This document shows, in pieces, positions 1 to 64,000 of a stretch of DNA of 64,000 nucleotides. The notes beneath the pieces are model-generated. The model did not search any database and was not told the origin of the DNA. It worked only from the letters and a program-made list of their open reading frames with translations. The position numbers and the translations under genes were made by a program. Within the stretch, counting starts at the first letter, position 1; each line of letters begins with the position of its first letter. The DNA comes from a phage. The stretch lies in the sequence record PV808484.1. One strand, 5' to 3'.

Positions 1-707
1 ATACAGGTCATCTTTACATTTACACCTATGATGAACAAACTCAAACTGCTGAATATGTAGATATGGGTAGTTTGAAAGGTGATAAGGGTGAAAAAGGTGA
101 CGCTGGTACTAACGGTACAGACGGTGCAACTTGGATTGTTAAAACAACAGATCCAATCTCTAGTGATGGTAAACAAGGTGATTATGCCTTTAATATCTCC
201 ACTGGCGAGGTGTTCTTAAAAACATCTGCAACTGCCTGGACTTCTCAAGGTACACTGCCTAGCATCACAGATGCACCTAGTGACGGTAAAATTTATGCTC
301 GTAAAGATGGAGCATGGGAAGAACTCACTAGTTCTGTAGATGGTCAAGATATAGTTCCAACAAAAGTAACAGCTAATTTTATAGAGGTTACAGCATACAC
401 CAACAACTCTGTTACAGGTGACTGGACACCTCCAGGAACACATAACATGAATGTGTTGAATCTTACTGGTAACGCTACTATAAAAGCATGGCCTGGTGTC
501 GAAGATAGCACAAAACCTAAACCATTCTCTGCAATAGTTTATCTTATCCAAGATGCCACTGGGGGTCATACTGTTACTTTAGATCCATCTTATAAAGTAA
601 TTGGTTCTAGTGATATTAATACAGATCCTAACGGAGTAACAATACTACAACTAACATATTGTGGTGTTGGCGATTACGTGGATGCTATTGTTGCTAAACG
701 CACATAA
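1..707 (+). CDS. tail fibre protein with collagen-like Gly-X-Y repeats (5' end probably outside window)
   Basis: ORF 63..707 (214 aa); run GDKGEKGDAGTNGTDG; frame stays open upstream to window start (codons from nt 3), so true start may lie upstream. Confidence 0.6.
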   Translation, partial: TGHLYIYTYDEQTQTAEYVDMGSLKGDKGEKGDAGTNGTDGATWIVKTTDPISSDGKQGDYAFNISTGEVFLKTSATAWTSQGTLPSITDAPSDGKIYARKDGAWEELTSSVDGQDIVPTKVTANFIEVTAYTNNSVTGDWTPPGTHNMNVLNLTGNATIKAWPGVEDSTKPKPFSAIVYLIQDATGGHTVTLDPSYKVIGSSDINTDPNGVTILQLTYCGVGDYVDAIVAKRT

Positions 708-711
708 TCAA

Positions 712-735
712 AGCCCCTTCGGGGGCTTATTATTT
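712..735 (+). terminator. rho-independent terminator
   Basis: stem AGCCCC / GGGGCT with TTCG loop followed by TATTATTT, directly after stop at 705-707. Confidence 0.6.
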
Positions 736-746
736 AAGGAGATTAA

Positions 747-3575
747 ATGTATCCTATTCCTTTATTTATGTCAACAACATCAGCTTCAGTAGTAACAGCT
801 ACATCTATAACTACTTCCTCTATTGGTATTGCAATAGTTGGTAGTAAAAAACAACTGACATACACAGTTACACCCGAAGATGGTGCGTTATTTGATATAG
901 CTTTTTCATCTTCAGATGATACCAAAATGGTTATAGATAATAATGGTATGATGGAGTTTGTTGCCGAAGGTGGTTTTGATGCAATAATGACAGCTAAAAA
1001 TAATTTAGGTGCTGTCTTAACTGATCAATCTGGTGGTTATGCTTCAGAATTAAGCGTGTACACTGAAAGTCTATCGGCTATGGATGTAGGCACTACTCAA
1101 CAGTTGGTTGCTACAATCAGCCCAGAAGGTGCTAAAGACCTTCCAGACATGGTAATTACATACACCACAACAGATCCAGAAGTAGCTACTGTAAGCCCTA
1201 CAGGATTAATAACTGCTCTTAAAGATGGCAATTGCCGTATAGGTTGTACTGCAACGTATCAAGGAACAGTTGTGGCCTCTGATAGTTCTTATTTAGGTGT
1301 TAATGCTATTCCTGTTATTTCTAATGTAACAGCCGTGGCAAACAGTTATGGAGACGTTCGTGTTGCTTGGGATGTAACTGATCCGCTAGACGGTGATACT
1401 TATACTGTAGAAGTATTAGATTTAAGTAATAACAGTGTCCAGTGGACTACAACAACCACGAATACTCATGCTTACTTTGATATCTCTGACTCTATTCCTC
1501 TTTATGGGTTTGCTCCAACATACCTTAAAATTAGCGTTAAGAGCACCAAAGCAGCACCCGTTATCTTTAATAACTCAATAGCTACAGATGATTCGTTCAT
1601 TAAAGAAGTTGTTGTCTTTGCTGGACAAGATAACGTAAATGCACACTTTACAGAATTATCTGGTGCAAATAAAGCAGCAATGAGTAGCACAACAGCCCGT
1701 AATGCATATGCTACGCAACGTGGTTTAGCAAATGCTGAAGTTCTTCCGTTAAATACAGCTTCTGGATCATCAGCAGCAGATAAATATGCTGACGATAAAG
1801 CTGGAACAGGTACACCAGACAACTACTGGTATGATCTGGATAACACAGCAGATGGGCCATGCTTAACTAACTTTATCACTAAAGTCACACCTTATGCAAG
1901 TAAGGTTAAAGCCATTATTTGGGGACAAGGTGAAAATGATGCTGTATCAGCATCTTCAACTGTTGCAGGTAGATACAGTAACACTACACGTTACCATGAT
2001 GCTACGATAGCTATCTTTGATAAGATGCGTACAATAGTTCCTGCTTCTCAAGCAAAAATTGTTTGGCAGATCCTAGGACGTTCTTATTTATATGGTGTAG
2101 AAGTTAATGGTGTGGATTGGCAGAAGTACAGAAATGTACAAAGAACCATCTCTACAGCACGTGATGATGTTATCATTGGTTCTTGGGTAGATGGTGCTGA
2201 ACGTTACAGTGGTTATGTTTATGAAGAAGGTATTGATGGTCGTATCCATTATATTTCTTCTGTATACCAAACAGCAGCTACAAAACTTGCTAAATCAGCA
2301 GCAGACGGTACAGACTTAACATCAACGTCACCTGTTTGGGTTGATATGGCTGTTCCAACTGGAGCAACAGCTACTTCCCAACCTAATCAAGATACAATTT
2401 TAGCATGGGATGCTCAAGGCTATAGTAAACACTACTTCCGTAATATTAACGTCTTAACCGCATCTGTATTAACTGAACAAACGCTTAATACGAACAGTTA
2501 TACGTTTACCTATGCAGATCAAGTAGAACAATATGGTTTTGCAGCAGGAACTACTATATTTGATGTTGCATATTATGATGAAGCAAATGATGTGTTATCT
2601 CCTTTAGTACGTTTTAATGTTAACGTTACAGCAGGAACCGTAGAAGATAAACCTGTCGTGATGGATTATGATTTGACGCAAGAAACTCTCCCATCAGATG
2701 TTAAGGTTAATGGTGGGAACTCTTTTGCTCGTGCCTCTGGAGATATACTTGTAGCCACTAAGGCACCTGCTGGTATAGCTCCGTTGGAGTATGTTGGTAC
2801 TACCCCTGTAGGTAGACGTGTTGTAACAGCAAACAGTACACAAATTTTTGTCAACAACGCCTTAACAAGTGCAAGCCCGTGGGTAAAGACCAACTTAACT
2901 GTTGCAGCTTCATCGATCAACTCTCCGGCTGGAACTACAGCTAACACTTACAAGTTAACACCTTCTACAAATCCAGGACAACATATTTTATCAGCGGTGA
3001 ATACAGCTTCTGATATTACAGCAGGTAAACAATGGGCTGCATCTGTATTCTTGAAGCCAGATGGGATCACTAAAGTCAAGCTCAAATTGACTTCAGGAGA
3101 TGAGGTTAACGAAGGGACTTATGATCTTGAAGCTGGAACATTTACAGGCACAGATGCAAATATGATCGACATGGGGAATGGTTGGTATCGTGTAATCTTA
3201 CATAAAGTAACGATTGCTAAACAAGCCTCTATGACTTATGAGATTATAGCTTTGAATGCCAGTGGATCAGACACTTTTGCAGGAGATGGCACTGGAGGTC
3301 TTATTGCTTGGGTTCCACAACTTGAAATGGGTGATATGACAAACCCAGTTTGGGCGGGGACACCATTTGTTTGTACTTATGCACGAGACACAGATAGTGC
3401 TGCCACCTTCACTATTCCTAAGAACGGACACACTGGCGTGGATATTTACCACACAGATGGAACTGTGCAAAGAGAGATTTTCACTGGCACAGCTACTACT
3501 TGGATGTTGTCATTCAACGCCGCAAGTGCGGATTGGGGATCGAAATTCATTTCTGGTTTGAAATATTACGACTAA
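747..3575 (+). CDS. large tail fibre / receptor-binding protein with Ig-like (Big_2-type) region and possible SGNH/sialate-O-acetylesterase-like region
   Basis: 942-aa ORF, AAGGAG 7 nt upstream; Big_2-like segment (VGTTQQLVATISPEG...ATVSPTGLITALKDGNCRI); WGQGENDA resembles QGESN esterase motif (inference). Confidence 0.6.
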   Translation: MYPIPLFMSTTSASVVTATSITTSSIGIAIVGSKKQLTYTVTPEDGALFDIAFSSSDDTKMVIDNNGMMEFVAEGGFDAIMTAKNNLGAVLTDQSGGYASELSVYTESLSAMDVGTTQQLVATISPEGAKDLPDMVITYTTTDPEVATVSPTGLITALKDGNCRIGCTATYQGTVVASDSSYLGVNAIPVISNVTAVANSYGDVRVAWDVTDPLDGDTYTVEVLDLSNNSVQWTTTTTNTHAYFDISDSIPLYGFAPTYLKISVKSTKAAPVIFNNSIATDDSFIKEVVVFAGQDNVNAHFTELSGANKAAMSSTTARNAYATQRGLANAEVLPLNTASGSSAADKYADDKAGTGTPDNYWYDLDNTADGPCLTNFITKVTPYASKVKAIIWGQGENDAVSASSTVAGRYSNTTRYHDATIAIFDKMRTIVPASQAKIVWQILGRSYLYGVEVNGVDWQKYRNVQRTISTARDDVIIGSWVDGAERYSGYVYEEGIDGRIHYISSVYQTAATKLAKSAADGTDLTSTSPVWVDMAVPTGATATSQPNQDTILAWDAQGYSKHYFRNINVLTASVLTEQTLNTNSYTFTYADQVEQYGFAAGTTIFDVAYYDEANDVLSPLVRFNVNVTAGTVEDKPVVMDYDLTQETLPSDVKVNGGNSFARASGDILVATKAPAGIAPLEYVGTTPVGRRVVTANSTQIFVNNALTSASPWVKTNLTVAASSINSPAGTTANTYKLTPSTNPGQHILSAVNTASDITAGKQWAASVFLKPDGITKVKLKLTSGDEVNEGTYDLEAGTFTGTDANMIDMGNGWYRVILHKVTIAKQASMTYEIIALNASGSDTFAGDGTGGLIAWVPQLEMGDMTNPVWAGTPFVCTYARDTDSAATFTIPKNGHTGVDIYHTDGTVQREIFTGTATTWMLSFNAASADWGSKFISGLKYYD

Positions 3576-3580
3576 TAAAA

Positions 3581-3608
3581 AAGGAGCCATTAGGCTCCTT
3601 TTCTTTTA
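3581..3608. terminator. bidirectional terminator between convergent genes
   Basis: AGGAGCC-ATTA-GGCTCCT hairpin flanked by A-run upstream and T-run downstream. Confidence 0.6.
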
Positions 3609-3610
3609 TC

Positions 3611-4042
3611 TTAGTCAGTGAAAATTACGCTTACATCCTCTTTAGAAAAGAGTTTATGATCTTCACCTTTTGTTTCAAGAGTTTCATACAGGTTAAGAAG
3701 TTCTGAAACATCTTTCTCTACCAGTTTCTTCAATGTTGCAATTTTCTGTTTGCGACTCTTAATACGTTCAGCTACAACCTTACGCTGGTATCCGGCAGTA
3801 CGATAACCTGAGAAAGTTACACCAGTGAGACTTGCAGTTACAGGATCGTAGTGACGTTCAATCTGAAATTTATTAAAAGGTACAGCGTCATCACGAATAA
3901 TCTTACCTCCATTACTTACTTGACGAAGACCAGTAACTTGTTCCAGTCGTGCCATAGAAATCTTTGGAGACAGACCAGAGTCCAGGTTCATACCATTGTT
4001 AATCAGTGCTTTCAGGGTGATTTTGCTGTTCAGTGTACTCAT
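3611..4042 (-). CDS. hypothetical protein
   Basis: 143-aa ORF; GGAGG 8 nt upstream of ATG at 4042; 5' end overlaps 3' end of the methyltransferase gene. Confidence 0.5.
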   Translation of the reverse strand: MSTLNSKITLKALINNGMNLDSGLSPKISMARLEQVTGLRQVSNGGKIIRDDAVPFNKFQIERHYDPVTASLTGVTFSGYRTAGYQRKVVAERIKSRKQKIATLKKLVEKDVSELLNLYETLETKGEDHKLFSKEDVSVIFTD

Positions 4043-4730
4043 TTAGTCGTTCCTCCGCTTGCTTAAAAATATTTACATCGGCTTCACAGCCTAAGTATTC
4101 TCTACCTGTTAAAAGTGCCGCAACTTGTGTTGTTGCACTTCCAGAGAAGAAGTCTAAGACTACATCTCCTTCGTTGGTGTGTATATTAATAAGGTCACAA
4201 AACAAAGTCAAGTGTTTTTGTGTTGGATGAAAACGATCTGCTCCTTGATAGATAGGATACTCAAACACACCCTTATGGTAGGAAGCATTGAAGGTTGGCT
4301 TCGAACCTTTAACACAAACAATAGCCATCTCTTTAGCGTTACTAAGGTAGTTAACACCACTGTTGATGGGTACAGGGTTTGTTTTAATCCATTCGATAGT
4401 ACGGAACATACGAAAACCAAGCGGTTCAAGGATTTCACGTAGCTCCTGGATCTTCCAGATATCATACCAAACTATGCAAGTACCACCTTTTCTAAGCACC
4501 CTGTAGGCTTCTTTGAATACTTCTTTAAAGTAAGGAATATCTACAACATCCCAATCACCGAAGTTGTAAGATACACGGAATCTATCCGTATCTTTTCCAG
4601 TCGGCTCTCCAGATTGAAAATTTGTGTCACGAGAAATAGCATATGGTGGGTCAGTAAGAATCAAATCTACACTATTGCTTTCGAGGGTTTGCAGGTAGTT
4701 TAATGCGGTGTTGTTTACAAATTCGCTCAT
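3999..4730 (-). CDS. DNA methyltransferase, beta-class (N6-adenine or N4-cytosine)
   Basis: 243 aa; DPPY catalytic motif near N-terminus (LILTDPPYAI) and SAM-binding FFSGSATT near C-terminus. Confidence 0.75.
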   Translation of the reverse strand: MSEFVNNTALNYLQTLESNSVDLILTDPPYAISRDTNFQSGEPTGKDTDRFRVSYNFGDWDVVDIPYFKEVFKEAYRVLRKGGTCIVWYDIWKIQELREILEPLGFRMFRTIEWIKTNPVPINSGVNYLSNAKEMAIVCVKGSKPTFNASYHKGVFEYPIYQGADRFHPTQKHLTLFCDLINIHTNEGDVVLDFFSGSATTQVAALLTGREYLGCEADVNIFKQAEERLNEYTEQQNHPESTD

Positions 4731-4740
4731 TATATCTCCT

Positions 4741-4768
4741 TCAAAGAAAAGGAGCCGTTAGGCTCCTT
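4741..4768 (-). terminator. rho-independent terminator
   Basis: AAGGAGCC-GTTA-GGCTCCTT hairpin; U-rich tract on minus-strand transcript. Confidence 0.5.
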
Positions 4769-4790
4769 ATATTCACACAATACTTAACTA

Positions 4791-5738
4791 TTAGAAACAG
4801 TGCAGGAAGTTTCGACCATACTGCAAACCAATAGGAGCAAATGGGATATCATCATCGAAATCTTGAACAACAGGTTCTGGTTCCTTCGGTGCTGGCTCTT
4901 TCTTCTCTACTTTTTTAGTTTCTTTCTTAACTTCTTGTACTGGGGTAGACATTCCACGGATAGCAGCAGCTACTTTATCAGACAAAGCAAGAACTTCACG
5001 AGCAGCTTCAATAATCTCTTCTGCCGTTACAGTTTTACCTGTATGATCACGACAAGCGTTAAGAATTGCGTGTCCAACTGAAGCACCAAGATCATAGTCA
5101 GTCACATCAACGCCACGATCTTTAGCAATTTCTGCTTTCAGAGTAACAGTTGCAGATTGTACCACACCAGCCAAGTCGAAAGCATCACCTTTCACACCAG
5201 CACGTAGAAGCTCCAGAGCGCCATTTACAGCGTGTCCTGTTTCAATCCCTACGGTATCACGTTTTTTGTAGTTAGGCTTGCTACCTTCGTTATTAGATGG
5301 CTTATTTCCACCTTTTGAAGAAGATTGTGCTTGCTGAACACCTTCTGTTGAAAGAACAGTGATTTTACCTTTAGAGGAGTTGTAGTATGTTTTGCCATTC
5401 CATTCGGAAGGTTTAACATCCATAGTTACTTCTACACCTTTTTCGATAGTAATCCACTTATCACCATCTTTAACTTGCAGGTTTTCATGTTCTGGGTGCA
5501 GTTTAACTTCACCTAGGCTAACCCAAACACCTTTATCATCAGCACCAGCACCTTTCTCTTTAATAAGCAGAGATGCTTTGTGAGTTGATTCAATTTTCTT
5601 ATCTGGCTGACCTGCAACCTTAATATAAGAGACTTTCATTTCATCAAACTTATCTAGTTTGACATATTCAACGATACCTTCAGCCCAGAATGCTTCTTTT
5701 TTAGTACGACGGTCGATTTCAGAATTAATTACTGGCAT
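4791..5738 (-). CDS. putative single-stranded DNA-binding protein (SSB-like acidic motif)
   Basis: 315 aa; Gly/Ser-rich linker; DFDDDIPF near C-terminus but followed by 15 extra residues. Confidence 0.45.
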   Translation of the reverse strand: MPVINSEIDRRTKKEAFWAEGIVEYVKLDKFDEMKVSYIKVAGQPDKKIESTHKASLLIKEKGAGADDKGVWVSLGEVKLHPEHENLQVKDGDKWITIEKGVEVTMDVKPSEWNGKTYYNSSKGKITVLSTEGVQQAQSSSKGGNKPSNNEGSKPNYKKRDTVGIETGHAVNGALELLRAGVKGDAFDLAGVVQSATVTLKAEIAKDRGVDVTDYDLGASVGHAILNACRDHTGKTVTAEEIIEAAREVLALSDKVAAAIRGMSTPVQEVKKETKKVEKKEPAPKEPEPVVQDFDDDIPFAPIGLQYGRNFLHCF

Positions 5739-5754
5739 AAATTCTCCTCTATAA

Positions 5755-6153
5755 TTACATTACTTTAACACAAAACTCTCGTAAAAGAGTAGCGTCAGTT
5801 TCTTCCAACAGGTATTTACCAAGACCAATACCAAATCCTATTTCACCACTTTCAAAATGGAGGATTTGTATCTTTTCTCCACCAAGGTTAATTACTTTTG
5901 CTTTTCCAGGATTATCCAAAACATCTCGTATTGTATCCTGTAGTAACATAAGTTCACGTTTTGTGATAGTGGTTTCAGATATCTCTTTGTTTTCTACTCT
6001 CACTGTTAAACGGTTGTATCCACCAAAGAGACATAGTATTTGAATAAAAAAGGTATTATCTTGAGGTTCAACATCTTTTTTAGTTAGCTCAAGACGATTA
6101 GTTTCTCTACTGTAGAACGTCTCGACTAAGATTTTAGAACGATTATCTGTCAT
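5755..6153 (-). CDS. hypothetical protein
   Basis: 132-aa ORF in co-directional block. Confidence 0.5.
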   Translation of the reverse strand: MTDNRSKILVETFYSRETNRLELTKKDVEPQDNTFFIQILCLFGGYNRLTVRVENKEISETTITKRELMLLQDTIRDVLDNPGKAKVINLGGEKIQILHFESGEIGFGIGLGKYLLEETDATLLREFCVKVM

Positions 6154-6196
6154 TCAAGTCCTCATAATAACACACAATTATAATGTTTGTCAACAC

Positions 6197-6811
6197 TTAA
6201 ATTTTAAATTCTTCACTGTTAAATGAATCCAGTGTACGTACTTCTGGTTCTTTGGGAATGAAAACGTCTTTTACAAAGCGGAACATGGGGAAACGTTCTG
6301 CCATTTTACGGACGTGTGCTTCTTTACCTGTGTATCGGTGATTAATAGTACAAATATTAGTTTTCAGTGCAAATTCAAAATCTGGATGATATACATAATT
6401 TTGACCATCCCAGTAACACAAGCAAATAGCTACATCAAAGTTCCATACGATTTCACTGCGTACACCTTCTTCCATGATCATAAAGTTAAACTTAAGATCT
6501 TTATAGTATGCTTCAAATACCCATTTCAAATGTGGTAGTTCGGCATAAGTGTGTTCTGTTTGCTTAGTAAGTTGTTTAACATTACGTGCACCAACACCCA
6601 ACATCAAAAATTTCTCTACTAATACGAGTGTATTGTGGTTAGGCATACGCAAGTAAATGTCAATATCTTGTGCAGGTTTCTCTAATCGCCAATCACGTAC
6701 AGCGCCGCCAGCGACAATTGCAAACGGATCTACCAGTTGGCACATACGTAATACTTCTAAAGCTCGTACTTTTTGATCTTCAATATTCATATTTTCTCCT
6801 ATCGTTTCCAC
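6197..6811 (-). CDS. minimal nucleotidyltransferase (Pol-beta superfamily, CCA-adding/poly(A) polymerase head-like)
   Basis: 204 aa; GGAVRD...DID motif (VAGGAVRDWRLEKPAQDIDIYL). Confidence 0.55.
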   Translation of the reverse strand: METIGENMNIEDQKVRALEVLRMCQLVDPFAIVAGGAVRDWRLEKPAQDIDIYLRMPNHNTLVLVEKFLMLGVGARNVKQLTKQTEHTYAELPHLKWVFEAYYKDLKFNFMIMEEGVRSEIVWNFDVAICLCYWDGQNYVYHPDFEFALKTNICTINHRYTGKEAHVRKMAERFPMFRFVKDVFIPKEPEVRTLDSFNSEEFKI

Positions 6812-7395
6812 TCTTTGTGTTGTTCTACATGCTCAAGCATTTCATTATATAGTGCTTTAAGATGTGGAACAACTCTTTCATCTTCAGTTTCAAAGAATTT
6901 TGTAAGCTGTTCTGCCTTAGCTTTCAACCAGCAAAGATGCGCTTCAATTTCAGTATTAAAACGTCCCAGCGTTATAACACGTCCATCACGTTGAATATGG
7001 GCTTTATACTTTTTACGATCTTTTTCGTAACTACAGCCTACCATAGTTCCATGAGATCTTTTACTTACTCTATAAGCTAAGAACTTGTTAAGATCTCCTG
7101 TTACTAAAAGACAGGTATCGGGAGAGTAAACCCTCCCTCCTATAATATCTTTATCAAGTTCTAAGTTTTCCCAGTTATCCCAAGTTTGTAACCAGGAGTA
7201 GAAATTGGAGAACAACTTCCATTCTTCGCAAACCGTCACCCCATTATAACAAGGATCACGTTCTTGTTGACAAGGGGAGTAACACCTCCCCAACATAGCC
7301 ATCCATTTCATATAATGAGGTGTTAGTTTCCTACTGCCAGGTAGTGTACTCTCACCTTCCAAATCATTAATACCTTCACCATATACTGTAAACAT
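6799..7395 (-). CDS. AP2-domain putative homing endonuclease
   Basis: 198 aa; AAGGAG upstream; AP2-like segment VGCSYEKDRKKYKAHIQRDGRVITLGRFNTEIEAHLCW. Confidence 0.5.
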   Translation of the reverse strand: MFTVYGEGINDLEGESTLPGSRKLTPHYMKWMAMLGRCYSPCQQERDPCYNGVTVCEEWKLFSNFYSWLQTWDNWENLELDKDIIGGRVYSPDTCLLVTGDLNKFLAYRVSKRSHGTMVGCSYEKDRKKYKAHIQRDGRVITLGRFNTEIEAHLCWLKAKAEQLTKFFETEDERVVPHLKALYNEMLEHVEQHKEWKR

Positions 7396-7422
7396 AAAAA
7401 CTCCTTTAAAATCAAAGAGTTG

Positions 7423-10002
7423 TCAATGACAACTAGCCCATGAGTTACCAACATCGTAACCAGCAGTGAGAGGTACATTAAGATTGTAATACTCACCAGC
7501 TTTATTAACAGCGATAGATGCTAATTCTCCAGCACGACTGTAGGCTGTAAACCAACCACCTTTTGGAGACTCATGTACGTTAGCCCAAATCTTGCCAGTA
7601 CGTTTCTCTTCCTCTTCTTTCCAGGCATTAACTTTATCCAAACATTCTTTATCAATTTTCTTTTGTTCATCTGGATCATCAACTTGAGTCCAACCTAAAG
7701 ATTCTTTAGAGAACCATTTAAAATGCACCAAATCACGAGTTACTTCAAGCTGTGCTTCATCGTGATATGCAATCATTTGTTGAACGAATGACTTATTTTT
7801 CCAGTCATCAACAAAAAAGTCAACAGCTAATCCTTCTTCTTCGATAAGATCGTCGTAGATAACCATTGCTCTTTTTGCACAAATAACACCACCACTCTGG
7901 AACAGAGAGTTAAGAATTGCGTGTGCAGATCGTGTAGGTACTTTTCTACCATCAATACCGAGAATGTATTTCTTACCTGTTTTAACCCAAAAATCATGCA
8001 GACGTTCTTTAAGAAGCGCAAGAGGTTTTGCAGCTTCCCAGAAAGCATCGTATACAAGCTGTCCTGTATACATATCACTACCTATAGTTTTTGCTACTTT
8101 TGCAGCTTGAGCACCATAAGTAATACCATACTTAACAGATTTAGCAGGGCTTCGTTCAAACTTACGACCAATAGTGTCAGAAATACGTCGAGCCATCATT
8201 GTATGAACATCATTGGGTTTTTCCAATAATAGAGCATTACAATATTCGTGTGGTTCCTGCTCGTACCGCCAACAGTAGTGTGATTCTATTTTTGCCTCAA
8301 GAGAATCAAAGTCATAACCAATTTGGAAGTATTTTGGAACTTCTACACCAAATAAGTTACGCATTTCATATCCGTATAGAGATGTTACACGTGGAATATT
8401 TGCTACTAACCTATGTTTCATACGAGATGTAGCTGCATCACACGTTGCAGCAGGAGTTGGTATACGACCATCAGCCCTTACTGCTGCCAGATAACCTTTA
8501 TCGTAATCCTCTTCATCTTCTTCCCAATCAGCACCACCCCCTAGAATAGAGTTCCTACGGTGTTTATACGTAAGATACTGCACAATCTGCGTAGCATAAG
8601 GAAACTTTTCACCTAGTGCTTCCAAGTTAGGACAAATATCTTTCTCTTGCCCTTTTGTAAAGGAAGGGTTAGTAAGCACTTTAACACCACGACCTTTAGC
8701 TTTAGCAATACGATCTCTTAGTTTCCATTCCAAAGTTTCTGGTGTGCACTCCAGATGATCACATCTGTCCTGGCAGAAGTTAGATGCTAACGTTTGATCA
8801 ACATAGTCACGAATAGCTTTCTCCATCTGTGCTTCATCTTTCTTAATCTTAGTGCCAGATTTAAGAGTGATATCTTTATCTTTATATTCAGATGGACTCC
8901 AACCTAAACCAACTAACCAGTTTTTAATATGTGTAGTGTCGTCTAAAGTAGCAGGTACTGTAGGATCACAAATAGGTTCTTCTGCTGGAATAGGGAGTTT
9001 AAACTCTTTACCTAATGCAAATAACCACCAACCATCTTCTTTTTGTACAAGTTCACCAGAATGTTTCTCTGCAAACTTTATCATGTTACTTGAAGGTTCA
9101 CCATTCTTTTTAAACTGTAGTTTAGGTGGAATGAATGATTTCAAATAACCTTTAGTAGCAGGTTTAGGAGGTAGCACAGGTTCTGCCTCTAAACGACATG
9201 CTTCCATTCGAGCATCCAGATCACGAATATTATCTTCTGCTTGCTTCATGTTGAAAGCAAAGCCACGGTGCTCTTGACGTGTAATAATATCAGCTACACG
9301 TTGTTCTAAATTAAATGGTTCAGACCACTTATTATAATCACCCCACTCTTCCATTAAATAACGGAACACTGCGGTGTTAGCTTTGTTATCGTAAATACAG
9401 TAATACAGCATATCTGCTGCAAATGTTCTAAACCTTTCGGATTCAGGAATGTTTTTTCTGAAATCAATTTTAACATCCCCTCCAGCTTTCTTAGATAACT
9501 CTGCCAGACTATGACCACCGAAGCGATCAGGGTTTAGTGTCTTACTTAAGATCATAGTATCACAAATTTCAATGTTACTATTACCCCAAGTATTGTACTT
9601 AACACTGTAGTTGAGTTTAAAAAATAATTTAATTGCCAGTAAGTCGAAGTTAATGATGTTGTGTCCAACTACTTTGGTAATTTTATAGTTTGAATTACCT
9701 TTAAATTTACCTGTTCCATTTACAAAATCAGGAAAATCTTTAAGAGGGAAATGGGTATATTCTAAATGCTCATATTCCTCCAGTCGGTATTCATACTTTC
9801 CGTCAGTCTCAACATACGGACGACCATCGAAAAGATATTTATCACCATCATGGAAAGCAATAATCTCTCCAGTATCATGACTTTCGCACACAATACAGTG
9901 CATTGCAAAACTATCTTTTAAACGATATGGACTTGCCAAGTAATCTACACTTTCGTCATTAAGCAAGTTGTTACTTTCAATGTCGAAAGTAAAAGCTCCC
10001 AT
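7423..10002 (-). CDS. DNA polymerase, family A, with 3'-5' exonuclease domain
   Basis: 859 aa; N-terminal exo motif (FTFDIESNNL); Pol A motif B-like KSVKYGITYGAQAAK; strong RBS AAGGAGGG. Confidence 0.85.
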   Translation of the reverse strand: MGAFTFDIESNNLLNDESVDYLASPYRLKDSFAMHCIVCESHDTGEIIAFHDGDKYLFDGRPYVETDGKYEYRLEEYEHLEYTHFPLKDFPDFVNGTGKFKGNSNYKITKVVGHNIINFDLLAIKLFFKLNYSVKYNTWGNSNIEICDTMILSKTLNPDRFGGHSLAELSKKAGGDVKIDFRKNIPESERFRTFAADMLYYCIYDNKANTAVFRYLMEEWGDYNKWSEPFNLEQRVADIITRQEHRGFAFNMKQAEDNIRDLDARMEACRLEAEPVLPPKPATKGYLKSFIPPKLQFKKNGEPSSNMIKFAEKHSGELVQKEDGWWLFALGKEFKLPIPAEEPICDPTVPATLDDTTHIKNWLVGLGWSPSEYKDKDITLKSGTKIKKDEAQMEKAIRDYVDQTLASNFCQDRCDHLECTPETLEWKLRDRIAKAKGRGVKVLTNPSFTKGQEKDICPNLEALGEKFPYATQIVQYLTYKHRRNSILGGGADWEEDEEDYDKGYLAAVRADGRIPTPAATCDAATSRMKHRLVANIPRVTSLYGYEMRNLFGVEVPKYFQIGYDFDSLEAKIESHYCWRYEQEPHEYCNALLLEKPNDVHTMMARRISDTIGRKFERSPAKSVKYGITYGAQAAKVAKTIGSDMYTGQLVYDAFWEAAKPLALLKERLHDFWVKTGKKYILGIDGRKVPTRSAHAILNSLFQSGGVICAKRAMVIYDDLIEEEGLAVDFFVDDWKNKSFVQQMIAYHDEAQLEVTRDLVHFKWFSKESLGWTQVDDPDEQKKIDKECLDKVNAWKEEEEKRTGKIWANVHESPKGGWFTAYSRAGELASIAVNKAGEYYNLNVPLTAGYDVGNSWASCH

Positions 10003-10069
10003 TCTCCCTCCTTAAAATATTTCTAAAGTCTTAATTTGTTAATACTGTACCACAAATTAATTGTTTTGT

Positions 10070-10088
10070 AAAGGGGCTTTCGCCCCTT
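10070..10088. other. intergenic GC hairpin (weak terminator or RNA stability element)
   Basis: AAGGGGC-TTTC-GCCCCTT between two minus-strand genes; T-run only on plus strand. Confidence 0.35.
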
Positions 10089-10092
10089 CTTG

Positions 10093-10488
10093 TTATTTAT
10101 TGTCAGCACTTAGTTGTACTTTAATAAGGCAATTAGGGACACCATTGGTATTTCTCAAGCCTACACGTTCAATTTTAACAGTGCCTGTCAAACCATTAAA
10201 AGTGGAAACAATGTTATTAATGTTTTCATCCTTACTAGTGATATCAAGAATAACTTTATCACTCACATTTTTCAACATACGATCTACAAGCTCTCCCACA
10301 AAACCACTGGTAGTTTGAATGAGAAGGTATAGACAACCATCCTCAAACCACAAATGTTCACCATAAGCATAACCGTATGGTTCTAATTCCGATCCATCTT
10401 GAAATTTAAACTTAGCAATAGTTTTCGTATAATCATACGCTAAAGCAGAAGGGCATACCCCATAGAGGATGTTTTCGTTGTCTTTCAT
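10093..10488 (-). CDS. hypothetical protein
   Basis: 131-aa ORF. Confidence 0.5.
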   Translation of the reverse strand: MKDNENILYGVCPSALAYDYTKTIAKFKFQDGSELEPYGYAYGEHLWFEDGCLYLLIQTTSGFVGELVDRMLKNVSDKVILDITSKDENINNIVSTFNGLTGTVKIERVGLRNTNGVPNCLIKVQLSADNK

Positions 10489-10497
10489 ATTTTCTCC

Positions 10498-12270
10498 TTA
10501 ATAAGAACCAGCAGCGATGTTTTCTGGGTTACTTGTGTATTGATCGTAATCGTGAAGTGTAGCTGTTTTAATCTCATAGAAGAAACTACCTGCTGCACCA
10601 GTCTCGGAGAACTCACGGTTCTTTAGAATGTAGCAATATGTGCGGTTACGTTCCATAGGATCTTCAGCTTGTTTATCACGCTCCAGCGCAATTGTGATAC
10701 CAGCACCTTTAGCAAGGAAGCTACTACCCATTGCATCATCTTCTACAATATGTTCATTACTATTGTTAGAAGACTTTTTAACGTGTGAAATTACAACAAT
10801 GGTTATTGCATACTCTTTCATAATGCGTTTCAGCCACGTCGCAAGTTCCTCTTGTTGTGACACGTCCATACCAGAAAGCAAATCAGAATAAGGGTCGATA
10901 ACAAGAATGGTTACTCCGAAATAAATAATCATTTCCAGAACCTTCTCTTTAATCACATCTACGTTAGCTCCACGATCATCACAAACATAGAAACGTGGTG
11001 TTCCATCTTCTCGTTCGTAAAAATCACGAATCTTTTCTTCATTATCTTTTAAAATCTTTTCCTTCTCTTCTTTTGTTTTACGGTGAAGAGGGATATGCAA
11101 GAATGAAGACAGTAAGTTACGAGAATACTTCTTATACGTTGCCTCCAAAGATAAAATACCAAGAGTATGTTCTGGGTGTGCAAGAATAATGTGTTTCGTA
11201 ATCTCGTTAACCAACAGTGTCTTACCGATACTTGTTTTTGCAAGTATAACAGTAATTTCTTCTTCTACCAAGCCTCCACCTAACATATTAGAAGCAACAC
11301 GCATGAATGGAGGAAGGGTGATCATTTTAGCTTCCAGGCATTCCAAGGCTGCTTCATACAGTACGTTAGAAGCATAAACACCAGCAGGTGTGTACAGTTT
11401 AGCTTTGAAAAAGCGATCAATAAAATGATCAATTTTTCCTTCTACTAATGCCTGGTTAGGATCTTTAACATCCGTTAGTTCCATCACGTAAACTTTATTA
11501 CGTGGTAAGATTTTAACACATTTCTCAACTGCTGCACGTCCAGCTTCATCATTATCCATACATAGAACAATCTTTTTAAATTGGTCTAAGAATTTATAAC
11601 GATGTTGAAGCTGCTTATGCAGAGATGTTTCGCCACAAGTACCAGATACTACAGCAGGAACAGGATATTTACCACCCTTGTTATAATCTTTTAGCATCTG
11701 TGTTGCAGCCAGCATATCGTGTTCACCACCAACGATTAGAATAGTACCGCTGTGGTTACGATATTTAAACTCCCCAAAAAGATCACAATCCTTTCCTGTT
11801 TCACCGATAGGATGTGAGAAATCTTTTGGATCGATACGTTGTTTATACCCAGCAATATTGTAATCTTTAGTTGTAGGGTATAGTGTTGAAATTACTTCGC
11901 CAGTAGCTTCATCGTACATATAACGTACACCGAAAGGCTTAGAGATATCTTCACGAATACCGCGATAACCTTTTGGATTAGTTCCAGTGCTGGCTTTTAG
12001 TTTATCATGTACTTCTGGATTAAACTCACTACCCAAGATATCCTCCTCTTCAATTTCTTCGCCGTGTGCATTTAACCATTTTTGATCAGGGATAGTAAAG
12101 CCACAAGAAAAACAATGTGCGCCTCGATGGTCTTCATCGGCATCTAAGCCATATACCATCAAATTGTTTTGTGATCGATCACGCCCTCCTTTCATACAAC
12201 GAGGACACCCAGTATGTCCTTCTTGACTTAGATCAATGTTATACCCATATTTATTTACAACATAAGACAC
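10498..12270 (-). CDS. primase-helicase (T7 gp4-like)
   Basis: 590 aa; N-terminal zinc-binding cysteines (CPRC...CFSCGF); TOPRIM-like middle; DnaB-type Walker A (AKTSIGKT). Confidence 0.8.
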   Translation of the reverse strand: MSYVVNKYGYNIDLSQEGHTGCPRCMKGGRDRSQNNLMVYGLDADEDHRGAHCFSCGFTIPDQKWLNAHGEEIEEEDILGSEFNPEVHDKLKASTGTNPKGYRGIREDISKPFGVRYMYDEATGEVISTLYPTTKDYNIAGYKQRIDPKDFSHPIGETGKDCDLFGEFKYRNHSGTILIVGGEHDMLAATQMLKDYNKGGKYPVPAVVSGTCGETSLHKQLQHRYKFLDQFKKIVLCMDNDEAGRAAVEKCVKILPRNKVYVMELTDVKDPNQALVEGKIDHFIDRFFKAKLYTPAGVYASNVLYEAALECLEAKMITLPPFMRVASNMLGGGLVEEEITVILAKTSIGKTLLVNEITKHIILAHPEHTLGILSLEATYKKYSRNLLSSFLHIPLHRKTKEEKEKILKDNEEKIRDFYEREDGTPRFYVCDDRGANVDVIKEKVLEMIIYFGVTILVIDPYSDLLSGMDVSQQEELATWLKRIMKEYAITIVVISHVKKSSNNSNEHIVEDDAMGSSFLAKGAGITIALERDKQAEDPMERNRTYCYILKNREFSETGAAGSFFYEIKTATLHDYDQYTSNPENIAAGSY

Positions 12271-12282
12271 ATGATTCTCCTA

Positions 12283-12552
12283 CTAAAATGATTCGTTTGT
12301 CTCCATAATATATTGCATTTCCAAATCTTCCATATGTTTCTTAAATTGGTAAACAATTTCCGATGGGGAAATATCTATATCAAAAATTTCTTTTGTACCA
12401 GAATAAAATCTAATACCATCAACAATAAGACCACCATAATAATCCCAATCACTTTCTCGTGAGAAAGGATTAGGTTCTTCATAATAGTAATCTACTTCAA
12501 CAATAATAGGTTCTTTATTATCTTGTTTATACTCAAAATCAAAAGTGTTCAT
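12283..12552 (-). CDS. hypothetical protein
   Basis: 89-aa ORF. Confidence 0.45.
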   Translation of the reverse strand: MNTFDFEYKQDNKEPIIVEVDYYYEEPNPFSRESDWDYYGGLIVDGIRFYSGTKEIFDIDISPSEIVYQFKKHMEDLEMQYIMETNESF

Positions 12553-13496
12553 TATAAATCCTCGATAAGCAGTCTGCGGGTTTCATTTAAATCATCAATA
12601 TTGTAGTTATCTCTTACATACTTAGCAAGAGCCAATCCTTTCTCAATACAAACATCAGGAGATTCGATTAAGTATTCTACAATATCTTTCCACTCTTTAA
12701 CTGAATCAGCAAAGAAGATTAGATCTTTAAATTCTTCAGTATAATAGTTCTCTCGTGGTGAACAGACGAGTGGCAAACCTTTAGCACCAGCTTCAAGAAT
12801 TTTTAAATTACTTTTAGCATTATTAAAATGATTATTTACTAATGGAGCTATGGAGATTTGATGACCATCGTATGCTTCCATATAACACTCATAAGGACGA
12901 ATACCTTCATAAACACAATCTGGTTGAATATCTTCTTTAATTTGCAACCATTGAGCACTACTTAACTCTTCGTGATCTCTACGAAATCCACATAAAGTTA
13001 AATCTTTACCAAAATCAGGAAGAATTGCTAAATCATGTTTATGGGTTTCACTTCCCGCCCAAACCAGTGGACTTTTAGAATAACGGTCTTTCGTAACAAC
13101 AAACTGTCCTTCATCAAAAGGTAGTCCGTTAGGCACAATATGTACATTATCATTGTATTGGCTTAATTCAACCTTTAATGCCGGAGTTGTTGTAGTTACA
13201 AGATCGCTTCTTTCAAGGAACCATTTTAGGTCATCTCGGATTTGATTTTCAAATAGTCCTTCAAGCATATGCCCTTCAGGAATAATTAAAGAATCATCCA
13301 GATCCATTACCAATTTAAACCCAAGTTGTTTAAGAGCCAGGAAACCTGGCTTTCCACGTGTTGGTACTCCATTGAACACAAAAATATTATGCTTAGGATT
13401 AATGGTCAGTTTGCGTTTATATGGCAAAATGATCCTATGAAAATCACATACACTATACTTTTCATTTCCGCGTGTGTCAAGAATAATATTAGGCAT
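12552..13496 (-). CDS. putative glycosyltransferase (GT-B, GT1/GT4-like), paralogue 1
   Basis: 314 aa; C-terminal KSNLKILEAGAKGLP resembles GT4 sugar-donor motif; paralogous to 13508..14482. Confidence 0.55.
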   Translation of the reverse strand: MPNIILDTRGNEKYSVCDFHRIILPYKRKLTINPKHNIFVFNGVPTRGKPGFLALKQLGFKLVMDLDDSLIIPEGHMLEGLFENQIRDDLKWFLERSDLVTTTTPALKVELSQYNDNVHIVPNGLPFDEGQFVVTKDRYSKSPLVWAGSETHKHDLAILPDFGKDLTLCGFRRDHEELSSAQWLQIKEDIQPDCVYEGIRPYECYMEAYDGHQISIAPLVNNHFNNAKSNLKILEAGAKGLPLVCSPRENYYTEEFKDLIFFADSVKEWKDIVEYLIESPDVCIEKGLALAKYVRDNYNIDDLNETRRLLIEDL

Positions 13497-13507
13497 ATAA
13501 CTCCTTG

Positions 13508-14482
13508 TTAAAGACTTTCAATAACTTGACGACGCAGTTCATTGGCATCTGCAAGATTATAATTAAGACGAACGTGTTCTGCAAGCATCATACCACGATC
13601 TTCTGTGTATCTAGGGTTCCTCATTAGCTTGACAACTTCATAATGCCAAGATGCTTTAGAATCTGCATAGATAACAGCCTTTGCATCTACCGGATTGAAG
13701 TACGGCAGCACAGGAGAACAGATAATAGGAAGACCCTTTGCACCTGCTTCCAAAATCTTCAAATTGCTTTTACAGTTGTTGAAGTCATTATCTACCAGGG
13801 GAGCAATTGCAATGCTATGACCGTCATACACAGACATATACTCACCTAAATTTTTAATAGCTGGTTTATACTGTGCATTTGGAATTTTACGTTTTATTTT
13901 AACCCACTCCGCAGTAGTTAGATACTGACTGTTATTTCCAACAGGTGCAGAAGGATACACTTCATACCCTGCAATTGTCAATAGTGTATCATCAAATGTA
14001 TTAGCTACAAGAGATAAATCAGGCTCGTGGCTTGCTCCTCCAGCCCAGATAATAGGCGTGTCAGAATTACGGTCTTTTGTCAAAGTAAATTGACCTTCGT
14101 CGTAAGGTAGTGCGTTTCTAATAACGACAACATTACGATTTAAATGACGAATTTTGTAAGCTAGGTATTCTGTTGTTACTGTAACAACATCTGCTAACTT
14201 AACCATCTCTACAATAGTCTTTGAATGATTAGTAAATACGCCAGCCATATAATGTTCAGGATTAAGTGAATAAAAGTCATCTAAATCAACAATAATCTTA
14301 ACACCTTGTGCCTTCAGGCGTTTAACTTCGTCTGCTCCATGAGAATACACTCTATTAAAAACTAAAACGTCTTTCTTAGGTTTAAACGTATTTCCAGCAA
14401 ATGGCATTACAATACGATGGTAATCACAACCACTGCCTAACTTATTATCACACTTAAGTACAGGAGTATTAGGATTTACCAT
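13508..14482 (-). CDS. putative glycosyltransferase (GT-B), paralogue 2
   Basis: same motifs as paralogue 1; start moved to ATG 14482 (GAGGAGG upstream, N-terminus then aligns with paralogue 1). Confidence 0.55.
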   Translation of the reverse strand: MVNPNTPVLKCDNKLGSGCDYHRIVMPFAGNTFKPKKDVLVFNRVYSHGADEVKRLKAQGVKIIVDLDDFYSLNPEHYMAGVFTNHSKTIVEMVKLADVVTVTTEYLAYKIRHLNRNVVVIRNALPYDEGQFTLTKDRNSDTPIIWAGGASHEPDLSLVANTFDDTLLTIAGYEVYPSAPVGNNSQYLTTAEWVKIKRKIPNAQYKPAIKNLGEYMSVYDGHSIAIAPLVDNDFNNCKSNLKILEAGAKGLPIICSPVLPYFNPVDAKAVIYADSKASWHYEVVKLMRNPRYTEDRGMMLAEHVRLNYNLADANELRRQVIESL

Positions 14483-15155
14483 ATTTTTGAGCCTCCTCAT
14501 AAGAGATAAAAGTTTTACCATTGCGAAGATCCTCCAGTGATTGTTTATATTGTTCCCAGTTTACACCAATCCCCTGTTCTTTCTCTTCTTTTGATAGATT
14601 CGCAAAAGGTAAAGGATTGTCTCCAAACACATCGTCAGGATGGATAAACGCCATAATTCGAATAGGACATGGTACGCCTGGAATACCTCGGTTCAAACCT
14701 GCCAGCGGAACGCGCTGAATCCACTCTGCATCTTCATATCCATAACCGTGGGTGTATGAGCGGAAATAGCCAGCTTTCTCAATAACTGCACGGGAATACA
14801 TACCAAACTGGCACATCCCTAGTTCCCAAATAACCACTTCCCCTTCAATACCTTTTACTTTATCTTTAAAGTATTCAGGCATACCAAAGAAATCCCAACC
14901 ATTTTCCTTCGCCTGTTTTACAAAATATGTTTCCCAACCTTGAACAACAGGATAACAATCATCATCAAAAATAAACCAGTAGTCATACCCTTCGTCATAA
15001 AACTTTTTCATCAATTCATTACGAGCATATGCAACACCTTTTCGTTCCCGATCATACTGTACAACAAAAGTAGCATTAGGATCAGTCACAAGATAATCTT
15101 TAAGAGGACGCTTACCTACAGTAATAACACCAACACCAATTTTTGTATTTTCCAA
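14469..15155 (-). CDS. putative glycosyltransferase (GT-A, family 2-like)
   Basis: 228 aa; GVGVITVGKRP; DxD-type FIFDDDCYP. Confidence 0.55.
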   Translation of the reverse strand: MENTKIGVGVITVGKRPLKDYLVTDPNATFVVQYDRERKGVAYARNELMKKFYDEGYDYWFIFDDDCYPVVQGWETYFVKQAKENGWDFFGMPEYFKDKVKGIEGEVVIWELGMCQFGMYSRAVIEKAGYFRSYTHGYGYEDAEWIQRVPLAGLNRGIPGVPCPIRIMAFIHPDDVFGDNPLPFANLSKEEKEQGIGVNWEQYKQSLEDLRNGKTFISYEEAQKYGKS

Positions 15156-15164
15156 AATAACTCC

Positions 15165-15728
15165 TTAAATAATTTTATTCATGTCTTGACAATGTAAAAG
15201 GTGTGAAACAGCTTTTCTAGGATCATCATTACCTAAACGGTAGGTGTGAAATAAATATAACCCACGTAGTAAACCTAGCCTTTTATTATTAGCATGTAAT
15301 GCTTTAGAGAAAATTATATCAAACTGTATTGATCTTTCCTCAAAAGGGATTTCATTCCACAGACTCTTACGAAAGAGAAGAAAGAATCCTGCTAAGATAG
15401 CATCTGTAGGTACTTCCTCTATTGAGTTTCCCCATTCTAGATGTGCTCTTTTTGCAATCTCAATGTGGTGTAATATATTTGGATCTTCACTTCTTTCATT
15501 ATTAAATAATTGATATGTTGATCCCAATCTATTACAAGATGCACCAAGAACATCAAAATCAGGATTTGAACGGACTATTGATTCCAGCCAAGCAGGTTGT
15601 TCTGGAAGAAGAAACATTGTATCAATGTCTCTTAGGCAAATCCAACTATCTTCTGGTAAGACACTTATTGTGTCATTGATACCTTTTCCAATATCTCCAG
15701 AAAGATAGGGAGTTATGTGAAATATCAT
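15165..15728 (-). CDS. hypothetical protein (possibly glycosyltransferase-associated)
   Basis: 187-aa ORF, co-directional with the glycosyltransferase cluster. Confidence 0.45.
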   Translation of the reverse strand: MIFHITPYLSGDIGKGINDTISVLPEDSWICLRDIDTMFLLPEQPAWLESIVRSNPDFDVLGASCNRLGSTYQLFNNERSEDPNILHHIEIAKRAHLEWGNSIEEVPTDAILAGFFLLFRKSLWNEIPFEERSIQFDIIFSKALHANNKRLGLLRGLYLFHTYRLGNDDPRKAVSHLLHCQDMNKII

Positions 15729-15785
15729 ACTCCCTCCGTATTATTACTTTAGCATTTTTAGACTAAAAAGTCCAAATGGTTTTAC

Positions 15786-15980
15786 CTATTGATTACGTTT
15801 TGCGAGTTCCATTTGGATAGCTAAACTGTGATCTCGTGCTTCCATATACTCTTTATATGTTTCATTAAGATGATCACGACAAACATCACGCAGTTTAATC
15901 AGTTTATCTGTAGGGATACCACTAAGATCATCCCAAGATTTTACAACTTCACCAGTATCATTGATCCCAATGGTTTTCAT
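15786..15980 (-). CDS. hypothetical protein
   Basis: 64-aa ORF. Confidence 0.4.
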   Translation of the reverse strand: MKTIGINDTGEVVKSWDDLSGIPTDKLIKLRDVCRDHLNETYKEYMEARDHSLAIQMELAKRNQ

Positions 15981-16236
15981 CTACAACCTCCTTAATTGCT
16001 ACAGCACAGTTTTTGCAGATACACTGCCCTTTACCTTTAGAAATCTGGATGTAAGGTTCATTTTCATTTTCGCCCTTACGTGAGTCATATATTACAGAAT
16101 TGAAGCACACAACGCAAATATTTTTTAAGATTGTATACTTATCAACTTTCTTTTTTGTTTTAAAGTTAACTTCAATAACATCAGCCATTAGTGTAACACT
16201 CCCAGTATGTTGTTTTGTGACATAACCATAGAACAT
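15958..16236 (-). CDS. hypothetical Cys-rich (zinc-ribbon-like) protein
   Basis: 92 aa; CVVCFN ... CICKNCAVA. Confidence 0.4.
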   Translation of the reverse strand: MFYGYVTKQHTGSVTLMADVIEVNFKTKKKVDKYTILKNICVVCFNSVIYDSRKGENENEPYIQISKGKGQCICKNCAVAIKEVVDENHWDQ

Positions 16237-16466
16237 TCAACATTATCGTGACTACGTGAAAAACGTTCCCAAACATCTTCATCGACTCGTAAAGCTATAC
16301 AAGGATAGACGTTATCATTGATCATTTCAATTGAATAAACATCCACATTGTCTTCGTCTTCGATGAACATCATTGCAAACTGTTCTAAATGTTTCCTAAT
16401 GTAATGTACATCCTCTTCTGTAAGACCAATAACAAGATAACTTGCAACGATAACGCCATCTTTCAT
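16188..16466 (-). CDS. hypothetical protein
   Basis: 92-aa ORF. Confidence 0.4.
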   Translation of the reverse strand: MKDGVIVASYLVIGLTEEDVHYIRKHLEQFAMMFIEDEDNVDVYSIEMINDNVYPCIALRVDEDVWERFSRSHDNVECSMVMSQNNILGVLH

Positions 16467-16476
16467 CTATATCTCC

Positions 16477-16986
16477 TTAGCGATAGAATTGATGTTCTTT
16501 GTAGCGGTACACTAGAACCATATCTTTTTCCCAGTGTGCTCTTATTGTAGATTTTTTAAAGTATAATGCTCCTTTTGTAATATCTAATGCAATTCGTAAC
16601 TCTGGAAAATGAGTATCGAGATAAAGTAGACGTTCCGCTATAGCCTTAGCTTCCTTCCACTTATCACGTTCCATAACGTTGAATGTCTTTGTGTAAGAGA
16701 ATTGTCCTTTTTGAAACAAAACTTCTTTTATAGTATCAGGGAAATATGAATCTCTCGCCCTATTCAATACTACATTACCAACAGCAGACATACCGCGCTT
16801 TCCTTGATTACGACTTTCTGCATAGATTGCACAAGCTAATAGATTTTCTTTACTATCACGCTTTGTACACTTGTGAACTACTTTAGCAGTTTTTACGTTT
16901 GCAGCTTCGGCTTGCGCCACAACAGGTGTAAATGTAAAAGCAGTTAAGGATAGTAACGCAATTGCGACAAAGGTTTTTATTGACAA
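16477..16986 (-). CDS. secreted cell-wall hydrolase (SleB-like)
   Basis: 169 aa; N-terminal signal peptide (MSIKTFVAIALLSLTAFTFTPVVAQA); GNVVLNRARD...QFSY resembles SleB hydrolase core. Confidence 0.5.
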   Translation of the reverse strand: MSIKTFVAIALLSLTAFTFTPVVAQAEAANVKTAKVVHKCTKRDSKENLLACAIYAESRNQGKRGMSAVGNVVLNRARDSYFPDTIKEVLFQKGQFSYTKTFNVMERDKWKEAKAIAERLLYLDTHFPELRIALDITKGALYFKKSTIRAHWEKDMVLVYRYKEHQFYR

Positions 16987-17049
16987 ACTTGCCTCCTATT
17001 TTGTTAAACGAACTTTTATTGTAACACAGAAGAGGCTGTTTTGCAAGTG

Positions 17050-17068
17050 GAGGGGGATAATCCCCCTC
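17050..17068. other. intergenic 8-bp GC hairpin
   Basis: GAGGGGGA-TAA-TCCCCCTC between minus-strand genes. Confidence 0.35.
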
Positions 17069-17078
17069 TTAGACTCTG

Positions 17079-17684
17079 TTAGATATTGTAAACCTTTGTA
17101 TGAGTTACTACACCATCTTCTACAAAATCAATACGTTCTTGATCCGTAATCAGTGCAGACAACACTTTAAATTTAATTTTTACACGTTCAAAAGCTGGTT
17201 GACCATCTTTAAGATAATTATGTTCGGTTGTCACTGTCTTGTTTACAAAATCAACTTTCGCTTTACCGTTTTCGCGTAGGTGGAATGTTTTTCCTGCTTT
17301 GTACACAATTTCAACATTACCTTCGAGAATAATTCCTTCAAAAAGTTCACCATCTTCTTCTTCATTTTCTTCACTTTTGAACAGACGACGAAACTCTTCC
17401 ATATCAAGATAAACAACATCTTCAGAATGACTATCAGTAAGGTATGTCCTACCATCCATTAACCCGAAATATTGCCAGATTGCAGAATAAACATCACAAG
17501 TTGATCCTGCGGTTTCCTTTAGTTTAGTTCCACGGATTACTTCATAAACTTCAAAATTAAAACCAGACTGCAAAGCATTAAACAGTACATCACTAACCTC
17601 TAAAGCATACTCTTTATTGCTGTTAATATCTACAAGAAAATTGCCGCTGCGAATAAGTTTTTTACCTTCTAAAGTAATACCCAT
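17079..17684 (-). CDS. hypothetical protein (Ter-module neighbourhood)
   Basis: 201-aa ORF. Confidence 0.5.
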   Translation of the reverse strand: MGITLEGKKLIRSGNFLVDINSNKEYALEVSDVLFNALQSGFNFEVYEVIRGTKLKETAGSTCDVYSAIWQYFGLMDGRTYLTDSHSEDVVYLDMEEFRRLFKSEENEEEDGELFEGIILEGNVEIVYKAGKTFHLRENGKAKVDFVNKTVTTEHNYLKDGQPAFERVKIKFKVLSALITDQERIDFVEDGVVTHTKVYNI

Positions 17685-17700
17685 TGTTTTCTCCTCTTTT

Positions 17701-17735
17701 ATTTAAAATATGCGCCCCGAAGGGCGCTATGCTTT
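17701..17735. terminator. terminator hairpin
   Basis: GCGCCC-CGAA-GGGCGC with AT-rich flanks on both sides. Confidence 0.5.
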
Positions 17736-17748
17736 ATTACTTGACTTA

Positions 17749-18345
17749 TTACTCGAACCAATCGTCGCCAGCGCCAAACGCTTTAACTACATCATAAATG
17801 TCAAGTCCAGCTTTACCTACACCATATGCTTTCAGTTTCCATTCGCTATCTTCCCGTACCAGGGAGGCAACGTGGCAAATGGTATTACCTGCAAGTTCTG
17901 GAGCCAAGAAGTCAAAATCCAGCAGTTCAACGTTACGTTCATCATCGAAGATTTTAAGGAAACCTTCGGTAGCGTGACCAAGGCGTTTCTTACCCGTTTC
18001 GTCATCAATAGTGATTACGAATGCAATTTCCTGTGCTTCAGCAGAGATATTATCCAGTGTAACATCAATCTGCTCCATTTGTCCTACACCGTCACGAACA
18101 TCTTCACCTGCAAAAGTAGAACGTTCAGGATCAAATTTCTGTGCGTAGCATACCAGGTGGCGAGGAGACAACAGTTCCGGCAGACCAGATGCATTGTGTC
18201 GGCAAATCAGAGCACTAACATCCAGATCCAGTTTTTCGTTAGATTTCCAAGAGAATTCCAGACGAATGCGTTTCAGTGCTGGTGCGATCTTTTTCAGAGA
18301 AACTTTTTCGCTAGAACCTTTTTTCAGGGAAATTTTCTGAGTCAT
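17749..18345 (-). CDS. TerD-domain protein
   Basis: 198 aa; N-terminal ISLKKG..VSLKK, LDLDVSALI, EWKLKAYGVG match TerD family landmarks. Confidence 0.75.
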   Translation of the reverse strand: MTQKISLKKGSSEKVSLKKIAPALKRIRLEFSWKSNEKLDLDVSALICRHNASGLPELLSPRHLVCYAQKFDPERSTFAGEDVRDGVGQMEQIDVTLDNISAEAQEIAFVITIDDETGKKRLGHATEGFLKIFDDERNVELLDFDFLAPELAGNTICHVASLVREDSEWKLKAYGVGKAGLDIYDVVKAFGAGDDWFE

Positions 18346-18417
18346 AATTTATTATCTCCTTTGTTGTTAATTTACGTTGTCTATTTTACTAATCTTTTCT
18401 ACAAAGTCAAGCGTTTT

Positions 18418-19212
18418 TTACGCTTTTGCTCCAAATTTTTTAACCCACTCGCCAAACTCTTCGGATAACAGTTTATCGTAGAGTTCTTCATCAGACAAGG
18501 ACAAATCTGCAATACCGATAAAATCAACATTATCGTATTCTTTTGCCAAGTCTTTCAGGAATTTAAAGTTTGCATTACCTACACCAACCATAAACCAGTA
18601 AACAGGCGTATTGCGGTGTTTGTTCAGTAAGCTACGTACTGCTGAAGTATCCATGTTCTCCCCGTCAGTTTGGAAGAAAATCATTGCAGGAGTACGATCA
18701 ACTTGTGCATCAGTATCTACAACCTGTTCTACAACAGTACGTGTAACTTCTACAAGTTCTTTTTTACCAGTTAGTTTAGCAAGGAAACCCTTAGCCGGAA
18801 CTTCTTCATACTCAACGACTTCGCGTGTAATATTTTTCATAGGTACACTACCGAAGTATGTATCATAGATCTCTTGCATTACTGGAGCATAGGCTGTACC
18901 ACCGTTGATGCAAACATTAGACATGCAAGAGCCGACATAATCATCATACACATCAGCCGTTGCAGGAGGCAGTTCAAAAGAAGAACTATTGAAAGCCCAC
19001 ATGTCAATCTGTGCATTGTCATCAAACTTCATACCAAACGGCAGCAGTTTACCTACAAAATCACTTACAGTGCCATCACGATACAGCTCACACATACTAC
19101 CCGAAATATCTAAGGCGCTACCGACACGAAGAACAACATCGTTAATCTTTTTCTTACGCAGAGATACAGTAAGAGTTTCTTGACGTTTTTTAAGACTGAT
19201 TTTATTGGACAT
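18418..19212 (-). CDS. vWA-domain protein (TerY-like)
   Basis: 264 aa; MIDAS-like DISGSM; TerD-like N-terminal strand (ISLKK...TVSL). Confidence 0.5.
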   Translation of the reverse strand: MSNKISLKKRQETLTVSLRKKKINDVVLRVGSALDISGSMCELYRDGTVSDFVGKLLPFGMKFDDNAQIDMWAFNSSSFELPPATADVYDDYVGSCMSNVCINGGTAYAPVMQEIYDTYFGSVPMKNITREVVEYEEVPAKGFLAKLTGKKELVEVTRTVVEQVVDTDAQVDRTPAMIFFQTDGENMDTSAVRSLLNKHRNTPVYWFMVGVGNANFKFLKDLAKEYDNVDFIGIADLSLSDEELYDKLLSEEFGEWVKKFGAKA

Positions 19213-19213
19213 A

Positions 19214-19483
19214 TTATTTCTCCTTTCTGACTGTAATGTTAGTAACTTCTAAATCCACTTCTACCACTTCTGTATCATATAAAATACAGTTAAGTTGACC
19301 TCTTTGTGAACCGTTCAGACACATTGCTTGGTTTGTATTAACCTTAATAAACACTAAGTTTCTGAACGTATCTAAACCAGCATCTTGATAGGCAACATAA
19401 TATACGAATGTATCACCTGTGTCAAGTTCTCCAAAACATTTAGGTTCATCTGATTTGTCGTCTTTGATATTAAATTTAAGCAC
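19214..19483 (-). CDS. hypothetical protein
   Basis: 89-aa ORF. Confidence 0.45.
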   Translation of the reverse strand: MLKFNIKDDKSDEPKCFGELDTGDTFVYYVAYQDAGLDTFRNLVFIKVNTNQAMCLNGSQRGQLNCILYDTEVVEVDLEVTNITVRKEK

Positions 19484-20039
19484 TGTCTTCTCCTTTACCT
19501 GCTCTCAAGCCTAAATAGAAAGCCTCTCTGGTGATCTTTTGCAACTCGTTTAAAGAGATAGTTACAACTAAATCATCTTCAATTTCTAGCTTTGAGTCTT
19601 CTTCTGTCTCAATGCAAGTATTATGCACTTTGTGGTAAGGATTGTCAACACGTTTAAATTTATTATTTTCAGTGCTGAAGAAGCAATCTGGATCTTCTTC
19701 TCCATCACCCCAGCCCTGGTTAGGGTCTTCTTCAGATCTTTCTGTTGGGATCTCACCTGTAAAATGCTCTTCTAATACCATAGCAATACCATCCCCAAGA
19801 TCGGAAGAGAACATCAAATTACAAACTTCTTCCCAAGGCATAGACCACTTGAATCTTTTACGATTGCCATGTTTATCTTCTTCGTTAGAGAAAACACTAC
19901 CATAGCTATCATAATTGCCATACATCTCTTCAATAACTTTACCACCTTTCAAAAGAAATAGGTAGCAAGGAGAGCCATCGAAAGAGGTAGAAAGAGCAGC
20001 ATTACCAGACTCTTTGCATAAGAAACTAAAGCACCCCAT
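19476..20039 (-). CDS. hypothetical acidic protein
   Basis: 187-aa ORF. Confidence 0.5.
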   Translation of the reverse strand: MGCFSFLCKESGNAALSTSFDGSPCYLFLLKGGKVIEEMYGNYDSYGSVFSNEEDKHGNRKRFKWSMPWEEVCNLMFSSDLGDGIAMVLEEHFTGEIPTERSEEDPNQGWGDGEEDPDCFFSTENNKFKRVDNPYHKVHNTCIETEEDSKLEIEDDLVVTISLNELQKITREAFYLGLRAGKGEDSA

Positions 20040-20239
20040 TATACACCAGCCTTAAGATCAATTAAAGCCAAAGTTGTTTCAGAGTGTGTTTGCTCGTCTA
20101 CAGGTGCAGTCATATGATAATACAAAAAGTCTTCGGCATCATACCAATCTGACTCTTGACCTTGTTTCCAACCATCAATGAAAGCATCTTCCATAATGGT
20201 TTGTAACTCTTCACGAGTTAAGTGAATATCTTTACTCAT
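20039..20239 (-). CDS. hypothetical protein
   Basis: 66-aa ORF. Confidence 0.4.
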   Translation of the reverse strand: MSKDIHLTREELQTIMEDAFIDGWKQGQESDWYDAEDFLYYHMTAPVDEQTHSETTLALIDLKAGV

Positions 20240-20472
20240 TACACATTCTCCTCTTTTACCAATTCCATCGTTGAACTATCAAAACCATCTTTAGAAGAAT
20301 AGGTATAGACAGAACGTAGTTCTCGCAGGACAGTGAATACATTAGGATCATCTAACCAAGCATCCTGGAGGAGAACATAACGATCTTCATTGTCGTACTG
20401 GACGGCAATCATAGAACCAGACAGTTTGTAAATTTTAATATTCATAATATATTTCTCCTTAAAGTAGACCAC
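20239..20472 (-). CDS. hypothetical protein
   Basis: 77-aa ORF. Confidence 0.4.
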   Translation of the reverse strand: MVYFKEKYIMNIKIYKLSGSMIAVQYDNEDRYVLLQDAWLDDPNVFTVLRELRSVYTYSSKDGFDSSTMELVKEENV

Positions 20473-21562
20473 GTTTAACAGTTTGAATCATACCATCTTC
20501 AAGAGATTGTACTTCTTGGATGTAATCAATACGAGCAGCACGGGCTTCAGTATTGATTCGGTTAGTTTCTTCTAACATTTTAACTAAGTTTTCTTGATCG
20601 CGACGTAATGTTTCAATATCCAATACTTGACGATTAGCAAGTTGTGTAGCTTCAATTTGGTTTTGTGCAGCCAGATCACTACCCATTGCAATAGCAGCAT
20701 TAAATTCGTTCAGTACATTGTTCTGTGTATCTGCTGCTTTCTTCTGGCGTAGACTTTCAATATACATAGAAAAGTTTGCAGAGTAAGCAGGGATAACATT
20801 ATTCACAATATTACGGGCTGATCGCATCAAACTTGCAGATACTTTCTGCATACTTTGTACACGTGGCCCCATCTGAACACAGAGTAAACGTAAGGCTTTC
20901 AGGTCTGCAATACGAATTTCAAGCAGATCCATAGTATCACGAGTACGTTGACGCTCTTCTACTTCATTTTCAGGTAGTGTATTAAGGCGAACTTCTTCTT
21001 TTTCATAAGTAGCTGTTAGAAGCTCTATATCCCTGTTTAAGCTAAGAGCATATTTGGCAATAGCCTCTTCTAAACGTTGCAGATATCGTAAAGAATCTTC
21101 TTCTTTTTTCAAGTCTGTTTGGAGTGTCTTTACCAAACCTTCAATACGATTATTGATGGTGTCAAATTCTCCAAACAAATCTTCTTTCATACCTAATACT
21201 TTCTTAACTAACTTACCTAAACCTTTAGATTGTTTAATAGAATTAGGATCAAGTTGCTTTGCTTGCTTAATAAGTGCAGTTAAACGTTCACTCATTTCAT
21301 CTCCCTGAGATGAACGCTGGTGTTTAAGCACTTCAGCATTAAGGTTACGAAGAGTAAGTCCTGCATCAGCACCAACTTGTTCAATCTCTTCACGAGACAT
21401 TGGAGGCAGCATTTGTACAGGTCGTGCAACAGCAGGGGCATATACAGGGCTTGCATCCATAGCACTTGGAGCAAACAAAGACTTACTTTTTTCTGTTGTT
21501 GCCGTGAATACACTCATTTCAGACGGTTTGCTTTTTACGGCACTGATAAAAGGACTGGACAT
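20459..21562 (-). CDS. coiled-coil protein, TelA-like (toxic anion resistance family) by context
   Basis: 367 aa, largely alpha-helical/coiled-coil; size and ter-gene neighbourhood suggest TelA; no diagnostic motif confirmed. Confidence 0.4.
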   Translation of the reverse strand: MSSPFISAVKSKPSEMSVFTATTEKSKSLFAPSAMDASPVYAPAVARPVQMLPPMSREEIEQVGADAGLTLRNLNAEVLKHQRSSQGDEMSERLTALIKQAKQLDPNSIKQSKGLGKLVKKVLGMKEDLFGEFDTINNRIEGLVKTLQTDLKKEEDSLRYLQRLEEAIAKYALSLNRDIELLTATYEKEEVRLNTLPENEVEERQRTRDTMDLLEIRIADLKALRLLCVQMGPRVQSMQKVSASLMRSARNIVNNVIPAYSANFSMYIESLRQKKAADTQNNVLNEFNAAIAMGSDLAAQNQIEATQLANRQVLDIETLRRDQENLVKMLEETNRINTEARAARIDYIQEVQSLEDGMIQTVKRGLL

Positions 21563-21630
21563 TCAATTTCCTCCATATTCTTTAGTAGATGGTGATACCT
21601 CTGTACCACCATCATAACACAAATTAAGTA

Positions 21631-22482
21631 TTAAACAAACATATCTAAATAATTTGTAGTAATAAATGCTCCATCTGCTTCCAGATTAACATAACCAGTA
21701 GCATTAGTGGTTAAGAAATCCAGATCGAAAGACTCTTTAACACCCCGTACCTCAACACGAGAGATATCGAATACAGGTAGTGTAACAGCCTCTTCGTGCA
21801 ATACCGTACCTTTGTAGGTTGCCTTAATGATAAACTTGATATTACCCGTTCCAGCATCATACAAAACACTTTCAAACCCTTTGAGAGTATACTTATCACC
21901 AGAAGTGAAGTGCAAAGTTGCTTTGTTTACAGTACGTTTCTTACGAGGAGTTCCTTTCACACGTTTATGATCACTACGTTTTTTGTACTTATGGAATAAT
22001 ACAAACGATACACTATCAAGAAAGGTATCAACATCAAGGATTTTAATATCCTCTGTTGCAGCAAATTTTGAAGTCGTTGCATCAAAATGCTTTTCCCTGC
22101 GATCATACATAAAGATATCAAAACGATCTTCTAAATCAAACAAATTATGTATCTTAATTTCAGAATGCTTGCACATTGCAGCAACCTTAAACTCTTCAAA
22201 ACGTGGGTGTTCTACCAGTTCTTCAAGTTTTACACCAAAGACAGTATATGGCTTCGAAGTTTTTTCTGGCGTTGGCATTACAGAAGCATAATCACCGATT
22301 GCGCTTTTAAAGCAAAATTGTTCTTGACCTGTATTTTTACCAACGAATTTACAATATTCGTCATCGTGCATACTTTCTTTGGTAGTACCAACAAACTCAA
22401 AACCATCTTTATTCTTCTCAAGAATTTCTTGATTAAAGATCCAACCTTCCAGGCGATACACTTTACCAACTTCTAGTTTCAT
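21631..22482 (-). CDS. hypothetical protein
   Basis: 283-aa ORF. Confidence 0.5.
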   Translation of the reverse strand: MKLEVGKVYRLEGWIFNQEILEKNKDGFEFVGTTKESMHDDEYCKFVGKNTGQEQFCFKSAIGDYASVMPTPEKTSKPYTVFGVKLEELVEHPRFEEFKVAAMCKHSEIKIHNLFDLEDRFDIFMYDRREKHFDATTSKFAATEDIKILDVDTFLDSVSFVLFHKYKKRSDHKRVKGTPRKKRTVNKATLHFTSGDKYTLKGFESVLYDAGTGNIKFIIKATYKGTVLHEEAVTLPVFDISRVEVRGVKESFDLDFLTTNATGYVNLEADGAFITTNYLDMFV

Positions 22483-22517
22483 CTGTTTCTCCTTCTTATT
22501 TAATCTGTATTAAATTA

Positions 22518-23108
22518 TTAACGACGACGTGAGCTACTAAAACTACGTTTCGACGAAGAATAACTTTTCGAAGACTTACTATAAGAGCTAATAGGACTTG
22601 AGTAAGACTTACGAGCAGAGTAATCACTATTCACTTTTGTTGTTGATGGGCGTGAATACGTTTGTACACTTTGCTGCTTAATTGTGTTTTGTTTAGTGGT
22701 TGTATATGTATTTACAGGTTTATCATAAAAACTACGCTTTTGTGTTGTATACGATTTACTGTTAGTTGTAGGAGCAGCATTGTTATTAATAATGGTTGTA
22801 TTGCTACCACCATCTCTATAACCACCACCGCCACTGTTACCACTTAACATATGACCAAGAAGCATACCTGTAGCAAACTCACCTACACCAGAAGAACCAC
22901 TGCCGCCTCCTTGCACAACAACTGTTGAAGGTTGTGCAGGTGCTGCTTGAACAACTTGAGGTGCAGGCTGATTTACATATTGTTCATCTACCATCTGATT
23001 TGGTGTTTGTTGGTAACGTTGATTTTGTACATTTTCAGAATCATCACAACCTACCAGCAATGCACTACCTAATACAACTGCAACAATAAAAGATTTAATG
23101 TTTTTCAT
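22518..23108 (-). CDS. lipoprotein with Gly/Ser/Tyr-rich low-complexity tail
   Basis: start moved to ATG 23108 (MKNIKSF..); lipobox LLVGC; GAGAGGG upstream. Confidence 0.55.
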   Translation of the reverse strand: MKNIKSFIVAVVLGSALLVGCDDSENVQNQRYQQTPNQMVDEQYVNQPAPQVVQAAPAQPSTVVVQGGGSGSSGVGEFATGMLLGHMLSGNSGGGGYRDGGSNTTIINNNAAPTTNSKSYTTQKRSFYDKPVNTYTTTKQNTIKQQSVQTYSRPSTTKVNSDYSARKSYSSPISSYSKSSKSYSSSKRSFSSSRRR

Positions 23109-23340
23109 TTGTAACCCTCTCATTTAAAGTCTCAACACAATTTTTAAAATCCCTAGAGAAACAATACATCTGTTCTCCGTTCCTGTTGATAGTAATTGTA
23201 TGGTTATCAATATATGTTGTCAAGATAAAAATCAAACAAAACAACCCTAAAGCAAAACAAATATTTTCAAACAGAATCCAAAGAACACGTAAAACTACCA
23301 TCAGATCACCTCAACAAAGCCCCCGAAGGGGCTTAATGAA

Positions 23341-24318
23341 TTAAGCAACAGTCTGGTCTTCTTTTTCAGGGAAGATTAAACTTGCAATAACACCCAGCCC
23401 CAGAGTACCTAACACAATATACATACTGATCGTCGGATCAATGTGTGCTGGCAGGAAACTCACTTTTGCGTGCAGAGTTTCTGCAAACGGGTGATACATC
23501 AGTTTTACACCCACAAATACCAGGACTACGATAACTGCTTTCTCCAGATGAACCAAATATTTCAGTGCAACACTAAGGACAAAGAACAGAGCACGTAGAC
23601 CTAAAATTGCACACAGCATTGAAGAAAATACAAGCAGAGGTTCTTGTGTCACTGCAATTACTGCTGGAACAGAGTCTACTGCAAAGATTACGTCAACCAT
23701 TTCCATTACAAACACACAAACCAGAGCCGGAGTTGCTACACGAACACCATTTTTGATTGTGAAGAACTTCTCACCATCCATCTGATCAGATACAGGGAAC
23801 AGCTTACGAACAATGCGAGTAGCCCAGTGTTTAGAGTAATCAACTTCTGCGTCATTATCTCCAGCGAATACCATTTTAGCTGCACAGAAAAGGATGACCG
23901 CACCGAAGAAGATATTAACATACCAGCCCAAACTCAACAAGTAAGTGCCTACTGCTACAAACACACCTCGGAAGACAATCGCACCTGCAATACCCCAAAG
24001 TAGAATCTTGTGTTGCAAGTGTGTGCTTTTAATACCAAAACTTGCGAATACTGCCACAAATACTACTAAGTTATCTACAGAAAGAGATTTCTCCAACACA
24101 TACCCACTCAAGAACAAGCTCGCAAAATCAGCACCGTGTTGGAAGTATACAAAACCATAGTAGGCTAATGATACCCCAATCCAGAAAATTGACCAGCCAA
24201 TTGCAGATTTAAATGAAATTTCTTTGTTTTCTCTGTGTCCAAAGAAATCAATACAAATTGACAAGACTAAAATACCCACTAAAACAACCACATCAATAAT
24301 TGGGAAACCCAGTTGCAT
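23341..24318 (-). CDS. TerC-family integral membrane protein
   Basis: 325 aa, multi-pass hydrophobic; LSVDNLVVF and AVDSVPAV motifs typical of TerC/Alx. Confidence 0.7.
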   Translation of the reverse strand: MQLGFPIIDVVVLVGILVLSICIDFFGHRENKEISFKSAIGWSIFWIGVSLAYYGFVYFQHGADFASLFLSGYVLEKSLSVDNLVVFVAVFASFGIKSTHLQHKILLWGIAGAIVFRGVFVAVGTYLLSLGWYVNIFFGAVILFCAAKMVFAGDNDAEVDYSKHWATRIVRKLFPVSDQMDGEKFFTIKNGVRVATPALVCVFVMEMVDVIFAVDSVPAVIAVTQEPLLVFSSMLCAILGLRALFFVLSVALKYLVHLEKAVIVVLVFVGVKLMYHPFAETLHAKVSFLPAHIDPTISMYIVLGTLGLGVIASLIFPEKEDQTVA

Positions 24319-24336
24319 TCTCTTCTCCTCTTTAAT

Positions 24337-24355
24337 GCGGAGGACAATCCTCCGC
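24337..24355. other. GC hairpin immediately upstream of TerC RBS
   Basis: GCGGAGGA-CAA-TCCTCCGC. Confidence 0.35.
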
Positions 24356-24395
24356 TCTATGTCTTATACTATAAACTGTTTTTAAAGAAAGTCAA

Positions 24396-24644
24396 CTAGT
24401 TCAGTTCTGTAATTTTAAGTTTATCTTCTTTGTTAATGATAGGGAAAGCTACAGCATCACCTACATCATCAATAAAGCAAATAGCAAGACCACCTTCCAC
24501 TTTGCTAACCTGACCGTTAAAAGCATGATACGGGGCAGGAACTTCATCCCCATCTTCAATGAGAATAGCCTCGTAAACCTTGCCGATAGTACAATCACGG
24601 GTGTTTATAAATTTTTCAAGCACTTCAACATTTACTTTACGCAT
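24396..24644 (-). CDS. hypothetical protein
   Basis: 82-aa ORF. Confidence 0.45.
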   Translation of the reverse strand: MRKVNVEVLEKFINTRDCTIGKVYEAILIEDGDEVPAPYHAFNGQVSKVEGGLAICFIDDVGDAVAFPIINKEDKLKITELN

Positions 24645-24658
24645 ATAAAGATCCTCTC

Positions 24659-24865
24659 TTATTTGTTAGATTGAAAGATACCACGGAGTACCGCAAGAAT
24701 GAACGTCACACAGACTACACTCCAAAACGTTACAGGAACATGATGCCAGTCTAAGCCGATAATGTCAATCATATAGTTGTATGCTAAAAGCAGTAGCCAA
24801 CTAGGGATTAACACAATCAAGAACACAACAATAAAACAACCTAATACTGCTAAAACACCTGCCAT
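24659..24865 (-). CDS. small membrane protein
   Basis: 68 aa, two hydrophobic segments. Confidence 0.45.
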   Translation of the reverse strand: MAGVLAVLGCFIVVFLIVLIPSWLLLLAYNYMIDIIGLDWHHVPVTFWSVVCVTFILAVLRGIFQSNK

Positions 24866-24874
24866 ACTTTCTCC

Positions 24875-25591
24875 TTATTTCAGTTTGTAAACAATTACAT
24901 TTAAACCTTTGTTTACTAGAGTTTCTTCGATCATAAGTTTTACAATATTCCAAGAACCTCCAGCCAAACCACAACCAAGCATTGGTAAACCTACAATTTT
25001 ACCGCCTGAAGATACAACATCGTCTCCCATACTATCTAGCGCATTGTAGATAGCTTCATAATTCAGGTCACGCTTACCTTCCTCACGACGACTATAACCA
25101 TATTGTCCATATAAATTATAAATTGTCAAATTGTTTTCTGTATATTTGGTAAACGTACCTAATTTTTTATAATCACCACGTTTAGTGGCACAATCTGCTT
25201 TAAACGCACCAGGCCACTTGCTTTTAATTTTTGGTGCAATACCACTACCCATAGTGCAAAAACAGTTACAGCAGTGTGCTATAGCGTCTATATCGCCTCT
25301 CTCGGCTGCTGCTAAAAGATCACCGTATACCTCAATGATACCTGCCGGATAACTTGTTACAATTTCATCTTCCCAATACATTTTCTCTACACCACCGATC
25401 AGTGCAAAGTTTTGTGTAATGCGATCATCAATATAGTTAAGACCTGAAACATACACAGCGTATTCATCCTGTGCTGTAATACCTTGCACACGAATTCTTA
25501 AGACACCATCTTTATCTGTTGCTACACGCCCAAAATCTTTTTCTGTAATATTGGTGATAGGATCTCCGAAAGTCATTACTTTATTAGACAT
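24875..25591 (-). CDS. macro-domain protein, TARG1/OARD1-like (DarG-type ADP-ribose hydrolase fold)
   Basis: start moved to ATG 25591; AHCCNCFCTMGSGIA and GLPMLGCGLAGGSW match TARG1 landmarks HC..MGxGIA and GCGL. Confidence 0.7.
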   Translation of the reverse strand: MSNKVMTFGDPITNITEKDFGRVATDKDGVLRIRVQGITAQDEYAVYVSGLNYIDDRITQNFALIGGVEKMYWEDEIVTSYPAGIIEVYGDLLAAAERGDIDAIAHCCNCFCTMGSGIAPKIKSKWPGAFKADCATKRGDYKKLGTFTKYTENNLTIYNLYGQYGYSRREEGKRDLNYEAIYNALDSMGDDVVSSGGKIVGLPMLGCGLAGGSWNIVKLMIEETLVNKGLNVIVYKLK

Positions 25592-26441
25592 AATAATCCC
25601 CTTTAACATTAGATTTGTTGATAATGTTGCTTTCAAAAAATTGACGTAGGAAATCAAAGTTCTCTTTGTATTTTTCAATGTTATTGTAACCTTCTGCAAG
25701 GCAACCAAAGAACAGTTGTTCTACATAATACAAAGGAAGTTGTGAAAGTGCAATTTTAAAATCAACTTCGCTTTGACTCATTAGATACTTAATAGGACGA
25801 ACCAAACATTTAGCATCAGTTTCTTGCTTAATCATTTTAATAAAAGCTGCCAGGTTATTGATATAGTTGAAGTTAAGTGCAGCTTCGGTATTGGCTTCTG
25901 TACCTTCATACTTTGCAAAGTACAGGAAAAACGTATCGTTTTCAACACCTTCTTTGTCTAAAATTTCAATAAGTTTTTCTTCGTGTGTTCCTGTAATATT
26001 AACATCATCAATGAAAACCAGAGTTTTATTACCCCAGAAATCACGATTGATAGAGAAAGTGTCACCATCGATCAAAGCCTTACGATCTTCTTTACTAAGA
26101 AATCCATAATCATTGATATAGCTCACTTTACGATGAACGATATCCCACTCCACTGCTTTACCTCCTTTGATAGAGATTAGGTAGTTGAGGTGATCTACAA
26201 AATGTTCAGATAACACTGTAGCTGCATTTTTCACATAGTTATATGGAGATGGAATAACAACAAAACTTTCATTTACCAGTCGTTCTTCATACTTGGAAAA
26301 GAAACTTTCAGCCAGAATGCGCCCCATTCTTTTTGCTGCCTGGTTACTACCAAACTTTAACTTGGAATAATCTGCAATGTTAAATTTTGCTTCCTTCAGG
26401 TTAGTAAAAGTATTAGCAAAATGTTGAATTTGATTACGCAT
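25584..26441 (-). CDS. type-I phosphoribosyltransferase-domain protein
   Basis: 285 aa; PRPP-binding-type motif LVFIDDVNITGTHEE. Confidence 0.55.
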   Translation of the reverse strand: MRNQIQHFANTFTNLKEAKFNIADYSKLKFGSNQAAKRMGRILAESFFSKYEERLVNESFVVIPSPYNYVKNAATVLSEHFVDHLNYLISIKGGKAVEWDIVHRKVSYINDYGFLSKEDRKALIDGDTFSINRDFWGNKTLVFIDDVNITGTHEEKLIEILDKEGVENDTFFLYFAKYEGTEANTEAALNFNYINNLAAFIKMIKQETDAKCLVRPIKYLMSQSEVDFKIALSQLPLYYVEQLFFGCLAEGYNNIEKYKENFDFLRQFFESNIINKSNVKGDYYV

Positions 26442-27090
26442 TAATAAGTTCCTCTTTTTTAAGTTTAGCCAACAAGTCTTCTGGATTAATAATATGACAG
26501 AACTTCATCCCTATGTCAACAGCTTTTCCATCATAGATCAAACTATCTCCAACGTGTAAAATCTCCTCTGGTGCGAGATCAAATGTTACCATTTCATCAA
26601 AAGAGAGTTTAAAAAACCTAGGATCTGGTTTACACAAGCAAAACTCATCAGAAAAATGCATAAAGTCGAATGGTAATTTTGTCAAGCTAGAATATACAGC
26701 TAAGAAACTACCAGGTACAAAATTGGTATTGCTTTTAATACTCAAAGAATAGGTTGAACTTAGCTCTTCCAACTTCTTGCAAAGTTCAGGGTTTAATATT
26801 GGAGGATGTTTTATAAACATTGCTAAACAGTCTCTTTTTAACCCATCTACTTTATCAAGATCAATGTTCAAATGAGCAGAAAGTGTTTCCCAAGCATTTC
26901 TAGATGTTCCACAAATGCCTTTTTCTGCTTTTAAATCCAGGAGAGTTTTTACCTCTTTATATACGGTAGCTGCTTCTACCTCAGAACAAGAGGCATACTC
27001 GGCAATAACCTTGTTGCGTTCTTCTGCATACAAAGGATTAGCAGTAATAAGAGTATTCCATACATCAAAAGAAATATGCTTAACAGTCAT
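26434..27090 (-). CDS. HAD-superfamily hydrolase (phosphatase)
   Basis: start moved to ATG 27090 (GGAGG upstream); FDVWNTL motif-I-like, HVGDSLIYDG motif-IV-like. Confidence 0.6.
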   Translation of the reverse strand: MTVKHISFDVWNTLITANPLYAEERNKVIAEYASCSEVEAATVYKEVKTLLDLKAEKGICGTSRNAWETLSAHLNIDLDKVDGLKRDCLAMFIKHPPILNPELCKKLEELSSTYSLSIKSNTNFVPGSFLAVYSSLTKLPFDFMHFSDEFCLCKPDPRFFKLSFDEMVTFDLAPEEILHVGDSLIYDGKAVDIGMKFCHIINPEDLLAKLKKEELINA

Positions 27091-27092
27091 TT

Positions 27093-27248
27093 TTAATCCT
27101 CCGTCCAAAAGAATATCATCTGCTTAATTTTATTGATCTCTTGATGTAGTAACTTTCCAGCATGTGATTGATCTTTAATATTGACAGCAAGAATTTCAAG
27201 CTCCGTTAGTTTTTCTTGGATAGCTTTATATTCATCATCTGTAAGCAT
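27093..27248 (-). CDS. small hypothetical protein (51 aa)
   Basis: not in ORF track; ATG 27248 with AAGGGGAAG upstream; stop abuts HAD gene start. Confidence 0.35.
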   Translation of the reverse strand: MLTDDEYKAIQEKLTELEILAVNIKDQSHAGKLLHQEINKIKQMIFFWTED

Positions 27249-27259
27249 TTTCTTCCCCT

Positions 27260-27463
27260 TTAGAATGGTAATCTTTGTATGTCACTTATCCCCACACCAA
27301 GAAGTCTAGCAATATCCTTATCTAAAAGCAACTCTTTTTGTTCTAAAATGTTAATCAGATCTCCTAATACTTCTTTAATGTCACGATCATTTTTAGCAAC
27401 GTGACCACCTGCGGTATCAACTTTATCTTTAAAAACAAAATAATGATCCATAATACCCTCCAT
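27260..27463 (-). CDS. hypothetical protein
   Basis: 67-aa ORF. Confidence 0.45.
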   Translation of the reverse strand: MEGIMDHYFVFKDKVDTAGGHVAKNDRDIKEVLGDLINILEQKELLLDKDIARLLGVGISDIQRLPF

Positions 27464-27470
27464 ATAAATA

Positions 27471-27490
27471 AAGGAGGCTTTCGCCTCCTT
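27471..27490 (-). terminator. rho-independent terminator
   Basis: AAGGAGGC-TTTC-GCCTCCTT downstream of ATPase gene stop. Confidence 0.5.
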
Positions 27491-27497
27491 TTATCAC

Positions 27498-28658
27498 TTA
27501 GTAAGAACGACCACCAAACACATACTCTGTGTAGTTTTTACGTTCTTTGTTTTTAATAACAACTTCAATGTTGTTACCTTTATCATCGGTGAACATAAAG
27601 TGATAACCGTCACCACCCATTGTACGGATGTGTTTTTCATCATACGTTAGCAAGATACGGTCTACACCCCAGTAGTAGTCACCTTCTTCATCTTTATCTT
27701 CTACGGTAACGATCCCTTCCATTTCAGGAAGATGCTCTTCACCTAGTTTATGGTCTACAGCTACAACATAACGATTACCGCTAAACAAACCTTGTGCTGT
27801 CATACCGTCAATATCGGTATCTGCCGAAACATCTCCTGTACGATCTACACCGTTAACTTTCAGAAGTTTAACCTCTTTTGCCGCATAGCGGTGTTCAGTA
27901 ATACTGATACCCATCAATGCAAGTGCATCAGAGAATTTGTCATTAGGGTAACGGTTAAGTTCTTCTACTAATGACTGAACAATATCAAAGTTCAAATCCA
28001 CGGAGAGATTATAAAGCGTTTCAAAATCTGGTAAGAAGGCTTTGTTCTCCAGATTTTTAGCCAGATAATCATCCATAGTAGCTTTAGGTAGTTTCTTATA
28101 GCTAAAACTGTAGAAAATACGGCTAGGACGATTACGCAAAAATTCTGATACATAACCATCATTTTTAGTCAATACAAACAGTTTGTCGTAGCCACCAACA
28201 CCATCCAGCAGGGTAAGCAAACCATCTTGTGCATCTTTTTCAGCATACAGTTTATCAAATTCATCGATCATAATCATCACAGGTTGTGTGATTTTAGACA
28301 TAAAATTGATAAAACCTTCGCCATTAAAAGCACTACCGATAGAAATAGTAGGAATACCCATTTCACGAAGAGCAGAAGACAGCATTTTAGCTTGCAAAGT
28401 TTTACCGCTACCTTTCGTACCTTCAAGGAGAACACCTGTGTTTTTACCTTTGCGGCTAAGGAACGTTTTGATAATACGTTCTGATTTATCATCAGTATCA
28501 CCGTATGTTACTGAAGGGACTTCCATATCGTTTTTAGGATACAGGAAGAACTCACCACTTTGAGTAACACCTACACCAAAAGTTCCTGCTGGAATTTCTT
28601 CAATATCTGTACCAGATTTCTGACGCAGAAAGATTTGATTGCCGAATACTGTAAACAT
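27498..28658 (-). CDS. P-loop ATPase, paralogue A
   Basis: 386 aa; Walker A GTKGSGKT, Walker B MIMIDEFDK; clear paralogue of 42904..44031. Confidence 0.6.
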   Translation of the reverse strand: MFTVFGNQIFLRQKSGTDIEEIPAGTFGVGVTQSGEFFLYPKNDMEVPSVTYGDTDDKSERIIKTFLSRKGKNTGVLLEGTKGSGKTLQAKMLSSALREMGIPTISIGSAFNGEGFINFMSKITQPVMIMIDEFDKLYAEKDAQDGLLTLLDGVGGYDKLFVLTKNDGYVSEFLRNRPSRIFYSFSYKKLPKATMDDYLAKNLENKAFLPDFETLYNLSVDLNFDIVQSLVEELNRYPNDKFSDALALMGISITEHRYAAKEVKLLKVNGVDRTGDVSADTDIDGMTAQGLFSGNRYVVAVDHKLGEEHLPEMEGIVTVEDKDEEGDYYWGVDRILLTYDEKHIRTMGGDGYHFMFTDDKGNNIEVVIKNKERKNYTEYVFGGRSY

Positions 28659-28678
28659 AGTTTTCTCCTCTATTTAAT

Positions 28679-29149
28679 TTAGTCAGATTCCCAAATGTTG
28701 TCTTTCTTAACCCACATTCGTTGATTATCTGAACCTCTATAACGTTTCGTTGTTGGTTGATTCATATCATACTTACCATCTATCACTATGTCAACCAGTT
28801 TTTTAATTTTCTCTGGAATTTCTTCAAAAAGATATCCTGTATATAAGACAATATCTTTTTTGTTTCCAAAACAATCTCTTACCTTCTCAAGAACATACTC
28901 TACAGTGTCAATGTTCTCTTTGTCAAGAGGTTCACCACCTAAAACTGTTAATCCTTTAATGAAAGGTCGAGATAAATCTTCCAAGATAAGATCTAATGTT
29001 TCAGCAGTGAACTCTTGTCCGTAGCTATACGACCAGGCTTTCTGGTTAAAGCAGCCACGGCAACCGTGGCTACAACCGCTCACCCACAAAGAGCATCTTA
29101 CACCGTCACCGTTGAGCATGTCAACAGGTTCATATCCGGCGTAATTCAA
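28679..29149 (-). CDS. nrdG: anaerobic ribonucleotide reductase activating protein
   Basis: 156 aa; radical-SAM cysteine cluster CSHGCRGC; directly downstream of nrdD. Confidence 0.75.
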   Translation of the reverse strand: MNYAGYEPVDMLNGDGVRCSLWVSGCSHGCRGCFNQKAWSYSYGQEFTAETLDLILEDLSRPFIKGLTVLGGEPLDKENIDTVEYVLEKVRDCFGNKKDIVLYTGYLFEEIPEKIKKLVDIVIDGKYDMNQPTTKRYRGSDNQRMWVKKDNIWESD

Positions 29150-30975
29150 AAGTGTTTCTCCCTTTCTAGTACCTCTTGCATTTTACCTTTATTATAAGGG
29201 CGAGAGTTAGGAGCAGAAAGGTATCCTGACACTCTTCTGATCACAGATATGGATTCTTCTTCATGATTTCCACAACTTGGACACTCGAAGCCTTTAGCTG
29301 TTGCCTTAAATTCACCATGAAAACCACATTTGAAACACTGATCTACAGGTTGGTTCACGCCAAAATAAGGAATTTTGTTGTAGGCATAATCTACAAGAGT
29401 TTCCAGTGCTTGCAAGTTATTTTTAAGGTTTGGTGTTTCTACATAACCTATGTTCCCACCATTACTAATTTGTGCAAAACCTTCCTCATAATCCCATTTT
29501 TGGAACGGGGTAGTGTGCATCCATACAGGTTGATGGAAAGAGTTTGTCAAGTAGTCACGATCAATAGAACCAGGATAGCGATCATTTAACGCTTTGGCAA
29601 ATTTATAGCACAAGGATTCTGCTGGTGTTCCATACAAACTAAAAGCTAAACCAGAACGTTCTTTAAATGTGCAACAGATATCCTTCATATATTGAAGGAT
29701 GTTTTTACCCATTGCTTTTGGATTGGTGTTATTTGGGTATAAAATCTCCATAGCTTCTGCTAAACCTACATAACCGATACTAATAGAGGCATAACCACCT
29801 TCAAATAATTTACCAATCTCTTCATTAGCTTCTAGTCGAGCTAAAGCCCCTTCCATAAACAATGTAGGGTTTTGAGATGCTTTGGTATGTCTGATACGGT
29901 TAACACGTAGCATATGTGCCTTATACGCCATCTCCATATGTTGTTCCAACAGTTCAGTAAATAAGATGCCCCTTTCACGGGACTCTGCTGCAATGATAGG
30001 TAAGTTTAAAGAAACTACGCCTAAGTTGAAACGACCATCATATTTTTCACCTTGCTCTGTTGCATAATATGACAAGAAACTACGGCAACCCATGCTTGTG
30101 ACGCGACCATCTGAAGATCCTGTAACTTCTTTGTTTAAAGGTACAGAGATAAAATCAGGATAGATGCGTTCAGCACAACACTCCATTGCCAGTTGCTTCA
30201 GATCATAATTTGGATCGCCAGCTTTCATGTTAACACCATCTTCCAAGAAGAAGATAACTTTAGGAAACACAGGAGTTACCCTATCTTTTCCTAACCCTTG
30301 TTTGTGCACCATTAGGTAGTTTTTAGTGATCATTCTACCAAAAGCAGAGGTATCCAAACCTAAACTAATTGTTATAAAAGGTGACTGACCATTTACACTC
30401 ATTAGGGTGTTCACCTGGTAGATTAAAGTTTGCATTGCATCATAGACCTGTTTATCTACCATACGCATAGCAATATCATAATCGCCAACATCGGCATATA
30501 TTTTGTTAAAACTTGCTTTAACGTATTGACTAAGCCCAGTATCAATATGTGCACAAGTTTGTCCACCATATTGGCTAGAAGCTACTGCTTGAATAATTTG
30601 AGTTAGGACAGTAGTTGCTACGCCAATAGATTTTGGTTTTTCAATATGTGCATTACCAATACGGAAACCGTTCTCAAGCATATCTTGGTAATTTACCAGG
30701 CAACAATTAGTTAGAGGTGAGAGTAAATAATCTAAATCGTGAATGTGACCATACCCACTTTTATGCCATTCTGCCAGATCTTCCGGTAAAATATGGGTCA
30801 TTGCCATGTGCTTGCTTAGGATACCTGCTAGTAAGTCTCGGTGAGTATTAACAATCATTGCAGGTTTGTTTGCATTTTCACGAGTAAATTCTTCGGATGT
30901 TTGTTCGAGGAATCCGATTACATCCTCATATAGTTTTTGGGTCATTAATCCTCCGTGGAAAATAAAAGCCAGCAT
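29146..30975 (-). CDS. nrdD: anaerobic ribonucleoside-triphosphate reductase
   Basis: 609 aa; C-terminal glycyl-radical motif RVSGYLS; GGAGG RBS. Confidence 0.85.
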   Translation of the reverse strand: MLAFIFHGGLMTQKLYEDVIGFLEQTSEEFTRENANKPAMIVNTHRDLLAGILSKHMAMTHILPEDLAEWHKSGYGHIHDLDYLLSPLTNCCLVNYQDMLENGFRIGNAHIEKPKSIGVATTVLTQIIQAVASSQYGGQTCAHIDTGLSQYVKASFNKIYADVGDYDIAMRMVDKQVYDAMQTLIYQVNTLMSVNGQSPFITISLGLDTSAFGRMITKNYLMVHKQGLGKDRVTPVFPKVIFFLEDGVNMKAGDPNYDLKQLAMECCAERIYPDFISVPLNKEVTGSSDGRVTSMGCRSFLSYYATEQGEKYDGRFNLGVVSLNLPIIAAESRERGILFTELLEQHMEMAYKAHMLRVNRIRHTKASQNPTLFMEGALARLEANEEIGKLFEGGYASISIGYVGLAEAMEILYPNNTNPKAMGKNILQYMKDICCTFKERSGLAFSLYGTPAESLCYKFAKALNDRYPGSIDRDYLTNSFHQPVWMHTTPFQKWDYEEGFAQISNGGNIGYVETPNLKNNLQALETLVDYAYNKIPYFGVNQPVDQCFKCGFHGEFKATAKGFECPSCGNHEEESISVIRRVSGYLSAPNSRPYNKGKMQEVLEREKHF

Positions 30976-30987
30976 TAAGCTGGCTTT
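30965..30987 (-). terminator. rho-independent terminator upstream of nrdD
   Basis: AAAGCCAGC / GCTGGCTTT stem followed by U-rich tract on minus strand. Confidence 0.55.
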
Positions 30988-31034
30988 AGGGTGGATCTTT
31001 ATTTTAAATCTTTTTCGTAAGATTGTCCTTGATC

Positions 31035-31985
31035 TTAGTCAAGGTTTTTGGTAATACGTGTGCAACCGTCAGAAGTCAAACCGTCAACTTGAGTTTCCCA
31101 AGTACCATGAATATTTCGGAACAATGTTGTTACACCTTTTGGTTCATTAATAATGATTGCCATAACAAGTTTAGGATCGATAACAGACATAATCTTTTCC
31201 TCAATACCCTCTGTAATAACATTATTGCGCACAATATTAATTGCATCTTCTTGTACAGTAAGAACACTTACGTTCTTAAGAGTATATACCTGCTGTGTAG
31301 TGTAAATGATACGAACATAACTTACAGAACGAGTAGGCACAGGTTTACGCGGTCGGCGAAAACGTGGTTTTGGTGAAGATTCAGTTTTACTTTCATCTTT
31401 TGAATAATACTCCTCAAACAGTTTAGTAAATGTTTTTACATCAACTACAAACCGATCTTTCCGATATGGAGAATTCTTATGTGCACCATTAATACCACTG
31501 TTTTCATCGAAGAAAGTAATGTTTTCTTCAGTTGAATACATTAGATAATGATCTGCATTGTTCCAATGTGGTTGTGGACAACGAGAATTACAAACGGAAA
31601 GCAGATAATTAATATTTTCTTTCGTGGCCTCAGTATCCAGGAAACACGTATTATGCACAGTCAGTTGTACTTTTTCAGCCATATCCTTTTCTTTATCCTC
31701 ATTGGTAAGATATTCAGTACGAAGAATTTCCAGAAAATTTTCAGGTGTTACTTCCATAAATGTATATTCAGGATGAAGTTCCATATATTCAAATCCACAA
31801 CCATCTAATTGCTGTAGAAAGTTAGGGTAGAAGAACAAATCATTAACACTGTGAATCAGATCATTGATTTCTGCTTCAGTTGTGTAACCAAAACTTTTGT
31901 GAATTGCCTCGTTAAGAATATGCAGGATACCCATCTCTTCTGCTGCTTTTTTAACTTCCAGTTTATTAGCGTAAAATGCAATCAT
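31035..31985 (-). CDS. hypothetical protein
   Basis: 316-aa ORF. Confidence 0.5.
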   Translation of the reverse strand: MIAFYANKLEVKKAAEEMGILHILNEAIHKSFGYTTEAEINDLIHSVNDLFFYPNFLQQLDGCGFEYMELHPEYTFMEVTPENFLEILRTEYLTNEDKEKDMAEKVQLTVHNTCFLDTEATKENINYLLSVCNSRCPQPHWNNADHYLMYSTEENITFFDENSGINGAHKNSPYRKDRFVVDVKTFTKLFEEYYSKDESKTESSPKPRFRRPRKPVPTRSVSYVRIIYTTQQVYTLKNVSVLTVQEDAINIVRNNVITEGIEEKIMSVIDPKLVMAIIINEPKGVTTLFRNIHGTWETQVDGLTSDGCTRITKNLD

Positions 31986-32002
31986 TATGTTCTCCTTCTA
32001 AA

Positions 32003-32437
32003 TTAGTTTAAAATTTCTTTTGCAATGGTAGAAGCAAGTTTTCCATCATATTGATTCGGATACTCTGCTTTAAGGTGTTTCATCATATCTGGCATTTTCT
32101 TGCCTGTCAAGGCAAATTCTTCGGCAATAGCTCGAAGATCATCTTCAGATAGCATTTCTGGTAAATATTTCTCCAGAGTGGTGATATCACGCATAGCTCG
32201 CTCACATTTGCTAAGGGAAGCATTAACTTTCTTAAGCGAGTCTAGTTCCTCTTTAGCGTGTGCAATACCAATCTTAACAATGTTAATCATAATATCGTCT
32301 TCTGATTTGTTTAGATTTGCCTTTTGAGTACGAGCAAGGTCAAACTCACCAATAATATTAGTTAACAAAGCAAAAGCACCCTTATCGGTTGTACGTGCTA
32401 AGATACGATCTGCTTTCATTTGTGTCACAATAGACAT
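32003..32437 (-). CDS. GatB/YqeY-domain protein
   Basis: 144 aa; LEKYLPEMLSEDDLRAIAEE...DGKLASTIAKEIL aligns with YqeY signature. Confidence 0.7.
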   Translation of the reverse strand: MSIVTQMKADRILARTTDKGAFALLTNIIGEFDLARTQKANLNKSEDDIMINIVKIGIAHAKEELDSLKKVNASLSKCERAMRDITTLEKYLPEMLSEDDLRAIAEEFALTGKKMPDMMKHLKAEYPNQYDGKLASTIAKEILN

Positions 32438-32449
32438 TCTATTCTCCTC

Positions 32450-33022
32450 TTATTTGCTAATGCTTTGAATGTTATTTACAACACGGTTTATTGCCAGTGA
32501 AGCCCTAGGCTCTGCAATACCTGTTGCATAGATATAAGGATGACCTTTTGGAGACTCCCTCATACCGAATGAACCTAATTCTAAACCATATTCATCCTCT
32601 ACGTCAACCCCAATATTAGTGGGTACTAAATATGTTTTAACTCCATAATAAGTAGAGAAGAAACAGCGCATAGCGTTAGCATACTCTTCAATTGTAGCAT
32701 CAGGGTAGAACTCAATCAACTCCAATTTCAAGAAAATATTAAAATGGGTATCATCTAAACTTTCTTCTGTACGGTAACATGGCGTTAGTGCCATATACGG
32801 ATTACCTGCTGCAAATTCAAAACCATCCTTCTCCATTTGCAGGAAAGATTGTTCTGCACTAGCTACATAGTATTTACCGTTAGGATGCCCTAATGGGCGA
32901 TCCTCTTTATTTTCTGGTAGTGTGTACGCCAGTATATCAGCATCCACGAGATATGGAACTTCTAACATTTGTGCAAATCGACCATAGTAATCAATAGCTT
33001 GAGCTATTACTGCAACATTCAT
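32450..33022 (-). CDS. hypothetical protein (possible class-II aaRS-like ligase fold)
   Basis: 190 aa; ATGIAEPRASL resembles class-II motif 3; weak. Confidence 0.45.
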   Translation of the reverse strand: MNVAVIAQAIDYYGRFAQMLEVPYLVDADILAYTLPENKEDRPLGHPNGKYYVASAEQSFLQMEKDGFEFAAGNPYMALTPCYRTEESLDDTHFNIFLKLELIEFYPDATIEEYANAMRCFFSTYYGVKTYLVPTNIGVDVEDEYGLELGSFGMRESPKGHPYIYATGIAEPRASLAINRVVNNIQSISK

Positions 33023-33270
33023 GATCGACCTCCATTGCGGAATGCACGTTTAGTAATGTTTGACATAGTGATCAAATCTTGAAGCGTCATATCAGGAAAA
33101 TGCTGTTCAAGAACACCTTCAACAGCGCCTACAATATCTGATAACTCAATAAGTTGCATCAGCTTGCAGTCTTGATCAATAGCATCTTGAAGTTCATAAA
33201 GCTCTTCTTGAATCTTAGCAACAGAACCATATTCCTCTTTGCTAATCTCCTTCAAATGATACCCTGCCAC
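33019..33270 (-). CDS. hypothetical protein
   Basis: 83-aa ORF, acidic helical. Confidence 0.45.
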   Translation of the reverse strand: MAGYHLKEISKEEYGSVAKIQEELYELQDAIDQDCKLMQLIELSDIVGAVEGVLEQHFPDMTLQDLITMSNITKRAFRNGGRS

Positions 33271-33280
33271 TTTAACCCCC

Positions 33281-35017
33281 TTAGTTTACCAGTTTATTTA
33301 TGTCTGGTAAAAGATTTATTTCACCTAAGAAATCACCTTCACCTTCCTCTAGCCAACTCTCATATGCTTGTGCATGATTATAGTTACCATCAAAAGAATC
33401 TGCAACAAATTTTTCTACAGTTTTTCGAGATGTGCCAGCGCCAAATACACCAAGTTTAATACCATTGATCGGTAAAGTGGTGCTTGTGGGTACTTTCTCT
33501 GTTGCAACACGGTTGATATCTATAATCTCCTGTACGGTTGTATTCCATTGTAAGCATTTAACACAACGGGTGTGCGCTACATACAGTAGGTTTCGCTCTG
33601 CCTCTTCCAGTCCTACCCATTCACCAGTCTTTTTATCATAATTGGAAGGAAAATCATTAGCAACAATAACCTGATCCCACTCCAAACCTTTAGATTTGTG
33701 TGCTGTAGTCAATGTGACTTTTGCTGTAGGAGAATTTCTATGCGTTCTAAGTGTATGTGCTATAGTGTTTGCCTTACCAGAAACTACAATGTTTAACAAA
33801 CGTTTAGCATCTGGATCAGCCTCTGCACACTCAACAAATTCATCCCAGTCTGCATAAGGTAATACAGTTTCATGTTTTACTTTCTCAATATCTCCTCTCC
33901 GAAGAGCATTAACACTATCTACCATAGAGATAAAATCCCTGGTATCTACGTTAATAATAATTTCTTCCCCGTCTGCAATACGATCCATTGCCTCCATAAG
34001 CAAGGTTAAATTCTTGCGAAAGATGATAGTGTAAGGCTTTGTATAGTCTACAACATCTGATTTGTAGCTACCTACTACAGTATCAAAGCCTTTACCAACC
34101 AAAGGATGACGCAAAGGTTCTTTATCACTTAAAATCATATTCGCAATGTTTGCCACTTTGGGGCCAAAACGGAAGCAAGCAGTTAATGGAAGTTCTGCCC
34201 CATATGTAGAAGTTTCCTTCATCATATTTTGGCTTCCACGGAACTGGTAGATGCTCTGATATTCGTCTCCCACCACTACTACTTGTTTTGCAGATTTAGC
34301 ATTCCGCAGAATAGACAAGAATGCAGGGTTAACATCCTGGAATTCATCCCCAAAAATAATGTCATAACCAAGATCAGCACCTGATAATTCAAACAATTTT
34401 ACATAGGTGTCATGCGTCATCAAAGTATCTGTGTTAGGATCAATGCGCTCTCGCCACAATTGTTTTGCATACTTAACTACTTCTGTAATTAGTTTGTGTT
34501 CGTTAATACCTTTTCTTTTAATATCTGCAAGATGTACACCAGGAAAATGTTTACGGCTGATAAAAGGATCATCCGAAAATTCAAACTTACCTACGGTTTG
34601 CTTGATCATTAAACCAATCATAGCACGAGTTAAAAGTGTTTTCCCTCGTTTATCAATAAGATTATTAATCTTAAATTTCTTTGCTATCTCGCTACCTGTA
34701 CCTGCAACGTTAACATACTGTCCTTCTGGTCGTGACAGTTTTGCACGTAAACGATGATCCAGGAATTGATAGCAAATGGAATGCAATGTACGGCATTCTA
34801 CATTTGGTGGCATCTTACGCCGTGCTTCTTCTGCCATGCTTTTATTGAAAGCTAAGTAAAGAATGCGATCTTCTGTACTGTTAGCCAGCAAATAAAGTGT
34901 TGACGTTTTGCCTGATCCAGATTTAGCCTGGATAGTTAAAAAGCGATGATCTGGAAAAGCCTCCTTAATAGCTGTTTGCTCTTCTGTTGGAGTAAAACTC
35001 AACTCTTTCTTAGCCAT
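33281..35017 (-). CDS. UvrD/Rep-type superfamily-1 DNA helicase
   Basis: Walker A AKSGSGKT; C-terminal TAHKSKGLEWDQVIV; start moved to ATG 35017 (AGAGAGG upstream). Confidence 0.7.
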   Translation of the reverse strand: MAKKELSFTPTEEQTAIKEAFPDHRFLTIQAKSGSGKTSTLYLLANSTEDRILYLAFNKSMAEEARRKMPPNVECRTLHSICYQFLDHRLRAKLSRPEGQYVNVAGTGSEIAKKFKINNLIDKRGKTLLTRAMIGLMIKQTVGKFEFSDDPFISRKHFPGVHLADIKRKGINEHKLITEVVKYAKQLWRERIDPNTDTLMTHDTYVKLFELSGADLGYDIIFGDEFQDVNPAFLSILRNAKSAKQVVVVGDEYQSIYQFRGSQNMMKETSTYGAELPLTACFRFGPKVANIANMILSDKEPLRHPLVGKGFDTVVGSYKSDVVDYTKPYTIIFRKNLTLLMEAMDRIADGEEIIINVDTRDFISMVDSVNALRRGDIEKVKHETVLPYADWDEFVECAEADPDAKRLLNIVVSGKANTIAHTLRTHRNSPTAKVTLTTAHKSKGLEWDQVIVANDFPSNYDKKTGEWVGLEEAERNLLYVAHTRCVKCLQWNTTVQEIIDINRVATEKVPTSTTLPINGIKLGVFGAGTSRKTVEKFVADSFDGNYNHAQAYESWLEEGEGDFLGEINLLPDINKLVN

Positions 35018-35018
35018 T

Positions 35019-35495
35019 TCAACCTCTCTTAATTTGTTTAACAAGCATAGGAACAAAATCTCGTTTTAAAATTTGTTCAATAATGTGATCAGGTAGCTGT
35101 TGGAAATTATAATTAAAAGCTACTGTTTCACCTTTAGGTGTTTCTACCCGCACATATAACATGTTGCGAAGTTTATCCACTTGTGCTGTATATTCTAAAC
35201 CACGTAATTGATGCATTGCAAACATCAAATCATCAGTTTCAGTTTGGAATCTATCCCTTGTCTGCATCAAGGATAAGGCAAAAGGTAGATTTTCCCTAAG
35301 AGCCACCTTCTTAGGCACTAGTGAAGGGAAATACTCCCCAATAACTTCCTGTGTAAGCTGAATACACTCTTTTTCAAGCTGGTTTTGTTCCTTGAGTTCA
35401 CAAACACTTTTTTGTAAAGTGTTAACCTCTTTTTGCAAAGCTGCTAGTTGAGCACTTAACTTTCTTTTTTGATTACGACCAAAACGTTTAGACAT
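35019..35495 (-). CDS. hypothetical protein
   Basis: 158-aa ORF. Confidence 0.5.
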   Translation of the reverse strand: MSKRFGRNQKRKLSAQLAALQKEVNTLQKSVCELKEQNQLEKECIQLTQEVIGEYFPSLVPKKVALRENLPFALSLMQTRDRFQTETDDLMFAMHQLRGLEYTAQVDKLRNMLYVRVETPKGETVAFNYNFQQLPDHIIEQILKRDFVPMLVKQIKRG

Positions 35496-35503
35496 ATTTC
35501 CCC

Positions 35504-36019
35504 CTAGTAAAACCCCTTAACAATTTGTATTAACTCGGCACAACGGTTGACCAACTTTTCCTCGCACAATACACGTTGTGGCATATGTTGTATAATATAC
35601 TCCATTTGCTCATGCCATGTCCACTTTTCTTTTTTGTCCGGGATAACATCACTAGCACGAGAATTATCTTTTAATGTTTGTATAATCCAATTGCTTGGAA
35701 AGTGCTCTCCACCTTTCTTAAATGGTTTATAGTGTCCTAGAGTGAATTGAGAATCCCCTGTTAGAGCACCCAATTTATTTAGATGGATAATCAAACTACG
35801 AAACACGTAGTATTCATAGATGTTATCCACCGTATAGCAAGCATAATATTTCAAGATGCCCTTATCTCGCGGATACTTACCAACATCCAGATTACACCAG
35901 TTGACATTTTCTGGATCATAGTGGTGTTCCTTAAGCCATATTTCTCTTTCATCAAAGTCTGGATATATTACCGCCCTGCTTACAGAGTCAACAAGTGGAG
36001 ATTGAGCATCAAAAAACAT
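35504..36019 (-). CDS. hypothetical protein
   Basis: 171-aa ORF. Confidence 0.5.
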   Translation of the reverse strand: MFFDAQSPLVDSVSRAVIYPDFDEREIWLKEHHYDPENVNWCNLDVGKYPRDKGILKYYACYTVDNIYEYYVFRSLIIHLNKLGALTGDSQFTLGHYKPFKKGGEHFPSNWIIQTLKDNSRASDVIPDKKEKWTWHEQMEYIIQHMPQRVLCEEKLVNRCAELIQIVKGFY

Positions 36020-36040
36020 TATATTTTCCTTATTGGTTTG

Positions 36041-36406
36041 TTAAACGTTTTCTAAATCTTTTAAGGCATTACCCAACGTTAGAACAATAACATCGTTTGC
36101 TGCCTCTTCCCCATTGATATTGGTGAAATTTGGTGTGACAAAAGTAACCATATAAAACTCGTCCACCTGGAAGATAGCAATAACACCATCCATCTTAACA
36201 TCTTGACGAAAGGAAAAACCAATCATCTTCTCTTGCAAAGGCATATCCCCTTCCTTCATTACCGCCAGGGAGTTTTCAGGAATGTTATATTTATCTGCTC
36301 CGATGTAGATGTACGTAATGTTATCTTTATCGTGATGATACAGGGTTGCTTTTTCCATGTCTAAACCTGACAGATCAAATACGTTAATTTCTTGTGTAGT
36401 CTTCAT
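36041..36406 (-). CDS. hypothetical protein
   Basis: start moved to ATG 36406 (MKTTQEINV). Confidence 0.45.
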   Translation of the reverse strand: MKTTQEINVFDLSGLDMEKATLYHHDKDNITYIYIGADKYNIPENSLAVMKEGDMPLQEKMIGFSFRQDVKMDGVIAIFQVDEFYMVTFVTPNFTNINGEEAANDVIVLTLGNALKDLENV

Positions 36407-36770
36407 AAATATCCTCCCAAATCCAATAATCATCTGTGTAAGTAGGATGCCTTTTATCCCACTCTGTTCTAGCCCAAGCAACCGCTGCTACCAACACATC
36501 ACCATGACAAGGTTGAGGTGAGCAGAAGCAAACTAAGTCTTTCCCTTCTAATTCTAACAAATCCTCAAGAGTGATTTTACCACAACGAATTTGTTCCCAC
36601 AACCACTCTTTATATCTTTGTATAGTTGATCCTCGTGGTTCATCATCCTTTAACTTGAAAGGATTTGCAAACTTTGAGGCTTTTAACCCCATATGAGGCA
36701 TAGCTCTGCCAATGTACACTGCACCTTCAGGTATTACTTTACCTGAGTGGTAAAAATTTAATACTTTCAT
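36384..36770 (-). CDS. DUF4326-like protein
   Basis: 128 aa; KASKFANPF and CFCSPQPCHGDVL motifs. Confidence 0.5.
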   Translation of the reverse strand: MKVLNFYHSGKVIPEGAVYIGRAMPHMGLKASKFANPFKLKDDEPRGSTIQRYKEWLWEQIRCGKITLEDLLELEGKDLVCFCSPQPCHGDVLVAAVAWARTEWDKRHPTYTDDYWIWEDIYEDYTRN

Positions 36771-36771
36771 A

Positions 36772-37122
36772 TTAACCCAAACACATCTGCGCGATCAAGC
36801 CTTGTATAAATTTATTAGCTTCTTTACTGTCGTAGTCAGTCTCTTCTGGATATCCATCTTCATCGTACACAACTGTACCTTCAATATACCCTGCCTCAAT
36901 TAAGGCGCGGATCATATCAAATTGCCAGCATGAGTTACCAAATGGACGTTTACCATTAAAACACTCTTCTTCTCTCCATAACGTAGAGAGTAGTTGTCGG
37001 AAATATTCCCGTACAGTGACAGTACCAAGATCTGAATCCTCAAACATAACATCCAGGGCATCAGGATTGCTTTTCTCTACATAAGGAATATATTTAACAC
37101 CATTAATAGTTACATCAAGCAT
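36772..37122 (-). CDS. hypothetical protein
   Basis: 116-aa ORF. Confidence 0.5.
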   Translation of the reverse strand: MLDVTINGVKYIPYVEKSNPDALDVMFEDSDLGTVTVREYFRQLLSTLWREEECFNGKRPFGNSCWQFDMIRALIEAGYIEGTVVYDEDGYPEETDYDSKEANKFIQGLIAQMCLG

Positions 37123-37494
37123 TTATTTCTCCTTATCATCATATTCTAGGAACATATCTGCACGATATGCTTTACGCTCTTCAAACTTAGCAGGATCTAC
37201 AACAATAAGCAATACAAGGTTAACATCTAAATACTTTTTAACAAATAGAAATAAATCTTTTCCACAGTTAAAACCTACACCAGTATAGGCATCCCCATAT
37301 TGATCTACTGATTTAATCTTCTTACTAACCGTACATTCTATGCTATTCTTTTCTTCTTGGTATAAGGCTTTCCCACCCCAATATGTAAAGAATTTAGTAC
37401 CGTCAGCACCAAGTTTAAAACCCTCTGTTGCATGTCCCGCAAATGAAAGTAAGCATAACCAAGTGATCATCAGGTACTTTAGCATTTTAACCAC
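37123..37494 (-). CDS. secreted hypothetical protein
   Basis: 123 aa; signal peptide MVKMLKYLMITWLCLLSFAGHA. Confidence 0.5.
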   Translation of the reverse strand: MVKMLKYLMITWLCLLSFAGHATEGFKLGADGTKFFTYWGGKALYQEEKNSIECTVSKKIKSVDQYGDAYTGVGFNCGKDLFLFVKKYLDVNLVLLIVVDPAKFEERKAYRADMFLEYDDKEK

Positions 37495-37969
37495 CTAATT
37501 GCAAATGTTTAGAAAGAACAATATCCCACTGATCACCACAACCGTTATCTATGCGGAACATAATGTACGTATCATCTTCTTCTACGACATATAATACCTC
37601 ATAGGAATTACAACAGCCTTCCCAATTTTTAACAGCCTCTGGTGTATCATGTGTAAAAATTTCATTACCATCATATGACCAAAACAAAGGAGTAAGGTTT
37701 TCGAACGTCAGTGAAGTAGGGTTCACTTCGTCTTTAACTGCTTCCTCATATTCCTTATGCGTTTGTACTGCTTTAGTTAGTGTACTCATGTCTATCTCCT
37801 TTTCTCCTTCTTGACTATGGAGGATAGCGAACTCTCTAAACTCCACCTCACGCCATGTTTTCAGGTAGTGCTTTATAATTTGATCAACATCTGCCTGTTC
37901 AACGTTACTTTTCAAGCAATAGTAGTCATGGTCTTCACCCATTCTACCCCATATGCTATACATTGTCAT
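37487..37969 (-). CDS. hypothetical protein
   Basis: 160-aa ORF. Confidence 0.5.
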   Translation of the reverse strand: MTMYSIWGRMGEDHDYYCLKSNVEQADVDQIIKHYLKTWREVEFREFAILHSQEGEKEIDMSTLTKAVQTHKEYEEAVKDEVNPTSLTFENLTPLFWSYDGNEIFTHDTPEAVKNWEGCCNSYEVLYVVEEDDTYIMFRIDNGCGDQWDIVLSKHLQLGG

Positions 37970-38237
37970 CTGATTGATCCTTCACATTGTTCTTGGCATA
38001 CACAGGAATAACATCATGGTGATCTTTATTACTTTCGTCTGTTAAAGCCCAAAACAACTTACCTGCCGGATGTTTAAAGATGTAAGCAATAGGTTCCTCT
38101 TCCTGTGCTTCTTTGCTACGGATGCCATCCCGCCAGGCAAGCCAAGTGTAGATCATCATCTCTTGACGTTCTTCTTCATTAGGCCACAGATGGGGTAGAA
38201 AGTTTTTATCAAACCATTGCTTAAACTCTTCAGTCAT
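37956..38237 (-). CDS. hypothetical protein
   Basis: 93 aa; AAGGAG upstream. Confidence 0.45.
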   Translation of the reverse strand: MTEEFKQWFDKNFLPHLWPNEEERQEMMIYTWLAWRDGIRSKEAQEEEPIAYIFKHPAGKLFWALTDESNKDHHDVIPVYAKNNVKDQSDDNV

Positions 38238-38247
38238 AGTCTACTCC

Positions 38248-38412
38248 TTAGCGTACAAAGTTAACTTCTGCTTCTTTCAGCTTTGACACTTCTACATAAC
38301 CACCATGATCATCTTTAATCCATTCTTTTCCTTTACGGATGATAACAGGATATGTAGAGTGAGTAAGTTTAGGTACAGATCTTTTTGTTTTAGTGATAGA
38401 AATGTTTTGCAT
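38248..38412 (-). CDS. small hypothetical protein (54 aa)
   Basis: not in ORF track; ATG 38412 with AAGGAG 6 nt upstream. Confidence 0.4.
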   Translation of the reverse strand: MQNISITKTKRSVPKLTHSTYPVIIRKGKEWIKDDHGGYVEVSKLKEAEVNFVR

Positions 38413-38472
38413 AGTAATCTCCTTAGTAAATTTTACATAGAGTCTAGATTATTTAGTAGGTAGAGTCAATAA

Positions 38473-38739
38473 CTAATTACTGTTAGATCTGTACTCTGTC
38501 TTCCATTCACAATGGTAAACTTCAACAGGTTCTAACTTCCAGTGTTCAGGAACTAGTTCAGGACAATATCTACAAAAGAGAAATAGATAGATAACTAAGA
38601 CAGGTATTAAATAGTAAAATGGTATACGATCATAACCATACTTACGAGATAACATGTAGACATATAGATAGGGTATAACAATTAATCCTATAACTATAAG
38701 TAAGAAGAGAAGTATAAACCTTAGTGTAGTAACATCCAT
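38473..38739 (-). CDS. small membrane protein
   Basis: 88 aa, hydrophobic N-terminal half. Confidence 0.45.
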   Translation of the reverse strand: MDVTTLRFILLFLLIVIGLIVIPYLYVYMLSRKYGYDRIPFYYLIPVLVIYLFLFCRYCPELVPEHWKLEPVEVYHCEWKTEYRSNSN

Positions 38740-38904
38740 AGTATTCTCCTATACAGTAATATACTCTGTTCCTGCCCCTCCATGAGTGACAGGAACAATA
38801 TCTATAGAGAATACTAACTCGCTTCGCTCGTCACCTTTCAGGTTTAGGGTAGCATGTTTTTCTGAAAAAGTCAATACTCTCCACAAAACTTTACAAAATA
38901 CTTT

Positions 38905-39177
38905 TTACATAGGTACAACAGAGTCTGTTTTGAAGTCGTACATATGATTTACACCTGTGATTTTTGACATAGAGATCGCACGTTTAGCACCTGCAATTAC
39001 CTGGTCTGTCTTCTTAATCTCTTCACGGAACTTACGCACAGTTAGAGAGAAGAAACGATGATCCATCCATTGACGATTCACACGATCACGCTTGAAGTGA
39101 CGGAAATCTTCAATCTGTTTATTGCGCAATCGGCGCAGTACATGCAATAATTTATAGTAAGGGTGTTTATTTTTCAT
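38905..39177 (-). CDS. hypothetical basic protein
   Basis: 90-aa ORF. Confidence 0.45.
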   Translation of the reverse strand: MKNKHPYYKLLHVLRRLRNKQIEDFRHFKRDRVNRQWMDHRFFSLTVRKFREEIKKTDQVIAGAKRAISMSKITGVNHMYDFKTDSVVPM

Positions 39178-39180
39178 AAT

Positions 39181-39609
39181 TTATTCTCCAAATCGAAAAT
39201 CGTCAATATCATCAAACCATACACAATGGCGAGTCCTTTCTTTTTCTGTTGCAGACATTGTTTCAACAGCTTTAGGACTAAGCACAACAGGAATGTAACG
39301 AACAGGTCGTTCATAGTAGTAGCCATACTTTTCTGTATTAGCTGCCTCAAAGACTTTACGGCGTTCTTCAAGATCTTCTATGGTGAATCCTACCATATAA
39401 CCATCATGTTTGCTACCCCATCCTTCCTCACTTTCAACAATCGGGATATAAAAGCCGTTACGCGTCCCTGACGCTGGTTTTTCTTGAGCCTGAAGGCAAG
39501 CCTCCCATCCTGCTTTAAAGACGTTATAGAGCGATTTACGCACGTTATGAGTGCCGCTTTCGCTTGCTGGATAGAGTTCATTAAATTTATCTTGGATTTG
39601 TTGTGTCAT
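39181..39609 (-). CDS. hypothetical protein
   Basis: 142-aa ORF. Confidence 0.5.
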   Translation of the reverse strand: MTQQIQDKFNELYPASESGTHNVRKSLYNVFKAGWEACLQAQEKPASGTRNGFYIPIVESEEGWGSKHDGYMVGFTIEDLEERRKVFEAANTEKYGYYYERPVRYIPVVLSPKAVETMSATEKERTRHCVWFDDIDDFRFGE

Positions 39610-39752
39610 ACTCGCCCCTTAGTGATTATTTGACCAGCTAAACAAATAGCTTGTAGTACAATAAAGAAGTAGCCTAATTTTACACTACCCAATACCCAGA
39701 ATGCAATGTTTGCAAACAAACAAAAAGCAATATTAAGTCTAAAGAATAACAT

Positions 39753-39953
39753 TTAATCCCCTTCATATTTAGGTAAAGGCATATATGCCACAATAGGAGG
39801 GTAATCAAAGTGAAAATGATGGTTCACCACAATAATCTTACCAGACATACTTTTATGCACTTCACAATACCCTTTTTCACCATCTTCCATTACCACCACA
39901 TACTCACCTAGTGGGATATCGTATGGATCTTCTACTTTTACCCATTCTGTCAT
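39753..39953 (-). CDS. hypothetical protein
   Basis: 66-aa ORF. Confidence 0.4.
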   Translation of the reverse strand: MTEWVKVEDPYDIPLGEYVVVMEDGEKGYCEVHKSMSGKIIVVNHHFHFDYPPIVAYMPLPKYEGD

Positions 39954-40219
39954 TTTGGAAATACCTCTTGTCCATCTTCATGCATTTGTAGTAAAGTTTC
40001 ACAGATTTCATACACATCTTGGTATGTTACAACTGAGAGATCAGATTCTTGATCTTCGACAAGCATAGCACAAAGAGCTTTAATGTCAATACCTTTACAA
40101 TGTTCCGTAGCTACACGGTACATTTCACCATCCTCCCAAACAATTGGTTGCGGGAGCAAAACATCTGTACCATCTTCACAAGTTACAATGTAGTCTGCAA
40201 TATTGTCACGAATTTTCAT
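39950..40219 (-). CDS. hypothetical protein
   Basis: 89-aa ORF. Confidence 0.45.
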   Translation of the reverse strand: MKIRDNIADYIVTCEDGTDVLLPQPIVWEDGEMYRVATEHCKGIDIKALCAMLVEDQESDLSVVTYQDVYEICETLLQMHEDGQEVFPK

Positions 40220-40473
40220 TGTACTACCCCCTTAAATCCAGATGTACTGCCAGTTTTAACTTTTGCTTTAAGATGTTCCAACTCTACCATAGGTGTTGCT
40301 ACTTGTATAGGATTTTCCTCAACCTCATAAATATAATATTCATAATAAGCATACTTACCAATAGAGTGCAGATACTTAATTGCATGTTCAGGCGAATCTG
40401 CTTCAACATACCCTAAATCTTTTGTGGTACGACCTTCGCAATCACCTTCGGTAGTTACATGATAAAGTGTCAT
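40216..40473 (-). CDS. hypothetical protein
   Basis: 85-aa ORF. Confidence 0.45.
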   Translation of the reverse strand: MTLYHVTTEGDCEGRTTKDLGYVEADSPEHAIKYLHSIGKYAYYEYYIYEVEENPIQVATPMVELEHLKAKVKTGSTSGFKGVVQ

Positions 40474-40784
40474 AAAACCTCCTCATAGTAAGGTAAAGCC
40501 TTGATCAGTTGTTCTGAAGTGCCATTTTGCACCCACGTAACACCATTGTCAACAGAAACATACCCTTTTTTGTCAATAAATTTACGCAGACAACCAGTGA
40601 ACTTATTTTTGTAGATCATTTCTTCTTTCCTTTTTTGATTACAGCCCCCGTCACTTCCTTGCCAAACTTCCGCTCTGAATTCCATCTCAAACCACTCACC
40701 ACCGCAAAAACGGCTGTGTTCAACACGTCTATCTTCCTTCATTGCTTCTTTAGCTTCGATAGAAGTTAGTTCGATGTTTTGCAT
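40470..40784 (-). CDS. hypothetical protein
   Basis: start moved to ATG 40784 (MQNIELTS; AGGAGA upstream); first gene of leftward block. Confidence 0.45.
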   Translation of the reverse strand: MQNIELTSIEAKEAMKEDRRVEHSRFCGGEWFEMEFRAEVWQGSDGGCNQKRKEEMIYKNKFTGCLRKFIDKKGYVSVDNGVTWVQNGTSEQLIKALPYYEEVL

Positions 40785-40902
40785 TTGCTTTTCTCCTTTC
40801 CTTTGGTATGCGCTAATCTTAACAAAATAAAAACGTATGTCAATACTTGATTTGAAATTAGTTTCTGGTACTCTGTGTGTATCGTAACAAAAGAGGTTAG
40901 AT
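40785..40902. promoter_or_regulatory. divergent intergenic region at the strand switch
   Basis: 118-bp AT-rich gap separating first leftward and first rightward gene; no motifs assigned. Confidence 0.4.
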
Positions 40903-41193
40903 ATGAACATCACACTAGCAACTAAGAATATTACAGAAACTTTCGATGGTTTTGGCATTATTATTGCTGTTCATGGGCATAACGAAAAATGGTTAGCCTC
41001 TTTTGAAGAGGACAAAGAACGCAATGTACGTTTGAATGCACCAATCAAAGTTTTACACCAGGTAGGTGAGAATAAGAAACAATGGAGATCATACAAAGAG
41101 TGGAACATTACAAACGAATTAATACACAAACTTGACAAAGTGATAAACATGTTCGACAATGCACCAAGCAGTGCAAAACGTGTTTTACTATAA
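40903..41193 (+). CDS. hypothetical protein
   Basis: 96-aa ORF. Confidence 0.5.
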   Translation: MNITLATKNITETFDGFGIIIAVHGHNEKWLASFEEDKERNVRLNAPIKVLHQVGENKKQWRSYKEWNITNELIHKLDKVINMFDNAPSSAKRVLL

Positions 41194-41204
41194 AGGAGAG
41201 TGAT

Positions 41205-41558
41205 ATGAAAATTGTACACGATGAAATTCAATTTGAAGAGAGTGATCTTCTTGATCTGGATGTGACACTAAGTAAACTGATCTACAACGCACTTTCTGCA
41301 TATCGTGCAAAAGTGATAGCCACAAACAATGTTAAAATTCCTAGTGGGTTACTTCGTCGGATGTACCCACACGCTAAAGGTGACTATCTACCTTATATGG
41401 AAGAACGAGCAGCAGAACACTGGTTAGAAATTCTTGAAAAAATGGAGTCCTCTTTTAAAGATTCAACTCCACCTGAAGAAGTTAATGAAAAACAACGGCA
41501 AGAGCGTTTAGAAGGTCGTATTTTGTTTGCTAAGTATTTCCATAATTTGTGGAGCTAA
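41205..41558 (+). CDS. hypothetical protein
   Basis: 117 aa; AAGGAGAG upstream. Confidence 0.5.
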   Translation: MKIVHDEIQFEESDLLDLDVTLSKLIYNALSAYRAKVIATNNVKIPSGLLRRMYPHAKGDYLPYMEERAAEHWLEILEKMESSFKDSTPPEEVNEKQRQERLEGRILFAKYFHNLWS

Positions 41559-41656
41559 ACATATCTGGTAAAATCACTTATATGTTCTTAGTATACTTGT
41601 GTAAAGAAGTTATCTAACAGGTGTTGAGTGGACTATTAAATTAGGAGGGCTTTAAT

Positions 41657-41995
41657 ATGTTTAGTAAAGAAATGAGAGAAGTAATTGCCACTTTGGTAGT
41701 TGATCATGGTGTTGAAGTTGAGCGTCACGTTTGGAACGATGAACCTCCTTTCTTCGATTTGGCATCACGAGCTAAAAGTCATATGCACCTGCTGGAAGAC
41801 GGTAATGAGTTTGTTCTCCGTATGCGTTATGATCGAGAGTTTCGAATTCCGCTTGACACTGAACCAGATGGTGTAGTAATGTGGTTGGCAGAACATTTCG
41901 CATACGATGCACTACATGGAAGAAGTTTTGGTAATGAGCGTTGGGATGCCATTTGTCGTAAGCATAATATTGAACCAGAGTACGGGAGTTTATAA
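41657..41995 (+). CDS. hypothetical protein
   Basis: 112 aa; AGGAGGG upstream. Confidence 0.5.
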   Translation: MFSKEMREVIATLVVDHGVEVERHVWNDEPPFFDLASRAKSHMHLLEDGNEFVLRMRYDREFRIPLDTEPDGVVMWLAEHFAYDALHGRSFGNERWDAICRKHNIEPEYGSL

Positions 41996-42246
41996 TGTTA
42001 AGTATCAAACCTAAAATGATAACAGCAGATGAAGCAGACTTTATTTTCAAATGTGGACGTGTATGGAGAGAGTTCACAAAAGGGAATGAAGTGGTTGTTG
42101 TTGTCGAACACAAGATATCTATCCAGGATCTGTTTGGACAATATGTTGATGTTATTAAATTAGGTATTGACAAGGGTTTAGTTGAGGTGTTAACATTAGA
42201 TCAAGTTGAAGCAGAGCACCTCGATAAAGTGGTGGTTGAATTTTAA
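41995..42246 (+). CDS. hypothetical protein
   Basis: 83-aa ORF, start overlaps upstream stop. Confidence 0.45.
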   Translation: MLSIKPKMITADEADFIFKCGRVWREFTKGNEVVVVVEHKISIQDLFGQYVDVIKLGIDKGLVEVLTLDQVEAEHLDKVVVEF

Positions 42247-42266
42247 AATACAGACGGGAGAAAGGT

Positions 42267-42440
42267 ATGAGTTTCTTTGTTACAGTATTTATGGCTATTT
42301 GGATTGTAGTCTCACTCGTTCTTTTCCTGGTGGGTTGTCTGGAAGAGATTAAGAAAGCGGTTATTTGCGGTTTCTTTGGCTTTATTATCTCTCCTGCCTG
42401 GATGTGGTTCTTCATTATGATTGGTTTCCTTAAAAGGTAA
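42267..42440 (+). CDS. small membrane protein (57 aa)
   Basis: not in ORF track; two hydrophobic helices. Confidence 0.4.
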   Translation: MSFFVTVFMAIWIVVSLVLFLVGCLEEIKKAVICGFFGFIISPAWMWFFIMIGFLKR

Positions 42441-42454
42441 GTGAGGAATAAAGA

Positions 42455-42892
42455 ATGAGTAAAACAAACGCAATCGCAGATAAAGCAACGGATGTACTTC
42501 TGAACATGGTTAACGTCACTATTCAAACAATGAGTGATGTTGTGGAGTTTGGAAAACAACAAATTCCAGAAGTAATCCATCAATTATTAGTGTGGAAAGC
42601 AGTATCCGCAGGTTTATGGCAACTTTTTAGTATTTGCTTTATGTTTATTACTTTTATTGCTGTGCGGAACCTCGTAAAAGCAATTAAAGATAAAGAATGC
42701 CTGTGGTCACGAGATCGCTATGGTGAAGTATCTGCTTTACCTATTGTTGGTCTTGTTGTCTGTGCTTTCTTTTTCTTTTTAGGATTTGTTATTTTCTTTT
42801 CGAATTTTGATTGGCTAAAAATCATTATTGCACCAAAAGTGTATCTGATTGAATTTGCTGCTGATTTAATTCGTTCATCTCAACAAAAATAA
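42455..42892 (+). CDS. membrane protein
   Basis: 145 aa, multiple hydrophobic segments. Confidence 0.5.
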   Translation: MSKTNAIADKATDVLLNMVNVTIQTMSDVVEFGKQQIPEVIHQLLVWKAVSAGLWQLFSICFMFITFIAVRNLVKAIKDKECLWSRDRYGEVSALPIVGLVVCAFFFFLGFVIFFSNFDWLKIIIAPKVYLIEFAADLIRSSQQK

Positions 42893-42903
42893 AAGGGGTT
42901 AAA

Positions 42904-44031
42904 ATGAAATACACGATTTATGGTGATATTGTAAGTGTAAATAAAGATATGGGCGTGGAATCTAACTACCTTCCACCTGGATTCTATACTGTTAGTCGTG
43001 ATCCCCTTGGCAATTATTTTTTAAGCCGTGGTAATCTGACAGGTGTACCGGATGTTCTGTATGGTGAAACAGAAAAACGAGCAAATCACGTTATCCGTAC
43101 ATTCCATCGCCGGAGTGCACAAGGTAAAAATACAGGTTTGCTCCTGACAGGAACTAAGGGCAGTGGTAAAACTATGTTAGCCAAACTCATTAGTCGTGAC
43201 CTTGTAGAAGAAGGTATTCCAACTATTATGGTTACTCAAGCCTACAGCGATGCTAATTTCATTGAACTTATTAGCAAGATCACCGACAAAGCAGTGATTA
43301 TTTTTGACGAGTTTGATAAAGTGTATGAGAAGAAACAAGATCAAGAAGCACTTCTCACTTTGTTAGATGGTACTGGCAGTGGTAATAAACTGTTTATTCT
43401 GACTAAAAACAGTGGTTTTATCTCTGAATTCTTTTTAAATCGTCCTAGTCGTGTGTTTTATAATTTTAATTATGATAAAATCTCACTAGAAACTATGATT
43501 GACTATTTAGATAAAAACCTGGATAACAAAGCACACTTTGATAATTTCCAAAGACTTTGGGATGTAAGTTTAGAGTTGTCCTTTGATGTGATCCAAGGTA
43601 TAGTAGAAGAACTTAATTTCTACCCTGATTTATCCTTTAAAGAATGCATCTCTATGATGGGCGTTTCTTTAGGTGGTGGTAATAAATGGGATATCAGCAG
43701 CGTTGTTATTAATGGAAAACTTCAGAAAGTTAGCTGGGTATCTAGTTGGCATAACTTCACACCTGCAATCTTTTTAGGTGGTTCGTGCACACTAGACGTG
43801 TACTTGTCATCTCCAAGTGATGCAGATTCTAAAGAAGCCCTTGCTAATAGCTCTTACGTGGTTTTTGATGATGAAGGCGATGCTCGAATTCCATTGAATG
43901 CGACAAAAATGAAAGCAGACCTTATCACAGGCGGTAAAATCGTTGTGTTTAGTGATGATCCAGAAGATTCTTTCCGTATTGTTCTGGAACCAACTATCAC
44001 CAATGGTGCAACTTTGGCAAGCGTGTTTTAA
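42904..44031 (+). CDS. P-loop ATPase, paralogue B
   Basis: 375 aa; Walker A GTKGSGKT, Walker B IIFDEFDK; collinear similarity to 27498..28658. Confidence 0.6.
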   Translation: MKYTIYGDIVSVNKDMGVESNYLPPGFYTVSRDPLGNYFLSRGNLTGVPDVLYGETEKRANHVIRTFHRRSAQGKNTGLLLTGTKGSGKTMLAKLISRDLVEEGIPTIMVTQAYSDANFIELISKITDKAVIIFDEFDKVYEKKQDQEALLTLLDGTGSGNKLFILTKNSGFISEFFLNRPSRVFYNFNYDKISLETMIDYLDKNLDNKAHFDNFQRLWDVSLELSFDVIQGIVEELNFYPDLSFKECISMMGVSLGGGNKWDISSVVINGKLQKVSWVSSWHNFTPAIFLGGSCTLDVYLSSPSDADSKEALANSSYVVFDDEGDARIPLNATKMKADLITGGKIVVFSDDPEDSFRIVLEPTITNGATLASVF

Positions 44032-44045
44032 GTAAGCCAGCAAAT

Positions 44046-44072
44046 AAAAACCCGCTTCGGCGGGTTTTCTTG
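44046..44072 (+). terminator. rho-independent terminator
   Basis: AAAAACCCGC-TTCG-GCGGGTTTT then CTTG. Confidence 0.65.
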
Positions 44073-44105
44073 CATTAATGCCAGATTTAATAAGAGGAGT
44101 AGTAG

Positions 44106-45083
44106 ATGGCAGCACCAAAATCATGGGAACAATATAAAGAAGAGTGTATACCAATAGCAGAGAGTAAGCAAATCCAAATCTTAGGATGGACGGGACAATG
44201 GAAAGGGGGCCACACAAAACTTGATTTGTTGTGCCATTGTGGTTATAAATGGGATACTACAAGTATTAACAGTTTTAAATGTGGTAGCGGTTGTCCACAA
44301 TGTAAGAGGGAGAAACAAACAATGTCCGACGATCAACATATTGCAGGTTTCTTTTCTACAGGGAAATTTAAGGAAGGCACTATCTTCACTAACACAGGAA
44401 CACGGGGTAAAGGATGTAGGCATATTACCTGGATGGTTGAATGTCCTGTTTGCTCTCATGATGAATATGTTCAAGCAGGTGTTTGTGATGGTAAATTTTA
44501 CTCTAAAGGACATCGCCTTAAACAAGGGTATATTCCGTGTCGTTGTGGGAAATATCAGTATACAGAAGACCAGATCACCTATAGGGTAAAAAAGGAAGTA
44601 GAAGGGAAAGGGTATGTCTGGGTAGATTGGATTACCAAACCCTCTTCTATAGGTAAGTTTAAATATCTTTGTCTTGTGCATGGTGAGCAGATAGGGAGTG
44701 CTCGTAATTTATTAAGCCTCGGTCAAGGTTGTCCACAGTGTGCTGGTCATAGTCAACAGCAATTATATATTAATATTGTTAAAGATAATGATATTATAGT
44801 TGCTCTTAAGTTTGGTATAGCTAAAGATAGCGATAGACGATTAAACGGTCAAAATAGCCGTAATCTGTTTTTTATGGAGCGTATTTGTTTATATGATTTT
44901 AGCACAGTGAAACAATGTAAGGCTGCTGAAAGAGCTATAAAGAAAAAATTAAAAACTGGTATTTTAACGGCAAGAGAGTTGAAAGATGGTTATACAGAAA
45001 CAGTAAGTGTTTCTGATTTGGAAAATCTTCAAAAAATTATTACACAATATGGTGGCAAGTTAGTATACAGTAAGGAGGTGTAA
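44106..45083 (+). CDS. zinc-ribbon repeat protein, possible GIY-YIG-like (T5orf172-type) nuclease
   Basis: 325 aa; repeated G(S/Q)GCPQC units; C-terminal LYINIVKD...FGIAKDSDRR; low certainty. Confidence 0.4.
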   Translation: MAAPKSWEQYKEECIPIAESKQIQILGWTGQWKGGHTKLDLLCHCGYKWDTTSINSFKCGSGCPQCKREKQTMSDDQHIAGFFSTGKFKEGTIFTNTGTRGKGCRHITWMVECPVCSHDEYVQAGVCDGKFYSKGHRLKQGYIPCRCGKYQYTEDQITYRVKKEVEGKGYVWVDWITKPSSIGKFKYLCLVHGEQIGSARNLLSLGQGCPQCAGHSQQQLYINIVKDNDIIVALKFGIAKDSDRRLNGQNSRNLFFMERICLYDFSTVKQCKAAERAIKKKLKTGILTARELKDGYTETVSVSDLENLQKIITQYGGKLVYSKEV

Positions 45084-45635
45084 ATGCGGATTACTGATAA
45101 GTATGTGTTCTTCTTCTCGGCAAAAGATGAATTTAGCAACTGGTATCTATCATCTTTTATTGAACCTTTAGCTCCCAAGTATAATAATTCTATCACAAGT
45201 TCTGTCGAATTTACTTGTGTGGAACAATATATGATGTGGAGAAAAGCATGTTTATTTTATGATTACAACATTGCATCTTCTATTTTAACCGGAGATCTAA
45301 GATATACAGGAGAAAAAGAACAAGCATATTATAAGCGACTAGGTAGATTAGTTAAAGATTATGATGAAGATACCTGGACTTCTTTACGGGAGAAGATTGT
45401 CAAACGTGGTTTGTATCTTAAATACACACAAAATGAAGATCTCAAAAATAAACTTATAGCTTACGCAGATAAGGAGTTCGTAGAGGCAAGCCCTTATGAT
45501 TCTATTTATGGTATCAAAATGGGGATGTGGGATCGTGATGTTGAAAATAAGGATTGTTGGAAAGGACAAAATCTTTTAGGAAAATGGCATACAGACCTTG
45601 CTGTTTATCTAAAAGCACAATCTGATATTTCCTGA
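45084..45635 (+). CDS. NADAR (YbiA/DUF1768) domain protein
   Basis: 183 aa; VFFFSAKDEFSNWY, VEQYMMWRKA, YDSIYGIKMG match NADAR landmarks. Confidence 0.7.
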   Translation: MRITDKYVFFFSAKDEFSNWYLSSFIEPLAPKYNNSITSSVEFTCVEQYMMWRKACLFYDYNIASSILTGDLRYTGEKEQAYYKRLGRLVKDYDEDTWTSLREKIVKRGLYLKYTQNEDLKNKLIAYADKEFVEASPYDSIYGIKMGMWDRDVENKDCWKGQNLLGKWHTDLAVYLKAQSDIS

Positions 45636-45849
45636 TATTTTGAAAATTTTTATTTTTATAAAAAGGGGTGTGGGTTTCATGTACGGAAATCCACCCTCTG
45701 AATAATATATCCAGAGTAAGTATTATTCTGTACTCTGTTAATAAATTATTTAATTTGTTTGTTGGATTATGATATCTGGTTTTTAAAAGGCATACTATCT
45801 CTTAACTACTACTTATAACAGAACAGTAAAATCATTTTTATAAAAAGGA

Positions 45850-46055
45850 CAAAATTATTTAAAGTTTTTACAGATTTTTGGGTACAAATTTTGAAAATGA
45901 AAAGTTCAAGTTTGGTCAAAATTATTTAAAGTTTTTGTACGTATTTCCATCCAGATTTTGAAAATGAAAAGTTCAATTTTTTAAAAATTCCCCAGTTTAT
46001 TTAAAGTTTTTTTGCCTTTTTCCGTAGAAAAATCAAAAATGAAAAGTTCAATTTC
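45850..46055. repeat. three tandem ~67-bp direct repeats
   Basis: unit TATTTAAAGTTTTT ... TTTGAAAATGAAAAGTTCAA recurs at about 45856, 45923 and 45989. Confidence 0.6.
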
Positions 46056-46072
46056 GTGTTTTTATAGGTATG

Positions 46073-46190
46073 CGTATGATAATCATTCTCATTTGTAAAT
46101 GAGAATCATTATCATTTAATTATGTAAGTGATAATCATTCTCAGTAAGAGAATGAGAATCATTAGCAAATGAGAATTTTCTCATTTAGAG
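46073..46190. promoter_or_regulatory. cluster of three operator-like palindromes (Fur-box-like)
   Basis: GATAATCATTCTCATTT-GTA-AAATGAGAATCATTATC; GATAATCATTCTCA..GAGAATGAGAATCATTAGC; AAATGAGAATTTTCTCATTT. Confidence 0.5.
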
Positions 46191-46447
46191 AATAACGCGT
46201 AGGGGTGGTGTTTGTCTCGCGCTCCCGTGTCCCCTCGCCATACAATAAGAATAGCATAACCAACAACAAAAGCAAGCGATTATTTTTATCTTTACATTTC
46301 TTTACAAATTTATTTTAGACGAGCTACCGGCGATCAACCTTCCAACCAGTGTGCCCTGGTATGTTAGCCCCGCCTTTACGCCGTGGGGGTGGCGCTTCCT
46401 CTTCTGTATGTAAAACAGTATAAGCCCGATCCCTGGGCTTGTCAAGA

Positions 46448-46714
46448 TTATTTTTTGTTTTCTTGCCAGGATAGGACACCTAACCAAAAATACATGTCGC
46501 CCCGCGCCCCTGGCGGGATCTTGCTTTCCCCGCCGCCACTGCAAGCCCATAGATAACCATTTGCGAACGTATCAAAATGATCTATTTCTTCCACCTTATG
46601 ATCGCCCAGGTTGAGAACGGTTTCAACCTTTAAGCCCGTTGCGCTTGCTACCTGGTGCACCGTGCCGCCTTGCCAGCCTAATGAGTGCATGAGGTGTAAA
46701 GTAGTATTTGTCAT
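46448..46714 (-). CDS. hypothetical protein inside GC-rich island
   Basis: 88 aa from internal ATG 46714; opposite strand to neighbouring early genes; uncertain. Confidence 0.3.
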   Translation of the reverse strand: MTNTTLHLMHSLGWQGGTVHQVASATGLKVETVLNLGDHKVEEIDHFDTFANGYLWACSGGGESKIPPGARGDMYFWLGVLSWQENKK

Positions 46715-46824
46715 GGTATCGCCCTTTCTTTGATGTGCGCCCTGGTTGGCGCGGTAGAAAGATAATAGCCCCTTTCCTTTATAGATAGCAAGCAAAAAAG
46801 AAATGAAAAAAGATTAAAAAAGGG

Positions 46825-46853
46825 TTGACGTTCCTCACCTGGTAGCGTATTAT
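46825..46853 (+). promoter_or_regulatory. sigma70-like promoter
   Basis: TTGACG -17 bp- TATTAT; followed by strong SD and a 6-codon ORF (46907..46927). Confidence 0.45.
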
Positions 46854-46979
46854 TCATCTTGTCGAGGGGGGCGAGGCACAACGACAATAAACAAAAGGAG
46901 GGCGCAATGCAGGACGGGCAAAGGTGAGGATCTCCACAATCCACCGTCACAATAACATTACTTATAAAAGGTTGATAAC

Positions 46980-47075
46980 GATGATCAAGAAAGAAAACAG
47001 CTTGACGGTTGGAACGATTAACGCTATCATTTTCGCCGTTCCATTTTGGGTTGTAGTAGCGGTTATTATCTTTTA
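46980..47075 (+). CDS. small hydrophobic peptide (31 aa)
   Basis: MIKKENSLTVGTINAIIFAVPFWVVVAVIIF; AAAAGG upstream. Confidence 0.3.
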
Positions 47076-47130
47076 AAAATATTCTTGACAACGTTTTTTA
47101 ATCTGATAAGATGTATCACATAGGGCGGCA
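47075..47130 (+). promoter_or_regulatory. early promoter + 5' leader hairpin cassette
   Basis: TTGACA 47075-80, -10 TAAGAT, leader CACATAGG, hairpin GCGGC-AATAGT-GCCGC, ATG at 47165. Confidence 0.6.
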
Positions 47131-47164
47131 ATAGTGCCGCTCATAACAGAAGAGAGAAATAATC

Positions 47165-47437
47165 ATGGCATCATATAGCGCATCAATGATCGTAATGGGT
47201 ATCACTGGTAAACCTATGCGCGGTGGCGGATCTTTCGCTAACATCAATATTGATGGACGTTTATCCCTGGACGCAGCGATCACAGTGGCACGGGAAACAT
47301 TTAAAAAAGAATGTAATTTCAATAAACAAGATTATCTCGGTTTCGCTATTGAAAAAACCGCGCGATTTGTGGATTATAAAAGCCCGAAAATGATCGACAC
47401 TACACTAAAAGCGAAAGATGTAGCGTTTTTGCTTTAA
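47165..47437 (+). CDS. hypothetical early protein
   Basis: 90-aa ORF downstream of cassette. Confidence 0.5.
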   Translation: MASYSASMIVMGITGKPMRGGGSFANINIDGRLSLDAAITVARETFKKECNFNKQDYLGFAIEKTARFVDYKSPKMIDTTLKAKDVAFLL

Positions 47438-47447
47438 GACTTGACAC

Positions 47448-47508
47448 TGAAAAATAATTTGGTAATATATACCACATAAGGCGGGGAAATGGTTTCCCGC
47501 CAAGCCAT
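47448..47508 (+). promoter_or_regulatory. early promoter + 5' leader hairpin cassette
   Basis: TTGACA, -10 TAATAT, hairpin GGCGGGGAAA-TGG-TTTCCCGCC. Confidence 0.6.
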
Positions 47509-47526
47509 CAAAGAAAGGGTAACACA

Positions 47527-47889
47527 ATGAGCAAGCAAATCAATACTATCATGTTAAACCTGGTATCTTTCCGCGATGACGTGAAAAATCTTTCGCGTGA
47601 TGCAGTGGATGCACGGATCGAAAGCTATCGCACACAGATCGCAACATTACCGTTAAAACGTGATCAACATGCCGCTAATATGATGCTTGATGCTATGATT
47701 AAAAAGATGATTCAATGTGATCTTACTCTGGCTTATGAATATGCTGGCGATCTTTTTGTAACATATAACAAGCCCGTTCCAGGTATGAGCACCACGGAAG
47801 AATTGCATGCCTTAAATCTGCGACAAGATGCATGGGATAACATGCGCCGTGTTATGGTATGGGTAGAAAGCGGTAAAATTTACGAATAA
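47527..47889 (+). CDS. hypothetical early protein
   Basis: 120-aa ORF. Confidence 0.5.
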   Translation: MSKQINTIMLNLVSFRDDVKNLSRDAVDARIESYRTQIATLPLKRDQHAANMMLDAMIKKMIQCDLTLAYEYAGDLFVTYNKPVPGMSTTEELHALNLRQDAWDNMRRVMVWVESGKIYE

Positions 47890-47895
47890 AAACGG

Positions 47896-47949
47896 TTGAC
47901 ATTGCACTAAAACCTGATAAGCTATCTTAAAGCGGGAATAGTTCCCGCT
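47896..47949 (+). promoter_or_regulatory. early promoter + 5' leader hairpin cassette
   Basis: TTGACA, -10 TAAGCT, hairpin AGCGGGAA-TAG-TTCCCGCT. Confidence 0.55.
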
Positions 47950-47967
47950 TACATAGGATAAAACTTT

Positions 47968-48114
47968 ATGAAACAATATGTAATGAGTATTCACACCAAA
48001 AACGGCGCTACTGTTACGACTCCGGCACGGTTTGCACTTGTAAACCGTTGCAAGAGACTAAAACGAGAGCTAAAAAACAACCGTGCAACGGGCTTTAAAC
48101 GCTGGGGAGGATAA
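47968..48114 (+). CDS. small basic protein (48 aa)
   Basis: not in ORF track; ATG 47968 downstream of cassette. Confidence 0.4.
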   Translation: MKQYVMSIHTKNGATVTTPARFALVNRCKRLKRELKNNRATGFKRWGG

Positions 48115-48116
48115 TC

Positions 48117-48389
48117 TTGTTTTTTCTAAAAGTTTTTGATAATGTGATCGCTTTTGAACATGCTGCAACGTTCAACCTGGCGAGATACGCTATCAGGTTT
48201 AAAGATAATGTTTATCCCCGTGCTGGTGGCGGTTACACTATCTTTAATCATCGTAACGCTCAATTAACGGATATAACGAATCCAGATCCTGGAGTGTATC
48301 GCATAGGTTGGCTACCGTCAAAAGACGCGGCAAGCATGTTTAAGGTGTGTAAACTACTAACAGAAGAGGCGAACGAACATGGGGCGTGA
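48117..48389 (+). CDS. hypothetical protein (TTG start)
   Basis: 90 aa; TTG start with GGAGG 9 nt upstream. Confidence 0.35.
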   Translation: MFFLKVFDNVIAFEHAATFNLARYAIRFKDNVYPRAGGGYTIFNHRNAQLTDITNPDPGVYRIGWLPSKDAASMFKVCKLLTEEANEHGA

Positions 48390-48933
48390 ATATGTGATCC
48401 AGTCCTGGGTAAAGCATGATGCTGATGATCCGCGCATAATACCAGATGACATGATCGATCACATGGTAGGGTATAGCGGGGAGCAGATAGGAAATCGAGC
48501 GGCAAAGAGCAACGGTCACACAAAAACGCGATCCGTTCGCCCTGGTTGGCTGGCAAATGGTAACGCTGACATTGCAAGCGCCGCAGATCCAAGCGATGAC
48601 GCTAAAAATAATCCCTTATACAGCATTGATCCGGCTTTTAAGGTGTTAGAAGAGTATCCCGCTAAATTAGCCGCACTAGATAAAGCATATGAAGAAAAGC
48701 GCATGGCATGGACGGTATACAACACCGCTAAAATGGTGCTAGATGCAAAATTGATTAAAGCCCAGGAGAAGATCAATAAACTTGTTACCATAGCGCAAGA
48801 GGAAGACCAGGACGACCAGGAGGAAGAGGAAGAAATCATGCCTACCCTGGAAGAGGAAGAGATCCAGCCATACATGCCGACGGAAGAGGAAAAAAGACAA
48901 GCCCTAAAAAATTATGAAAATTGTGTTGTGTAA
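48379..48933 (+). CDS. hypothetical protein with acidic C-terminal tail
   Basis: 184 aa; E/D-rich C-terminus (EEDQDDQEEEEEIMPTLEEEE). Confidence 0.45.
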   Translation: MGREYVIQSWVKHDADDPRIIPDDMIDHMVGYSGEQIGNRAAKSNGHTKTRSVRPGWLANGNADIASAADPSDDAKNNPLYSIDPAFKVLEEYPAKLAALDKAYEEKRMAWTVYNTAKMVLDAKLIKAQEKINKLVTIAQEEDQDDQEEEEEIMPTLEEEEIQPYMPTEEEKRQALKNYENCVV

Positions 48934-48936
48934 GGC

Positions 48937-49042
48937 TTGACATATGCAAACAAGCCCCGTAATATGTACCACATAAAGCGGGGCAACGCCCCATAAGGTG
49001 AAATAAAAAATCACTTGACACCTGAAATCAGTAAGCTATAAT
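48937..49042 (+). promoter_or_regulatory. tandem early promoters
   Basis: TTGACA/TAATAT with hairpin GGGGC-AAC-GCCCC, then second TTGACA -16- TATAAT. Confidence 0.55.
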
Positions 49043-49079
49043 GCTTATATAGATTGAAACATTACTAAGGAATAAAAGC

Positions 49080-49259
49080 ATGGCTATTATTGCAAAGACT
49101 GAGATCGTAGGTTTAGATTCTATCATCCTGGCATATGAGGAAGCTATAGAAATGTATGTGGTTTCCTATGGTGATTATATCCGTGAATATAAATCTATTG
49201 ATCTAGCTTTTGAATGCTATATTCGCCAGGTCAATAAAGCCTATGATGATTATCGTTAA
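49080..49259 (+). CDS. small hypothetical protein (59 aa)
   Basis: not in ORF track; ATG 49080 with AAGGA upstream. Confidence 0.45.
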   Translation: MAIIAKTEIVGLDSIILAYEEAIEMYVVSYGDYIREYKSIDLAFECYIRQVNKAYDDYR

Positions 49260-49278
49260 AAGTTTTAGTCTTGTGCTA

Positions 49279-49307
49279 TTGACAACGAACGATAGTGCAA
49301 GCATAAT
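49279..49307 (+). promoter_or_regulatory. sigma70-like promoter
   Basis: TTGACA -17- CATAAT. Confidence 0.5.
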
Positions 49308-49354
49308 AACTTTTATCGGGAATACTCCTAACTAATCAAAAGAGATTAAAGACT

Positions 49355-49720
49355 ATGGCTAAAAATATCAATGTTTCTGCTTATGCTACCCTGGCTAACA
49401 CTGCTAAAATTGAACTATCCAGCATTGAAGCGGTACATATTAGCGCCCGTCGCTGGTTTCAAAAGTCTTATGGTAACACTTATTTCTCTTTGATGGTTGA
49501 CGTTGAGATCGGCGGTAAACTGATTGAAGTCGTTAACGTTCCGTTTCACTATGGCTACGGGGATCATTTTGATACCGTTGCCCTAGAAGAGTTTAGCAAG
49601 GTTATCAACCTGGAAGGTAAAGAATTTTCAAATTATGCCTACCTTTCCCGTTTTTGCCGTGATAATGGGATCGCTGTATACAGTCATGCAAGCGATGTTA
49701 AACGTAAAAAAGATTTATAA
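49355..49720 (+). CDS. hypothetical early protein
   Basis: 121-aa ORF. Confidence 0.5.
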   Translation: MAKNINVSAYATLANTAKIELSSIEAVHISARRWFQKSYGNTYFSLMVDVEIGGKLIEVVNVPFHYGYGDHFDTVALEEFSKVINLEGKEFSNYAYLSRFCRDNGIAVYSHASDVKRKKDL

Positions 49721-49726
49721 AAAGCA

Positions 49727-49898
49727 TTGACAGCACGAATAAAAAGCGTAAAATGTTTCATATCAGGACGGGGAACGAAGTAACACCCCGTTAAGTAGCC
49801 CAGGAGTAAGACACACGAAAAACTCCCCTGATAAAATAGTTTGACAATGGTTTCTAATAACGTATAATACTTACATCGAGAGCGGGAACACTTCCCGC
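49727..49898 (+). promoter_or_regulatory. tandem early promoters, each with leader hairpin
   Basis: TTGACA/TAAAAT + ACGGGG..CCCCGT hairpin; TTGACA/TATAAT + GCGGGAA-CAC-TTCCCGC. Confidence 0.55.
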
Positions 49899-49923
49899 CT
49901 CACTGAAAAAAGAGATTAACATC

Positions 49924-50163
49924 ATGGCTAAATCTAAAATGTTCTTAGGTCACAAAAACAAAACTCATTGGAATGTAAGCCTTTGGATCAACAACGATGA
50001 AGGTTTTTATAATCTTGCGCGTGAATTTATCGCAGCTAACACCAATAAGAATGACGCAGCGCGTGATATGATGTTATTTCTTGAAAGTATGGATCAAGAT
50101 AAAACGCCAGACGGATTCAAGTTCAGTAAAACCGCGATCCGTGCCGCTATGGTTGGAATGTAA
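49924..50163 (+). CDS. hypothetical early protein
   Basis: 79-aa ORF. Confidence 0.5.
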   Translation: MAKSKMFLGHKNKTHWNVSLWINNDEGFYNLAREFIAANTNKNDAARDMMLFLESMDQDKTPDGFKFSKTAIRAAMVGM

Positions 50164-50258
50164 AGGAGACATAAAAATGAAACATCGTTCGACCTATCTC
50201 ACAAAACGTTTTAGCTTAGATCATAAATTGGGCTATTACGGAAGAAATAGAAAATAAT

Positions 50259-50317
50259 TTGACAACGTTTTAAATTAGTGTAAGATATATCACATAGGGC
50301 GGGAAATGGTTTCCCGC
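50259..50317 (+). promoter_or_regulatory. early promoter + 5' leader hairpin cassette
   Basis: TTGACA, -10 TAAGAT, hairpin GCGGGAAA-TGG-TTTCCCGC. Confidence 0.6.
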
Positions 50318-50340
50318 CAAATCAAAGAAAGGTTATCATT

Positions 50341-50568
50341 ATGGCTATCATTATTGTTCGCGTATCCGGTACGGTTGGAAGCTCCCAGGTAGTAGCAGTT
50401 ATCACAGAGAAGAAAGGGGATGATCTTCACTCTTCCTTGAATAGTTGGGCGGTCGCTAATTTTGGTCAGTGGTCGAGCGTCGAGTATATCGAATCCTACC
50501 AGGTGCCGACGATTAGCCTAACCGATTTAAATGTTGATCGCTTGTTGTGCCTGGATGGATTAAACTAA
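50341..50568 (+). CDS. hypothetical early protein
   Basis: 75-aa ORF. Confidence 0.5.
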   Translation: MAIIIVRVSGTVGSSQVVAVITEKKGDDLHSSLNSWAVANFGQWSSVEYIESYQVPTISLTDLNVDRLLCLDGLN

Positions 50569-50576
50569 AAATAATC

Positions 50577-50632
50577 TTGACAAGATAACTAAAATCAGTA
50601 AAATGTAATGCATAGGGCGGCAATAGTGCCGC
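50577..50632 (+). promoter_or_regulatory. early promoter + 5' leader hairpin cassette
   Basis: TTGACA, -10 TAAAAT, hairpin GCGGC-AATAGT-GCCGC. Confidence 0.6.
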
Positions 50633-50655
50633 TCATAGTAAGAGAGATTATCAAA

Positions 50656-50871
50656 ATGGCTAATATCCGCACACTGTTAAAAAATGCAAGTCAAGTTTTA
50701 TTTTCAGATGACGAGTATTTCAACAAAGACATTACAGGCGTGAAAAATTTAAAAGACGTGAAGGATGTTATCGGTATCCGTGGATCTTTACGTAAAGGTG
50801 ACATATACGGTAACAAGGTGCAATATAAACTGTCAAAAGATTATGATTTTACTTTGACAATTATCAATTAA
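50656..50871 (+). CDS. hypothetical early protein
   Basis: start moved from track 50608 (inside leader hairpin) to ATG 50656. Confidence 0.5.
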   Translation: MANIRTLLKNASQVLFSDDEYFNKDITGVKNLKDVKDVIGIRGSLRKGDIYGNKVQYKLSKDYDFTLTIIN

Positions 50872-50882
50872 GGGATCACAAA

Positions 50883-51041
50883 ATGAAAACTTGCCAATGT
50901 GGTAAAAAGTCTATCTCTGGTTTAAAACGTGGCGTTGCTCTTTGTCAATATCACTATAACGCTCAAACGTGGGGTAAGCAGTGGGCGGATCAGATGGAAG
51001 AGGCAAAGAAAGAAAATATAAAAGTAGTTGCAAAGAAATAA
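50883..51041 (+). CDS. small Cys-containing protein (52 aa)
   Basis: not in ORF track; CQCG...CQYH. Confidence 0.4.
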   Translation: MKTCQCGKKSISGLKRGVALCQYHYNAQTWGKQWADQMEEAKKENIKVVAKK

Positions 51042-51066
51042 AAATAAAGTAAACTGTATTCATCAA

Positions 51067-51088
51067 GGCGGTGGAATAGCCCACCGCC
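51067..51088 (+). other. GC hairpin in intergenic leader
   Basis: GGCGGTGG-AATAGC-CCACCGCC, no -35 upstream. Confidence 0.4.
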
Positions 51089-51112
51089 TAACAAAGAGAA
51101 GAGGAAAACATC

Positions 51113-51283
51113 ATGATCACTTTCGCTACCCGTGAAGCCGCTCGCAACGTTGCACGTAAAGTTAACGCCGCCAACCTGGGCGCTACGTTTAAAGCCCCGG
51201 TGAAAGATGAGTCAGGAAAATGGATCTTCCCTGGTCTGCGTCACGCTGATAAGCTGGGAACATTAACGTTAAAAAATAAATAA
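51113..51283 (+). CDS. small hypothetical protein (56 aa)
   Basis: not in ORF track; ATG 51113, GAGGAAAA upstream. Confidence 0.4.
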   Translation: MITFATREAARNVARKVNAANLGATFKAPVKDESGKWIFPGLRHADKLGTLTLKNK

Positions 51284-51290
51284 GATCCGC

Positions 51291-51349
51291 TTGACAGTAG
51301 CATGATTTATAAGTAAAGTAACAACAACGGCGGGAAATGGTTTCCCGCC
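51291..51349 (+). promoter_or_regulatory. early promoter + 5' leader hairpin cassette
   Basis: TTGACA, -10 TAAAGT, hairpin GCGGGAAA-TGG-TTTCCCGC. Confidence 0.6.
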
Positions 51350-51369
51350 ATCAATAAAGAGATAAGATT

Positions 51370-51729
51370 ATGAAATCAGTAAAAGCAATCAAAACTTACA
51401 TTGTATCGGCTATTTCTTTTGAAGGTACTACAACCGAAAAAGAAAAAATCACCGAACTGATGCGCCGTTTTAATTCTGAATACTGGTATCCCGATAATCA
51501 AAAACGTTACAATTATAACGTGATCAAGGCGATAGCCTCATGGTTACAAGGTTTACCGTCAGACATTAACATCGCCTTTGATTATAACGAGATCGATCAC
51601 TTGTTAATTGAATGGAAGTACATAAAAGAAACAAGCAAAGAAACAACCGTTACCCGTGAGCGGGAAAATTATTGGTTATATATTGCAAGCATGATCGTAA
51701 TCCTGGCAAAACAGCATAACGTGGCGTAA
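51370..51729 (+). CDS. hypothetical early protein
   Basis: 119-aa ORF. Confidence 0.5.
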   Translation: MKSVKAIKTYIVSAISFEGTTTEKEKITELMRRFNSEYWYPDNQKRYNYNVIKAIASWLQGLPSDINIAFDYNEIDHLLIEWKYIKETSKETTVTRERENYWLYIASMIVILAKQHNVA

Positions 51730-51744
51730 TTAAGAGGAAGAAAC

Positions 51745-51882
51745 ATGAACGCATCACAGCAGATCGAAAAATTCAACCGCAGCAAGGCGCGTAAAGATTG
51801 GAACGAAGAGATCACCAAAAAAGGCGACAAGCGGAACAAAACAAAAAGAGATCGCAGCACAAAAAGACACTGGAACGAATAA
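51745..51882 (+). CDS. small basic protein (45 aa)
   Basis: not in ORF track; AAGAGGAAG upstream. Confidence 0.35.
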   Translation: MNASQQIEKFNRSKARKDWNEEITKKGDKRNKTKRDRSTKRHWNE

Positions 51883-51887
51883 CAAAA

Positions 51888-51912
51888 AAGGGCGCAATAA
51901 GCGCCCTTTTAG
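51888..51912 (+). terminator. rho-independent terminator
   Basis: AAGGGCGC-AATAA-GCGCCCTT then TT. Confidence 0.6.
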
Positions 51913-52000
51913 CTTATATAGAGGCTTGTTACCCATAGGCAATGGTAACGCCAGGGCAAGCCTATAAACAACGTTAGACGGCTTTACAGGAGCTTTAAAA

Positions 52001-52183
52001 ATGAGATTAGAAGAAATAAGCAAGGCACTAGCCCAGGGGCAAAGGTTATGCGCCAGATATCGTGATCAATATGGCTTCATAACTAGCGGCGTGATCCTGG
52101 GGATTGAAGGCAATAAGATTTTTATTGACACGTTGAAAAACGTTGTATATAGTGACAATATAATCTCAATAAAACATATATGA
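52001..52183 (+). CDS. hypothetical protein
   Basis: 60-aa ORF. Confidence 0.4.
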   Translation: MRLEEISKALAQGQRLCARYRDQYGFITSGVILGIEGNKIFIDTLKNVVYSDNIISIKHI

Positions 52184-52191
52184 GGCAAGAA

Positions 52192-52593
52192 ATGAAAAAC
52201 TTATTGATCGCTGGTTTACTCTCTTTTGGTATGGTTGGAACATCTAGCGCGGCGATATCCTCCACAGTAGCAGAATTAAGCGCCGTTGATGCAATGGAAA
52301 ACGTCATGCTTATTAATAATGCGATCCCCGATGAAATCATGGAGGATTCACACATGATCGCTTATGGTGCTGTTACACAACTAACGGCAAAAATAGATAA
52401 ATCTATTGTTAATGGCTTAAATGAAGATGTACCATGTGAAATTATTACCAGTGTGCTTACTACTCAAAATTTTACGCCGTGGTTAAAAAGTATTCAAAAA
52501 GTACACAGTACAGCCGCAGATCGTAGCAATGAAAAACTAGTGTCAGCACTTGCAACGTATACCCTAGCAAAATGCACCGAGATAAAAGATTGA
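52192..52593 (+). CDS. secreted hypothetical protein
   Basis: start moved to ATG 52192 (GAGG upstream); signal peptide MKNLLIAGLLSFGMVGTSSAA. Confidence 0.5.
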   Translation: MKNLLIAGLLSFGMVGTSSAAISSTVAELSAVDAMENVMLINNAIPDEIMEDSHMIAYGAVTQLTAKIDKSIVNGLNEDVPCEIITSVLTTQNFTPWLKSIQKVHSTAADRSNEKLVSALATYTLAKCTEIKD

Positions 52594-52618
52594 CAACATA
52601 GAAAGCACGTTATAAGAT
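52590..52618 (+). promoter_or_regulatory. sigma70-like promoter
   Basis: TTGACA ... TATAAGAT upstream of 52641 gene. Confidence 0.45.
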
Positions 52619-52640
52619 ACACACAACAAAGGAGAACTAC

Positions 52641-52943
52641 ATGAACGGCATAGCTAAAACGTTTTTTCTTTTTTCTGGTGTAAATGATCCATCAATAAAA
52701 GTCGATAGTGTAAAAGAAAACAATACTATCACCGCTAAATTGTTTCAAGATGAAACAAATAACGTGCTAATCATTAATCTTAAAGAAATAACTAAAGGTT
52801 ATTATACTATTGCTTACCATGCAATCTATCATGCTGGTACTAGTGAGGAAGTGCAAACAAGCAACAACGAAAGCGCGGCGCTACCTGGTGATCTGGTGCT
52901 GGGCGTTATCAGTTTAATTGTCAATGATTTTTTTAAGGAGTAA
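52641..52943 (+). CDS. hypothetical protein
   Basis: 100 aa; AAGGAGAA upstream. Confidence 0.45.
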   Translation: MNGIAKTFFLFSGVNDPSIKVDSVKENNTITAKLFQDETNNVLIINLKEITKGYYTIAYHAIYHAGTSEEVQTSNNESAALPGDLVLGVISLIVNDFFKE

Positions 52944-52947
52944 AACC

Positions 52948-53043
52948 ATGCCCTATTTACATTTATTTTTCGGTATCTTATTGACAGGATCTTTTTTCTT
53001 CTGTATGCTTGTTTCTATTGTAAACCACGTTTTAAGACATTAA
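52948..53043 (+). CDS. small hydrophobic peptide (31 aa)
   Basis: not in ORF track; AAGGAG upstream. Confidence 0.3.
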   Translation: MPYLHLFFGILLTGSFFFCMLVSIVNHVLRH

Positions 53044-53052
53044 GGAAACAGC

Positions 53053-53172
53053 ATGAAAATTATTCCCGTACAATATAGCGTAATAAATCCAGCATACGAG
53101 GAAGGAAGGAAAACAAGCATGGCTTTATGTTGTATTGCTACTATAGCCATGTTGTTATGCATTGTGTTTTAA
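53053..53172 (+). CDS. small peptide with hydrophobic C-terminus (39 aa)
   Basis: not in ORF track; AAGGAAACAGC upstream. Confidence 0.3.
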   Translation: MKIIPVQYSVINPAYEEGRKTSMALCCIATIAMLLCIVF

Positions 53173-53201
53173 TAGGTTTTATAGTTGTACGCTTTAAAGG
53201 C

Positions 53202-53253
53202 TTGACAATTTTTTGTTATGCTTTAAACTATATCTTGAAAACGGCAAAGGCCG
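53202..53253 (+). promoter_or_regulatory. early promoter + short leader hairpin
   Basis: TTGACA, -10 TAAACT, hairpin CGGC-AAAG-GCCG. Confidence 0.5.
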
Positions 53254-53272
53254 CAAACAAAAGGGTAAAATT

Positions 53273-53596
53273 ATGAAATCTGTGATCGGTGTTTATTTGG
53301 ATAACTCTGATTTTTTCTATCATCGCGCTCGTTTCCTTGATGCGATTGAAATGATAGAATCAGGCTTTAAAGAGTATCGCCTTGCACATGATGACCTGGA
53401 AGCATTACAGGGCAATAGTGTTTTTACATTGCAAGCTAAAGCACTATGCAAAAGCCGGATCGACATTGCGAGCAAAAAGATAGAACGCGGCATGTCCTGG
53501 TTGCGCACCGCAGAAATCAACATGGGGCAATGGTACGGCGAAAACTTAGAAAATAAACATGCTTTTGTCAATGTAGAAAATATTGAAGATTATTGA
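53273..53596 (+). CDS. hypothetical early protein
   Basis: start moved from track 53213 (inside promoter) to ATG 53273. Confidence 0.5.
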   Translation: MKSVIGVYLDNSDFFYHRARFLDAIEMIESGFKEYRLAHDDLEALQGNSVFTLQAKALCKSRIDIASKKIERGMSWLRTAEINMGQWYGENLENKHAFVNVENIEDY

Positions 53597-53658
53597 TTGA
53601 CAGCACACCTAACGGGTAGTATATTGTATCTCATAGAGCGGGGAAATGGTTTCCCCGC
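53597..53658 (+). promoter_or_regulatory. early promoter + 5' leader hairpin cassette
   Basis: TTGACA, -10 TATATT, hairpin GCGGGGAAA-TGG-TTTCCCCGC. Confidence 0.6.
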
Positions 53659-53678
53659 CATCAATAAAGAGATAAGCT

Positions 53679-53963
53679 ATGAAGATCACAAAAGCACTTT
53701 CCAACTATGCAGCACGTCGCGGATTATGTTTAACCGTTGAAAATTTAGGGAAAGAAGATTTTTTGTGCTTTTGGGAGCTTGAGAATGATAATGAGTGGAT
53801 CTTCTCTTATTCTATCTGCGAAGATCAAAACGGTTGTTTATTAACCTGGCGCGGTAATATCTATCTACCGGAAGAAATCAAAGAAGAATTACCAGGCACG
53901 ATCATGACTGAGAAACAGCTTAAGGAAGTGATCAATTTTGTAGGGCAAAACATTAAAAAATAA
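53679..53963 (+). CDS. hypothetical early protein
   Basis: 94-aa ORF. Confidence 0.5.
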   Translation: MKITKALSNYAARRGLCLTVENLGKEDFLCFWELENDNEWIFSYSICEDQNGCLLTWRGNIYLPEEIKEELPGTIMTEKQLKEVINFVGQNIKK

Positions 53964-53964
53964 T

Positions 53965-54021
53965 TTGACAGCAGAAAAACAACGTAGTAAAGTTTATCAC
54001 ATAGGGCGGCAATAGTGCCGC
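53965..54021 (+). promoter_or_regulatory. early promoter + 5' leader hairpin cassette
   Basis: TTGACA, -10 TAAAGT, hairpin GCGGC-AATAGT-GCCGC. Confidence 0.6.
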
Positions 54022-54044
54022 TCATAACAGAAGAGAAACAAATC

Positions 54045-54215
54045 ATGATCCCGACTATGTTTTATGTATCGCGCAAAGGTCACAATATTTTTTGGTCTGA
54101 AGATTTAAATGAAGCCATGACGTTTGCCCGTGATCGTGTTGCTATCGGTGGCGTTAACATTACTGTAACCGATGAAAATGGCATTGAATACTATAACGGC
54201 GACGATGAAGAGTAA
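54045..54215 (+). CDS. hypothetical early protein (56 aa)
   Basis: start moved from track 54015 to ATG 54045. Confidence 0.45.
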   Translation: MIPTMFYVSRKGHNIFWSEDLNEAMTFARDRVAIGGVNITVTDENGIEYYNGDDEE

Positions 54216-54260
54216 TTAACAAGGCGGGGAGTATTCCCGCCGTCAATAAAGGATAATATC

Positions 54261-54398
54261 ATGAAAACTTTCAACGCAACAGCATCAACAATTGGTTATA
54301 TTATCACCGTGCAAGCTATTGATCTAGTAGCTGCAACAAACAAGATTAAAAACATGATCCCTGTAGGCAGTGATTTTTCCGTTTGGGAAGTAAAATAA
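54261..54398 (+). CDS. small hypothetical protein (45 aa)
   Basis: not in ORF track; preceded by GGCGGG..CCCGCC hairpin and AAAGGA. Confidence 0.4.
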   Translation: MKTFNATASTIGYIITVQAIDLVAATNKIKNMIPVGSDFSVWEVK

Positions 54399-54401
54399 AT
54401 C

Positions 54402-54463
54402 TTGACAGTGATTTGTTATTTGATAAGATGTACTACGTAGGGCGTGGCAATAAGGCAACGCCC
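54402..54463 (+). promoter_or_regulatory. early promoter + 5' leader hairpin cassette
   Basis: TTGACA, -10 TAAGAT, hairpin GGGCGT..ACGCCC. Confidence 0.55.
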
Positions 54464-54484
54464 CACATCAGAAAGGGAAAGATT

Positions 54485-54721
54485 ATGACTATAGCAACAG
54501 TATTAACCGCCGTTAAAACCGCCGAATCATCCGGCTTGCATGTTGAGATTATAGATCAACCAGGTGGCGATCTCCTTGTCCAGGTTTACCCGCCGAAAGT
54601 AGGGGATGATTATTATTGGTGCTATTCTGATACGTTCGAACAAGTAGACACGAAAGCGATCACGGCTTTTATTTTAAAAGCTATTGAAGAAAATAACTTT
54701 CATTATAACATCAATCAATAA
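54485..54721 (+). CDS. hypothetical early protein
   Basis: start moved from track 54383 to ATG 54485 (AAAGGGAAAG upstream). Confidence 0.5.
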   Translation: MTIATVLTAVKTAESSGLHVEIIDQPGGDLLVQVYPPKVGDDYYWCYSDTFEQVDTKAITAFILKAIEENNFHYNINQ

Positions 54722-54763
54722 ACCATAAGCGGGGCAGTAACGCCCACTAATGAGGGTAAAATC

Positions 54764-54868
54764 ATGTTAGAGAAAATTTTCACGGTTGTAGTAGTGGGCC
54801 TGGCGTTATCGGTTGGAGTGGTTGCAACTATGGCTAACATGATTCTATCTTCTCACGGTATTGGATAA
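54764..54868 (+). CDS. small hydrophobic peptide (34 aa)
   Basis: not in ORF track; GAGGGTAAAATC upstream. Confidence 0.3.
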   Translation: MLEKIFTVVVVGLALSVGVVATMANMILSSHGIG

Positions 54869-54878
54869 GGTGAATCAA

Positions 54879-55094
54879 ATGATCACGAATAAGACAGGTA
54901 AAACAGAATTTTTACGCGGCTTGCAAATAGGTAAACCTGAGATCTGGCATTGCACTAAATCCGCGCATAATGAAATGAAAGATTTTACCGCTACTTTACA
55001 ACGTGTTAAAATATCTATCACACAGAAAAAAGCCTTGTTAGTAGTAGAAAACGAGATCCCGCAAACTATTATTATTGTCGAGCGTACAGCATGA
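54879..55094 (+). CDS. hypothetical protein
   Basis: start moved from TTG 54861 to ATG 54879. Confidence 0.45.
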   Translation: MITNKTGKTEFLRGLQIGKPEIWHCTKSAHNEMKDFTATLQRVKISITQKKALLVVENEIPQTIIIVERTA

Positions 55095-55477
55095 AAACAG
55101 AAATCATTATTGAAATCATCAACGGTTATAAAGAAGCCTTTATTTTTGCTGAATCCGCCAGGGATCATGAAGGTAATTTTATTGATAACTTGACTGATTA
55201 TGATTTTTCAGATCAAGCCCATCAGCGGATCATTCATGACGTAGCGGCTTATTGTGATGCCAATGATGCCGCTATCTCTGAGGCAATGAGCGACGGCGCA
55301 ACAGCCAACCAGATCGGGAATGATTTACATTTTACCCGTAATAGTCACGGCGTAGGCTTTTGGGATCGCCCTGAAATATACACTACTAACACCGCCAACC
55401 GCTTAACTAATGCAGCTAAATTGATGCCATCGGTGCATGCTTACATTGGTGAAGATAATTTGATTTATATTGAATAA
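55091..55477 (+). CDS. hypothetical protein
   Basis: 128-aa ORF. Confidence 0.5.
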   Translation: MKTEIIIEIINGYKEAFIFAESARDHEGNFIDNLTDYDFSDQAHQRIIHDVAAYCDANDAAISEAMSDGATANQIGNDLHFTRNSHGVGFWDRPEIYTTNTANRLTNAAKLMPSVHAYIGEDNLIYIE

Positions 55478-55483
55478 AAAGTA

Positions 55484-55541
55484 TTGACACCGATCCCCAA
55501 TATGGTACTATTTACCACGTAGGCGGGAAATGGTTTCCCGC
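55484..55541 (+). promoter_or_regulatory. early promoter + 5' leader hairpin cassette
   Basis: TTGACA, -10 TACTAT, hairpin GCGGGAAA-TGG-TTTCCCGC. Confidence 0.6.
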
Positions 55542-55565
55542 CAGGTAATCAAAAAGGTAAATACT

Positions 55566-55955
55566 ATGCGCAACCTGGTTTCTGTTTCTAACGTTGAAAA
55601 ATTTCAATCTTTACAGGGTATCGTTAACAACGTAGCGCCTTTTTTAGTCAACGGCTTGATTGCAAAGATGAAAAATAAACATCATGCGGCATGGTCTGCT
55701 TACTGCTTTGATAATGATGAAAAAGCGGCTGAAATGATGTTAAATATGCTGTTAGACAGTGTAGAATCATCTTTACCGGAAAACATCGCAGAAGAGATCA
55801 CCTATCGTTATAATATGGCGATCACTTACCAGGAGGTTGCGCAATTTAATATGATGGACGATGACGAACAACAGGATCAGGAAATTTTCTGGGAGTATGC
55901 AGATCGTCAATCGGCTTTTGATGAAAAGTTAGCGATGTATTATAACGAATATTAA
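55566..55955 (+). CDS. hypothetical early protein
   Basis: start moved from track 55530 to ATG 55566. Confidence 0.5.
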   Translation: MRNLVSVSNVEKFQSLQGIVNNVAPFLVNGLIAKMKNKHHAAWSAYCFDNDEKAAEMMLNMLLDSVESSLPENIAEEITYRYNMAITYQEVAQFNMMDDDEQQDQEIFWEYADRQSAFDEKLAMYYNEY

Positions 55956-55970
55956 TACACGGTAAAAGAA

Positions 55971-55996
55971 AGGGGCGCACTAAGCGCCCTTTTTTG
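55971..55996 (+). terminator. rho-independent terminator
   Basis: GGGGCGC-ACTAA-GCGCCCT followed by TTTTTTG. Confidence 0.65.
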
Positions 55997-56341
55997 TATT
56001 CTTTTTTCACAATGGAAGCGACACGTAAAGAATAGGCGTAAAAGGTGGCGTAAAACCATCTAAAACCGACTGTAACCGCTTAAACAAGGCAGGGATGATT
56101 AATCCCCTTACCAGGATGAAAAAGCTGTTAGAGAGCTATTCATAGCGTTTAAAGCACATAGGAAATAATTTGCTTTTTATCTTGCCTTTTATCCTGCTTT
56201 TGATTATTATTATGGAACGGGCGGCACCTGGGGACAGGGGAAGATAATCACCGGAAGATCCCGCTATATATTGATAGCTAATACCTATTAAACAACAAAA
56301 CATCAAAGGGATAAACTATCAAATCTTTACAATCCTACCTA

Positions 56342-56400
56342 TTGACACACGATCACCCTTATACTAATATGTATCCCGTAGGCGGGAAATGGTTTCCCGC
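56342..56400 (+). promoter_or_regulatory. early promoter + 5' leader hairpin cassette
   Basis: TTGACA, -10 TAATAT, hairpin GCGGGAAA-TGG-TTTCCCGC. Confidence 0.6.
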
Positions 56401-56419
56401 TTGATATAGGAATCATACC

Positions 56420-56650
56420 ATGATCGAACAAATTAAAAGCACTCAAAATGTTAACGGCAATGTGTTCCACTTTATCGGCAATAAAGGAAAAGGCGTACCC
56501 TACGCCGCCGTAACCGTGCAACCTAATGGCGATTATTGGTTTACCGTGTACGGATCATACTCTTTCGGACGCCCGGCACATGATAAGATCTTGCAAGCGG
56601 TTAAACCTGCGGGGAAGAATATTACAGCAGAAAAATTTTATAAAAAATAG
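56420..56650 (+). CDS. hypothetical early protein
   Basis: 76-aa ORF. Confidence 0.5.
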   Translation: MIEQIKSTQNVNGNVFHFIGNKGKGVPYAAVTVQPNGDYWFTVYGSYSFGRPAHDKILQAVKPAGKNITAEKFYKK

Positions 56651-56651
56651 C

Positions 56652-56680
56652 TTGCTTTATTTCTTCTGTTAACTTATAGT
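56652..56680 (+). promoter_or_regulatory. sigma70-like promoter
   Basis: TTGCTT -17- TATAGT. Confidence 0.45.
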
Positions 56681-56725
56681 TATCGCGTAGGGCAAACAAT
56701 TTTAAACGGTAGACGAGGAATCACC

Positions 56726-57109
56726 ATGAGCAATATCATCAACCTGGCAGCGACTGTAAACGGTAAAGACTTTAACGGCGCTGTAGACCGTGATCCTATG
56801 TGGTGCTTATCAGTGTTTAAAGGCGATCTGGTTGAAGTTAGAACAACCGAAGGGTATAGCGATGATTATAAATGCGAGATCCATTTACATAACTGGTACA
56901 CGGGGAAAACTTATGCGCTGAATCACGCGTTTATCGGGAAAATTGAATATCGCGAGATGATCGACGATGAAACGGGGCAAGATTTTAGTGATTATGTTTA
57001 TATTCGTTCAGAAACATTAGCCGAACGTTTGATCGAGAAAATGAAAGCAAAAAATAAAATTAATTTAGCTCATTGGCTTGATATAACAAATGATCCGGCT
57101 TACAAGTAA
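56726..57109 (+). CDS. hypothetical protein
   Basis: 127-aa ORF. Confidence 0.5.
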   Translation: MSNIINLAATVNGKDFNGAVDRDPMWCLSVFKGDLVEVRTTEGYSDDYKCEIHLHNWYTGKTYALNHAFIGKIEYREMIDDETGQDFSDYVYIRSETLAERLIEKMKAKNKINLAHWLDITNDPAYK

Positions 57110-57123
57110 ATAACATTTCATAC

Positions 57124-57150
57124 CAGGGCGCACAAAGCGCCCTTTCTTTT
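57124..57150 (+). terminator. rho-independent terminator
   Basis: GGGCGC-ACAAA-GCGCCC followed by TTTCTTTTT. Confidence 0.65.
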
Positions 57151-57354
57151 TACCTAAATAAAGATGATAGCTTTTACCTATCAAAAACATTCACCGAAAA
57201 AAGTGAATAGATCGCGGTATCGAGCTAATCAAGGAGCAGATGAACAACCATACCATGAAGATCATAAGGCGCTTACAACGTGTTTTAAACCGCTTATTTT
57301 TAATTTCTCCATGTAACTATCTGGCAAAAACAGCCTTTTTCGTGTCTTTCCTCT

Positions 57355-57435
57355 TAAGTGATAATCATTCTTATTTATAGCTGATTATTTATGCAATAAA
57401 CTGCATAATGCAATAATGATAATCATTCTTAACTT
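57355..57435. promoter_or_regulatory. pair of Fur-box-like sites
   Basis: GTGATAATCATTCTTA at about 57358 and AATGATAATCATTCTTA at about 57414. Confidence 0.45.
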
Positions 57436-57439
57436 ATGA

Positions 57440-57780
57440 CCATCTAACCTATAAAATAATAAGTTATCTAACTAAATTAAAGCTAATTATTTCACCTTTA
57501 TTTATAACTTACTGTTACTATCTCATTGATAACCTTATATTAAACAACAATAACTAATATAAATCATTACTAAGCTAAATATAATCTATCTAACCTTTAA
57601 AACTATAACTATAATCTATCGAATTGTTGCACAAAGTAACTATTAAATTGTTAGTAACATTACTAAATAATTCATATCCTATCTATTTATGATCTAATCT
57701 TTACTTTCCTATCTATTACCTAAATAATCCTATCATACAGTTACCATTTCATGTAATAATCATTTCATACAATAACTATA
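57440..57780. repeat. AT-rich iteron-like short repeats
   Basis: recurring CTATCTAACCT / CTATCTAT / ATAACTATAA words in 340 bp without coding potential. Confidence 0.45.
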
Positions 57781-57837
57781 ACAAGAAATATAATTCGCAA
57801 GCGTATCATTAGCAGCCTATGCCGGACACATAGGCGG

Positions 57838-57985
57838 CTAATAATAACGCAACTACACACCCCACATAATAACCATCACCGATAGTTATTATTTGTGCTT
57901 ATGTAGCTTGCAACAATTGCAAGCGCAACAATATACATGGTATATTGTATCCCTTACATTGTTGCGGTGCGTTATTATTAGCTAA
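57838..57985. repeat. long-range inverted repeat with internal palindrome
   Basis: GCTAATAATAACGCAAC ... GTTGCGGTGCGTTATTATTAGC ~110 bp apart; internal CTTGCAACAATTGCAAG. Confidence 0.45.
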
Positions 57986-58282
57986 TGTTTGGAACATTGG
58001 CTATAATATAAGCTAAATAATAAGCTATTCAATAATAAACATAATGAATAATGACACTGATGATCATAATGCGCCACCTTCCAGGGGGCGCTATGTGAAC
58101 ACAAAGAAATCTTTCTTGTCAAGAAAAATATTAACACTATTGCGCAAAATTATTTATGTCTGAATAGATGATTTTTCATACTATTGTTATTATTTATCGG
58201 CCCTAACTATTGCCTATTTGTTGAGCCTACTTTCTTAAAAGCGCAATAAATCAGAATTATCTTGATTTTTAGGGTGTTTTAT

Positions 58283-58305
58283 AGTATAGAAAATATGCAA
58301 ATGAT
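58283..58305. promoter_or_regulatory. Fur-box-like site (17/19 match to GATAATGATAATCATTATC)
   Basis: GCAAATGATAATCATTATC read directly. Confidence 0.5.
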
Positions 58306-58482
58306 AATCATTATCAGCTATCTTCCACGGGTGGCACTATTTCACGCAGGATCATTTCATTTGGCAAGGTGTATATAGATGTTTAGACTTGCCAAGCCAT
58401 TGATTTACTTAGAATTTATCTGTTTTGTTGTGAGTAGTACCTTTCTTGCTCAGAAAATAATCAAAAGTCTTATAAGTCATTG

Positions 58483-58515
58483 AATGATAATGCAAATGAT
58501 AATTATTCTCATTGA
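58483..58515. promoter_or_regulatory. overlapping Fur-box-like sites
   Basis: GAATGATAATGCAAATGATAATTATTCTCATTGAT. Confidence 0.45.
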
Positions 58516-58632
58516 TATTTGAGGGGGACGGTCGGCAGAAATCGGGGGGCGCTGAAAATCGCGTTAAGCACCTCTCGCAAGCGAGCAGTATTTTGCGGCA
58601 AGTTATTGATATTATTGGCTTTACGCTTATGG

Positions 58633-58730
58633 AAAGGGGGTGTGTCGAAATAAATCGGGTATACCGGAAAATTTTTGTGGCATAGATATTTATTTGTCTA
58701 TATTATGTACAAAGGGGTGTGTTAAAAATA
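58633..58730 (+). repeat. two copies of AAAGGGGTGTGT-containing ~35-bp direct repeat upstream of paralogue array
   Basis: AAAGGGGGTGTGTCGAAATAAATCGGGTATACC and AAAGGGGTGTGTTAAAAATATTAGGTATATA; third core copy at 45661. Confidence 0.45.
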
Positions 58731-58872
58731 TTAGGTATATATAGAATAATTGATAGGGAAATCCTATACTAATTCCTCCATTAATGATGTTTCTATGTTG
58801 CTGTTCTTGTAACAGATGAAAAGACGCTGTATGATGTGTAGCATGAAACGTAAATTTATAAAGGAGTCTGAT

Positions 58873-59241
58873 ATGTGTGTTCCTCTTAGCAGTCCTCTGC
58901 TGTTAGAATTTTACAAAGCATGGATGGAAGATCATTCCTCAATGCATCGTGAGAATGTTGGTTTGTGTAATTGCCTTATGGATTACCTGGCAACCACTAT
59001 GTCAAAGAAAAAGCCTACGGAAGAAGATATAGAATATTTCAAGATGGTTCGTAGCAAAACGCTGAAAGAGATGAAACTGCAATTCACGTGTGCTGGGCTA
59101 TCCTCCTTCCTACCCTTTAATTATGATCTTCTATGTTATGAAGATGAAGGTAAGACACATTCTTGCCATACCAACCCAAAGAGATTGCAGTGGGTGAAAG
59201 ATCGTATTGCCGATTCATGTTTGGTGTTAGGGGGGTGGTAA
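58873..59241 (+). CDS. paralogue family protein 1 (Cys/His small protein)
   Basis: start moved to ATG 58873 (AAGGAG upstream); FYKAW..GLCNCL.DY and HTNPKRLQWVKDRI. Confidence 0.5.
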   Translation: MCVPLSSPLLLEFYKAWMEDHSSMHRENVGLCNCLMDYLATTMSKKKPTEEDIEYFKMVRSKTLKEMKLQFTCAGLSSFLPFNYDLLCYEDEGKTHSCHTNPKRLQWVKDRIADSCLVLGGW

Positions 59242-59609
59242 TGAAAAGTAATATTCCGTTGAGTAGTGCAGCTTTAATACGATTCTATAAAGCATGGATT
59301 GCCAACCATCCGGCAATGAATCGCACAACGAGTGGCTTGTGTGGTTGTCTGGTAGATTATGTAGATGATTTTGTTGGCGAGGTAACTAGAGAAGAAGATA
59401 AAAGATGGCGTGATCGTTTGTTGGATAGTTTGAAATACGAAATGAGGAAACAATTTACATGTGCAGGACTGGACTACAATCTTCCGTTCAATGTAGATTG
59501 CATGGATTACCTTTCAGAGTGTATAGACTTGGCGTGTCATACCAACACGTTACGTCTTCAATGGGTGAAAGACAGAATCGAAGATGCAAATAATGCTTGC
59601 ATTGAATAG
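59241..59609 (+). CDS. paralogue family protein 2
   Basis: start ATG 59241 overlapping upstream stop (TAATG); same motifs. Confidence 0.5.
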   Translation: MKSNIPLSSAALIRFYKAWIANHPAMNRTTSGLCGCLVDYVDDFVGEVTREEDKRWRDRLLDSLKYEMRKQFTCAGLDYNLPFNVDCMDYLSECIDLACHTNTLRLQWVKDRIEDANNACIE

Positions 59610-59680
59610 AAATGTCTGTACACTGTGTTCCATAAGATATGCAATATCGCGCATAACAAAACTACTAATGAGAGGTGTAA

Positions 59681-60139
59681 ATGAAAACTGTATCTTTGTA
59701 TCTTGCTAACACGGAGCGTGTACATAATCTCGTAAAAGAATGCGGTGTGAGTGTTCAATTTAATACAGGAAAGCCTTCCGTGGTGACAGGCAGTGAGATG
59801 TGTGTTATTGATTTCCTCAATGAATATTTTCGTGGAAAACCTATTGCTCGTCACTTCATTCAAGAAATGCGAGATGTTCTACAGGATTATGAATTCTACC
59901 CAGAAGTTTGTGAACGCTATGAAACGATTCTTAGTTCTGTAGAAGATCCAGATACTAGTGAAACAGGTGCTTCCCACTTACTGTGGATGTTGAATGAAAT
60001 TCAGGATGGGTGTAATGGTATGTCTGAAACCAAACGCCATCGTTGGCTAGGCTATATTCAGGGTGTTATGGTTATGAAAAACCTTATTACAGTGAACGAT
60101 GAACGTAACGCTACACGCCCCGTCTTTAATGGAGCATAA
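59681..60139 (+). CDS. hypothetical protein
   Basis: 152-aa ORF. Confidence 0.5.
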   Translation: MKTVSLYLANTERVHNLVKECGVSVQFNTGKPSVVTGSEMCVIDFLNEYFRGKPIARHFIQEMRDVLQDYEFYPEVCERYETILSSVEDPDTSETGASHLLWMLNEIQDGCNGMSETKRHRWLGYIQGVMVMKNLITVNDERNATRPVFNGA

Positions 60140-60140
60140 C

Positions 60141-60356
60141 ATGAAAAGCATTAAGGTGTGTATTGAAAATAATTGTGGCTATCTGGGGTTGACACACGTT
60201 GCTTTCCCTCTTATATTGGATGCCGATATAGCTTACAGCGGAGTTGCTTATGTGTCATTCAAGACAATGAGCCAAGTACCTGGCTGGAATTGGGAAGTAG
60301 TTGATGTTGTTGAAGGAGAAGACTATGTTTTCCTTCCACACGAATATACTGTTTAA
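60141..60356 (+). CDS. hypothetical protein
   Basis: start moved from track 60099 to ATG 60141 (GGAG upstream). Confidence 0.45.
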   Translation: MKSIKVCIENNCGYLGLTHVAFPLILDADIAYSGVAYVSFKTMSQVPGWNWEVVDVVEGEDYVFLPHEYTV

Positions 60357-60371
60357 AGAGAGGAAAAGAAG

Positions 60372-60548
60372 ATGGATAAACAAACTACTGTGTACTTAGT
60401 AACAAAGAATACCCCAGGCTGGAGCCAATGCAGCACTGTCCCTTACAAGATTTGTGCAACATTAGAACTAGCACAACGCGCAGAAGCAGAAGTGGATGCC
60501 ATGCAATACAGCTATGGTGAGATCATTCCTTTTACTCTTGAACAATAA
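60372..60548 (+). CDS. small hypothetical protein (58 aa)
   Basis: not in ORF track; AGAGGAAAAGAAG upstream. Confidence 0.4.
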   Translation: MDKQTTVYLVTKNTPGWSQCSTVPYKICATLELAQRAEAEVDAMQYSYGEIIPFTLEQ

Positions 60549-60559
60549 GGAGTTGTGTA

Positions 60560-61012
60560 ATGTTTGAAATTGGTAAAGTGTATCGTTTTAAGAACGCATC
60601 TTATATCCGTAAGTTTGCTAATGTGTCTGAGTGCAATAGCAGGATTGCTTCTTTCTTAGGTGATTCCTGTTTTCGTGTATTAGATGTGGATGCCTGGTAT
60701 GGTGTCACTTCTTTGCAATCCTTAGCAGGAGAGCAAGAAATTATCACTCAAAATGAAGGAGACTTTGTTCTGTGTTACACATTGCTTGCAGAAAGTGAGT
60801 TTGAGTATTTTGTAGAAGTATTAGAAGAAGCACCAAAAAGTAAACACGAAGAGAAATACCTGCTTGTAGTGGATGGAGTTCCGATCATGGAAACCACCTC
60901 CCGTGAGGAAGTTGAAAAAGAGGCAAAACGTTACAAGCTGGATCGTACACAGAGTGTAGTTGAAGTCTATTCTCTTGTTGGTGTTGCAGATGTTCATGTG
61001 AACATTGTATAA
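60560..61012 (+). CDS. hypothetical protein
   Basis: 150 aa; AAGGAG upstream. Confidence 0.5.
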   Translation: MFEIGKVYRFKNASYIRKFANVSECNSRIASFLGDSCFRVLDVDAWYGVTSLQSLAGEQEIITQNEGDFVLCYTLLAESEFEYFVEVLEEAPKSKHEEKYLLVVDGVPIMETTSREEVEKEAKRYKLDRTQSVVEVYSLVGVADVHVNIV

Positions 61013-61015
61013 TAT

Positions 61016-61228
61016 ATGTGTAATGATAGATACATTCTTCGTGTATCTGATAAGTCTCCTATGTTTGACTGGCGGGGCTGGTGGCTACTAGCTCCGATGC
61101 AAGGTCTGACAGACGTGGAAAAGGAGGCTTATGTGTATACAAAAGAAGAGATAGAAGATAGCCTTTATTTGACAGATAACATTAAGAATGGTATCTTTGA
61201 GTGTAAATTGAAAGGAGAGGAAGAATGA
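61016..61228 (+). CDS. hypothetical protein
   Basis: 70-aa ORF. Confidence 0.45.
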   Translation: MCNDRYILRVSDKSPMFDWRGWWLLAPMQGLTDVEKEAYVYTKEEIEDSLYLTDNIKNGIFECKLKGEEE

Positions 61229-61524
61229 CTATTACAGAAAAACTGCGCTGTATTGCAAAGCAAAGTGGAGAAGGTTTATGGTTTCCTATTGAGGAAATTA
61301 TTCAGGACTGTTATGATCAGGCTAAGACTGGCAAATACTCCAAAGCATTTAAACCGTCTGTTTTCGGTTTGGATGACTATCCAAAAAATGAACAAGCAAA
61401 GAAACGACAAGTTGATTTGATTGATCTGGCTATGGAAGCACTACGAGAGCATGGACTTAGTAAGGTGTATGCTTTAAACACCAAAGAGGGCTTTGTAGAT
61501 TCCGTGATCGTAGACTGGTATTAA
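61225..61524 (+). CDS. hypothetical protein
   Basis: 99 aa; GGAGAGGAAG upstream. Confidence 0.5.
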   Translation: MTITEKLRCIAKQSGEGLWFPIEEIIQDCYDQAKTGKYSKAFKPSVFGLDDYPKNEQAKKRQVDLIDLAMEALREHGLSKVYALNTKEGFVDSVIVDWY

Positions 61525-61533
61525 GGAGAAGTC

Positions 61534-61902
61534 ATGCAAGAGAATAGTAAAGTGTGTAGCATGAAAAGCAGCCCCTATTTGCTACAATTTTATGAGTGGT
61601 GGTTAGAACAAGAAGATACAAACTTTAGCAAAAAACATTATGGTCTTTGCACGTGTCTTGTAGACTTCTTGTACAATATTGCTTTGATAAAAGATGTTGA
61701 GAATGTAGCAAAGCTCCAATCCTCTGTACGAGAGGAAATGAAGGAACAATTTAAGAAAGCGGGTTTGAACCATTTACATCCGTTTAATACGGATTTCTCG
61801 CACTACTTTACGGAAACAGAGCTAGGCATTGCACACCTTAATAAAGAACGTGTACAATGGGTGATTGATCGTATTCGTGATATGGAGGAATACAATGGTT
61901 AA
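61534..61902 (+). CDS. paralogue family protein 3
   Basis: 122 aa; FYEWW..GLCTCLVDF and HLNKERVQWVIDRI. Confidence 0.5.
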   Translation: MQENSKVCSMKSSPYLLQFYEWWLEQEDTNFSKKHYGLCTCLVDFLYNIALIKDVENVAKLQSSVREEMKEQFKKAGLNHLHPFNTDFSHYFTETELGIAHLNKERVQWVIDRIRDMEEYNG

Positions 61903-62104
61903 GTTTAAAACTTTCTGTGCAATCACTGTTTGTCTTATTCTTGCATACGTGTTATTCTCTGGTATCGTTCGTTTAGGTGAGTATATGGCAAGAGAAGCTC
62001 GTGAAAGTGCAGCTAAAAAAGAACAGTGTATTGTGTTCAAGCATCAAAGAGATGCTGAAAAGTTTCTTGAACAGGATTGTGGGCGCTATGTGAATTATAA
62101 TTAG
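61895..62104 (+). CDS. hypothetical protein with N-terminal hydrophobic segment
   Basis: start moved from track 61865 to ATG 61895 (GGAGGAA upstream). Confidence 0.45.
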   Translation: MVKFKTFCAITVCLILAYVLFSGIVRLGEYMAREARESAAKKEQCIVFKHQRDAEKFLEQDCGRYVNYN

Positions 62105-62113
62105 GAGGGAAGT

Positions 62114-62362
62114 ATGTTAGATATTTTTACCTTTGATCGTGTTGGTACACCGATTACCGAAGAAGAACGTACCAAAATTGAACAAGAATTGGATGCTTTA
62201 CGTGCGTCTCTTACAGACACAGCCTCACTACAACGTGAAGCTGCACATCTCACAGAGATCACTGGTATTCAGTGGAACACGGAGTGGGTTGTAATTACAA
62301 TTGAAGCGGATATTTGGGGACATGAAGAGACGCTACGTACCGGAGTAGTAACGGTTTGGTGA
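62114..62362 (+). CDS. hypothetical protein
   Basis: 82 aa; AGGAGGG upstream. Confidence 0.45.
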   Translation: MLDIFTFDRVGTPITEEERTKIEQELDALRASLTDTASLQREAAHLTEITGIQWNTEWVVITIEADIWGHEETLRTGVVTVW

Positions 62363-62408
62363 TAGATGTTATTCTTTTGTGTTTCTTGATATATAAATAG
62401 GAGGGTTT

Positions 62409-62633
62409 ATGGTAAAACGTCTGGAATGGGATGCGTGTACTGCTCACGCTTGTCACTGTGATATTGTTGAAGATCCTAATGGAGAGATGGTGTATTATGA
62501 GGATTACGAAGCATTGCACAATGCTGTGATTGCTTTACTGGATGATATTAGCTCACGCTATCCAGGACAACAATTCACGTGTCCACATATCCAACTATTA
62601 GCCGAACTTACGGAGTATCCAAGTGTTCCATAA
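62409..62633 (+). CDS. hypothetical protein
   Basis: 74 aa; AGGAGGG upstream. Confidence 0.45.
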   Translation: MVKRLEWDACTAHACHCDIVEDPNGEMVYYEDYEALHNAVIALLDDISSRYPGQQFTCPHIQLLAELTEYPSVP

Positions 62634-62634
62634 T

Positions 62635-62802
62635 ATGGGTGTCCCTGAACAACTGCTCTTTATTGTAGGATTAGTAGGCTTATTGGCGGCTGGCGCTAAA
62701 GCCGCTTCTCACACGCATCACATAATGTTAAGATTTCTGTTCCTACTCCCTTCTATCCTTGTATTATTAGTCATATTGATTGATAACATTTTTCACAATT
62801 AA
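62635..62802 (+). CDS. small membrane protein (55 aa)
   Basis: not in ORF track; start overlaps upstream stop (TAATATG); two hydrophobic segments. Confidence 0.4.
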   Translation: MGVPEQLLFIVGLVGLLAAGAKAASHTHHIMLRFLFLLPSILVLLVILIDNIFHN

Positions 62803-62811
62803 GGAGAGGTT

Positions 62812-63396
62812 ATGAGTAAAATTATACCAAGCAGTTATGAATTATTGCAGTTTTATGTATATTACTTAGACTGGGTTAATAGATCGAATGTTAAAGACAA
62901 TGCGATGTTTAGTAAAAACATCTGTTTAACAGAAAGTATCTTCCGTTATTGGCACACAGGCAGAAAGTGTACACACAGTGAAGCTATGCGCATTGTAGGT
63001 GAATACCTGGAGCAATTGCAAAAAGCAGAACTTCCTGTCCTTCACCCATTCAACGAATCTAAAGAAGAATTAGAACAAGAGTGTAGAGAAGGTAAGTGCC
63101 ATTTAAATGAAAAACGTATCGAATGGGTGAGGCAACGTTTAGCCGATGCAGGGAATCCTCCTAGTGACTCTGACTATACGTGGTATGATGTAGAGGGTTT
63201 AGTTCAAGGTTTTGAGGCTTGTGCTATAGGTAATACCAACTTTGCCAAAGTTTTATGCGAGGTTTATGATCTGGCAGATAAAATCCGAAATCACGGATGG
63301 AAACAAGAGCATAAAGAATCATATGAACGCCTTGACAAGATTTTCAAACAGATCTATTCTAACCACAAAGAGATGTTCCAAATGGAGGATGTGTAA
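62812..63396 (+). CDS. paralogue family protein 4 (extended)
   Basis: 194 aa; FYVYYLDW...HLNEKRIEWVRQRLADA; AAGGAGAGG upstream. Confidence 0.5.
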   Translation: MSKIIPSSYELLQFYVYYLDWVNRSNVKDNAMFSKNICLTESIFRYWHTGRKCTHSEAMRIVGEYLEQLQKAELPVLHPFNESKEELEQECREGKCHLNEKRIEWVRQRLADAGNPPSDSDYTWYDVEGLVQGFEACAIGNTNFAKVLCEVYDLADKIRNHGWKQEHKESYERLDKIFKQIYSNHKEMFQMEDV

Positions 63397-64000
63397 TGAA
63401 AGAGATTATGTTTGAAGGGCATCGTTACGAAGTTCCAGACAATGCAAATTTCATGGCTCGTGATATCACTGGAGATGTGTTCTGGTTTGAAGATGAACCT
63501 GTGTTTTCTTCGAACAAACACTGGTTTTCACAACAATCTTCTTCGGAAAATATGACTTTTGGCTACGTAGAGCCTAAAGTGCGCTGCAAAGCAGCTTCTT
63601 CTTTGGTAAAAATTTCCCAAGATGATCAAGAAAATACTCCAGATGTTGTTAGTGCACTACTGAAGTACATTGCAGAACTTGAGAAGAAAATTAAAGAAGC
63701 AGAAACTAAGGTGAAAGCACGATCAGCCATCATTGAAGCTATGTCTGAACGTATCTTAGAGCTAGAAGATTTGTGTGGAGAGGCTTATCAAGTGGTTGGT
63801 GCGCTGGCTTGTGAAGCACAAATGTTTGAAACTTCAGAACAAGTTTCACATATGTTAGATAATTTGAGTGAATGTAAAATGATTCATGATGATGTATTGC
63901 CATTTTGTTGCAATGTTAACAAAACAGAGCAAACACAAGATTCAGAAACAGTTTATGTTCCGCTAATGTGTGTTCCAGATCATCTAAAAGGTGTATTCTC
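63396..64000 (+). CDS. hypothetical protein (3' end outside window)
   Basis: ATG 63396 overlapping upstream stop (TAATG); frame open to window end (>200 codons); not in ORF track. Confidence 0.5.
   Translation, partial: MKEIMFEGHRYEVPDNANFMARDITGDVFWFEDEPVFSSNKHWFSQQSSSENMTFGYVEPKVRCKAASSLVKISQDDQENTPDVVSALLKYIAELEKKIKEAETKVKARSAIIEAMSERILELEDLCGEAYQVVGALACEAQMFETSEQVSHMLDNLSECKMIHDDVLPFCCNVNKTEQTQDSETVYVPLMCVPDHLKGVF

Follow-up and report, generated by a model that had tools for sequence, protein, structure and literature searches.

The 64,000-nucleotide stretch of phage DNA studied here (the window; sequence record PV808484.1) is that of a Justusliebigvirus, i.e., a phi92-like coliphage, and contains two genes for AAA+ ATPases which, as judged from their alignment, are true paralogs with a similarity extending well beyond the P-loop. 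The two proteins, A1 and A2, are probably anciently diverged members of one phage-specific AAA+ family of the classical clade, with a four-part organization and acting as ring-shaped protein remodellers with variable client-binding domains.

Location and similarity of the two genes

A1 (27498..28658, minus strand; 386 aa) is encoded by an open reading frame orthologous to Phi92_gp190, to which it is 99% identical, and A2 (42904..44031, plus strand; 375 aa) by an open reading frame whose product matches the phi92 ATPase Phi92_gp221 exactly; both are members of the protein family phrog_2376. The exact A1 sequence is already annotated as 'ATPase [Escherichia phage alia]', and both genes have been deposited as "ATPase". 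The duplication exists but is an ordinary one; pairs of AAA ATPases that differ in their accessory domains are frequent. As originally noticed, the two reading frames lie on opposite strands, A1 in the leftward block, here located 20 nt downstream of nrdG, and A2 in the rightward block, which begins near 40.9 kb. The genes are situated 14 kb apart in different transcription blocks, and tblastn searches of the window with both proteins and with their C-termini yielded no third paralog. A terminator-like hairpin with a 9-bp stem and a T-rich tail (27470..27491, minus strand), indicated by a consensus scan only, is found 7 nt past the A1 stop codon, and scans for sigma-70 promoters gave counts not above the shuffled expectation. 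A 'hypothetical tRNA' listed inside Phi92_gp190 in the phi92 record was discarded, since ARAGORN found 0 tRNA anywhere in the window. Both proteins are acidic, with a net charge of -16 (A1) and -12 (A2).

In BLASTP, A1 and A2 share 119 of 254 positions (47% identity, 70% positives, 2 gaps, E=1e-81), with the alignment running from residue 2 to 253 of A1 and from residue 3 to 256 of A2, i.e., across the N-terminal domain, the AAA module in its entirety and the lid; the collinear paralogy that had been proposed is thus not limited to the generic P-loop. According to the family alignment, the identity between them amounts to 28% in the N-terminal beta domain, 55% in the AAA core, 47% in the lid and ~14% in the C-terminal domain, the peripheral domains being far more diverged than the motor.

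Identical in both proteins, as had been noted before, are the Walker A motif GTKGSGKT (28398..28421 in A1 and 43150..43173 in A2; here and below, coordinates of A1 refer to the minus and those of A2 to the plus strand), LLTLLDG (28200..28220 and 43351..43371) and NRPSR (28119..28133 and 43438..43452). Concerning Walker B, the IDEFDK ascribed to both is exact only in A1 (IMIDEFDK), whereas A2 reads IIFDEFDK, the common part being DEFDK (28251..28265 and 43306..43320). The sensor-1 motif LTKN (28161..28172 and 43399..43410) contains an invariant Asn (N166 in A1, N169 in A2), which follows a predicted strand (residues 159-165 of A1). Across 70 sequences, the residues G80, G83, G85, K86, D132, E133, N166, R177, P178 and R180 (A1 numbering) are invariant, and all family-invariant residues of nucleotide binding and hydrolysis are kept in A1 as well as in A2. 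NRPSR corresponds to an SRH-type pair, two Arg three residues apart, with a putative trans-acting role. In the lid, F224, D225, E232, E233 and N235 are invariant in the 70 sequences, and no Arg or Lys is, i.e., the family is without a sensor-2 Arg. At the pore-loop position (SAFNGEG, 28314..28334, in A1; QAYSDAN, 43237..43257, in A2), F111 of A1 stands opposite the Trp of the FIGNL1 motif KWVG (pore-loop-1) in the HMMER alignment; this column is occupied by Tyr or Phe in 67 of the 70 sequences, and the residues after it are not the canonical hydrophobic-Gly.

Predicted architecture and class assignment

The AF2 models of A1 and A2 (mean pLDDT 86 each) exhibit the same order of secondary-structure elements and predict four parts for each protein, namely a small beta domain at the N-terminus, the alpha/beta core of the AAA module, a helical lid and, at the C-terminus, a beta-rich domain of ~120 aa. 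Together with the catalytic residues, this predicted architecture is alike in both paralogs, in agreement with the one shared mechanism that had been suggested for them. The N-terminal domain comprises residues 1-50 in A1 (28509..28658; pLDDT 82-95, five strands at 2-5, 8-11, 17-19, 26-31 and 37-41), where it has neither Pfam nor PDB sequence matches, and residues 1-53 in A2 (42904..43062; strands at 3-6, 9-12, 18-20, 27-32 and 38-43). It is followed by the core (residues 51-190 in A1, 28089..28508, with Walker A, Walker B, LTKN and NRPSR inside; residues 54-193 in A2, 43063..43482, delimited by motifs and model) and by the lid (residues 191-250 in A1, 27909..28088, from the model and the invariant residues; residues 194-253 in A2, 43483..43662, from the model). 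The C-terminal domain extends over residues 251-386 in A1 (27501..27908; predicted strands at 261-268, 297-302, 332-337, 344-348, 351-357 and 363-370) and over residues 254-375 in A2 (43663..44028). Over its full length, the A2 model can be superposed on distant phage orthologs, with TM scores of 0.79 and 0.76 for the two that fit best and of 0.59-0.68 for other full-length phage matches. No transmembrane segment is predicted in either protein (maximum 19-residue Kyte-Doolittle hydropathy ~1.0 each). Domain fusions offered no clue, as AAA-type matches were the only Pfam ones in the longer members P0192 and P0250 and in six further members of the family.

The C-termini had been described as divergent, which is true in so far as they are ~14% identical and remain unaligned by BLASTP; nevertheless, they are one and the same fast-evolving domain and not different domains, since hhalign matches the C-termini of the A1 clade to those of the A2 clade with E=2e-4 over 112 colinear columns, and via an intermediate clade with E=1e-9 and 3e-8, and since the predicted secondary-structure elements follow the same order. 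Nor is the divergence peculiar to this pair of paralogs: in both clades, every comparison made shows the C domain to evolve fastest (A1 and its Klebsiella-phage ortholog, e.g., are 94% identical in the AAA core and 49% in the C domain), and the N-terminal domain has diverged as well. Among close A1 alleles, 13 of the 15 variable positions are located in the C domain. For eight such alleles, chosen because distant orthologs are saturated in dS, dN/dS amounts to 0.004 in residues 1-250 and to 0.11 in the C domain. Strong purifying selection thus acts on A1, the copy tested, and the values indicate relaxed purifying rather than positive selection in its C domain.

Both proteins match phrog_2376 (PHROGs v4), a family assigned no function other than 'ATPase', over most of the 363 positions of the profile (A1, E=5.7e-104, residues 1-376 on positions 2-359; A2, E=6.6e-108, residues 1-367 on positions 1-357). 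This family comprises >3,000 clusters at 50% identity and is phage-restricted in the annotated collections examined; no functional study of or experiment on any of its members was found in the literature searched. The Pfam AAA profile PF00004 is matched with 29.4 bits by A1 and 38.9 bits by A2 (gathering cutoff 21.2), and with 33-47 bits by eight relatives, in which the match reaches profile positions 122-127 of 131. Against the PDB, the profile of the A2 clade finds Cdc48/p97 D2, VAT, AFG2, NVL/Rix7 and Msp1 (E down to 4e-7), and Foldseek with the A2 model, including its core, finds Bcs1 chains first (E=9e-10), followed by YjoB, Rpt subunits, Rix7, FtsH, NSF and Cdc48. In structure, both paralogs match Bcs1 best, though only slightly better than other classical AAA proteins, at 15-18% identity and with no preference at the sequence level, where Bcs1 is absent among all 29 PDB matches of A1, the best 60 of A2 and the best 60 of the A2-clade profile. 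As far as profiles and predicted structures indicate, both proteins thus belong to the classical AAA clade, and their nearest solved structure is Bcs1.

With the classical AAA unfoldases and segregases compared here (Cdc48/p97 D2, VAT, AFG2/SPATA5, NVL/Rix7, FIGNL1/spastin, Msp1/ATAD1, PAN/Rpt and the FtsH AAA module), A1 and A2 have in common Walker A and B, the sensor-1 Asn, the two SRH-type Arg (NRPSR compared to RPGR), the missing sensor-2 Arg, the pore-loop-1 aromatic and a PF00004 score above threshold. They differ from them in N- and C-terminal domains without detectable relatives, in their size of ~380 aa with a presumably single ring, and in a shorter beta2-alpha2 segment without predicted helix. 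In the A1 model, strand 104-107 and helix 114-121 are joined by a loop of only 6 residues (108-113), without the short helix between beta2 and alpha2; as this helix usually marks the classical clade, its absence from the model speaks against the assignment. Bcs1 (PDB 6u1y, 8tby) is the mitochondrial AAA protein that translocates the Rieske protein in its folded state; the phage proteins differ from it by the missing transmembrane anchor, the lack of a BCS1_N Pfam match at E <= 0.1 and the additional C-terminal beta domain; a heptameric state like that of Bcs1 is putative in A1 and A2.

Several other assignments were discarded. An FtsH-like protease or Zn metalloprotease is contradicted by the lack of a transmembrane segment, of a peptidase domain or Pfam peptidase family and of HExxH, and by the beta-rich C domain. 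Concerning STAND NTPases, A2 matches nSTAND3 (PF20720) with 29.3 bits (cutoff 27.2) in the same residues as the stronger AAA match, A1 remains below this cutoff with 19.0 bits, and the NTPase part is followed by a lid and a beta domain in the A2 model. The likeness to the CBASS Trip13/Pch2-like ATPase (PDB 6p8v_A), with 14% identity, does not go beyond the generic AAA module, and there was no CBASS Trip13/Pch2 model among the PADLOC matches. A match of A2 residues 201-291 to the influenza NS1 effector domain (E=8e-4) was treated as chance, because it was not strengthened by the A2-clade profile and was absent from the 60 best matches of the latter. A weak local likeness to the Cdc48 N-domain barrel at the end of the C domain (last ~45 residues, 0.8 bits) was not significant and serves as no more than a lead. 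The annotations "FtsH-like protease", which some GenBank records carry, "Zn metalloprotease" and "regulatory inactivator" are hereby corrected as misleading.

If the two ATPases are remodellers, each of them would assemble as a ring, either hexameric or heptameric as in Bcs1; ATP would be hydrolysed where subunits meet, the arginines of NRPSR contributing in trans, and the pore-loop-1 aromatic would grip a protein client so as to unfold, extract or translocate it. The client or partner would be chosen by the rapidly evolving N and C domains, such that the paralogs would serve different clients or contexts.

History of the duplication

In the neighbour-joining tree, the A1 clade has a bootstrap value of 100 and the A2 clade one of 98; A1 and the intermediate clade are united with 79 and all three clades with 61, with the jumbo-phage sequences outside of this grouping. 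The divergence of A1 and A2 is ancient. Two copies are found in Justusliebigvirus and in Klebsiella phages, and one in the sister genus Phapecoctavirus, where the single copy is the syntenic ortholog of A2; in phage tuntematon, the ATPase is followed by an endonuclease gene in the same order as A2. A1 is thus the additional copy, common to the related Klebsiella phages. A larger segmental duplication was discarded, as the two 325-aa reading frames at 23341..24318 (TerC) and 44106..45083 (CapR+T5orf172) are unrelated.

It is conceivable, though doubtful, that A1 did not arise within the lineage but is a xenolog from another phage, inserted between nrdG and the Ter-like cluster. Its AAA core is 56% identical to that of the jumbo phage GAP32, compared to 55% to that of A2, and its slot is discrete, empty in Phapecoctavirus and differently flanked in Klebsiella phage KP2025. 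However, the A1, intermediate and A2 clades still stand together in the tree, apart from the jumbo phages, and 0 repeats or mobile-element genes flank A1; moreover, GC and GC3 are equal in A1, A2 and nrdD, such that any transfer would be old. The bootstrap of only 61% at the node joining the two clades would fit an in-lineage duplication as well as a horizontal acquisition of A1.

A different meaning of the duplication would be subunit specialisation, with A1 and A2 co-assembling into one hetero-oligomeric ring (cf. Pex1/Pex6, Rpt1-6, Yta10/Yta12). Paralogous classical AAA proteins often form hetero-hexamers, all catalytic residues of the interface including the arginines are kept in A1 and A2, and genes of the A1 clade were seen only where one of the A2 clade is also present; two copies exist in every listed Justusliebigvirus or Klebsiella-phage record except the 129.8-kb 92CQ, which has a single, A2-like one. 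Such a joint ring is nevertheless unlikely: the genes are far apart, on opposite strands and in different transcription blocks, and one copy suffices in Phapecoctavirus and most other phages, which argues for a homo-oligomer as the ancestral state.

Genomic neighbourhoods and possible roles

Downstream of A1, Pfam identifies on the minus strand a HAD hydrolase (26434..27108), a ComF-like PRTase_3 (25584..26441) and a Macro-domain protein (24875..25708). This block (24875..27108) follows the A1 ortholog in the same order in phage KP2025 and is also present in Phapecoctavirus, there without A1. The adjacency to nrdG is not conserved (KP2025 has A1 without nrdDG beside it, Phapecoctavirus nrdDG without A1), and a functional link between them was therefore rejected. 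Two genes downstream of A2 is a NADAR-domain gene (45084..45635, plus strand; Pfam NADAR E=2.5e-36), the first 25 bases of which (45084..45108), the only ones compared, match exactly the published forward cloning primer of NADAR^Bas60. The latter has been reported to counter DarTG1 (PMC11257639). Two genes for small predicted membrane proteins stand before A2; a conserved membrane partner was discarded, as Phapecoctavirus has a non-homologous gene in the upstream place.

Among 78 IMG/VR loci of the family, 26 possess NAMPT, NMNAT-Nudix, Macro, NADAR or PRTase_3 genes on the same strand within ~5 kb, corresponding to 17 of the 35 clusters formed at 70% identity of the ATPase, a count made with no matched control and only partly corrected for shared ancestry. 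NAD+/ADP-ribose neighbours are also found in phages OC, Pumpernickel, Atu_ph07 and 7-11, and no NAD or ADP-ribose neighbour was seen beside the ATPase in phages LAh_8, Bcp1, Tunturi_3 and Bestia. The arrangements include NAMPT or PnuC-NadR directly upstream of the ATPase, Macro directly beside it, in four loci upstream and in L067 downstream, Prs-NAMPT following it at 3-5 kb, and NADAR nearby. A partnership with ClpP was considered too thin, as ClpP is directly downstream in Atu_ph07 and otherwise 3 kb off, in one group of three loci. Across unrelated phages, these neighbourhoods point to an early, auxiliary or counter-defence programme (NAD+ salvage, ADP-ribose removal, rII, RNA repair) and not to virion genes.

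In Acinetobacter phage Bestia, the ortholog follows directly after primase/helicase and DNA polymerase genes, A1 itself lies within a DNA-metabolism block, and weak HMM matches exist to Hda, DnaC-like and clamp-loader profiles; these three observations speak against a protein remodeller. It is improbable, however, that A1 and A2 assist DNA replication as accessory ATPases with DNA or replisome components as substrate, in the manner of helicase loaders, clamp loaders or Hda-like regulators. The scores of these matches are far below the curated cutoffs (Hda 29.8 bits compared to 194.8; IstB 19.9 compared to 200), and loaders or initiators account for 0 of the 50 best Foldseek matches in the PDB. 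With the clamp-loader, DnaC and Hda AAA+ proteins, A1 and A2 share the minimal AAA+ core and the absence of a pre-sensor-1 hairpin or helix-2 insert, but they possess neither an initiator-specific motif (the predicted alpha2-beta3 gap measures only 5 residues, without the initiator-specific helix) nor an invariant sensor-2 Arg, and their lid is followed by a beta domain and not by a helical collar or winged helix. Furthermore, they possess the pair of SRH-type arginines and a conserved aromatic in the pore loop, are strongly acidic, and most of the neighbourhoods are not replication modules.

For jumbo phages, in turn, Iyer et al. 2021 (PMC7824862) proposed that 'BCS1 orthologs', as labelled in their paper, handle, in proximity to the membrane, folded proteins bound for the head. 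A role of A1 and A2 as Bcs1-like translocases or chaperones of virion assembly would accord with Bcs1 as best structural match of both, with the presence of phrog_2376 in the jumbo phages GAP32, CBB, Atu_ph07 and XbC2, and with the two membrane proteins preceding A2, but is very improbable, because both proteins are without transmembrane segment and BCS1_N match (E <= 0.1), conservation of the membrane protein upstream of A2 does not extend to Phapecoctavirus, and the genes stand among early, auxiliary or nucleotide-metabolism genes, never in structural modules, in every context examined.

Within the reading as protein remodellers, the recurrent same-strand adjacency in unrelated phages, in differing arrangements, suggests a further, speculative and at present rather unlikely possibility, namely that the family constitutes the ATP-driven part of phage NAD+/ADP-ribose counter-defence islands, which could take apart or disable NAD-consuming or ADP-ribosylating immune effectors of the host or activate NAD-reconstitution enzymes of the phage. 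In this case, A1 may serve the HAD/PRTase_3/Macro/Ter-like cluster and A2 the NADAR region.

The duplication alone adds little, both genes being annotated as "ATPase" and belonging to one PHROG family. The new lead is that phrog_2376 often adjoins phage NAD+/ADP-ribose counter-defence genes (NAMPT, NMNAT, Macro, NADAR), and this NARP-type neighbourhood of NAD+ salvage, Macro and NADAR genes provides a testable link between a protein-remodelling motor and counter-defence. As a large family with a strongly constrained motor, restricted to phages in the annotated collections examined, it is a good target for study in tractable phages, e.g., Bas60-62 of the BASEL collection; if the link is true, it would constitute a new class of active anti-defence mechanism.

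Paralogy of the two ATPase genes

The window contains two open reading frames for AAA+ ATPases, located on opposite strands as originally predicted: A1 (27498..28658, minus strand) encodes 386 aa and A2 (42904..44031, plus strand) 375 aa. According to BLASTP, residues 2-253 of A1 and 3-256 of A2 are collinear, with 119 identities over 254 positions (47%; 70% positives, 2 gaps, E=1e-81), and no third copy was found by tblastn of both proteins against the six-frame translated window. In an alignment of 70 family sequences, identity between A1 and A2 is 28% in the N-terminal domain, 55% in the AAA core, 47% in the lid, and 14% in the C-terminal domain; the similarity thus extends far beyond the P-loop, and the objection of a generic P-loop match does not apply. 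We regard the paralogy as virtually certain, and the two proteins share a common architecture. The motifs quoted as identical in the original prediction are all present, but the residue preceding DEFDK is I in A1 and F in A2.

Both gene regions share 97-99% DNA identity with dozens of Justusliebigvirus genomes (phi92-like, Stephanstirmvirinae), e.g., that of Escherichia phage EmilieFrey/Bas61. A1, an ortholog of Phi92_gp190, has an identical entry named "ATPase [Escherichia phage alia]", and A2 is identical to Phi92_gp221. Names in the deposits vary ("hypothetical protein", "ATPase", "putative ATPase or Zn metalloprotease", "FtsH-like protease", "regulatory inactivator"); both proteins match the phage family phrog_2376 ("ATPase") over their full length (A1 E=5.7e-104, A2 E=6.6e-108). 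Catalogue entries exist for the genes and for the family, and duplication of an AAA ATPase is unsurprising. A "hypothetical tRNA" annotated in the phi92 record FR775895.2 on the opposite strand inside Phi92_gp190 (642..729 of our locus L097) is probably spurious, since ARAGORN detected no tRNA anywhere in the window.

Fold, catalytic residues, and C-terminal domains

The best Pfam family for both proteins is AAA (PF00004; A1 29.4 bits, A2 38.9 bits, gathering score 21.2), and eight relatives tested score 33-47 bits, their matches reaching profile positions 122-127 of 131. Searched singly against PDB sequences, the two proteins gave weak classical AAA matches alone (FIGNL1, spastin, p97 D2), whereas those of an A2-clade profile were stronger (E=4e-7 for Cdc48/p97 D2, VAT, AFG2, NVL/Rix7, and Msp1). 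A phmmer match of A2 residues 201-291 (window 43504..43776) to the influenza NS1 effector domain (E ~8e-4) was judged to be due to chance, as it was not strengthened by the A2-clade profile. AlphaFold2 models built on the family alignment (mean pLDDT 86 each) have a common plan: a five-stranded N-terminal beta domain (~residues 1-45), an AAA alpha/beta core (~55-190), a four-helix lid (~192-250), and a beta-rich C-terminal domain (~260-370).

Family-invariant residues (A1 numbering) are G80, G83, G85, and K86 of Walker A, D132 and E133 of Walker B, and N166 of sensor 1, and the catalytic residues are intact in both proteins. R177, P178, and R180 are likewise invariant; the RPGR motif is a mark of classical AAA proteins, and read against it these residues would represent the second region of homology with its two arginines. 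The lid is devoid of any invariant arginine, in agreement with the classical clade, and Tyr or Phe occupies the column of A1 F111 and A2 Y114, which HMMER aligns to the FIGNL1 pore-loop Trp, in 67 of the 70 sequences. Unlike the classical AAA clade, the A1 model has a 6-residue loop and no short helix between beta2 and alpha2. The fold of A1 and A2 is classical-AAA and appears Bcs1-like, which does not amount to strict Bcs1 orthology. Neither a BCS1_N domain nor a TM segment, an HExxH motif, or a peptidase domain was detected in either protein, and because of the latter three absences the deposited labels "FtsH-like protease" and "Zn metalloprotease" are unsupported. Both proteins are acidic (net charges -16 and -12).

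Concerning the C-termini, the divergence originally described holds insofar as they are left unaligned by BLASTP, yet they represent one and the same domain: the modelled order of secondary-structure elements is identical, and hhalign of the A1-clade and A2-clade C-terminal alignments yields 112 colinear columns (E=2e-4). Against an intermediate clade (the P0041 group) the two C-terminal alignments reach E=1e-9 and 3e-8, and several intermediate proteins are alignable to both A1 and A2 over their full length by BLASTP. The full-length A2 model superposes on distant phage orthologs with TM scores of 0.79 and 0.76 for the two best-fitting ones and 0.59-0.68 for other full-length phage matches.

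In every comparison made, the C-terminal domain evolves fast in both clades. Mean within-clade identity of core versus C domain is 89 versus 54 in the A1 clade and 74 versus 40 in the A2 clade; between A1 and its Klebsiella-phage ortholog it is 94% versus 49%, and among close A1 alleles 13 of the 15 variable amino-acid positions lie in the C domain. In eight allele DNA sequences, residues 1-250 of A1 comprise 33 polymorphic codons with synonymous changes only and one that alters the amino acid (dN/dS ~0.004), as compared to 21 and nine in the C domain (dN/dS ~0.11). The motor of A1 is under extreme constraint by strong purifying selection, and its C domain is under relaxed yet still purifying selection; overall, these eight close alleles give no sign of positive selection.

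Spread of the family and history of the two copies

When 1.84 billion cluster representatives were searched exhaustively with a profile, 3,225 proteins matched at E<=1e-30, the best 150 of which are 347-443 aa long save two (523 and 617 aa). All named members are from phages: Stephanstirmvirinae, the jumbo phages GAP32, CBB, BF, XbC2, and Atu_ph07, Grimontviridae (7-11), phages of Aeromonas, Proteus, and Acinetobacter, Herelleviridae of Bacillus, Enterococcus, Lactobacillus, and Brochothrix, large siphoviruses of Lactococcus and Staphylococcus, the Microbacterium phage Pumpernickel, and a Kyanoviridae phage of Ochrobactrum. The literature searched contained no functional study of the family.

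The family occurs in 290 of 50,697 phage records searched by tblastn. Two copies are present in nearly all Justusliebigvirus records listed and in Klebsiella phages of the KP2025 / phi1_175008 type; among those listed, only the 129.8-kb record 92CQ deviates, having a single place that is A2-like. The sister genus Phapecoctavirus possesses a single, A2-like copy (64-67% identity) in the same arrangement of ATPase followed by endonuclease. Its A1 slot is empty in phage tuntematon, where nrdD and nrdG are followed by two small ORFs, HAD, PRTase, and macro genes; in KP2025 an A1 ortholog precedes the same series with no nrdDG alongside. The adjacency of A1 to nrdG, although confirmed in the window, is therefore incidental.

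In a neighbour-joining tree of 256 conserved columns (100 bootstraps), the A1 clade is supported by 100, the A2 clade by 98, A1 plus the intermediate clade by 79, and all three together by 61, with jumbo-phage sequences branching outside. The split between A1 and A2 is older than the divergence of Justusliebigvirus and Phapecoctavirus. A1 may have arisen by duplication, with later loss in Phapecoctavirus, or may be an old horizontal acquisition; GC and GC3 are indistinguishable among A1, A2, and nrdD.

Genomic neighbourhoods and possible function

In the window, A1 starts 20 nt downstream of a NrdG-like ORF (156 aa, 28679..29149), which is preceded by a NrdD-like ORF (609 aa, 29146..30975). 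Strong terminator-like hairpins with 9-bp stems on the minus strand (27470..27491 and 30965..30987) bracket the three genes, which suggests one transcription unit in this phage; a sigma-70-like site (11/12) lies within nrdG upstream of A1 (28794..28766, minus strand). Just upstream of nrdD, a 316-aa protein (31035..31985, minus strand) without Pfam domain matches phrog_15930 "ribonucleotide reductase" end to end, a label that may be a guilt-by-position annotation. Downstream of A1, two small ORFs are followed on the same strand by a Ter-like cluster (18418..27108, minus strand) of HAD hydrolase (26434..27108), ComF-like PRTase_3 (25584..26441), Macro-domain protein (24875..25708), and further TerC (23341..24318), TelA (20459..21562), and vWA-TerF-like (18418..19212) genes. 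Phapecoctavirus, without A1, carries at least HAD, PRTase, a macro-type "phosphatase", TerC, and a "tellurite resistance" gene.

A2 is preceded by two small plus-strand ORFs (42267..42440 and 42455..42892) whose products, with two strongly hydrophobic segments each, are predicted membrane proteins; the second (phrog_3054) ends 11 nt before A2 and has no conserved counterpart in front of the Phapecoctavirus ortholog. Behind A2 follows a 325-aa protein (44106..45083, plus strand) with CapR (E=6e-24) and weak T5orf172 matches, likely of homing-endonuclease type, whose position is held by an "endonuclease" in tuntematon, and then a NADAR-domain gene (45084..45635, plus strand; Pfam E=2.5e-36). The comparison of the latter was limited to its first 25 bases, which are identical to the primer published for forward cloning of NADAR^Bas60; this phage protein has been reported to counteract DarTG1 defence (PMC11257639).

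Other paralogs in the window are a tandem pair (12552..13496 and 13508..14521, minus strand; 40% identity over 324 aa, E=4e-78), the former with a weak glycosyltransferase-like Pfam match, and four small ones of ~120-190 aa in the rightward block (58816..59241, 59163..59609, 61534..61902, and 62812..63396, plus strand; 31-47% mutual identity). Two very small plus-strand ORFs (38305..38463 and 38786..38947; 40% identity over 37 aa, E=2e-5) may be a small duplicated gene or a chance match.

Each protein would form a ring ATPase hydrolysing ATP at its subunit interfaces, in which the conserved aromatic loop would pull a protein client; we consider such a remodelling mechanism slightly better than an even bet. 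As the variable N- and C-terminal domains would determine client or partner, A1 and A2 presumably differ in their clients or in the context of their action, and paralogous ring ATPases whose end domains choose the client are, as a whole, the explanation we favour with some reserve. Rivals are a mixed A1/A2 ring, an accessory role in replication, and a Bcs1-like translocase of virion assembly, as well as, with regard to origin, horizontal acquisition of A1. Iyer et al. 2021 suggested a membrane-proximal role in virion assembly for "orthologs of BCS1" in all three jumbo-phage groups (PMC7824862), which probably are members of phrog_2376.

The one new lead comes from the neighbourhoods of relatives. 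In 80 IMG/VR loci (ATPase +/- 5 kb), analysed by ORF clustering and phmmer with seed proteins, NAMPT occurs in 13 (directly upstream of the ATPase, at -74 to -94 nt, in eight), an NMNAT-Nudix fusion in 10, a Macro-like gene in 20 (abutting the ATPase in five, upstream in four and downstream in locus L067), and rIIA and rIIB in 14-15. Same-strand orientation was verified for these families (Macro ORFs 19/19). A NAD or ADP-ribose gene lies within ~5 kb in 26 of 78 loci, or in 17 of 35 groups after collapsing at 70% ATPase identity. Cultured phages with such neighbours belong to unrelated families and differ in arrangement: Ochrobactrum phage OC has NadV and, further on, PnuC, NadR, a 28-nt gap, the ATPase, HD hydrolase, Pnk, and Rnl1; in Pumpernickel the ATPase is embedded in a tRNA array, 1.1 kb upstream of a Macro-type gene and near RtcB; in Agrobacterium phage Atu_ph07 it is followed by ClpP and NADAR (COG3236), with Macro within 5 kb; and in Salmonella phage 7-11 Prs-NAMPT (NARP1 type) is situated 3-5 kb past it. 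The ClpP proteolytic-subunit gene of Atu_ph07 begins 72 nt downstream of the family member (L095 4989..6799), an order that could hint at an unfoldase-peptidase pairing; otherwise ClpP was found only 3 kb off, in one group of three IMG/VR loci. No NAD/ADP-ribose neighbour surrounds the ATPase in LAh_8, Bcp1, pEa_SNUABM_50, and Tunturi_3, and Bestia, where it belongs to a replication module, is a further counter-example.

By rough estimate, at most 10-20% of similar-sized genomes would have such genes <=5 kb from a random gene, a share that the six of about ten independent cultured-phage contexts would exceed; the association is a lead and not a result, because matched control loci are lacking and shared ancestry is only partly removed. 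According to a paper that does not mention an ATPase, experiments have shown that phages counter NAD-depleting immunity by means of NAMPT plus NMNAT (NARP2) or Prs plus NAMPT (NARP1) (bioRxiv 10.1101/2024.02.11.579819). That phrog_2376 contributes an ATP-driven element to NAD+/ADP-ribose counter-defence in phages, with one module each for A1 and A2, is improbable in our judgement, but would be of high interest if true.

Follow-up and report, generated by a model that had tools for sequence, protein, structure and literature searches.

The question raised by this locus is whether three small adjacent phage genes form a single tRNA-directed or amino-acid-ligation module and, if not, which of them belong together and what they might do. 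The window analysed here is a 64,000-nucleotide stretch of a phi92-like E. coli myovirus (Stephanstirmvirinae, Justusliebigvirus-type). The query region shares 99.4% DNA identity with Escherichia phage vB_Eco_PATM and is at least 80% covered in 56 records; EmilieFrey is one of its relatives in the BASEL collection. The three genes are tightly packed at 32003-33270, all on the minus strand, and their coordinates agree with those of an earlier note on this DNA:

33019-33270, minus strand: gene for an 83-residue protein (phrog_6408), GTG start behind a GGGGG ribosome-binding site
32450-33022, minus strand: gene for a 190-residue protein (phrog_4806), its ATG overlapping the stop of the upstream 83-residue gene as ATGA
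32003-32437, minus strand: YqeY gene, 144 residues (phrog_1460), with a GAGGAG ribosome-binding site

Proteins of all three genes recur in conserved form in hundreds of phage records, so none of the genes is a chance open reading frame (ORF). No terminator was found between them, a promoter scan gave chance-level results (30 sites versus 29.3 expected), and no tRNA genes were found in the 64-kb window. NrdD/NrdG and a helicase are encoded in the neighbourhood.

A minimal class-II catalytic core of the seryl type

The 190-residue protein is a minimal class-II aminoacyl-tRNA synthetase (aaRS) catalytic core, nearest to seryl-tRNA synthetase (SerRS). Its structure prediction (pLDDT 95) displays an antiparallel beta-sheet with flanking helices, the class-II fold, and its family profile matches SerRS with an E value of 1e-4. 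Single-sequence searches against the PDB, Pfam (best E=0.028) and NCBIfam, including the serS model TIGR00414, yielded no significant match, and the fold is visible only by profiles and structure prediction; a fused relative scored 17.8 bits with TIGR00414 (cutoff, 301.65). The family comprises about 1,600 sequence clusters with a core length of 176-200 residues. Four segments of the window protein could be aligned to SerRS active-site elements:

32843..32860, minus strand: S55-A-E57-Q-S-F60, counterpart of the SerRS 'TxE' element, aligned to TAE of the A. aeolicus and E. coli enzymes
32720..32785, minus strand: motif 2, T80-P-C-Y-R84-T-E86…H93…F97-L-K99-L-E101, aligned to SerRS TPCFRSE…HQFDKVE
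32570..32581, minus strand: E148-L-G-S151, counterpart of SerRS E-I-S-S by manual alignment to 'REISSCSN' of E. coli SerRS
32498..32530, minus strand: motif 3, Y165-A-T167-G-I-A-E-P-R173-A-S175, a gap-free match to SerRS S-G-L-A-V-G-R

Conservation across 270-271 unique relatives is complete at S55, E57, R84, F97, K99 and E101 (271/271) and at E148, G150, S151, T167 and R173 (270/270), and nearly so at Q58 (267/271), E/D86 (252/271) and P172 (269/270). The consensus of motif 1, G-Y-x4-V-P-Y-L-V, is also present, with P23 retained in 256/270 relatives. The conserved residues align to the SerRS elements TAE, FRxE, F-x-K-x-E, E-x-x-S and S/T-G-L-A-x-x-R. Going by the T. thermophilus SerRS structures, we take E148-L-G-S151 to be the Mg/ATP site, and S55-A-E57, E101, E148/S151 and T167 to supply the serine- and Mg/ATP-binding contacts. 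The segment ATGIAEPRASL (residues 166-176), which the earlier note had only hesitantly likened to motif 3, proved to be a genuine class-II motif 3, and the class-II fold suspected for 32450..33022 was likewise recovered in the predicted model and in the SerRS profile match. Identification with histidyl-tRNA synthetase (HisRS) or HisZ was rejected at the sequence level, SerRS being closer.

tRNA-Ser has a long variable arm, to which SerRS binds through an N-terminal antiparallel coiled-coil arm. The coiled-coil arm is absent from the 190-residue protein, which starts at motif 1: residues 1 to ~170 of E. coli SerRS are without counterpart, and only a short helix (residues 3-13) precedes the core in the model. 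Whereas SerRS (~430 residues) carries both the arm and insertions in its core, the phage protein has neither. The motif-2 loop of the family is also 6 residues shorter and acidic (median 12 residues, net charge -3, versus 18 residues and +1 in E. coli SerRS). A further difference from SerRS is the HisE/MazG-like gene that accompanies the phage core in 101/105 loci.

A HisE/MazG-like partner

The 83-residue protein, acidic (pI 4.6) and predicted to be helical as described earlier, is by no means featureless: its sequence is recognisable as a putative HisE/MazG-type all-alpha domain resembling nucleotide pyrophosphohydrolases. Two motifs point to this assignment:

33193..33207, minus strand: predicted EExxE metal-binding motif, E22-E23-L-Y-E26, aligned to HisE KVAEEAAE
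33136..33147, minus strand: ExxD motif, E42-L-S-D45, aligned to HisE EVAD

In 45 diverse homologues, Y4, H5, I9, K19, E22, E23, E26, E42 and D45 are invariant. Matches to the Pfam family PRA-PH (PF01503) at E<=0.1 were obtained for 34 of these 45 members (best 2.9e-5), always in the same region, and matches to MazG (PF03819) for 4; the window protein itself scored 15.0 bits with Pfam against a gathering cutoff of 21.3. The best matches of the family profile in the PDB, HisE (2a7w, E=0.022) and the MazG-like SSO3215 (1vmg, E=0.023), are marginal. A carrier-protein identity was rejected, as the family matches HisE/MazG and has no invariant serine; S44 is replaced by alanine or cysteine in many homologues and so is not a phosphopantetheine attachment serine.

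Like the known phage MazG/HisE pyrophosphohydrolases (cyanophage MazG work is among that cited in PMC8953757), the 83-residue protein combines EExxE…ExxD with a small helical domain and a common occurrence in nucleotide-metabolism regions. The family differs from them in being shorter (~80 residues), with three predicted helices (pLDDT 95 within a model of a fused form), fewer than in a typical MazG unit, and in having an invariant N-terminal G-Y-H and a C-terminal T-x-x-x-F…R. Unlike MazG/HisE, it is almost never found without the class-II core, which adjoins even both of the weakest tblastn matches of the 83-residue protein.

Pairing of the two genes across large phages

Together the two genes make up a putative two-enzyme module, nearly restricted to large phages. 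Among 105 loci of very different phages, 101 have the two genes side by side or fused, a count made up of 85/87 and 13/15 loci plus three single loci (L088, L105 and L106). The carriers include phi92-like, rV5-like, T4-like Acinetobacter, phiCbK-like, Microcystis and Bacillus G-type phages, and record counts per host genus are almost equal for the two proteins. Outside phages, the pair was found at 15 loci among 185,579 species genomes, every one of them on contigs of metagenome-assembled genomes (MAGs). Either gene may come first, and most pairs abut (<30 nt). A single ORF fuses both types at nine loci, and eight representative proteins are also fusions of the two domains; gp131 of Microcystis phage Ma-LMM01 is one such natural fusion. 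The fusion model (pLDDT 95, pTM 0.81), used as a query in a BFVD fold search, retrieved family members, giant-virus aaRSs and Acinetobacter 'MazG-like' proteins, and nothing mechanistic.

All-against-all clustering of neighbouring ORFs revealed no third conserved neighbour common to more than 9/87 loci. The surroundings of the pair vary: it is flanked by frd and td in Morganella phage MP1 and lies in the nrdC region in Acinetobacter phages, NAD salvage genes lie near it in Bacillus phage G, and small hypothetical genes often surround it. In the literature, we found no functional study of the pair, and the genome description of phage RXM was the only paper found that names both genes (PMC8953757).

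Proposed function of the pair

We consider it about an even chance (roughly 0.5) that the pair is a phage-specific two-subunit enzyme in which seryl-type adenylate formation would be coupled to nucleotide pyrophosphohydrolysis. The 190-residue subunit, which may descend from SerRS or converge on it and which keeps motifs 1 (dimer interface), 2 and 3, would convert serine, or else a small amino acid much like it, and ATP into an enzyme-bound aminoacyl-adenylate and PPi. Since the SerRS-type residues for ATP, Mg2+ and the amino and hydroxyl groups of serine are all kept, the core should activate a serine-like amino acid. The choice of serine follows from the alignment to SerRS residues with the roles presumed above, and such specificity can drift, as the SerRS-like ligases that join an amino acid to a carrier protein (aa:CP ligases) activate glycine or alanine. 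The 83-residue subunit, with an intact EExxE…ExxD site, may hydrolyse a nucleoside-triphosphate-type compound at its alpha-beta phosphoanhydride. Translational coupling in this phage and the fusions in others suggest that the two subunits work in a shared pathway or complex.

The activated amino acid would then be transferred to a non-canonical acceptor, possibly a nucleotide or other small molecule that the 83-residue subunit makes or processes. The lack of the SerRS tRNA-binding arm, together with the short acidic motif-2 loop, leads us to lean towards a non-tRNA acceptor. A small molecule or nucleotide is thus slightly favoured, with a tRNA 3' end a close second; the usual charging of tRNA-Ser strikes us as less probable. 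The overall acidity of the core was dropped as an argument against tRNA binding, given that E. coli SerRS itself has a pI of 5.3. Of the suggestion that the locus encodes a tRNA-directed or amino-acid-ligation module, the ligation part gains support from the class-II fold and the intact predicted adenylate site, and a tRNA-directed role is possible.

Canonical tRNA charging is further disfavoured by the serS results above and by the example of truncated class-II paralogues such as AsnA, HisZ, PoxA and the aa:CP ligases, whose partners are not tRNAs according to a 2022 review (PMC9437257). The aa:CP ligases (for example Bll0957, PDB 3mey) are SerRS-derived paralogues, but they stem from the zinc-dependent methanogen-type SerRS, measure ~290 residues and attach the amino acid to a carrier protein's phosphopantetheine, whereas the neighbour of the phage core is a HisE/MazG-like protein without an invariant serine. 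HisZ has lost adenylation activity, whereas in the phage core none of the residues with an assigned catalytic role is missing; no HisG-like gene linked to the pair was found among the neighbouring ORFs of 87 loci.

Alternative explanations

The pair could instead be a split minimal seryl-tRNA synthetase, in which the 190-residue core would charge the tRNA-Ser of phage or host, or the 3' end of any tRNA, with the tRNA brought by the 83-residue subunit, by a heterodimer with the host SerRS or, in this genus, by YqeY in trans. We regard this as possible, although on the unlikely side. It would parallel GlyQ/GlyS, PylSc/PylSn or insect SerRS2alpha/SLIMP, and it would fit both the complete SerRS-type active site and the motif 1 dimer interface kept through P23. 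That the partner gene is obligate, lying next to the core gene or fused to it, also recalls two-subunit aaRSs, such as GlyQS and PheST. An arm-less SerRS catalytic subunit with an arm-supplying partner is documented in the insect mitochondrial SerRS2alpha, which is catalytically intact and partner-dependent (PMC10570016, PMC10817482); its partner SLIMP, however, is a SerRS paralogue that provides the tRNA arm, whereas the phage core is paired with a three-helix HisE/MazG-like domain of unrelated type. If that domain were a mere RNA-binding adaptor, its five invariant acidic residues, predicted to bind metal, would be left unexplained. The missing helical arm and the short, net negative motif-2 loop also argue against charging of tRNA, as SerRS inserts its motif-2 loop into the acceptor stem (PMC9427863).

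The genomic context speaks on both sides of the same question. In several independent lineages, CcrBL9-like Caulobacter phages among them, arrays of tRNA genes enclose or border the pair (tRNA genes within 1 kb in 7/75 lineages, on both sides in 4/75), and some relatives are sporadically fused to an RNAP alpha-CTD (helix-hairpin-helix) domain or bear Cys-rich, zinc-ribbon-like tails, which resemble nucleic-acid-binding appendages. However, about 90% of lineages have no tRNA gene neighbourhood around the pair, and tRNA arrays may be frequent insertion sites for accessory genes. Domains of the YqeY type are similar to the tails by which GatB and GlnRS bind tRNA (PMC13374519), and YqeY adjoins the pair in this genus, but it is not conserved alongside the pair elsewhere. 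The hosts, moreover, already own a SerRS.

It is improbable, in our estimate, that the module is a regulated nucleotide-pool enzyme, with the 83-residue protein acting as an NTP/dNTP pyrophosphohydrolase for pool sanitation or biasing and the class-II core serving as a HisZ-like allosteric sensor of amino acid and ATP. The nucleotide-metabolism neighbours seen in several lineages (NrdD/NrdG, frd/td, nrdC and NAD salvage) would suit such a role. Nevertheless, HisZ is without adenylation activity (PMC9437257), whereas the assigned catalytic residues of the phage core are 100% conserved in 271 sequences, a pattern that suggests chemistry rather than mere binding, and the nearest sequence relatives of the core are SerRSs, neither HisRS nor HisZ.

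By analogy alone, the pair might also be a counter-defence or signalling module that produces a signal of the dinucleoside polyphosphate or aminoacyl-nucleotide kind, or that binds and destroys immune signals resembling aminoacyl-adenylates, such as His-ADPR or SAM-AMP. The patchy, near phage-exclusive distribution of a module that moves between unrelated large phages, and its frequent small hypothetical neighbours, would agree with this. A class-II site is suited to amino acid-AMP, a MazG/HisE site cuts pyrophosphate bonds, and Ap4A synthesis by LysRS/LysU is documented (PMC10817482, PMC9437257), chemistry of this type being a side reaction of class-II aaRSs such as LysU. A PADLOC search, however, was without match, no known anti-defence gene was present among the clustered neighbours, and no literature link was found; we consider a role of this kind highly improbable.

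YqeY as a genus-specific neighbour

The call of a YqeY-type domain at 32003..32437 was correct: the 144-residue protein is a true stand-alone YqeY (GatB_YqeY) domain protein. It matched PF09424 with 30.4 bits (gathering cutoff, 27; E=4.6e-7) over residues 38-143, phrog_1460 with an E value of 2e-36 and, in the PDB, B. subtilis YqeY (1ng6, E=8e-5) and 8xjg (E=0.008). Identification as the GatB amidotransferase was rejected because the YqeY model covers nearly the whole protein; no GatB cradle domain (GatB_N), GatA or GatC match was obtained in the protein or among its neighbours.

As a conserved partner of the 190-residue core, YqeY was rejected as well. Screening of 102 loci (87 + 15) placed it next to the pair in only 3, all of them from the genus of the window. 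In the sister genus Phapecoctavirus it is absent from that position, which is occupied by a 448-residue gene without similarity to YqeY. Elsewhere in phages, YqeY follows a distribution unlike that of the ligase, occurring in Vibrio, T5-like and jumbo phages. Examination of co-occurrence in related phages thus upheld the synteny of the 83- and 190-residue genes and not that of YqeY, and the unit of YqeY and ligase envisaged in the earlier note gives way to one in which the 83-residue gene is the constant partner. A single three-part tRNA-directed module made up of YqeY, ligase and acidic protein is already contradicted by this lack of conserved YqeY synteny and is hardly tenable, despite the co-directional and tightly spaced genes with ribosome-binding sites and no intervening terminator, and despite the presence of all three together in 56 Justusliebigvirus-type records. 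YqeY is a co-transcribed, evolutionarily independent and genus-specific neighbour that lies outside the conserved pair.

Annotation and significance

The labels of these genes are inconsistent in hundreds of phage genomes. The core is named seryl- or histidyl-tRNA synthetase (histidyl in the label of phrog_4806), the YqeY protein appears in PHROG and GenBank as tRNA amidotransferase or Asp/Glu-tRNA synthetase, and the 83-residue protein is called MazG-like, PRA-PH or hypothetical. HisZ and HisE are the source of the phage labels 'histidyl tRNA synthetase' and 'phosphoribosyl-ATP pyrophosphatase'. None of the synthetase and amidotransferase names agrees with the family membership of the protein that bears it, and nowhere did we find it captured that two of the genes form an obligate, sometimes fused pair.

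The pair probably performs a general infection-stage reaction. More doubtfully, it might make a new aminoacyl-nucleotide or dinucleoside-polyphosphate metabolite that serves host takeover or counter-defence. With two small soluble proteins, its enzymology lends itself to direct tests. A core of 176-200 residues with a complete SerRS active site represents a natural experiment on the minimal size of a class-II catalytic domain; if our reading is true, this 'urzyme-sized' core would have no smaller natural counterpart, to our knowledge, among class-II aaRS catalytic domains that fold autonomously.

Gene order and transcription unit

Every gene in the module block is located on the minus strand, and the ORF layout agreed with the coordinates and three-gene description (32003-33270) of the earlier note. 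The features are as follows.

33281-35056 (-), UvrD/Rep-type helicase, intact in the window
33270-33019 (-), 83-aa ORF (partner), GTG start eight bases past GGGGG
33022-32450 (-), 190-aa ORF (core), ATG overlapping the 83-aa stop as ATGA
32437-32003 (-), 144-aa ORF (YqeY), GAGGAG ribosome-binding site, 12 bases beyond the 190-aa ORF
31035-31985 (-), 316-aa ORF, next after the 144-aa ORF
30987-30965 (-), strong terminator-like hairpin between the 316-aa gene and nrdD (9-bp stem, 5 G-C pairs, T-rich tail)

The terminator scan found no terminator-like hairpins between the 83-aa ORF and the 316-aa gene, and the hairpin at 30965-30987 probably closes a transcription unit running from the helicase to the 316-aa gene. 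Promoter-like matches in the window were at chance level in the promoter scan. The cumulative GC skew (1-64000) declines steadily until about 40-42 kb and climbs thereafter, fitting a change from minus-strand to plus-strand transcription thereabouts.

The 4.1-kb region around the module shared 99.4% identity with Escherichia phage vB_Eco_PATM and 96-99% with 56 other Stephanstirmvirinae (phi92/Justusliebigvirus-type) myoviruses. Escherichia phage JLBYU50 carries this gene series under the labels UvrD-type helicase, putative phosphoribosyl-ATP pyrophosphatase, putative seryl-tRNA synthetase, GatB/YqeY domain protein, putative class III RNR, NrdD, and NrdG, in that order; labels for these genes in other records are histidyl tRNA synthetase, tRNA amidotransferase, Asp/Glu-tRNA synthetase, MazG-type fold, and plain hypothetical. 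The helicase is interrupted by an intein in the close relatives JohannJBalmer, PHB05, PD114, and phiWec187, which gave two-piece matches and carry the label "intein-containing helicase precursor". Three GenBank records named "Campylobacter phage" with C. jejuni as host (MG065645, A145; MG065689, A110a; MG065650, B15) encode proteins with 76-98% identity to E. coli Stephanstirmvirinae genes, and their host assignment looks doubtful.

A SerRS-type class II core

Profile and structure methods revealed the fold of the 190-aa protein (phrog_4806), to which single-sequence searches were almost blind. Its AlphaFold model, built from a 35-homologue alignment, reached a pLDDT of 95.1, and the family profile matched SerRS best (E=1e-4), followed by AspRS and PylRS. 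When aligned to A. aeolicus and E. coli SerRS, the segments TAE, TPCFRSE, HQFDKVE, EISS, and SGLAVGR paired with S55-A-E57, T80-P-C-Y-R84-T-E86, H93…F97-L-K99-L-E101, E148-L-G-S151, and T167-G-I-A-E-P-R173, respectively. The last is the stretch in which the earlier note had seen a weak motif-3-like segment, and that segment is real: T167 and R173, together with S55, E57, R84, F97, K99, E101, E148, G150, and S151, were invariant among 271 unique relatives. By comparison with T. thermophilus SerRS-adenylate structures, the arginines that bind ATP, the residues that coordinate Mg, and the Glu and Thr gripping the serine hydroxyl are presumably among the invariant positions. With the fold and motifs 1-3 all found, the 190-aa protein is a member of the class II catalytic-domain superfamily.

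All SerRS elements for tRNA are missing, including the N-terminal helical arm. The motif-2 loop, which in SerRS enters the acceptor stem (PMC9427863), has six fewer residues in the phage core and a net charge of -3 (family median) versus +1 in E. coli. A canonical SerRS was rejected given the absent arm and the NCBIfam serS score (17.8 bits vs 301 on a fused relative), and a HisRS or HisZ identity was rejected with SerRS as the nearest family-profile match.

A HisE/MazG-like partner

In the 83-aa protein (phrog_6408), Y4, H5, I9, K19, E22, E23, E26, E42, and D45 were invariant in 45/45 diverse homologues, the EExxE…ExxD pattern being the signature of all-alpha NTP pyrophosphohydrolases. Of these 45, 34 matched Pfam PRA-PH (HisE) and four matched MazG. 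The best solved structures for the family profile, HisE (2a7w) and a MazG-like protein (1vmg), were marginal matches (E ~0.02), both alignments spanning the K-x-x-EExxE and E-x-x-D helices. Modelled as part of a naturally fused protein (pLDDT 95, pTM 0.81), this domain forms three helices after an ordered coil bearing the G-Y-H segment.

Linkage and distribution of the pair

HMM searches covered the six-frame ORFs of 7 GenBank and 80 IMG/VR loci, plus a further 15 taken from species genomes. An 83-aa homologue adjoined the core in 85/87 of the GenBank and IMG/VR loci and 13/15 of the species-genome loci, or 101/105 overall after Phapecoctavirus, Bacillus phage G, and Acinetobacter phage Phab24 were added; the core also adjoined the two weakest 83-aa matches. 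Spacing was ≤30 nt in most loci, and either gene order occurs. Fusions of the two were seen in gp131 of Microcystis phage Ma-LMM01, at no fewer than 8 other loci, and in 8 of the representative proteins inspected. No other gene family occurred in more than 9/87 neighbourhoods. By tblastn, phage records with the 190-aa protein numbered 273 and those with the 83-aa protein 264, and the counts per host genus were almost the same. Since the pair is present in 101/105 loci and YqeY adjoins it in only three of those screened for it, the functional unit is the HisE/MazG-like protein plus the mini class II core.

Among 1.84 billion representative proteins, the profile matched 1597 core clusters (1439 at E≤1e-10), mostly of 175-200 aa. 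Only 15 core loci, every one on MAG contigs, were found among one genome each of 185,579 prokaryotic species, so the family is almost confined to large virulent phages. Among the host groups are Enterobacteria, Acinetobacter, Caulobacter/Brevundimonas, Microcystis, and Bacillus.

Additional domains occur in some family variants (loci L005 7743-8597, which is CcrColossus gp133, L103 330-836, and L003 7357-7980; proteins P0102, P0096, and P0151): an RNA polymerase alpha-CTD at the N terminus of the core (Pfam 27.3 bits vs 23.8), Cys-rich zinc-ribbon-like C-terminal tails, a HisE/MazG-like domain duplicated in tandem, and, on the Acinetobacter-phage partner, a C-terminal extension of ~125 aa. Several unrelated jumbo-phage lineages hold the pair within or beside large tRNA arrays of up to 18 tRNAs in 12 kb (loci L032, L035, L049, L078, L062, and L063, the module lying at ~5.6-6.6 kb of each locus; also L044, L050, L042, and L073). 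A gene for tRNA-Glu begins 144 nt past the core's stop in CcrBL9-like Caulobacter phages; the window itself contains no tRNA genes. In phage G (L105, gp277-gp287), the pair gp286/gp287 lies just downstream of several consecutive NAD salvage/synthesis genes (nicotinate phosphoribosyltransferase, NaMN adenylyltransferase, NAD synthetase) and of a KptA-like 2'-phosphotransferase.

YqeY and the 316-aa neighbour

The YqeY-type domain called in the earlier note was confirmed: the 144-aa protein scored 30.4 bits against a Pfam threshold of 27, matched phrog_1460, and also matched B. subtilis YqeY, whose structure is solved (E=8e-5). Because it is a YqeY domain alone, the labels "amidotransferase" and "synthetase" are wrong. 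As a family, YqeY has been little studied; it is similar to the tails of GatB and GlnRS and does not occur in E. coli (PMC13374519). Its distribution (204 phage records by tblastn; Vibrio, T5-like, and jumbo phages) is unlike that of the pair, and its synteny with the pair was not conserved, being confined to L001, L008, and L009, all of the window's genus. In Phapecoctavirus, the sister genus, the gene directly after the core encodes a 448-aa protein without YqeY similarity. YqeY is a lineage-specific insertion into the pair's transcription unit.

The 316-aa protein had no Pfam, NCBIfam, or PADLOC matches, and nothing supports the name "ribonucleotide reductase" that PHROG and GenBank give it. 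With the Phapecoctavirus 448-aa protein at the same position it shares only the first ~35 and last ~100 residues (34% and 43% identity), indicating that the middle of the gene was swapped between the sister genera.

Proposed function

With its adenylate-forming active site fully conserved, the core would be catalytic. A HisZ-like binding role is disfavoured by this conservation, since HisZ lacks adenylation activity (PMC9437257). The partner, with its invariant metal site, would likewise be an enzyme acting on a phosphoanhydride rather than a passive adaptor, and the tight linkage and fusion suggest that both would serve one pathway or one complex. We give this two-enzyme model, leaning towards a small-molecule or nucleotide acceptor, a probability of roughly 0.5. 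The lean towards a non-tRNA acceptor draws on the lost tRNA-recognition elements, the nucleotide-metabolism neighbours in several lineages (NrdDG in the window, frd-td in MP1, the nrdC region in Acinetobacter phages, NAD salvage in phage G), and the precedents of AsnA, HisZ, PoxA, and aa:CP ligases, truncated class II paralogues with non-tRNA partners (PMC9437257). Of the earlier interpretation, amino-acid ligation is retained and a YqeY-centred tRNA module is not.

A split tRNA-charging enzyme appears less likely and ranks second. It would account for tRNA genes within 1 kb of the pair in 7/75 lineages and on both sides or inside arrays in 4/75, a nearness judged to be above chance, for the occasional alpha-CTD or zinc-ribbon-like fusions, and for YqeY beside the pair in the window's genus; SerRS2alpha/SLIMP offers a precedent for charging by a split SerRS (PMC10570016). 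The loss of the SerRS tRNA-recognition elements from the core argues against it. A regulatory or counter-defence role for the pair was given smaller weights.

The pair is not an aa:CP ligase system, as the neighbouring gene encodes no carrier protein. SLIMP and aa:CP ligases are the SerRS-derived paralogues in a 2022 review of aaRS paralogues, which holds nothing like the phage core (PMC9437257), and we found no functional work on the pair in the literature. Being neither a canonical SerRS, HisRS/HisZ, nor an aa:CP ligase system, and absent from that review, the core is rated as a new family of class II aaRS paralogues whose obligate partner is also of a new type. The pair is well defined, widespread, and easily testable.

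Follow-up and report, generated by a model that had tools for sequence, protein, structure and literature searches.

The window analysed in this work, 64,000 nucleotides of the phage sequence record PV808484.1, belongs to the genome of a phi92-like E. coli phage (genus Justusliebigvirus). Megablast with positions 44000-47000 matched 140 phage records, and the top record was Escherichia phage EmilieFrey (BASEL Bas61; Justusliebigvirus, Stephanstirmvirinae), which aligned over the whole query (100%) at 98.4% identity. An open reading frame for a NADAR protein of 183 residues lies on the plus strand of this segment, exactly where the original prediction had placed it. All three motifs quoted in that prediction are present in the translation, namely VFFFSAKDEFSNWY at residues 8-21, VEQYMMWRKA at residues 46-55 and YDSIYGIKMG at residues 138-147. 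The features of the locus are the following:

45072..45078, plus strand: Shine-Dalgarno sequence AAGGAGG, 5 nt upstream of the NADAR ATG (sequence reading)
45084..45635, plus strand: coding sequence of the 183-aa NADAR protein (AdfN^Bas60-type anti-DarT factor), ATG to TGA with the stop codon included (open reading frame)
45222..45245, plus strand: codons of the EQYxxxxK motif, from E47 (45222-45224) to K54 (45243-45245) (HMMER-based residue mapping)
45483..45509, plus strand: codons of the VEASPYDSIYG motif, with E134 (45483-45485), D139 (45498-45500) and Y142 (45507-45509) (residue mapping)
45664..45699, plus strand: stable G+C-rich hairpin, 29 nt past the NADAR stop codon (folding)
45834-46054: three direct repeats of about 70 bp in the repeat-rich region after the NADAR gene
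46074-46176: palindromic array in the repeat-rich region after the NADAR gene

As read from the sequence, the NADAR start codon comes directly after the TAA (45081-45083) that ends the upstream gene, which implies that the two genes are co-transcribed and makes coupled translation possible. Translation of the NADAR gene is thus well supported, both by this abutting stop codon and by the AAGGAGG ahead of its ATG. The eight genes ahead of the NADAR gene are on the plus strand. The upstream neighbour encodes a CapR/T5orf172 endonuclease, for which PADLOC gave no hit, and the downstream neighbour is non-coding. Pfam and PADLOC scans of the neighbours found no DarT in the flanking genes, nor does the Bas61 annotation list one in the 43 kb around the gene. 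Furthermore, neither a tRNA nor a tmRNA was detected in the window by ARAGORN. The NADAR gene is present at a nucleotide identity of at least 95% in 56 phage records, phi92 gp223 among them, and it can therefore be considered a core gene of Justusliebigvirus.

Downstream of the stop codon, no credible open reading frame was found from 45636 to about 46447, where the G+C content is 0.22-0.28. With the repeats and palindromes that this region contains, the gene is the last one before a large repeat-rich non-coding region, as had been expected. The fold of 45630-45730 has an energy of -26.4 kcal/mol (z=-3.2), and none of 200 shuffled sequences was as stable (0/200). As no U-run follows the hairpin at 45664-45699, it does not qualify as a canonical intrinsic terminator, and a consensus terminator scan found no terminator after the NADAR gene. 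The hairpin may instead act as a stabiliser of the mRNA 3' end or as a processing site. A permissive Rfam scan of 45500-47600 returned sub-threshold chance matches only. Across the window, nine Fur-box-like palindromes were observed, compared with 0.8 expected by chance; four of the nine form the array directly downstream of the NADAR gene (46074-46176), the core of which is conserved in Bas60-62. A further Fur-box array is located at 57350-58520. No relevant literature on Fur boxes in lytic phages came up in a search.

The Pfam NADAR profile (PF08719, DUF1768), which had been proposed as a check of family membership, matched the protein with E=2.5e-36 and 125.8 bits (gathering score 35.1), and the alignment spans profile positions 9-154 of 163. 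The protein also matched PHROG 1017, annotated as function unknown (E=3.5e-50). Its homologues numbered 532 in a collection of 5.8 billion proteins, and PF08719 was found in all of them. The conservation counts and the AlphaFold2 model given here rest on an alignment of 48 of these 532 homologues; the model has a mean pLDDT of 97.3 and a pTM of 0.91. A single-sequence search of the PDB found 8BAU, the NADAR of Phytophthora nicotianae (PnNADAR) with ADP-ribose, at E=9.5e-13. The 48-homologue profile matched 8BAU with E=9.4e-37 and E. coli YbiA (2B3W; COG3236) with E=7.7e-18. By Foldseek, the model had two significant matches only in the PDB, and these were the same two structures: 8BAU (TM 0.77, E=6e-10, 28% identity) and 2B3W (TM 0.68, E=3e-6). 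PnNADAR is thus the top match among solved structures both in sequence and in structure, with YbiA more distant. No DarG1 structure was retrieved from the PDB by sequence or Foldseek search with the window protein.

In 8BAU, eight residues make contact with ADP-ribose, namely E43, K50, R79, W89, R93, E125, D130 and W133 (PMC11543638). By HMMER alignment they map in the window protein to E47, K54, R88, W98, R102, E134, D139 and Y142, respectively. All eight residue types are recovered with one numbering offset (+2, between the paper and the chain index), and the mapping is thereby validated. Seven of the eight contacting residues are identical to those of PnNADAR, including the Glu of the E125 type; the exception is Y142 in place of W133, a position that is occupied by Trp in 38 and by Tyr in ten of the 48 homologues. 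E47, K54, K84, G87, W98, E134, D139 and G143, among others, are invariant (48/48). PnNADAR otherwise differs in its low overall identity and in that the window protein is encoded by a phage. The E47/K54 pair of the EQYxxxxK motif is equivalent to E43/K50 of PnNADAR, E88/K95 of the DarG1 of E. coli C7 and E36/K43 of T4 AdfN. The roles of this Glu/Lys pair are taken from PMC11543638 and PMC11825919; the Glu is catalytic and the Lys binds phosphate, as in PnNADAR and C7 DarG1. The families differ at the third catalytic position, where NADAR and YbiA members carry Glu, DarG1 carries Asp and the T4-like phage NADARs carry His (PMC11543638). In the window protein this residue is E134, which corresponds to E125 of PnNADAR.

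By comparing the protein with those of related BASEL phages, near-identity to an experimentally studied factor was observed. It is identical to bas61_0107 of Bas61 at 183/183 residues, a protein annotated as 'putative YbiA-like N-glycosidase', and it matches the Bas62 copy at 182/183 and bas60_0111 of Bas60 (PaulScherrer) at 181/183 residues. The two differences from the Bas60 allele (N62S and A178T, with Asn62 and Ala178 in the window protein) are conservative, and neither is near the residues mapped to the active site. The order of the locus is shared as well, with an AAA ATPase, the CapR/T5orf172 endonuclease, NADAR and a repeat-rich intergenic region, although the upstream endonuclease is longer in the AdfN^Bas60 phages than in the window phage. 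NADAR proteins occur in Bas32/33 and in Bas60/61/62, and the latter were named AdfN^Bas60 in the source study (Johannesman, Awasthi, Carlson & LeRoux, Nat Commun 2025;16:1598; PMC11825919; preprint PMC11257639). As described there, AdfN^Bas60 neutralises DarT1 toxicity in E. coli when no phage is present, and its ectopic expression brings RB69, T5 and Bas25, three unrelated phages that are sensitive to DarTG1, back to full titre on DarTG1 hosts, with no rescue of T5 on DarTG2. The same paper places AdfN^Bas60 in a tree with bacterial NADARs that are neither DarT-associated nor YbiA, and independent phage capture was proposed (PMC11825919). Reversal of DarT-type guanine ADP-ribosylation, which the original prediction had proposed from reports on NADAR proteins, has therefore been demonstrated genetically for a protein that differs at 2/183 residues. 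Judged by this sequence identity, the window NADAR and its anti-DarTG1 function are already known, having been published in 2025 as AdfN^Bas60. Neither an in-vitro hydrolase assay of AdfN^Bas60 nor a deletion of its gene in Bas60-62 was found in the examined text of PMC11825919, and a literature search for deletion of AdfN^Bas60 in its native phage or for DarTG testing of Bas60-62 yielded only Johannesman et al.

The relation to YbiA raises the question of whether the protein could be a damage-control N-glycosidase that acts on reactive intermediates of the riboflavin pathway, its activity on ADP-ribose being incidental. The NCBIfam model TIGR02464 (riboflavin biosynthesis intermediates N-glycosidase) scores the protein with 109.8 bits (cut-off 73.7), YbiA itself shares the fold, the third-site Glu and the match to this model, and several GenBank records use 'YbiA-like N-glycosidase' or 'GTP cyclohydrolase II' for the NADAR gene. 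However, TIGR02464 describes the entire NADAR fold at the level of the domain, and a match to it cannot tell one function from another; both labels follow from this domain-level match, and the YbiA-like one is imprecise. The protein is nearer to PnNADAR than to YbiA by both profile and fold, as the values above indicate, the single-sequence search did not recover YbiA at E<=0.01, and the published tree position of AdfN^Bas60 likewise lies outside YbiA. No riboflavin genes were found among the window genes examined, and the protein is a single 183-aa domain with no RibA or RibD fusion. Moreover, an anti-DarT1 phenotype has been shown directly for a nearly identical protein, and even E. coli YbiA hydrolyses guanine-linked ADP-ribose in vitro (PMC11125620). 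It was reported in the same work that YbiA does not protect cells from DarT1. A riboflavin-pathway role is on this evidence very improbable.

Within the NADAR superfamily, the protein was also compared with two further systems that act against DarT1. The first is T4 AdfN (gp30.3), an orphan phage NADAR with the same role against DarTG1 and with the E...K catalytic pair in common. Assignment to the T4-type phage NADAR family was nevertheless rejected, as BLASTP against gp30.3 gave E=2.2 and the third site is Glu134 and not His. Full activity of T4 AdfN depends on a T-even context, and on its own the protein cannot neutralise DarT1, whereas AdfN^Bas60 can (PMC11825919). The lack of similarity to gp30.3, the Glu in place of His and the independence from context indicate that the two NADARs were acquired independently. 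The second system is DarG1 (E. coli C7, Geobacter/Trichlorobacter lovleyi), which has the common superfamily fold, hydrolyses guanine-N2-linked ADP-ribose and serves as the antidote of DarT1. In contrast to the window protein, DarG1 carries a basic N-terminal extension with K115; the NADAR domain of the window protein begins at about residue 8-13 of 183, so that there is no room for a DNA-binding N-terminal extension of this type. A DarG1 antitoxin was thus rejected as well, since the window protein has no DarT gene linked to it, lacks the extension and carries Glu134 in place of the catalytic Asp (D171 in C7). On the other hand, the members of the stand-alone family (PnNADAR, the NADAR of the E. 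coli sigma70 operon and SCO5665 of S. coelicolor) are single domains without a toxin partner, like the window protein. Based on Glu134, the greater closeness to PnNADAR than to YbiA, the dissimilarity to gp30.3 and the absence of both an N-terminal extension and an adjacent DarT, the protein is classified from its sequence as a stand-alone 'NADAR-proper' enzyme, in agreement with the published tree.

We propose that the gene encodes an orphan ADP-ribosylglycohydrolase of the NADAR family, the Justusliebigvirus allele of AdfN^Bas60, which would clear the guanine-linked ADP-ribose made by DarT1 from phage DNA (probability of roughly 0.9). In an infected DarTG1 host, DarT1 links ADP-ribose to guanine N2 in phage DNA and so stops its replication. 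The phage NADAR would then bind the ADP-ribose, with K54, R88, W98 and R102 directed to the diphosphate and the adenosine, and with E47, E134 and D139 placed around the distal ribose. Hydrolysis of the N-glycosidic bond between ribose and guanine, at a site formed by E47, K54 and E134, would return unmodified DNA, and the protein would in this way serve as an orphan antitoxin in counter-defence. The thymine adducts made by DarT2 would fall outside its action; NADARs are established as hydrolases of ADP-ribose on guanine N2, and thymine-linked ADP-ribose is not a substrate (Schuller et al., 2023, PMC11543638; Cihlova et al., 2024, PMC11125620). Hydrolysis of guanine-linked ADP-ribose by the window protein is expected from the in-vivo neutralisation of DarT1 by AdfN^Bas60, and the same bond chemistry would follow by analogy with T4 AdfN, DarG1, PnNADAR and YbiA, for all of which hydrolysis in vitro is known. 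The gene is presumably also needed by the phage that carries it.

DarT1 reversal might also be only one facet of a broader eraser with other main targets, which is very improbable in our estimate. The targets that come into consideration are guanine-linked ADP-ribose in RNA, cytidine-linked ADP-ribose made by pierisin/ScARP-like or YarT-like toxins, and cyclic or linear ADP-ribose signals. The window protein is a NADAR of the Glu type, and NADAR/YbiA members of this type remove cytidine-linked ADP-ribose from DNA and RNA, which DarG1s and the T4 NADAR do not (PMC12945103). Guanine-linked ADP-ribose was removed from RNA by all NADAR families tested (PMC11833690), and small-molecule targets were proposed by Aravind's group (PMC9503650). 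AdfN^Bas60, in addition, acts for heterologous phages and on host DNA, and thus it is not narrowly specialised. However, this broader range draws on analogy with other NADARs, no E. coli anti-phage defence that makes cytidine-linked ADP-ribose or guanine-linked ADP-ribose in RNA is established in the literature examined, and the DarTG1 phenotype suffices to explain why the gene is retained. It is more improbable still that the protein reverses or tunes ADP-ribosylation by a transferase of the phage itself, in the manner of T4 Alt, ModA and ModB, instead of that by a host defence. Large myoviruses often carry ADP-ribosyltransferases (ARTs), and T4 Alt lies near the NADAR gene 30.3, but the scan of window proteins, which covered only part of the small open reading frames, detected no ART domain, and none is present in the Bas61 annotation of the homologous region of about 68 kb. 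Moreover, the NADAR substrate is base-linked ADP-ribose, whereas the product of Alt and Mod is linked to protein.

According to the original prediction, the phage would carry a second reversal enzyme, a 'TARG1-like' macro domain. The corresponding feature is a separate gene:

about 24875..25609, minus strand: macro-domain protein (coordinates transferred from the Bas61 annotation of bas61_0068; start codon uncertain)

The macro domain comprises the C-terminal residues of this protein, about 150 in number (Pfam Macro, E=2.2e-7). Among PDB structures the protein matched SCO6735 (5E3B, E=3e-15), BT1257 (E=4e-15), TARG1 (E=3e-10) and DarG (5M31, E=1e-3). It also matched NCBIfam antitoxin_DarG with E=5.6e-13, which is below the cut-off, and PADLOC DarG with E=1e-13, in both cases over the macro part only. 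Judged by these matches, the macro protein is an orphan member of the TARG1/DarG/SCO6735 clade, and the description as 'TARG1-like' is fair at clade level. The description does not extend to the active site. In the HMMER alignment both TARG1 catalytic residues, Lys84 and Asp125, are absent, their places being taken by Gln164 and Ala211, respectively. The GQxG...GCGLAGG pattern of the protein is that of SCO6735 and BT1257. SCO6735 is listed as cleaving the thymidine-linked ADP-ribose made by DarT2 (PMC12945103), and the macro-type anti-DarT factor AdfM has been shown so far only in chimalliviruses (PMC13309987).

The gene order around the macro gene in the window is TerD, vWA-TerF, TelA ... TerC, macro, ComF-like PRTase and HAD hydrolase. 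The HAD-PRTase-macro-TerC order is kept in the sister genus Phapecoctavirus, and in the Pseudomonas Pakpunavirus a homologous macro gene adjoins genes for nicotinamide phosphoribosyltransferase and ribose-phosphate pyrophosphokinase. These neighbours belong to phosphoribosyl metabolism and to the Ter genes, which disfavours a simple anti-DarT2 reading of the macro protein. The gene context suggests, as a serious alternative, that it may take part in the processing of phosphoribosyl or ADP-ribose metabolites. The NARP3 pathway was considered for the macro/PRTase/HAD cluster and was rejected, as NARP3 consists of PnuC and NadR. No experiments on the phage macro protein were found in the literature.

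That NADAR and the macro protein would act as two chemically distinct reversal enzymes, as the original prediction had it, is no more than plausible. Their co-occurrence across related phages had been suggested as a check, and both genes were indeed found throughout the genus, with NADAR in the 56 records given above and the macro gene in 55 phage records at a protein identity of at least 95%. As both are core genes of the genus, their co-occurrence carries little independent information. A study of 2022 had already described NADAR-Macro co-occurrence as enriched in DNA viruses (PMC9503650). We tentatively hypothesize, by analogy and with considerable doubt, that Justusliebigvirus might possess a genus-wide anti-DarT kit, in which AdfN would act on guanine-linked ADP-ribose and the macro protein, as an analogue of AdfM, on the thymine-linked form, and in which AdfN, being a 'NADAR-proper' enzyme of the Glu type, would in addition erase cytidine-linked ADP-ribose and guanine-linked ADP-ribose in RNA. 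If this were true, the phages would have broader cover against ADP-ribosylating toxins than a T4-type AdfN gives.

The importance of the NADAR gene lies in the correction of annotation and not in discovery. In most GenBank records of phi92-like phages it is labelled 'hypothetical protein', 'YbiA-like N-glycosidase' or 'GTP cyclohydrolase II', when it is in fact an experimentally supported anti-DarTG1 AdfN. Related NADARs are found in 717 phage records, which include myoviruses of Staphylococcus, Listeria, Enterococcus, Bacillus and Klebsiella that are used in therapy. The recognition of AdfN-related NADARs helps to predict which phages escape DarTG1.

Relatives of the NADAR protein at 30-45% identity were found in 717 phage records by a phage database search, including Staphylococcus Kayvirus-like, Listeria P100-like, Enterococcus, Bacillus, Klebsiella, Cronobacter and jumbo Erwinia phages, among others. 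These relatives are usually labeled as hypothetical or "GTP cyclohydrolase II". In this phage, the gene is directly preceded by an endonuclease gene that matches PHROG 681 "endonuclease", with counterparts at two homologous loci from close relatives (L002 and L003, in their own coordinates):

44106-45083, plus strand: CapR zinc-ribbon and T5orf172 (GIY-YIG-like) endonuclease
L002 97-1500: endonuclease counterpart
L003 328-1500: endonuclease counterpart

The endonuclease has 325 aa in the window and in Bas61; the Bas62 version (390 aa) and the Bas60 version (467 aa) are longer by one or two additional N-terminal CapR-type repeats. The upstream gene is a homing-endonuclease-like and fast-changing gene that abuts an anti-defence gene.

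The macro gene lies in a different part of the genome, where a Ter-type module is carried on the minus strand (17749-27108), with the macro, PRTase and HAD hydrolase genes coming after TerC:

17749-18345, minus: TerD
18418-19212, minus: vWA-TerF-like
20459-21562, minus: TelA
23341-24318, minus: TerC
24875-25609, minus: macro
25584-26441, minus: ComF-like PRTase_3
26434-27108, minus: HAD hydrolase

The gene order HAD-PRTase-macro-TerC is kept in Phapecoctavirus. The TerD-to-HAD gene set resembles the Ter-associated "nucleoside-like metabolite" gene sets that Anantharaman, Iyer and Aravind reportedly described in 2012. Furthermore, the phage has two paralogous AAA ATPases, which databases annotate as "FtsH-like protease" or "ATPase" and which are evidently alike in the N-terminal region and around the Walker motif:

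42904-44031, plus: AAA ATPase, 375 aa, two genes upstream of NADAR
27498-28658, minus: AAA ATPase, 386 aa, beside the HAD-PRTase-macro cluster

On the 3' side of the NADAR gene, the following elements were observed:

45664-45699, plus: strong hairpin after the stop codon (region fold -26.4 kcal/mol, z = -3.2)
45834-46054: direct repeats, three imperfect copies of ~70-79 bp each, 72-73% identical
46445 to 46417, minus: sigma70-like promoter (TTGACA-17-TATACT, 11/12), the strongest of the region
46448-46714, minus: small ORF, annotated in Bas60-62

The hairpin was missed by the terminator scan because it has no U-tract. Each of the direct repeats terminates in TTTTGAAAATGAAAAGTTCAA, the G+C content across the stretch that holds them is 22-28%, and a "repeat_region" is annotated at the homologous position in phage inny. 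These repeats could represent iterated promoters or an origin-like element. Beside the AT-rich repeats, G+C rises abruptly to 0.46-0.55 in 46200-46800, where the Rfam scan found no RNA family; the minus-strand promoter adjoins terminator-like hairpins.

The pattern TGATAATNATTATCA, known as the E. coli Fur-box 7-1-7 consensus, was matched 9 times in the window at ≤2 mismatches (0.82 expected), a count reached in 0 of 100 shuffles of the sequence:

46074-46176: array of four matches, directly 3' of the NADAR gene
46973, 57359, 57417, 58302 (perfect) and 58497: single matches

Two intergenic regions, both large and with little coding sequence, contain all nine matches. When the array was compared with Bas60, Bas61 and Bas62 by the stricter version of the pattern, TGAKAATCATTMTCA, 2-3 of its sites were kept at the homologous position in these phages. 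A literature search for Fur boxes in lytic phages found nothing relevant. The Fur-box-like palindromes could act as iron/Fur-responsive phage promoters or could serve in Fur titration.
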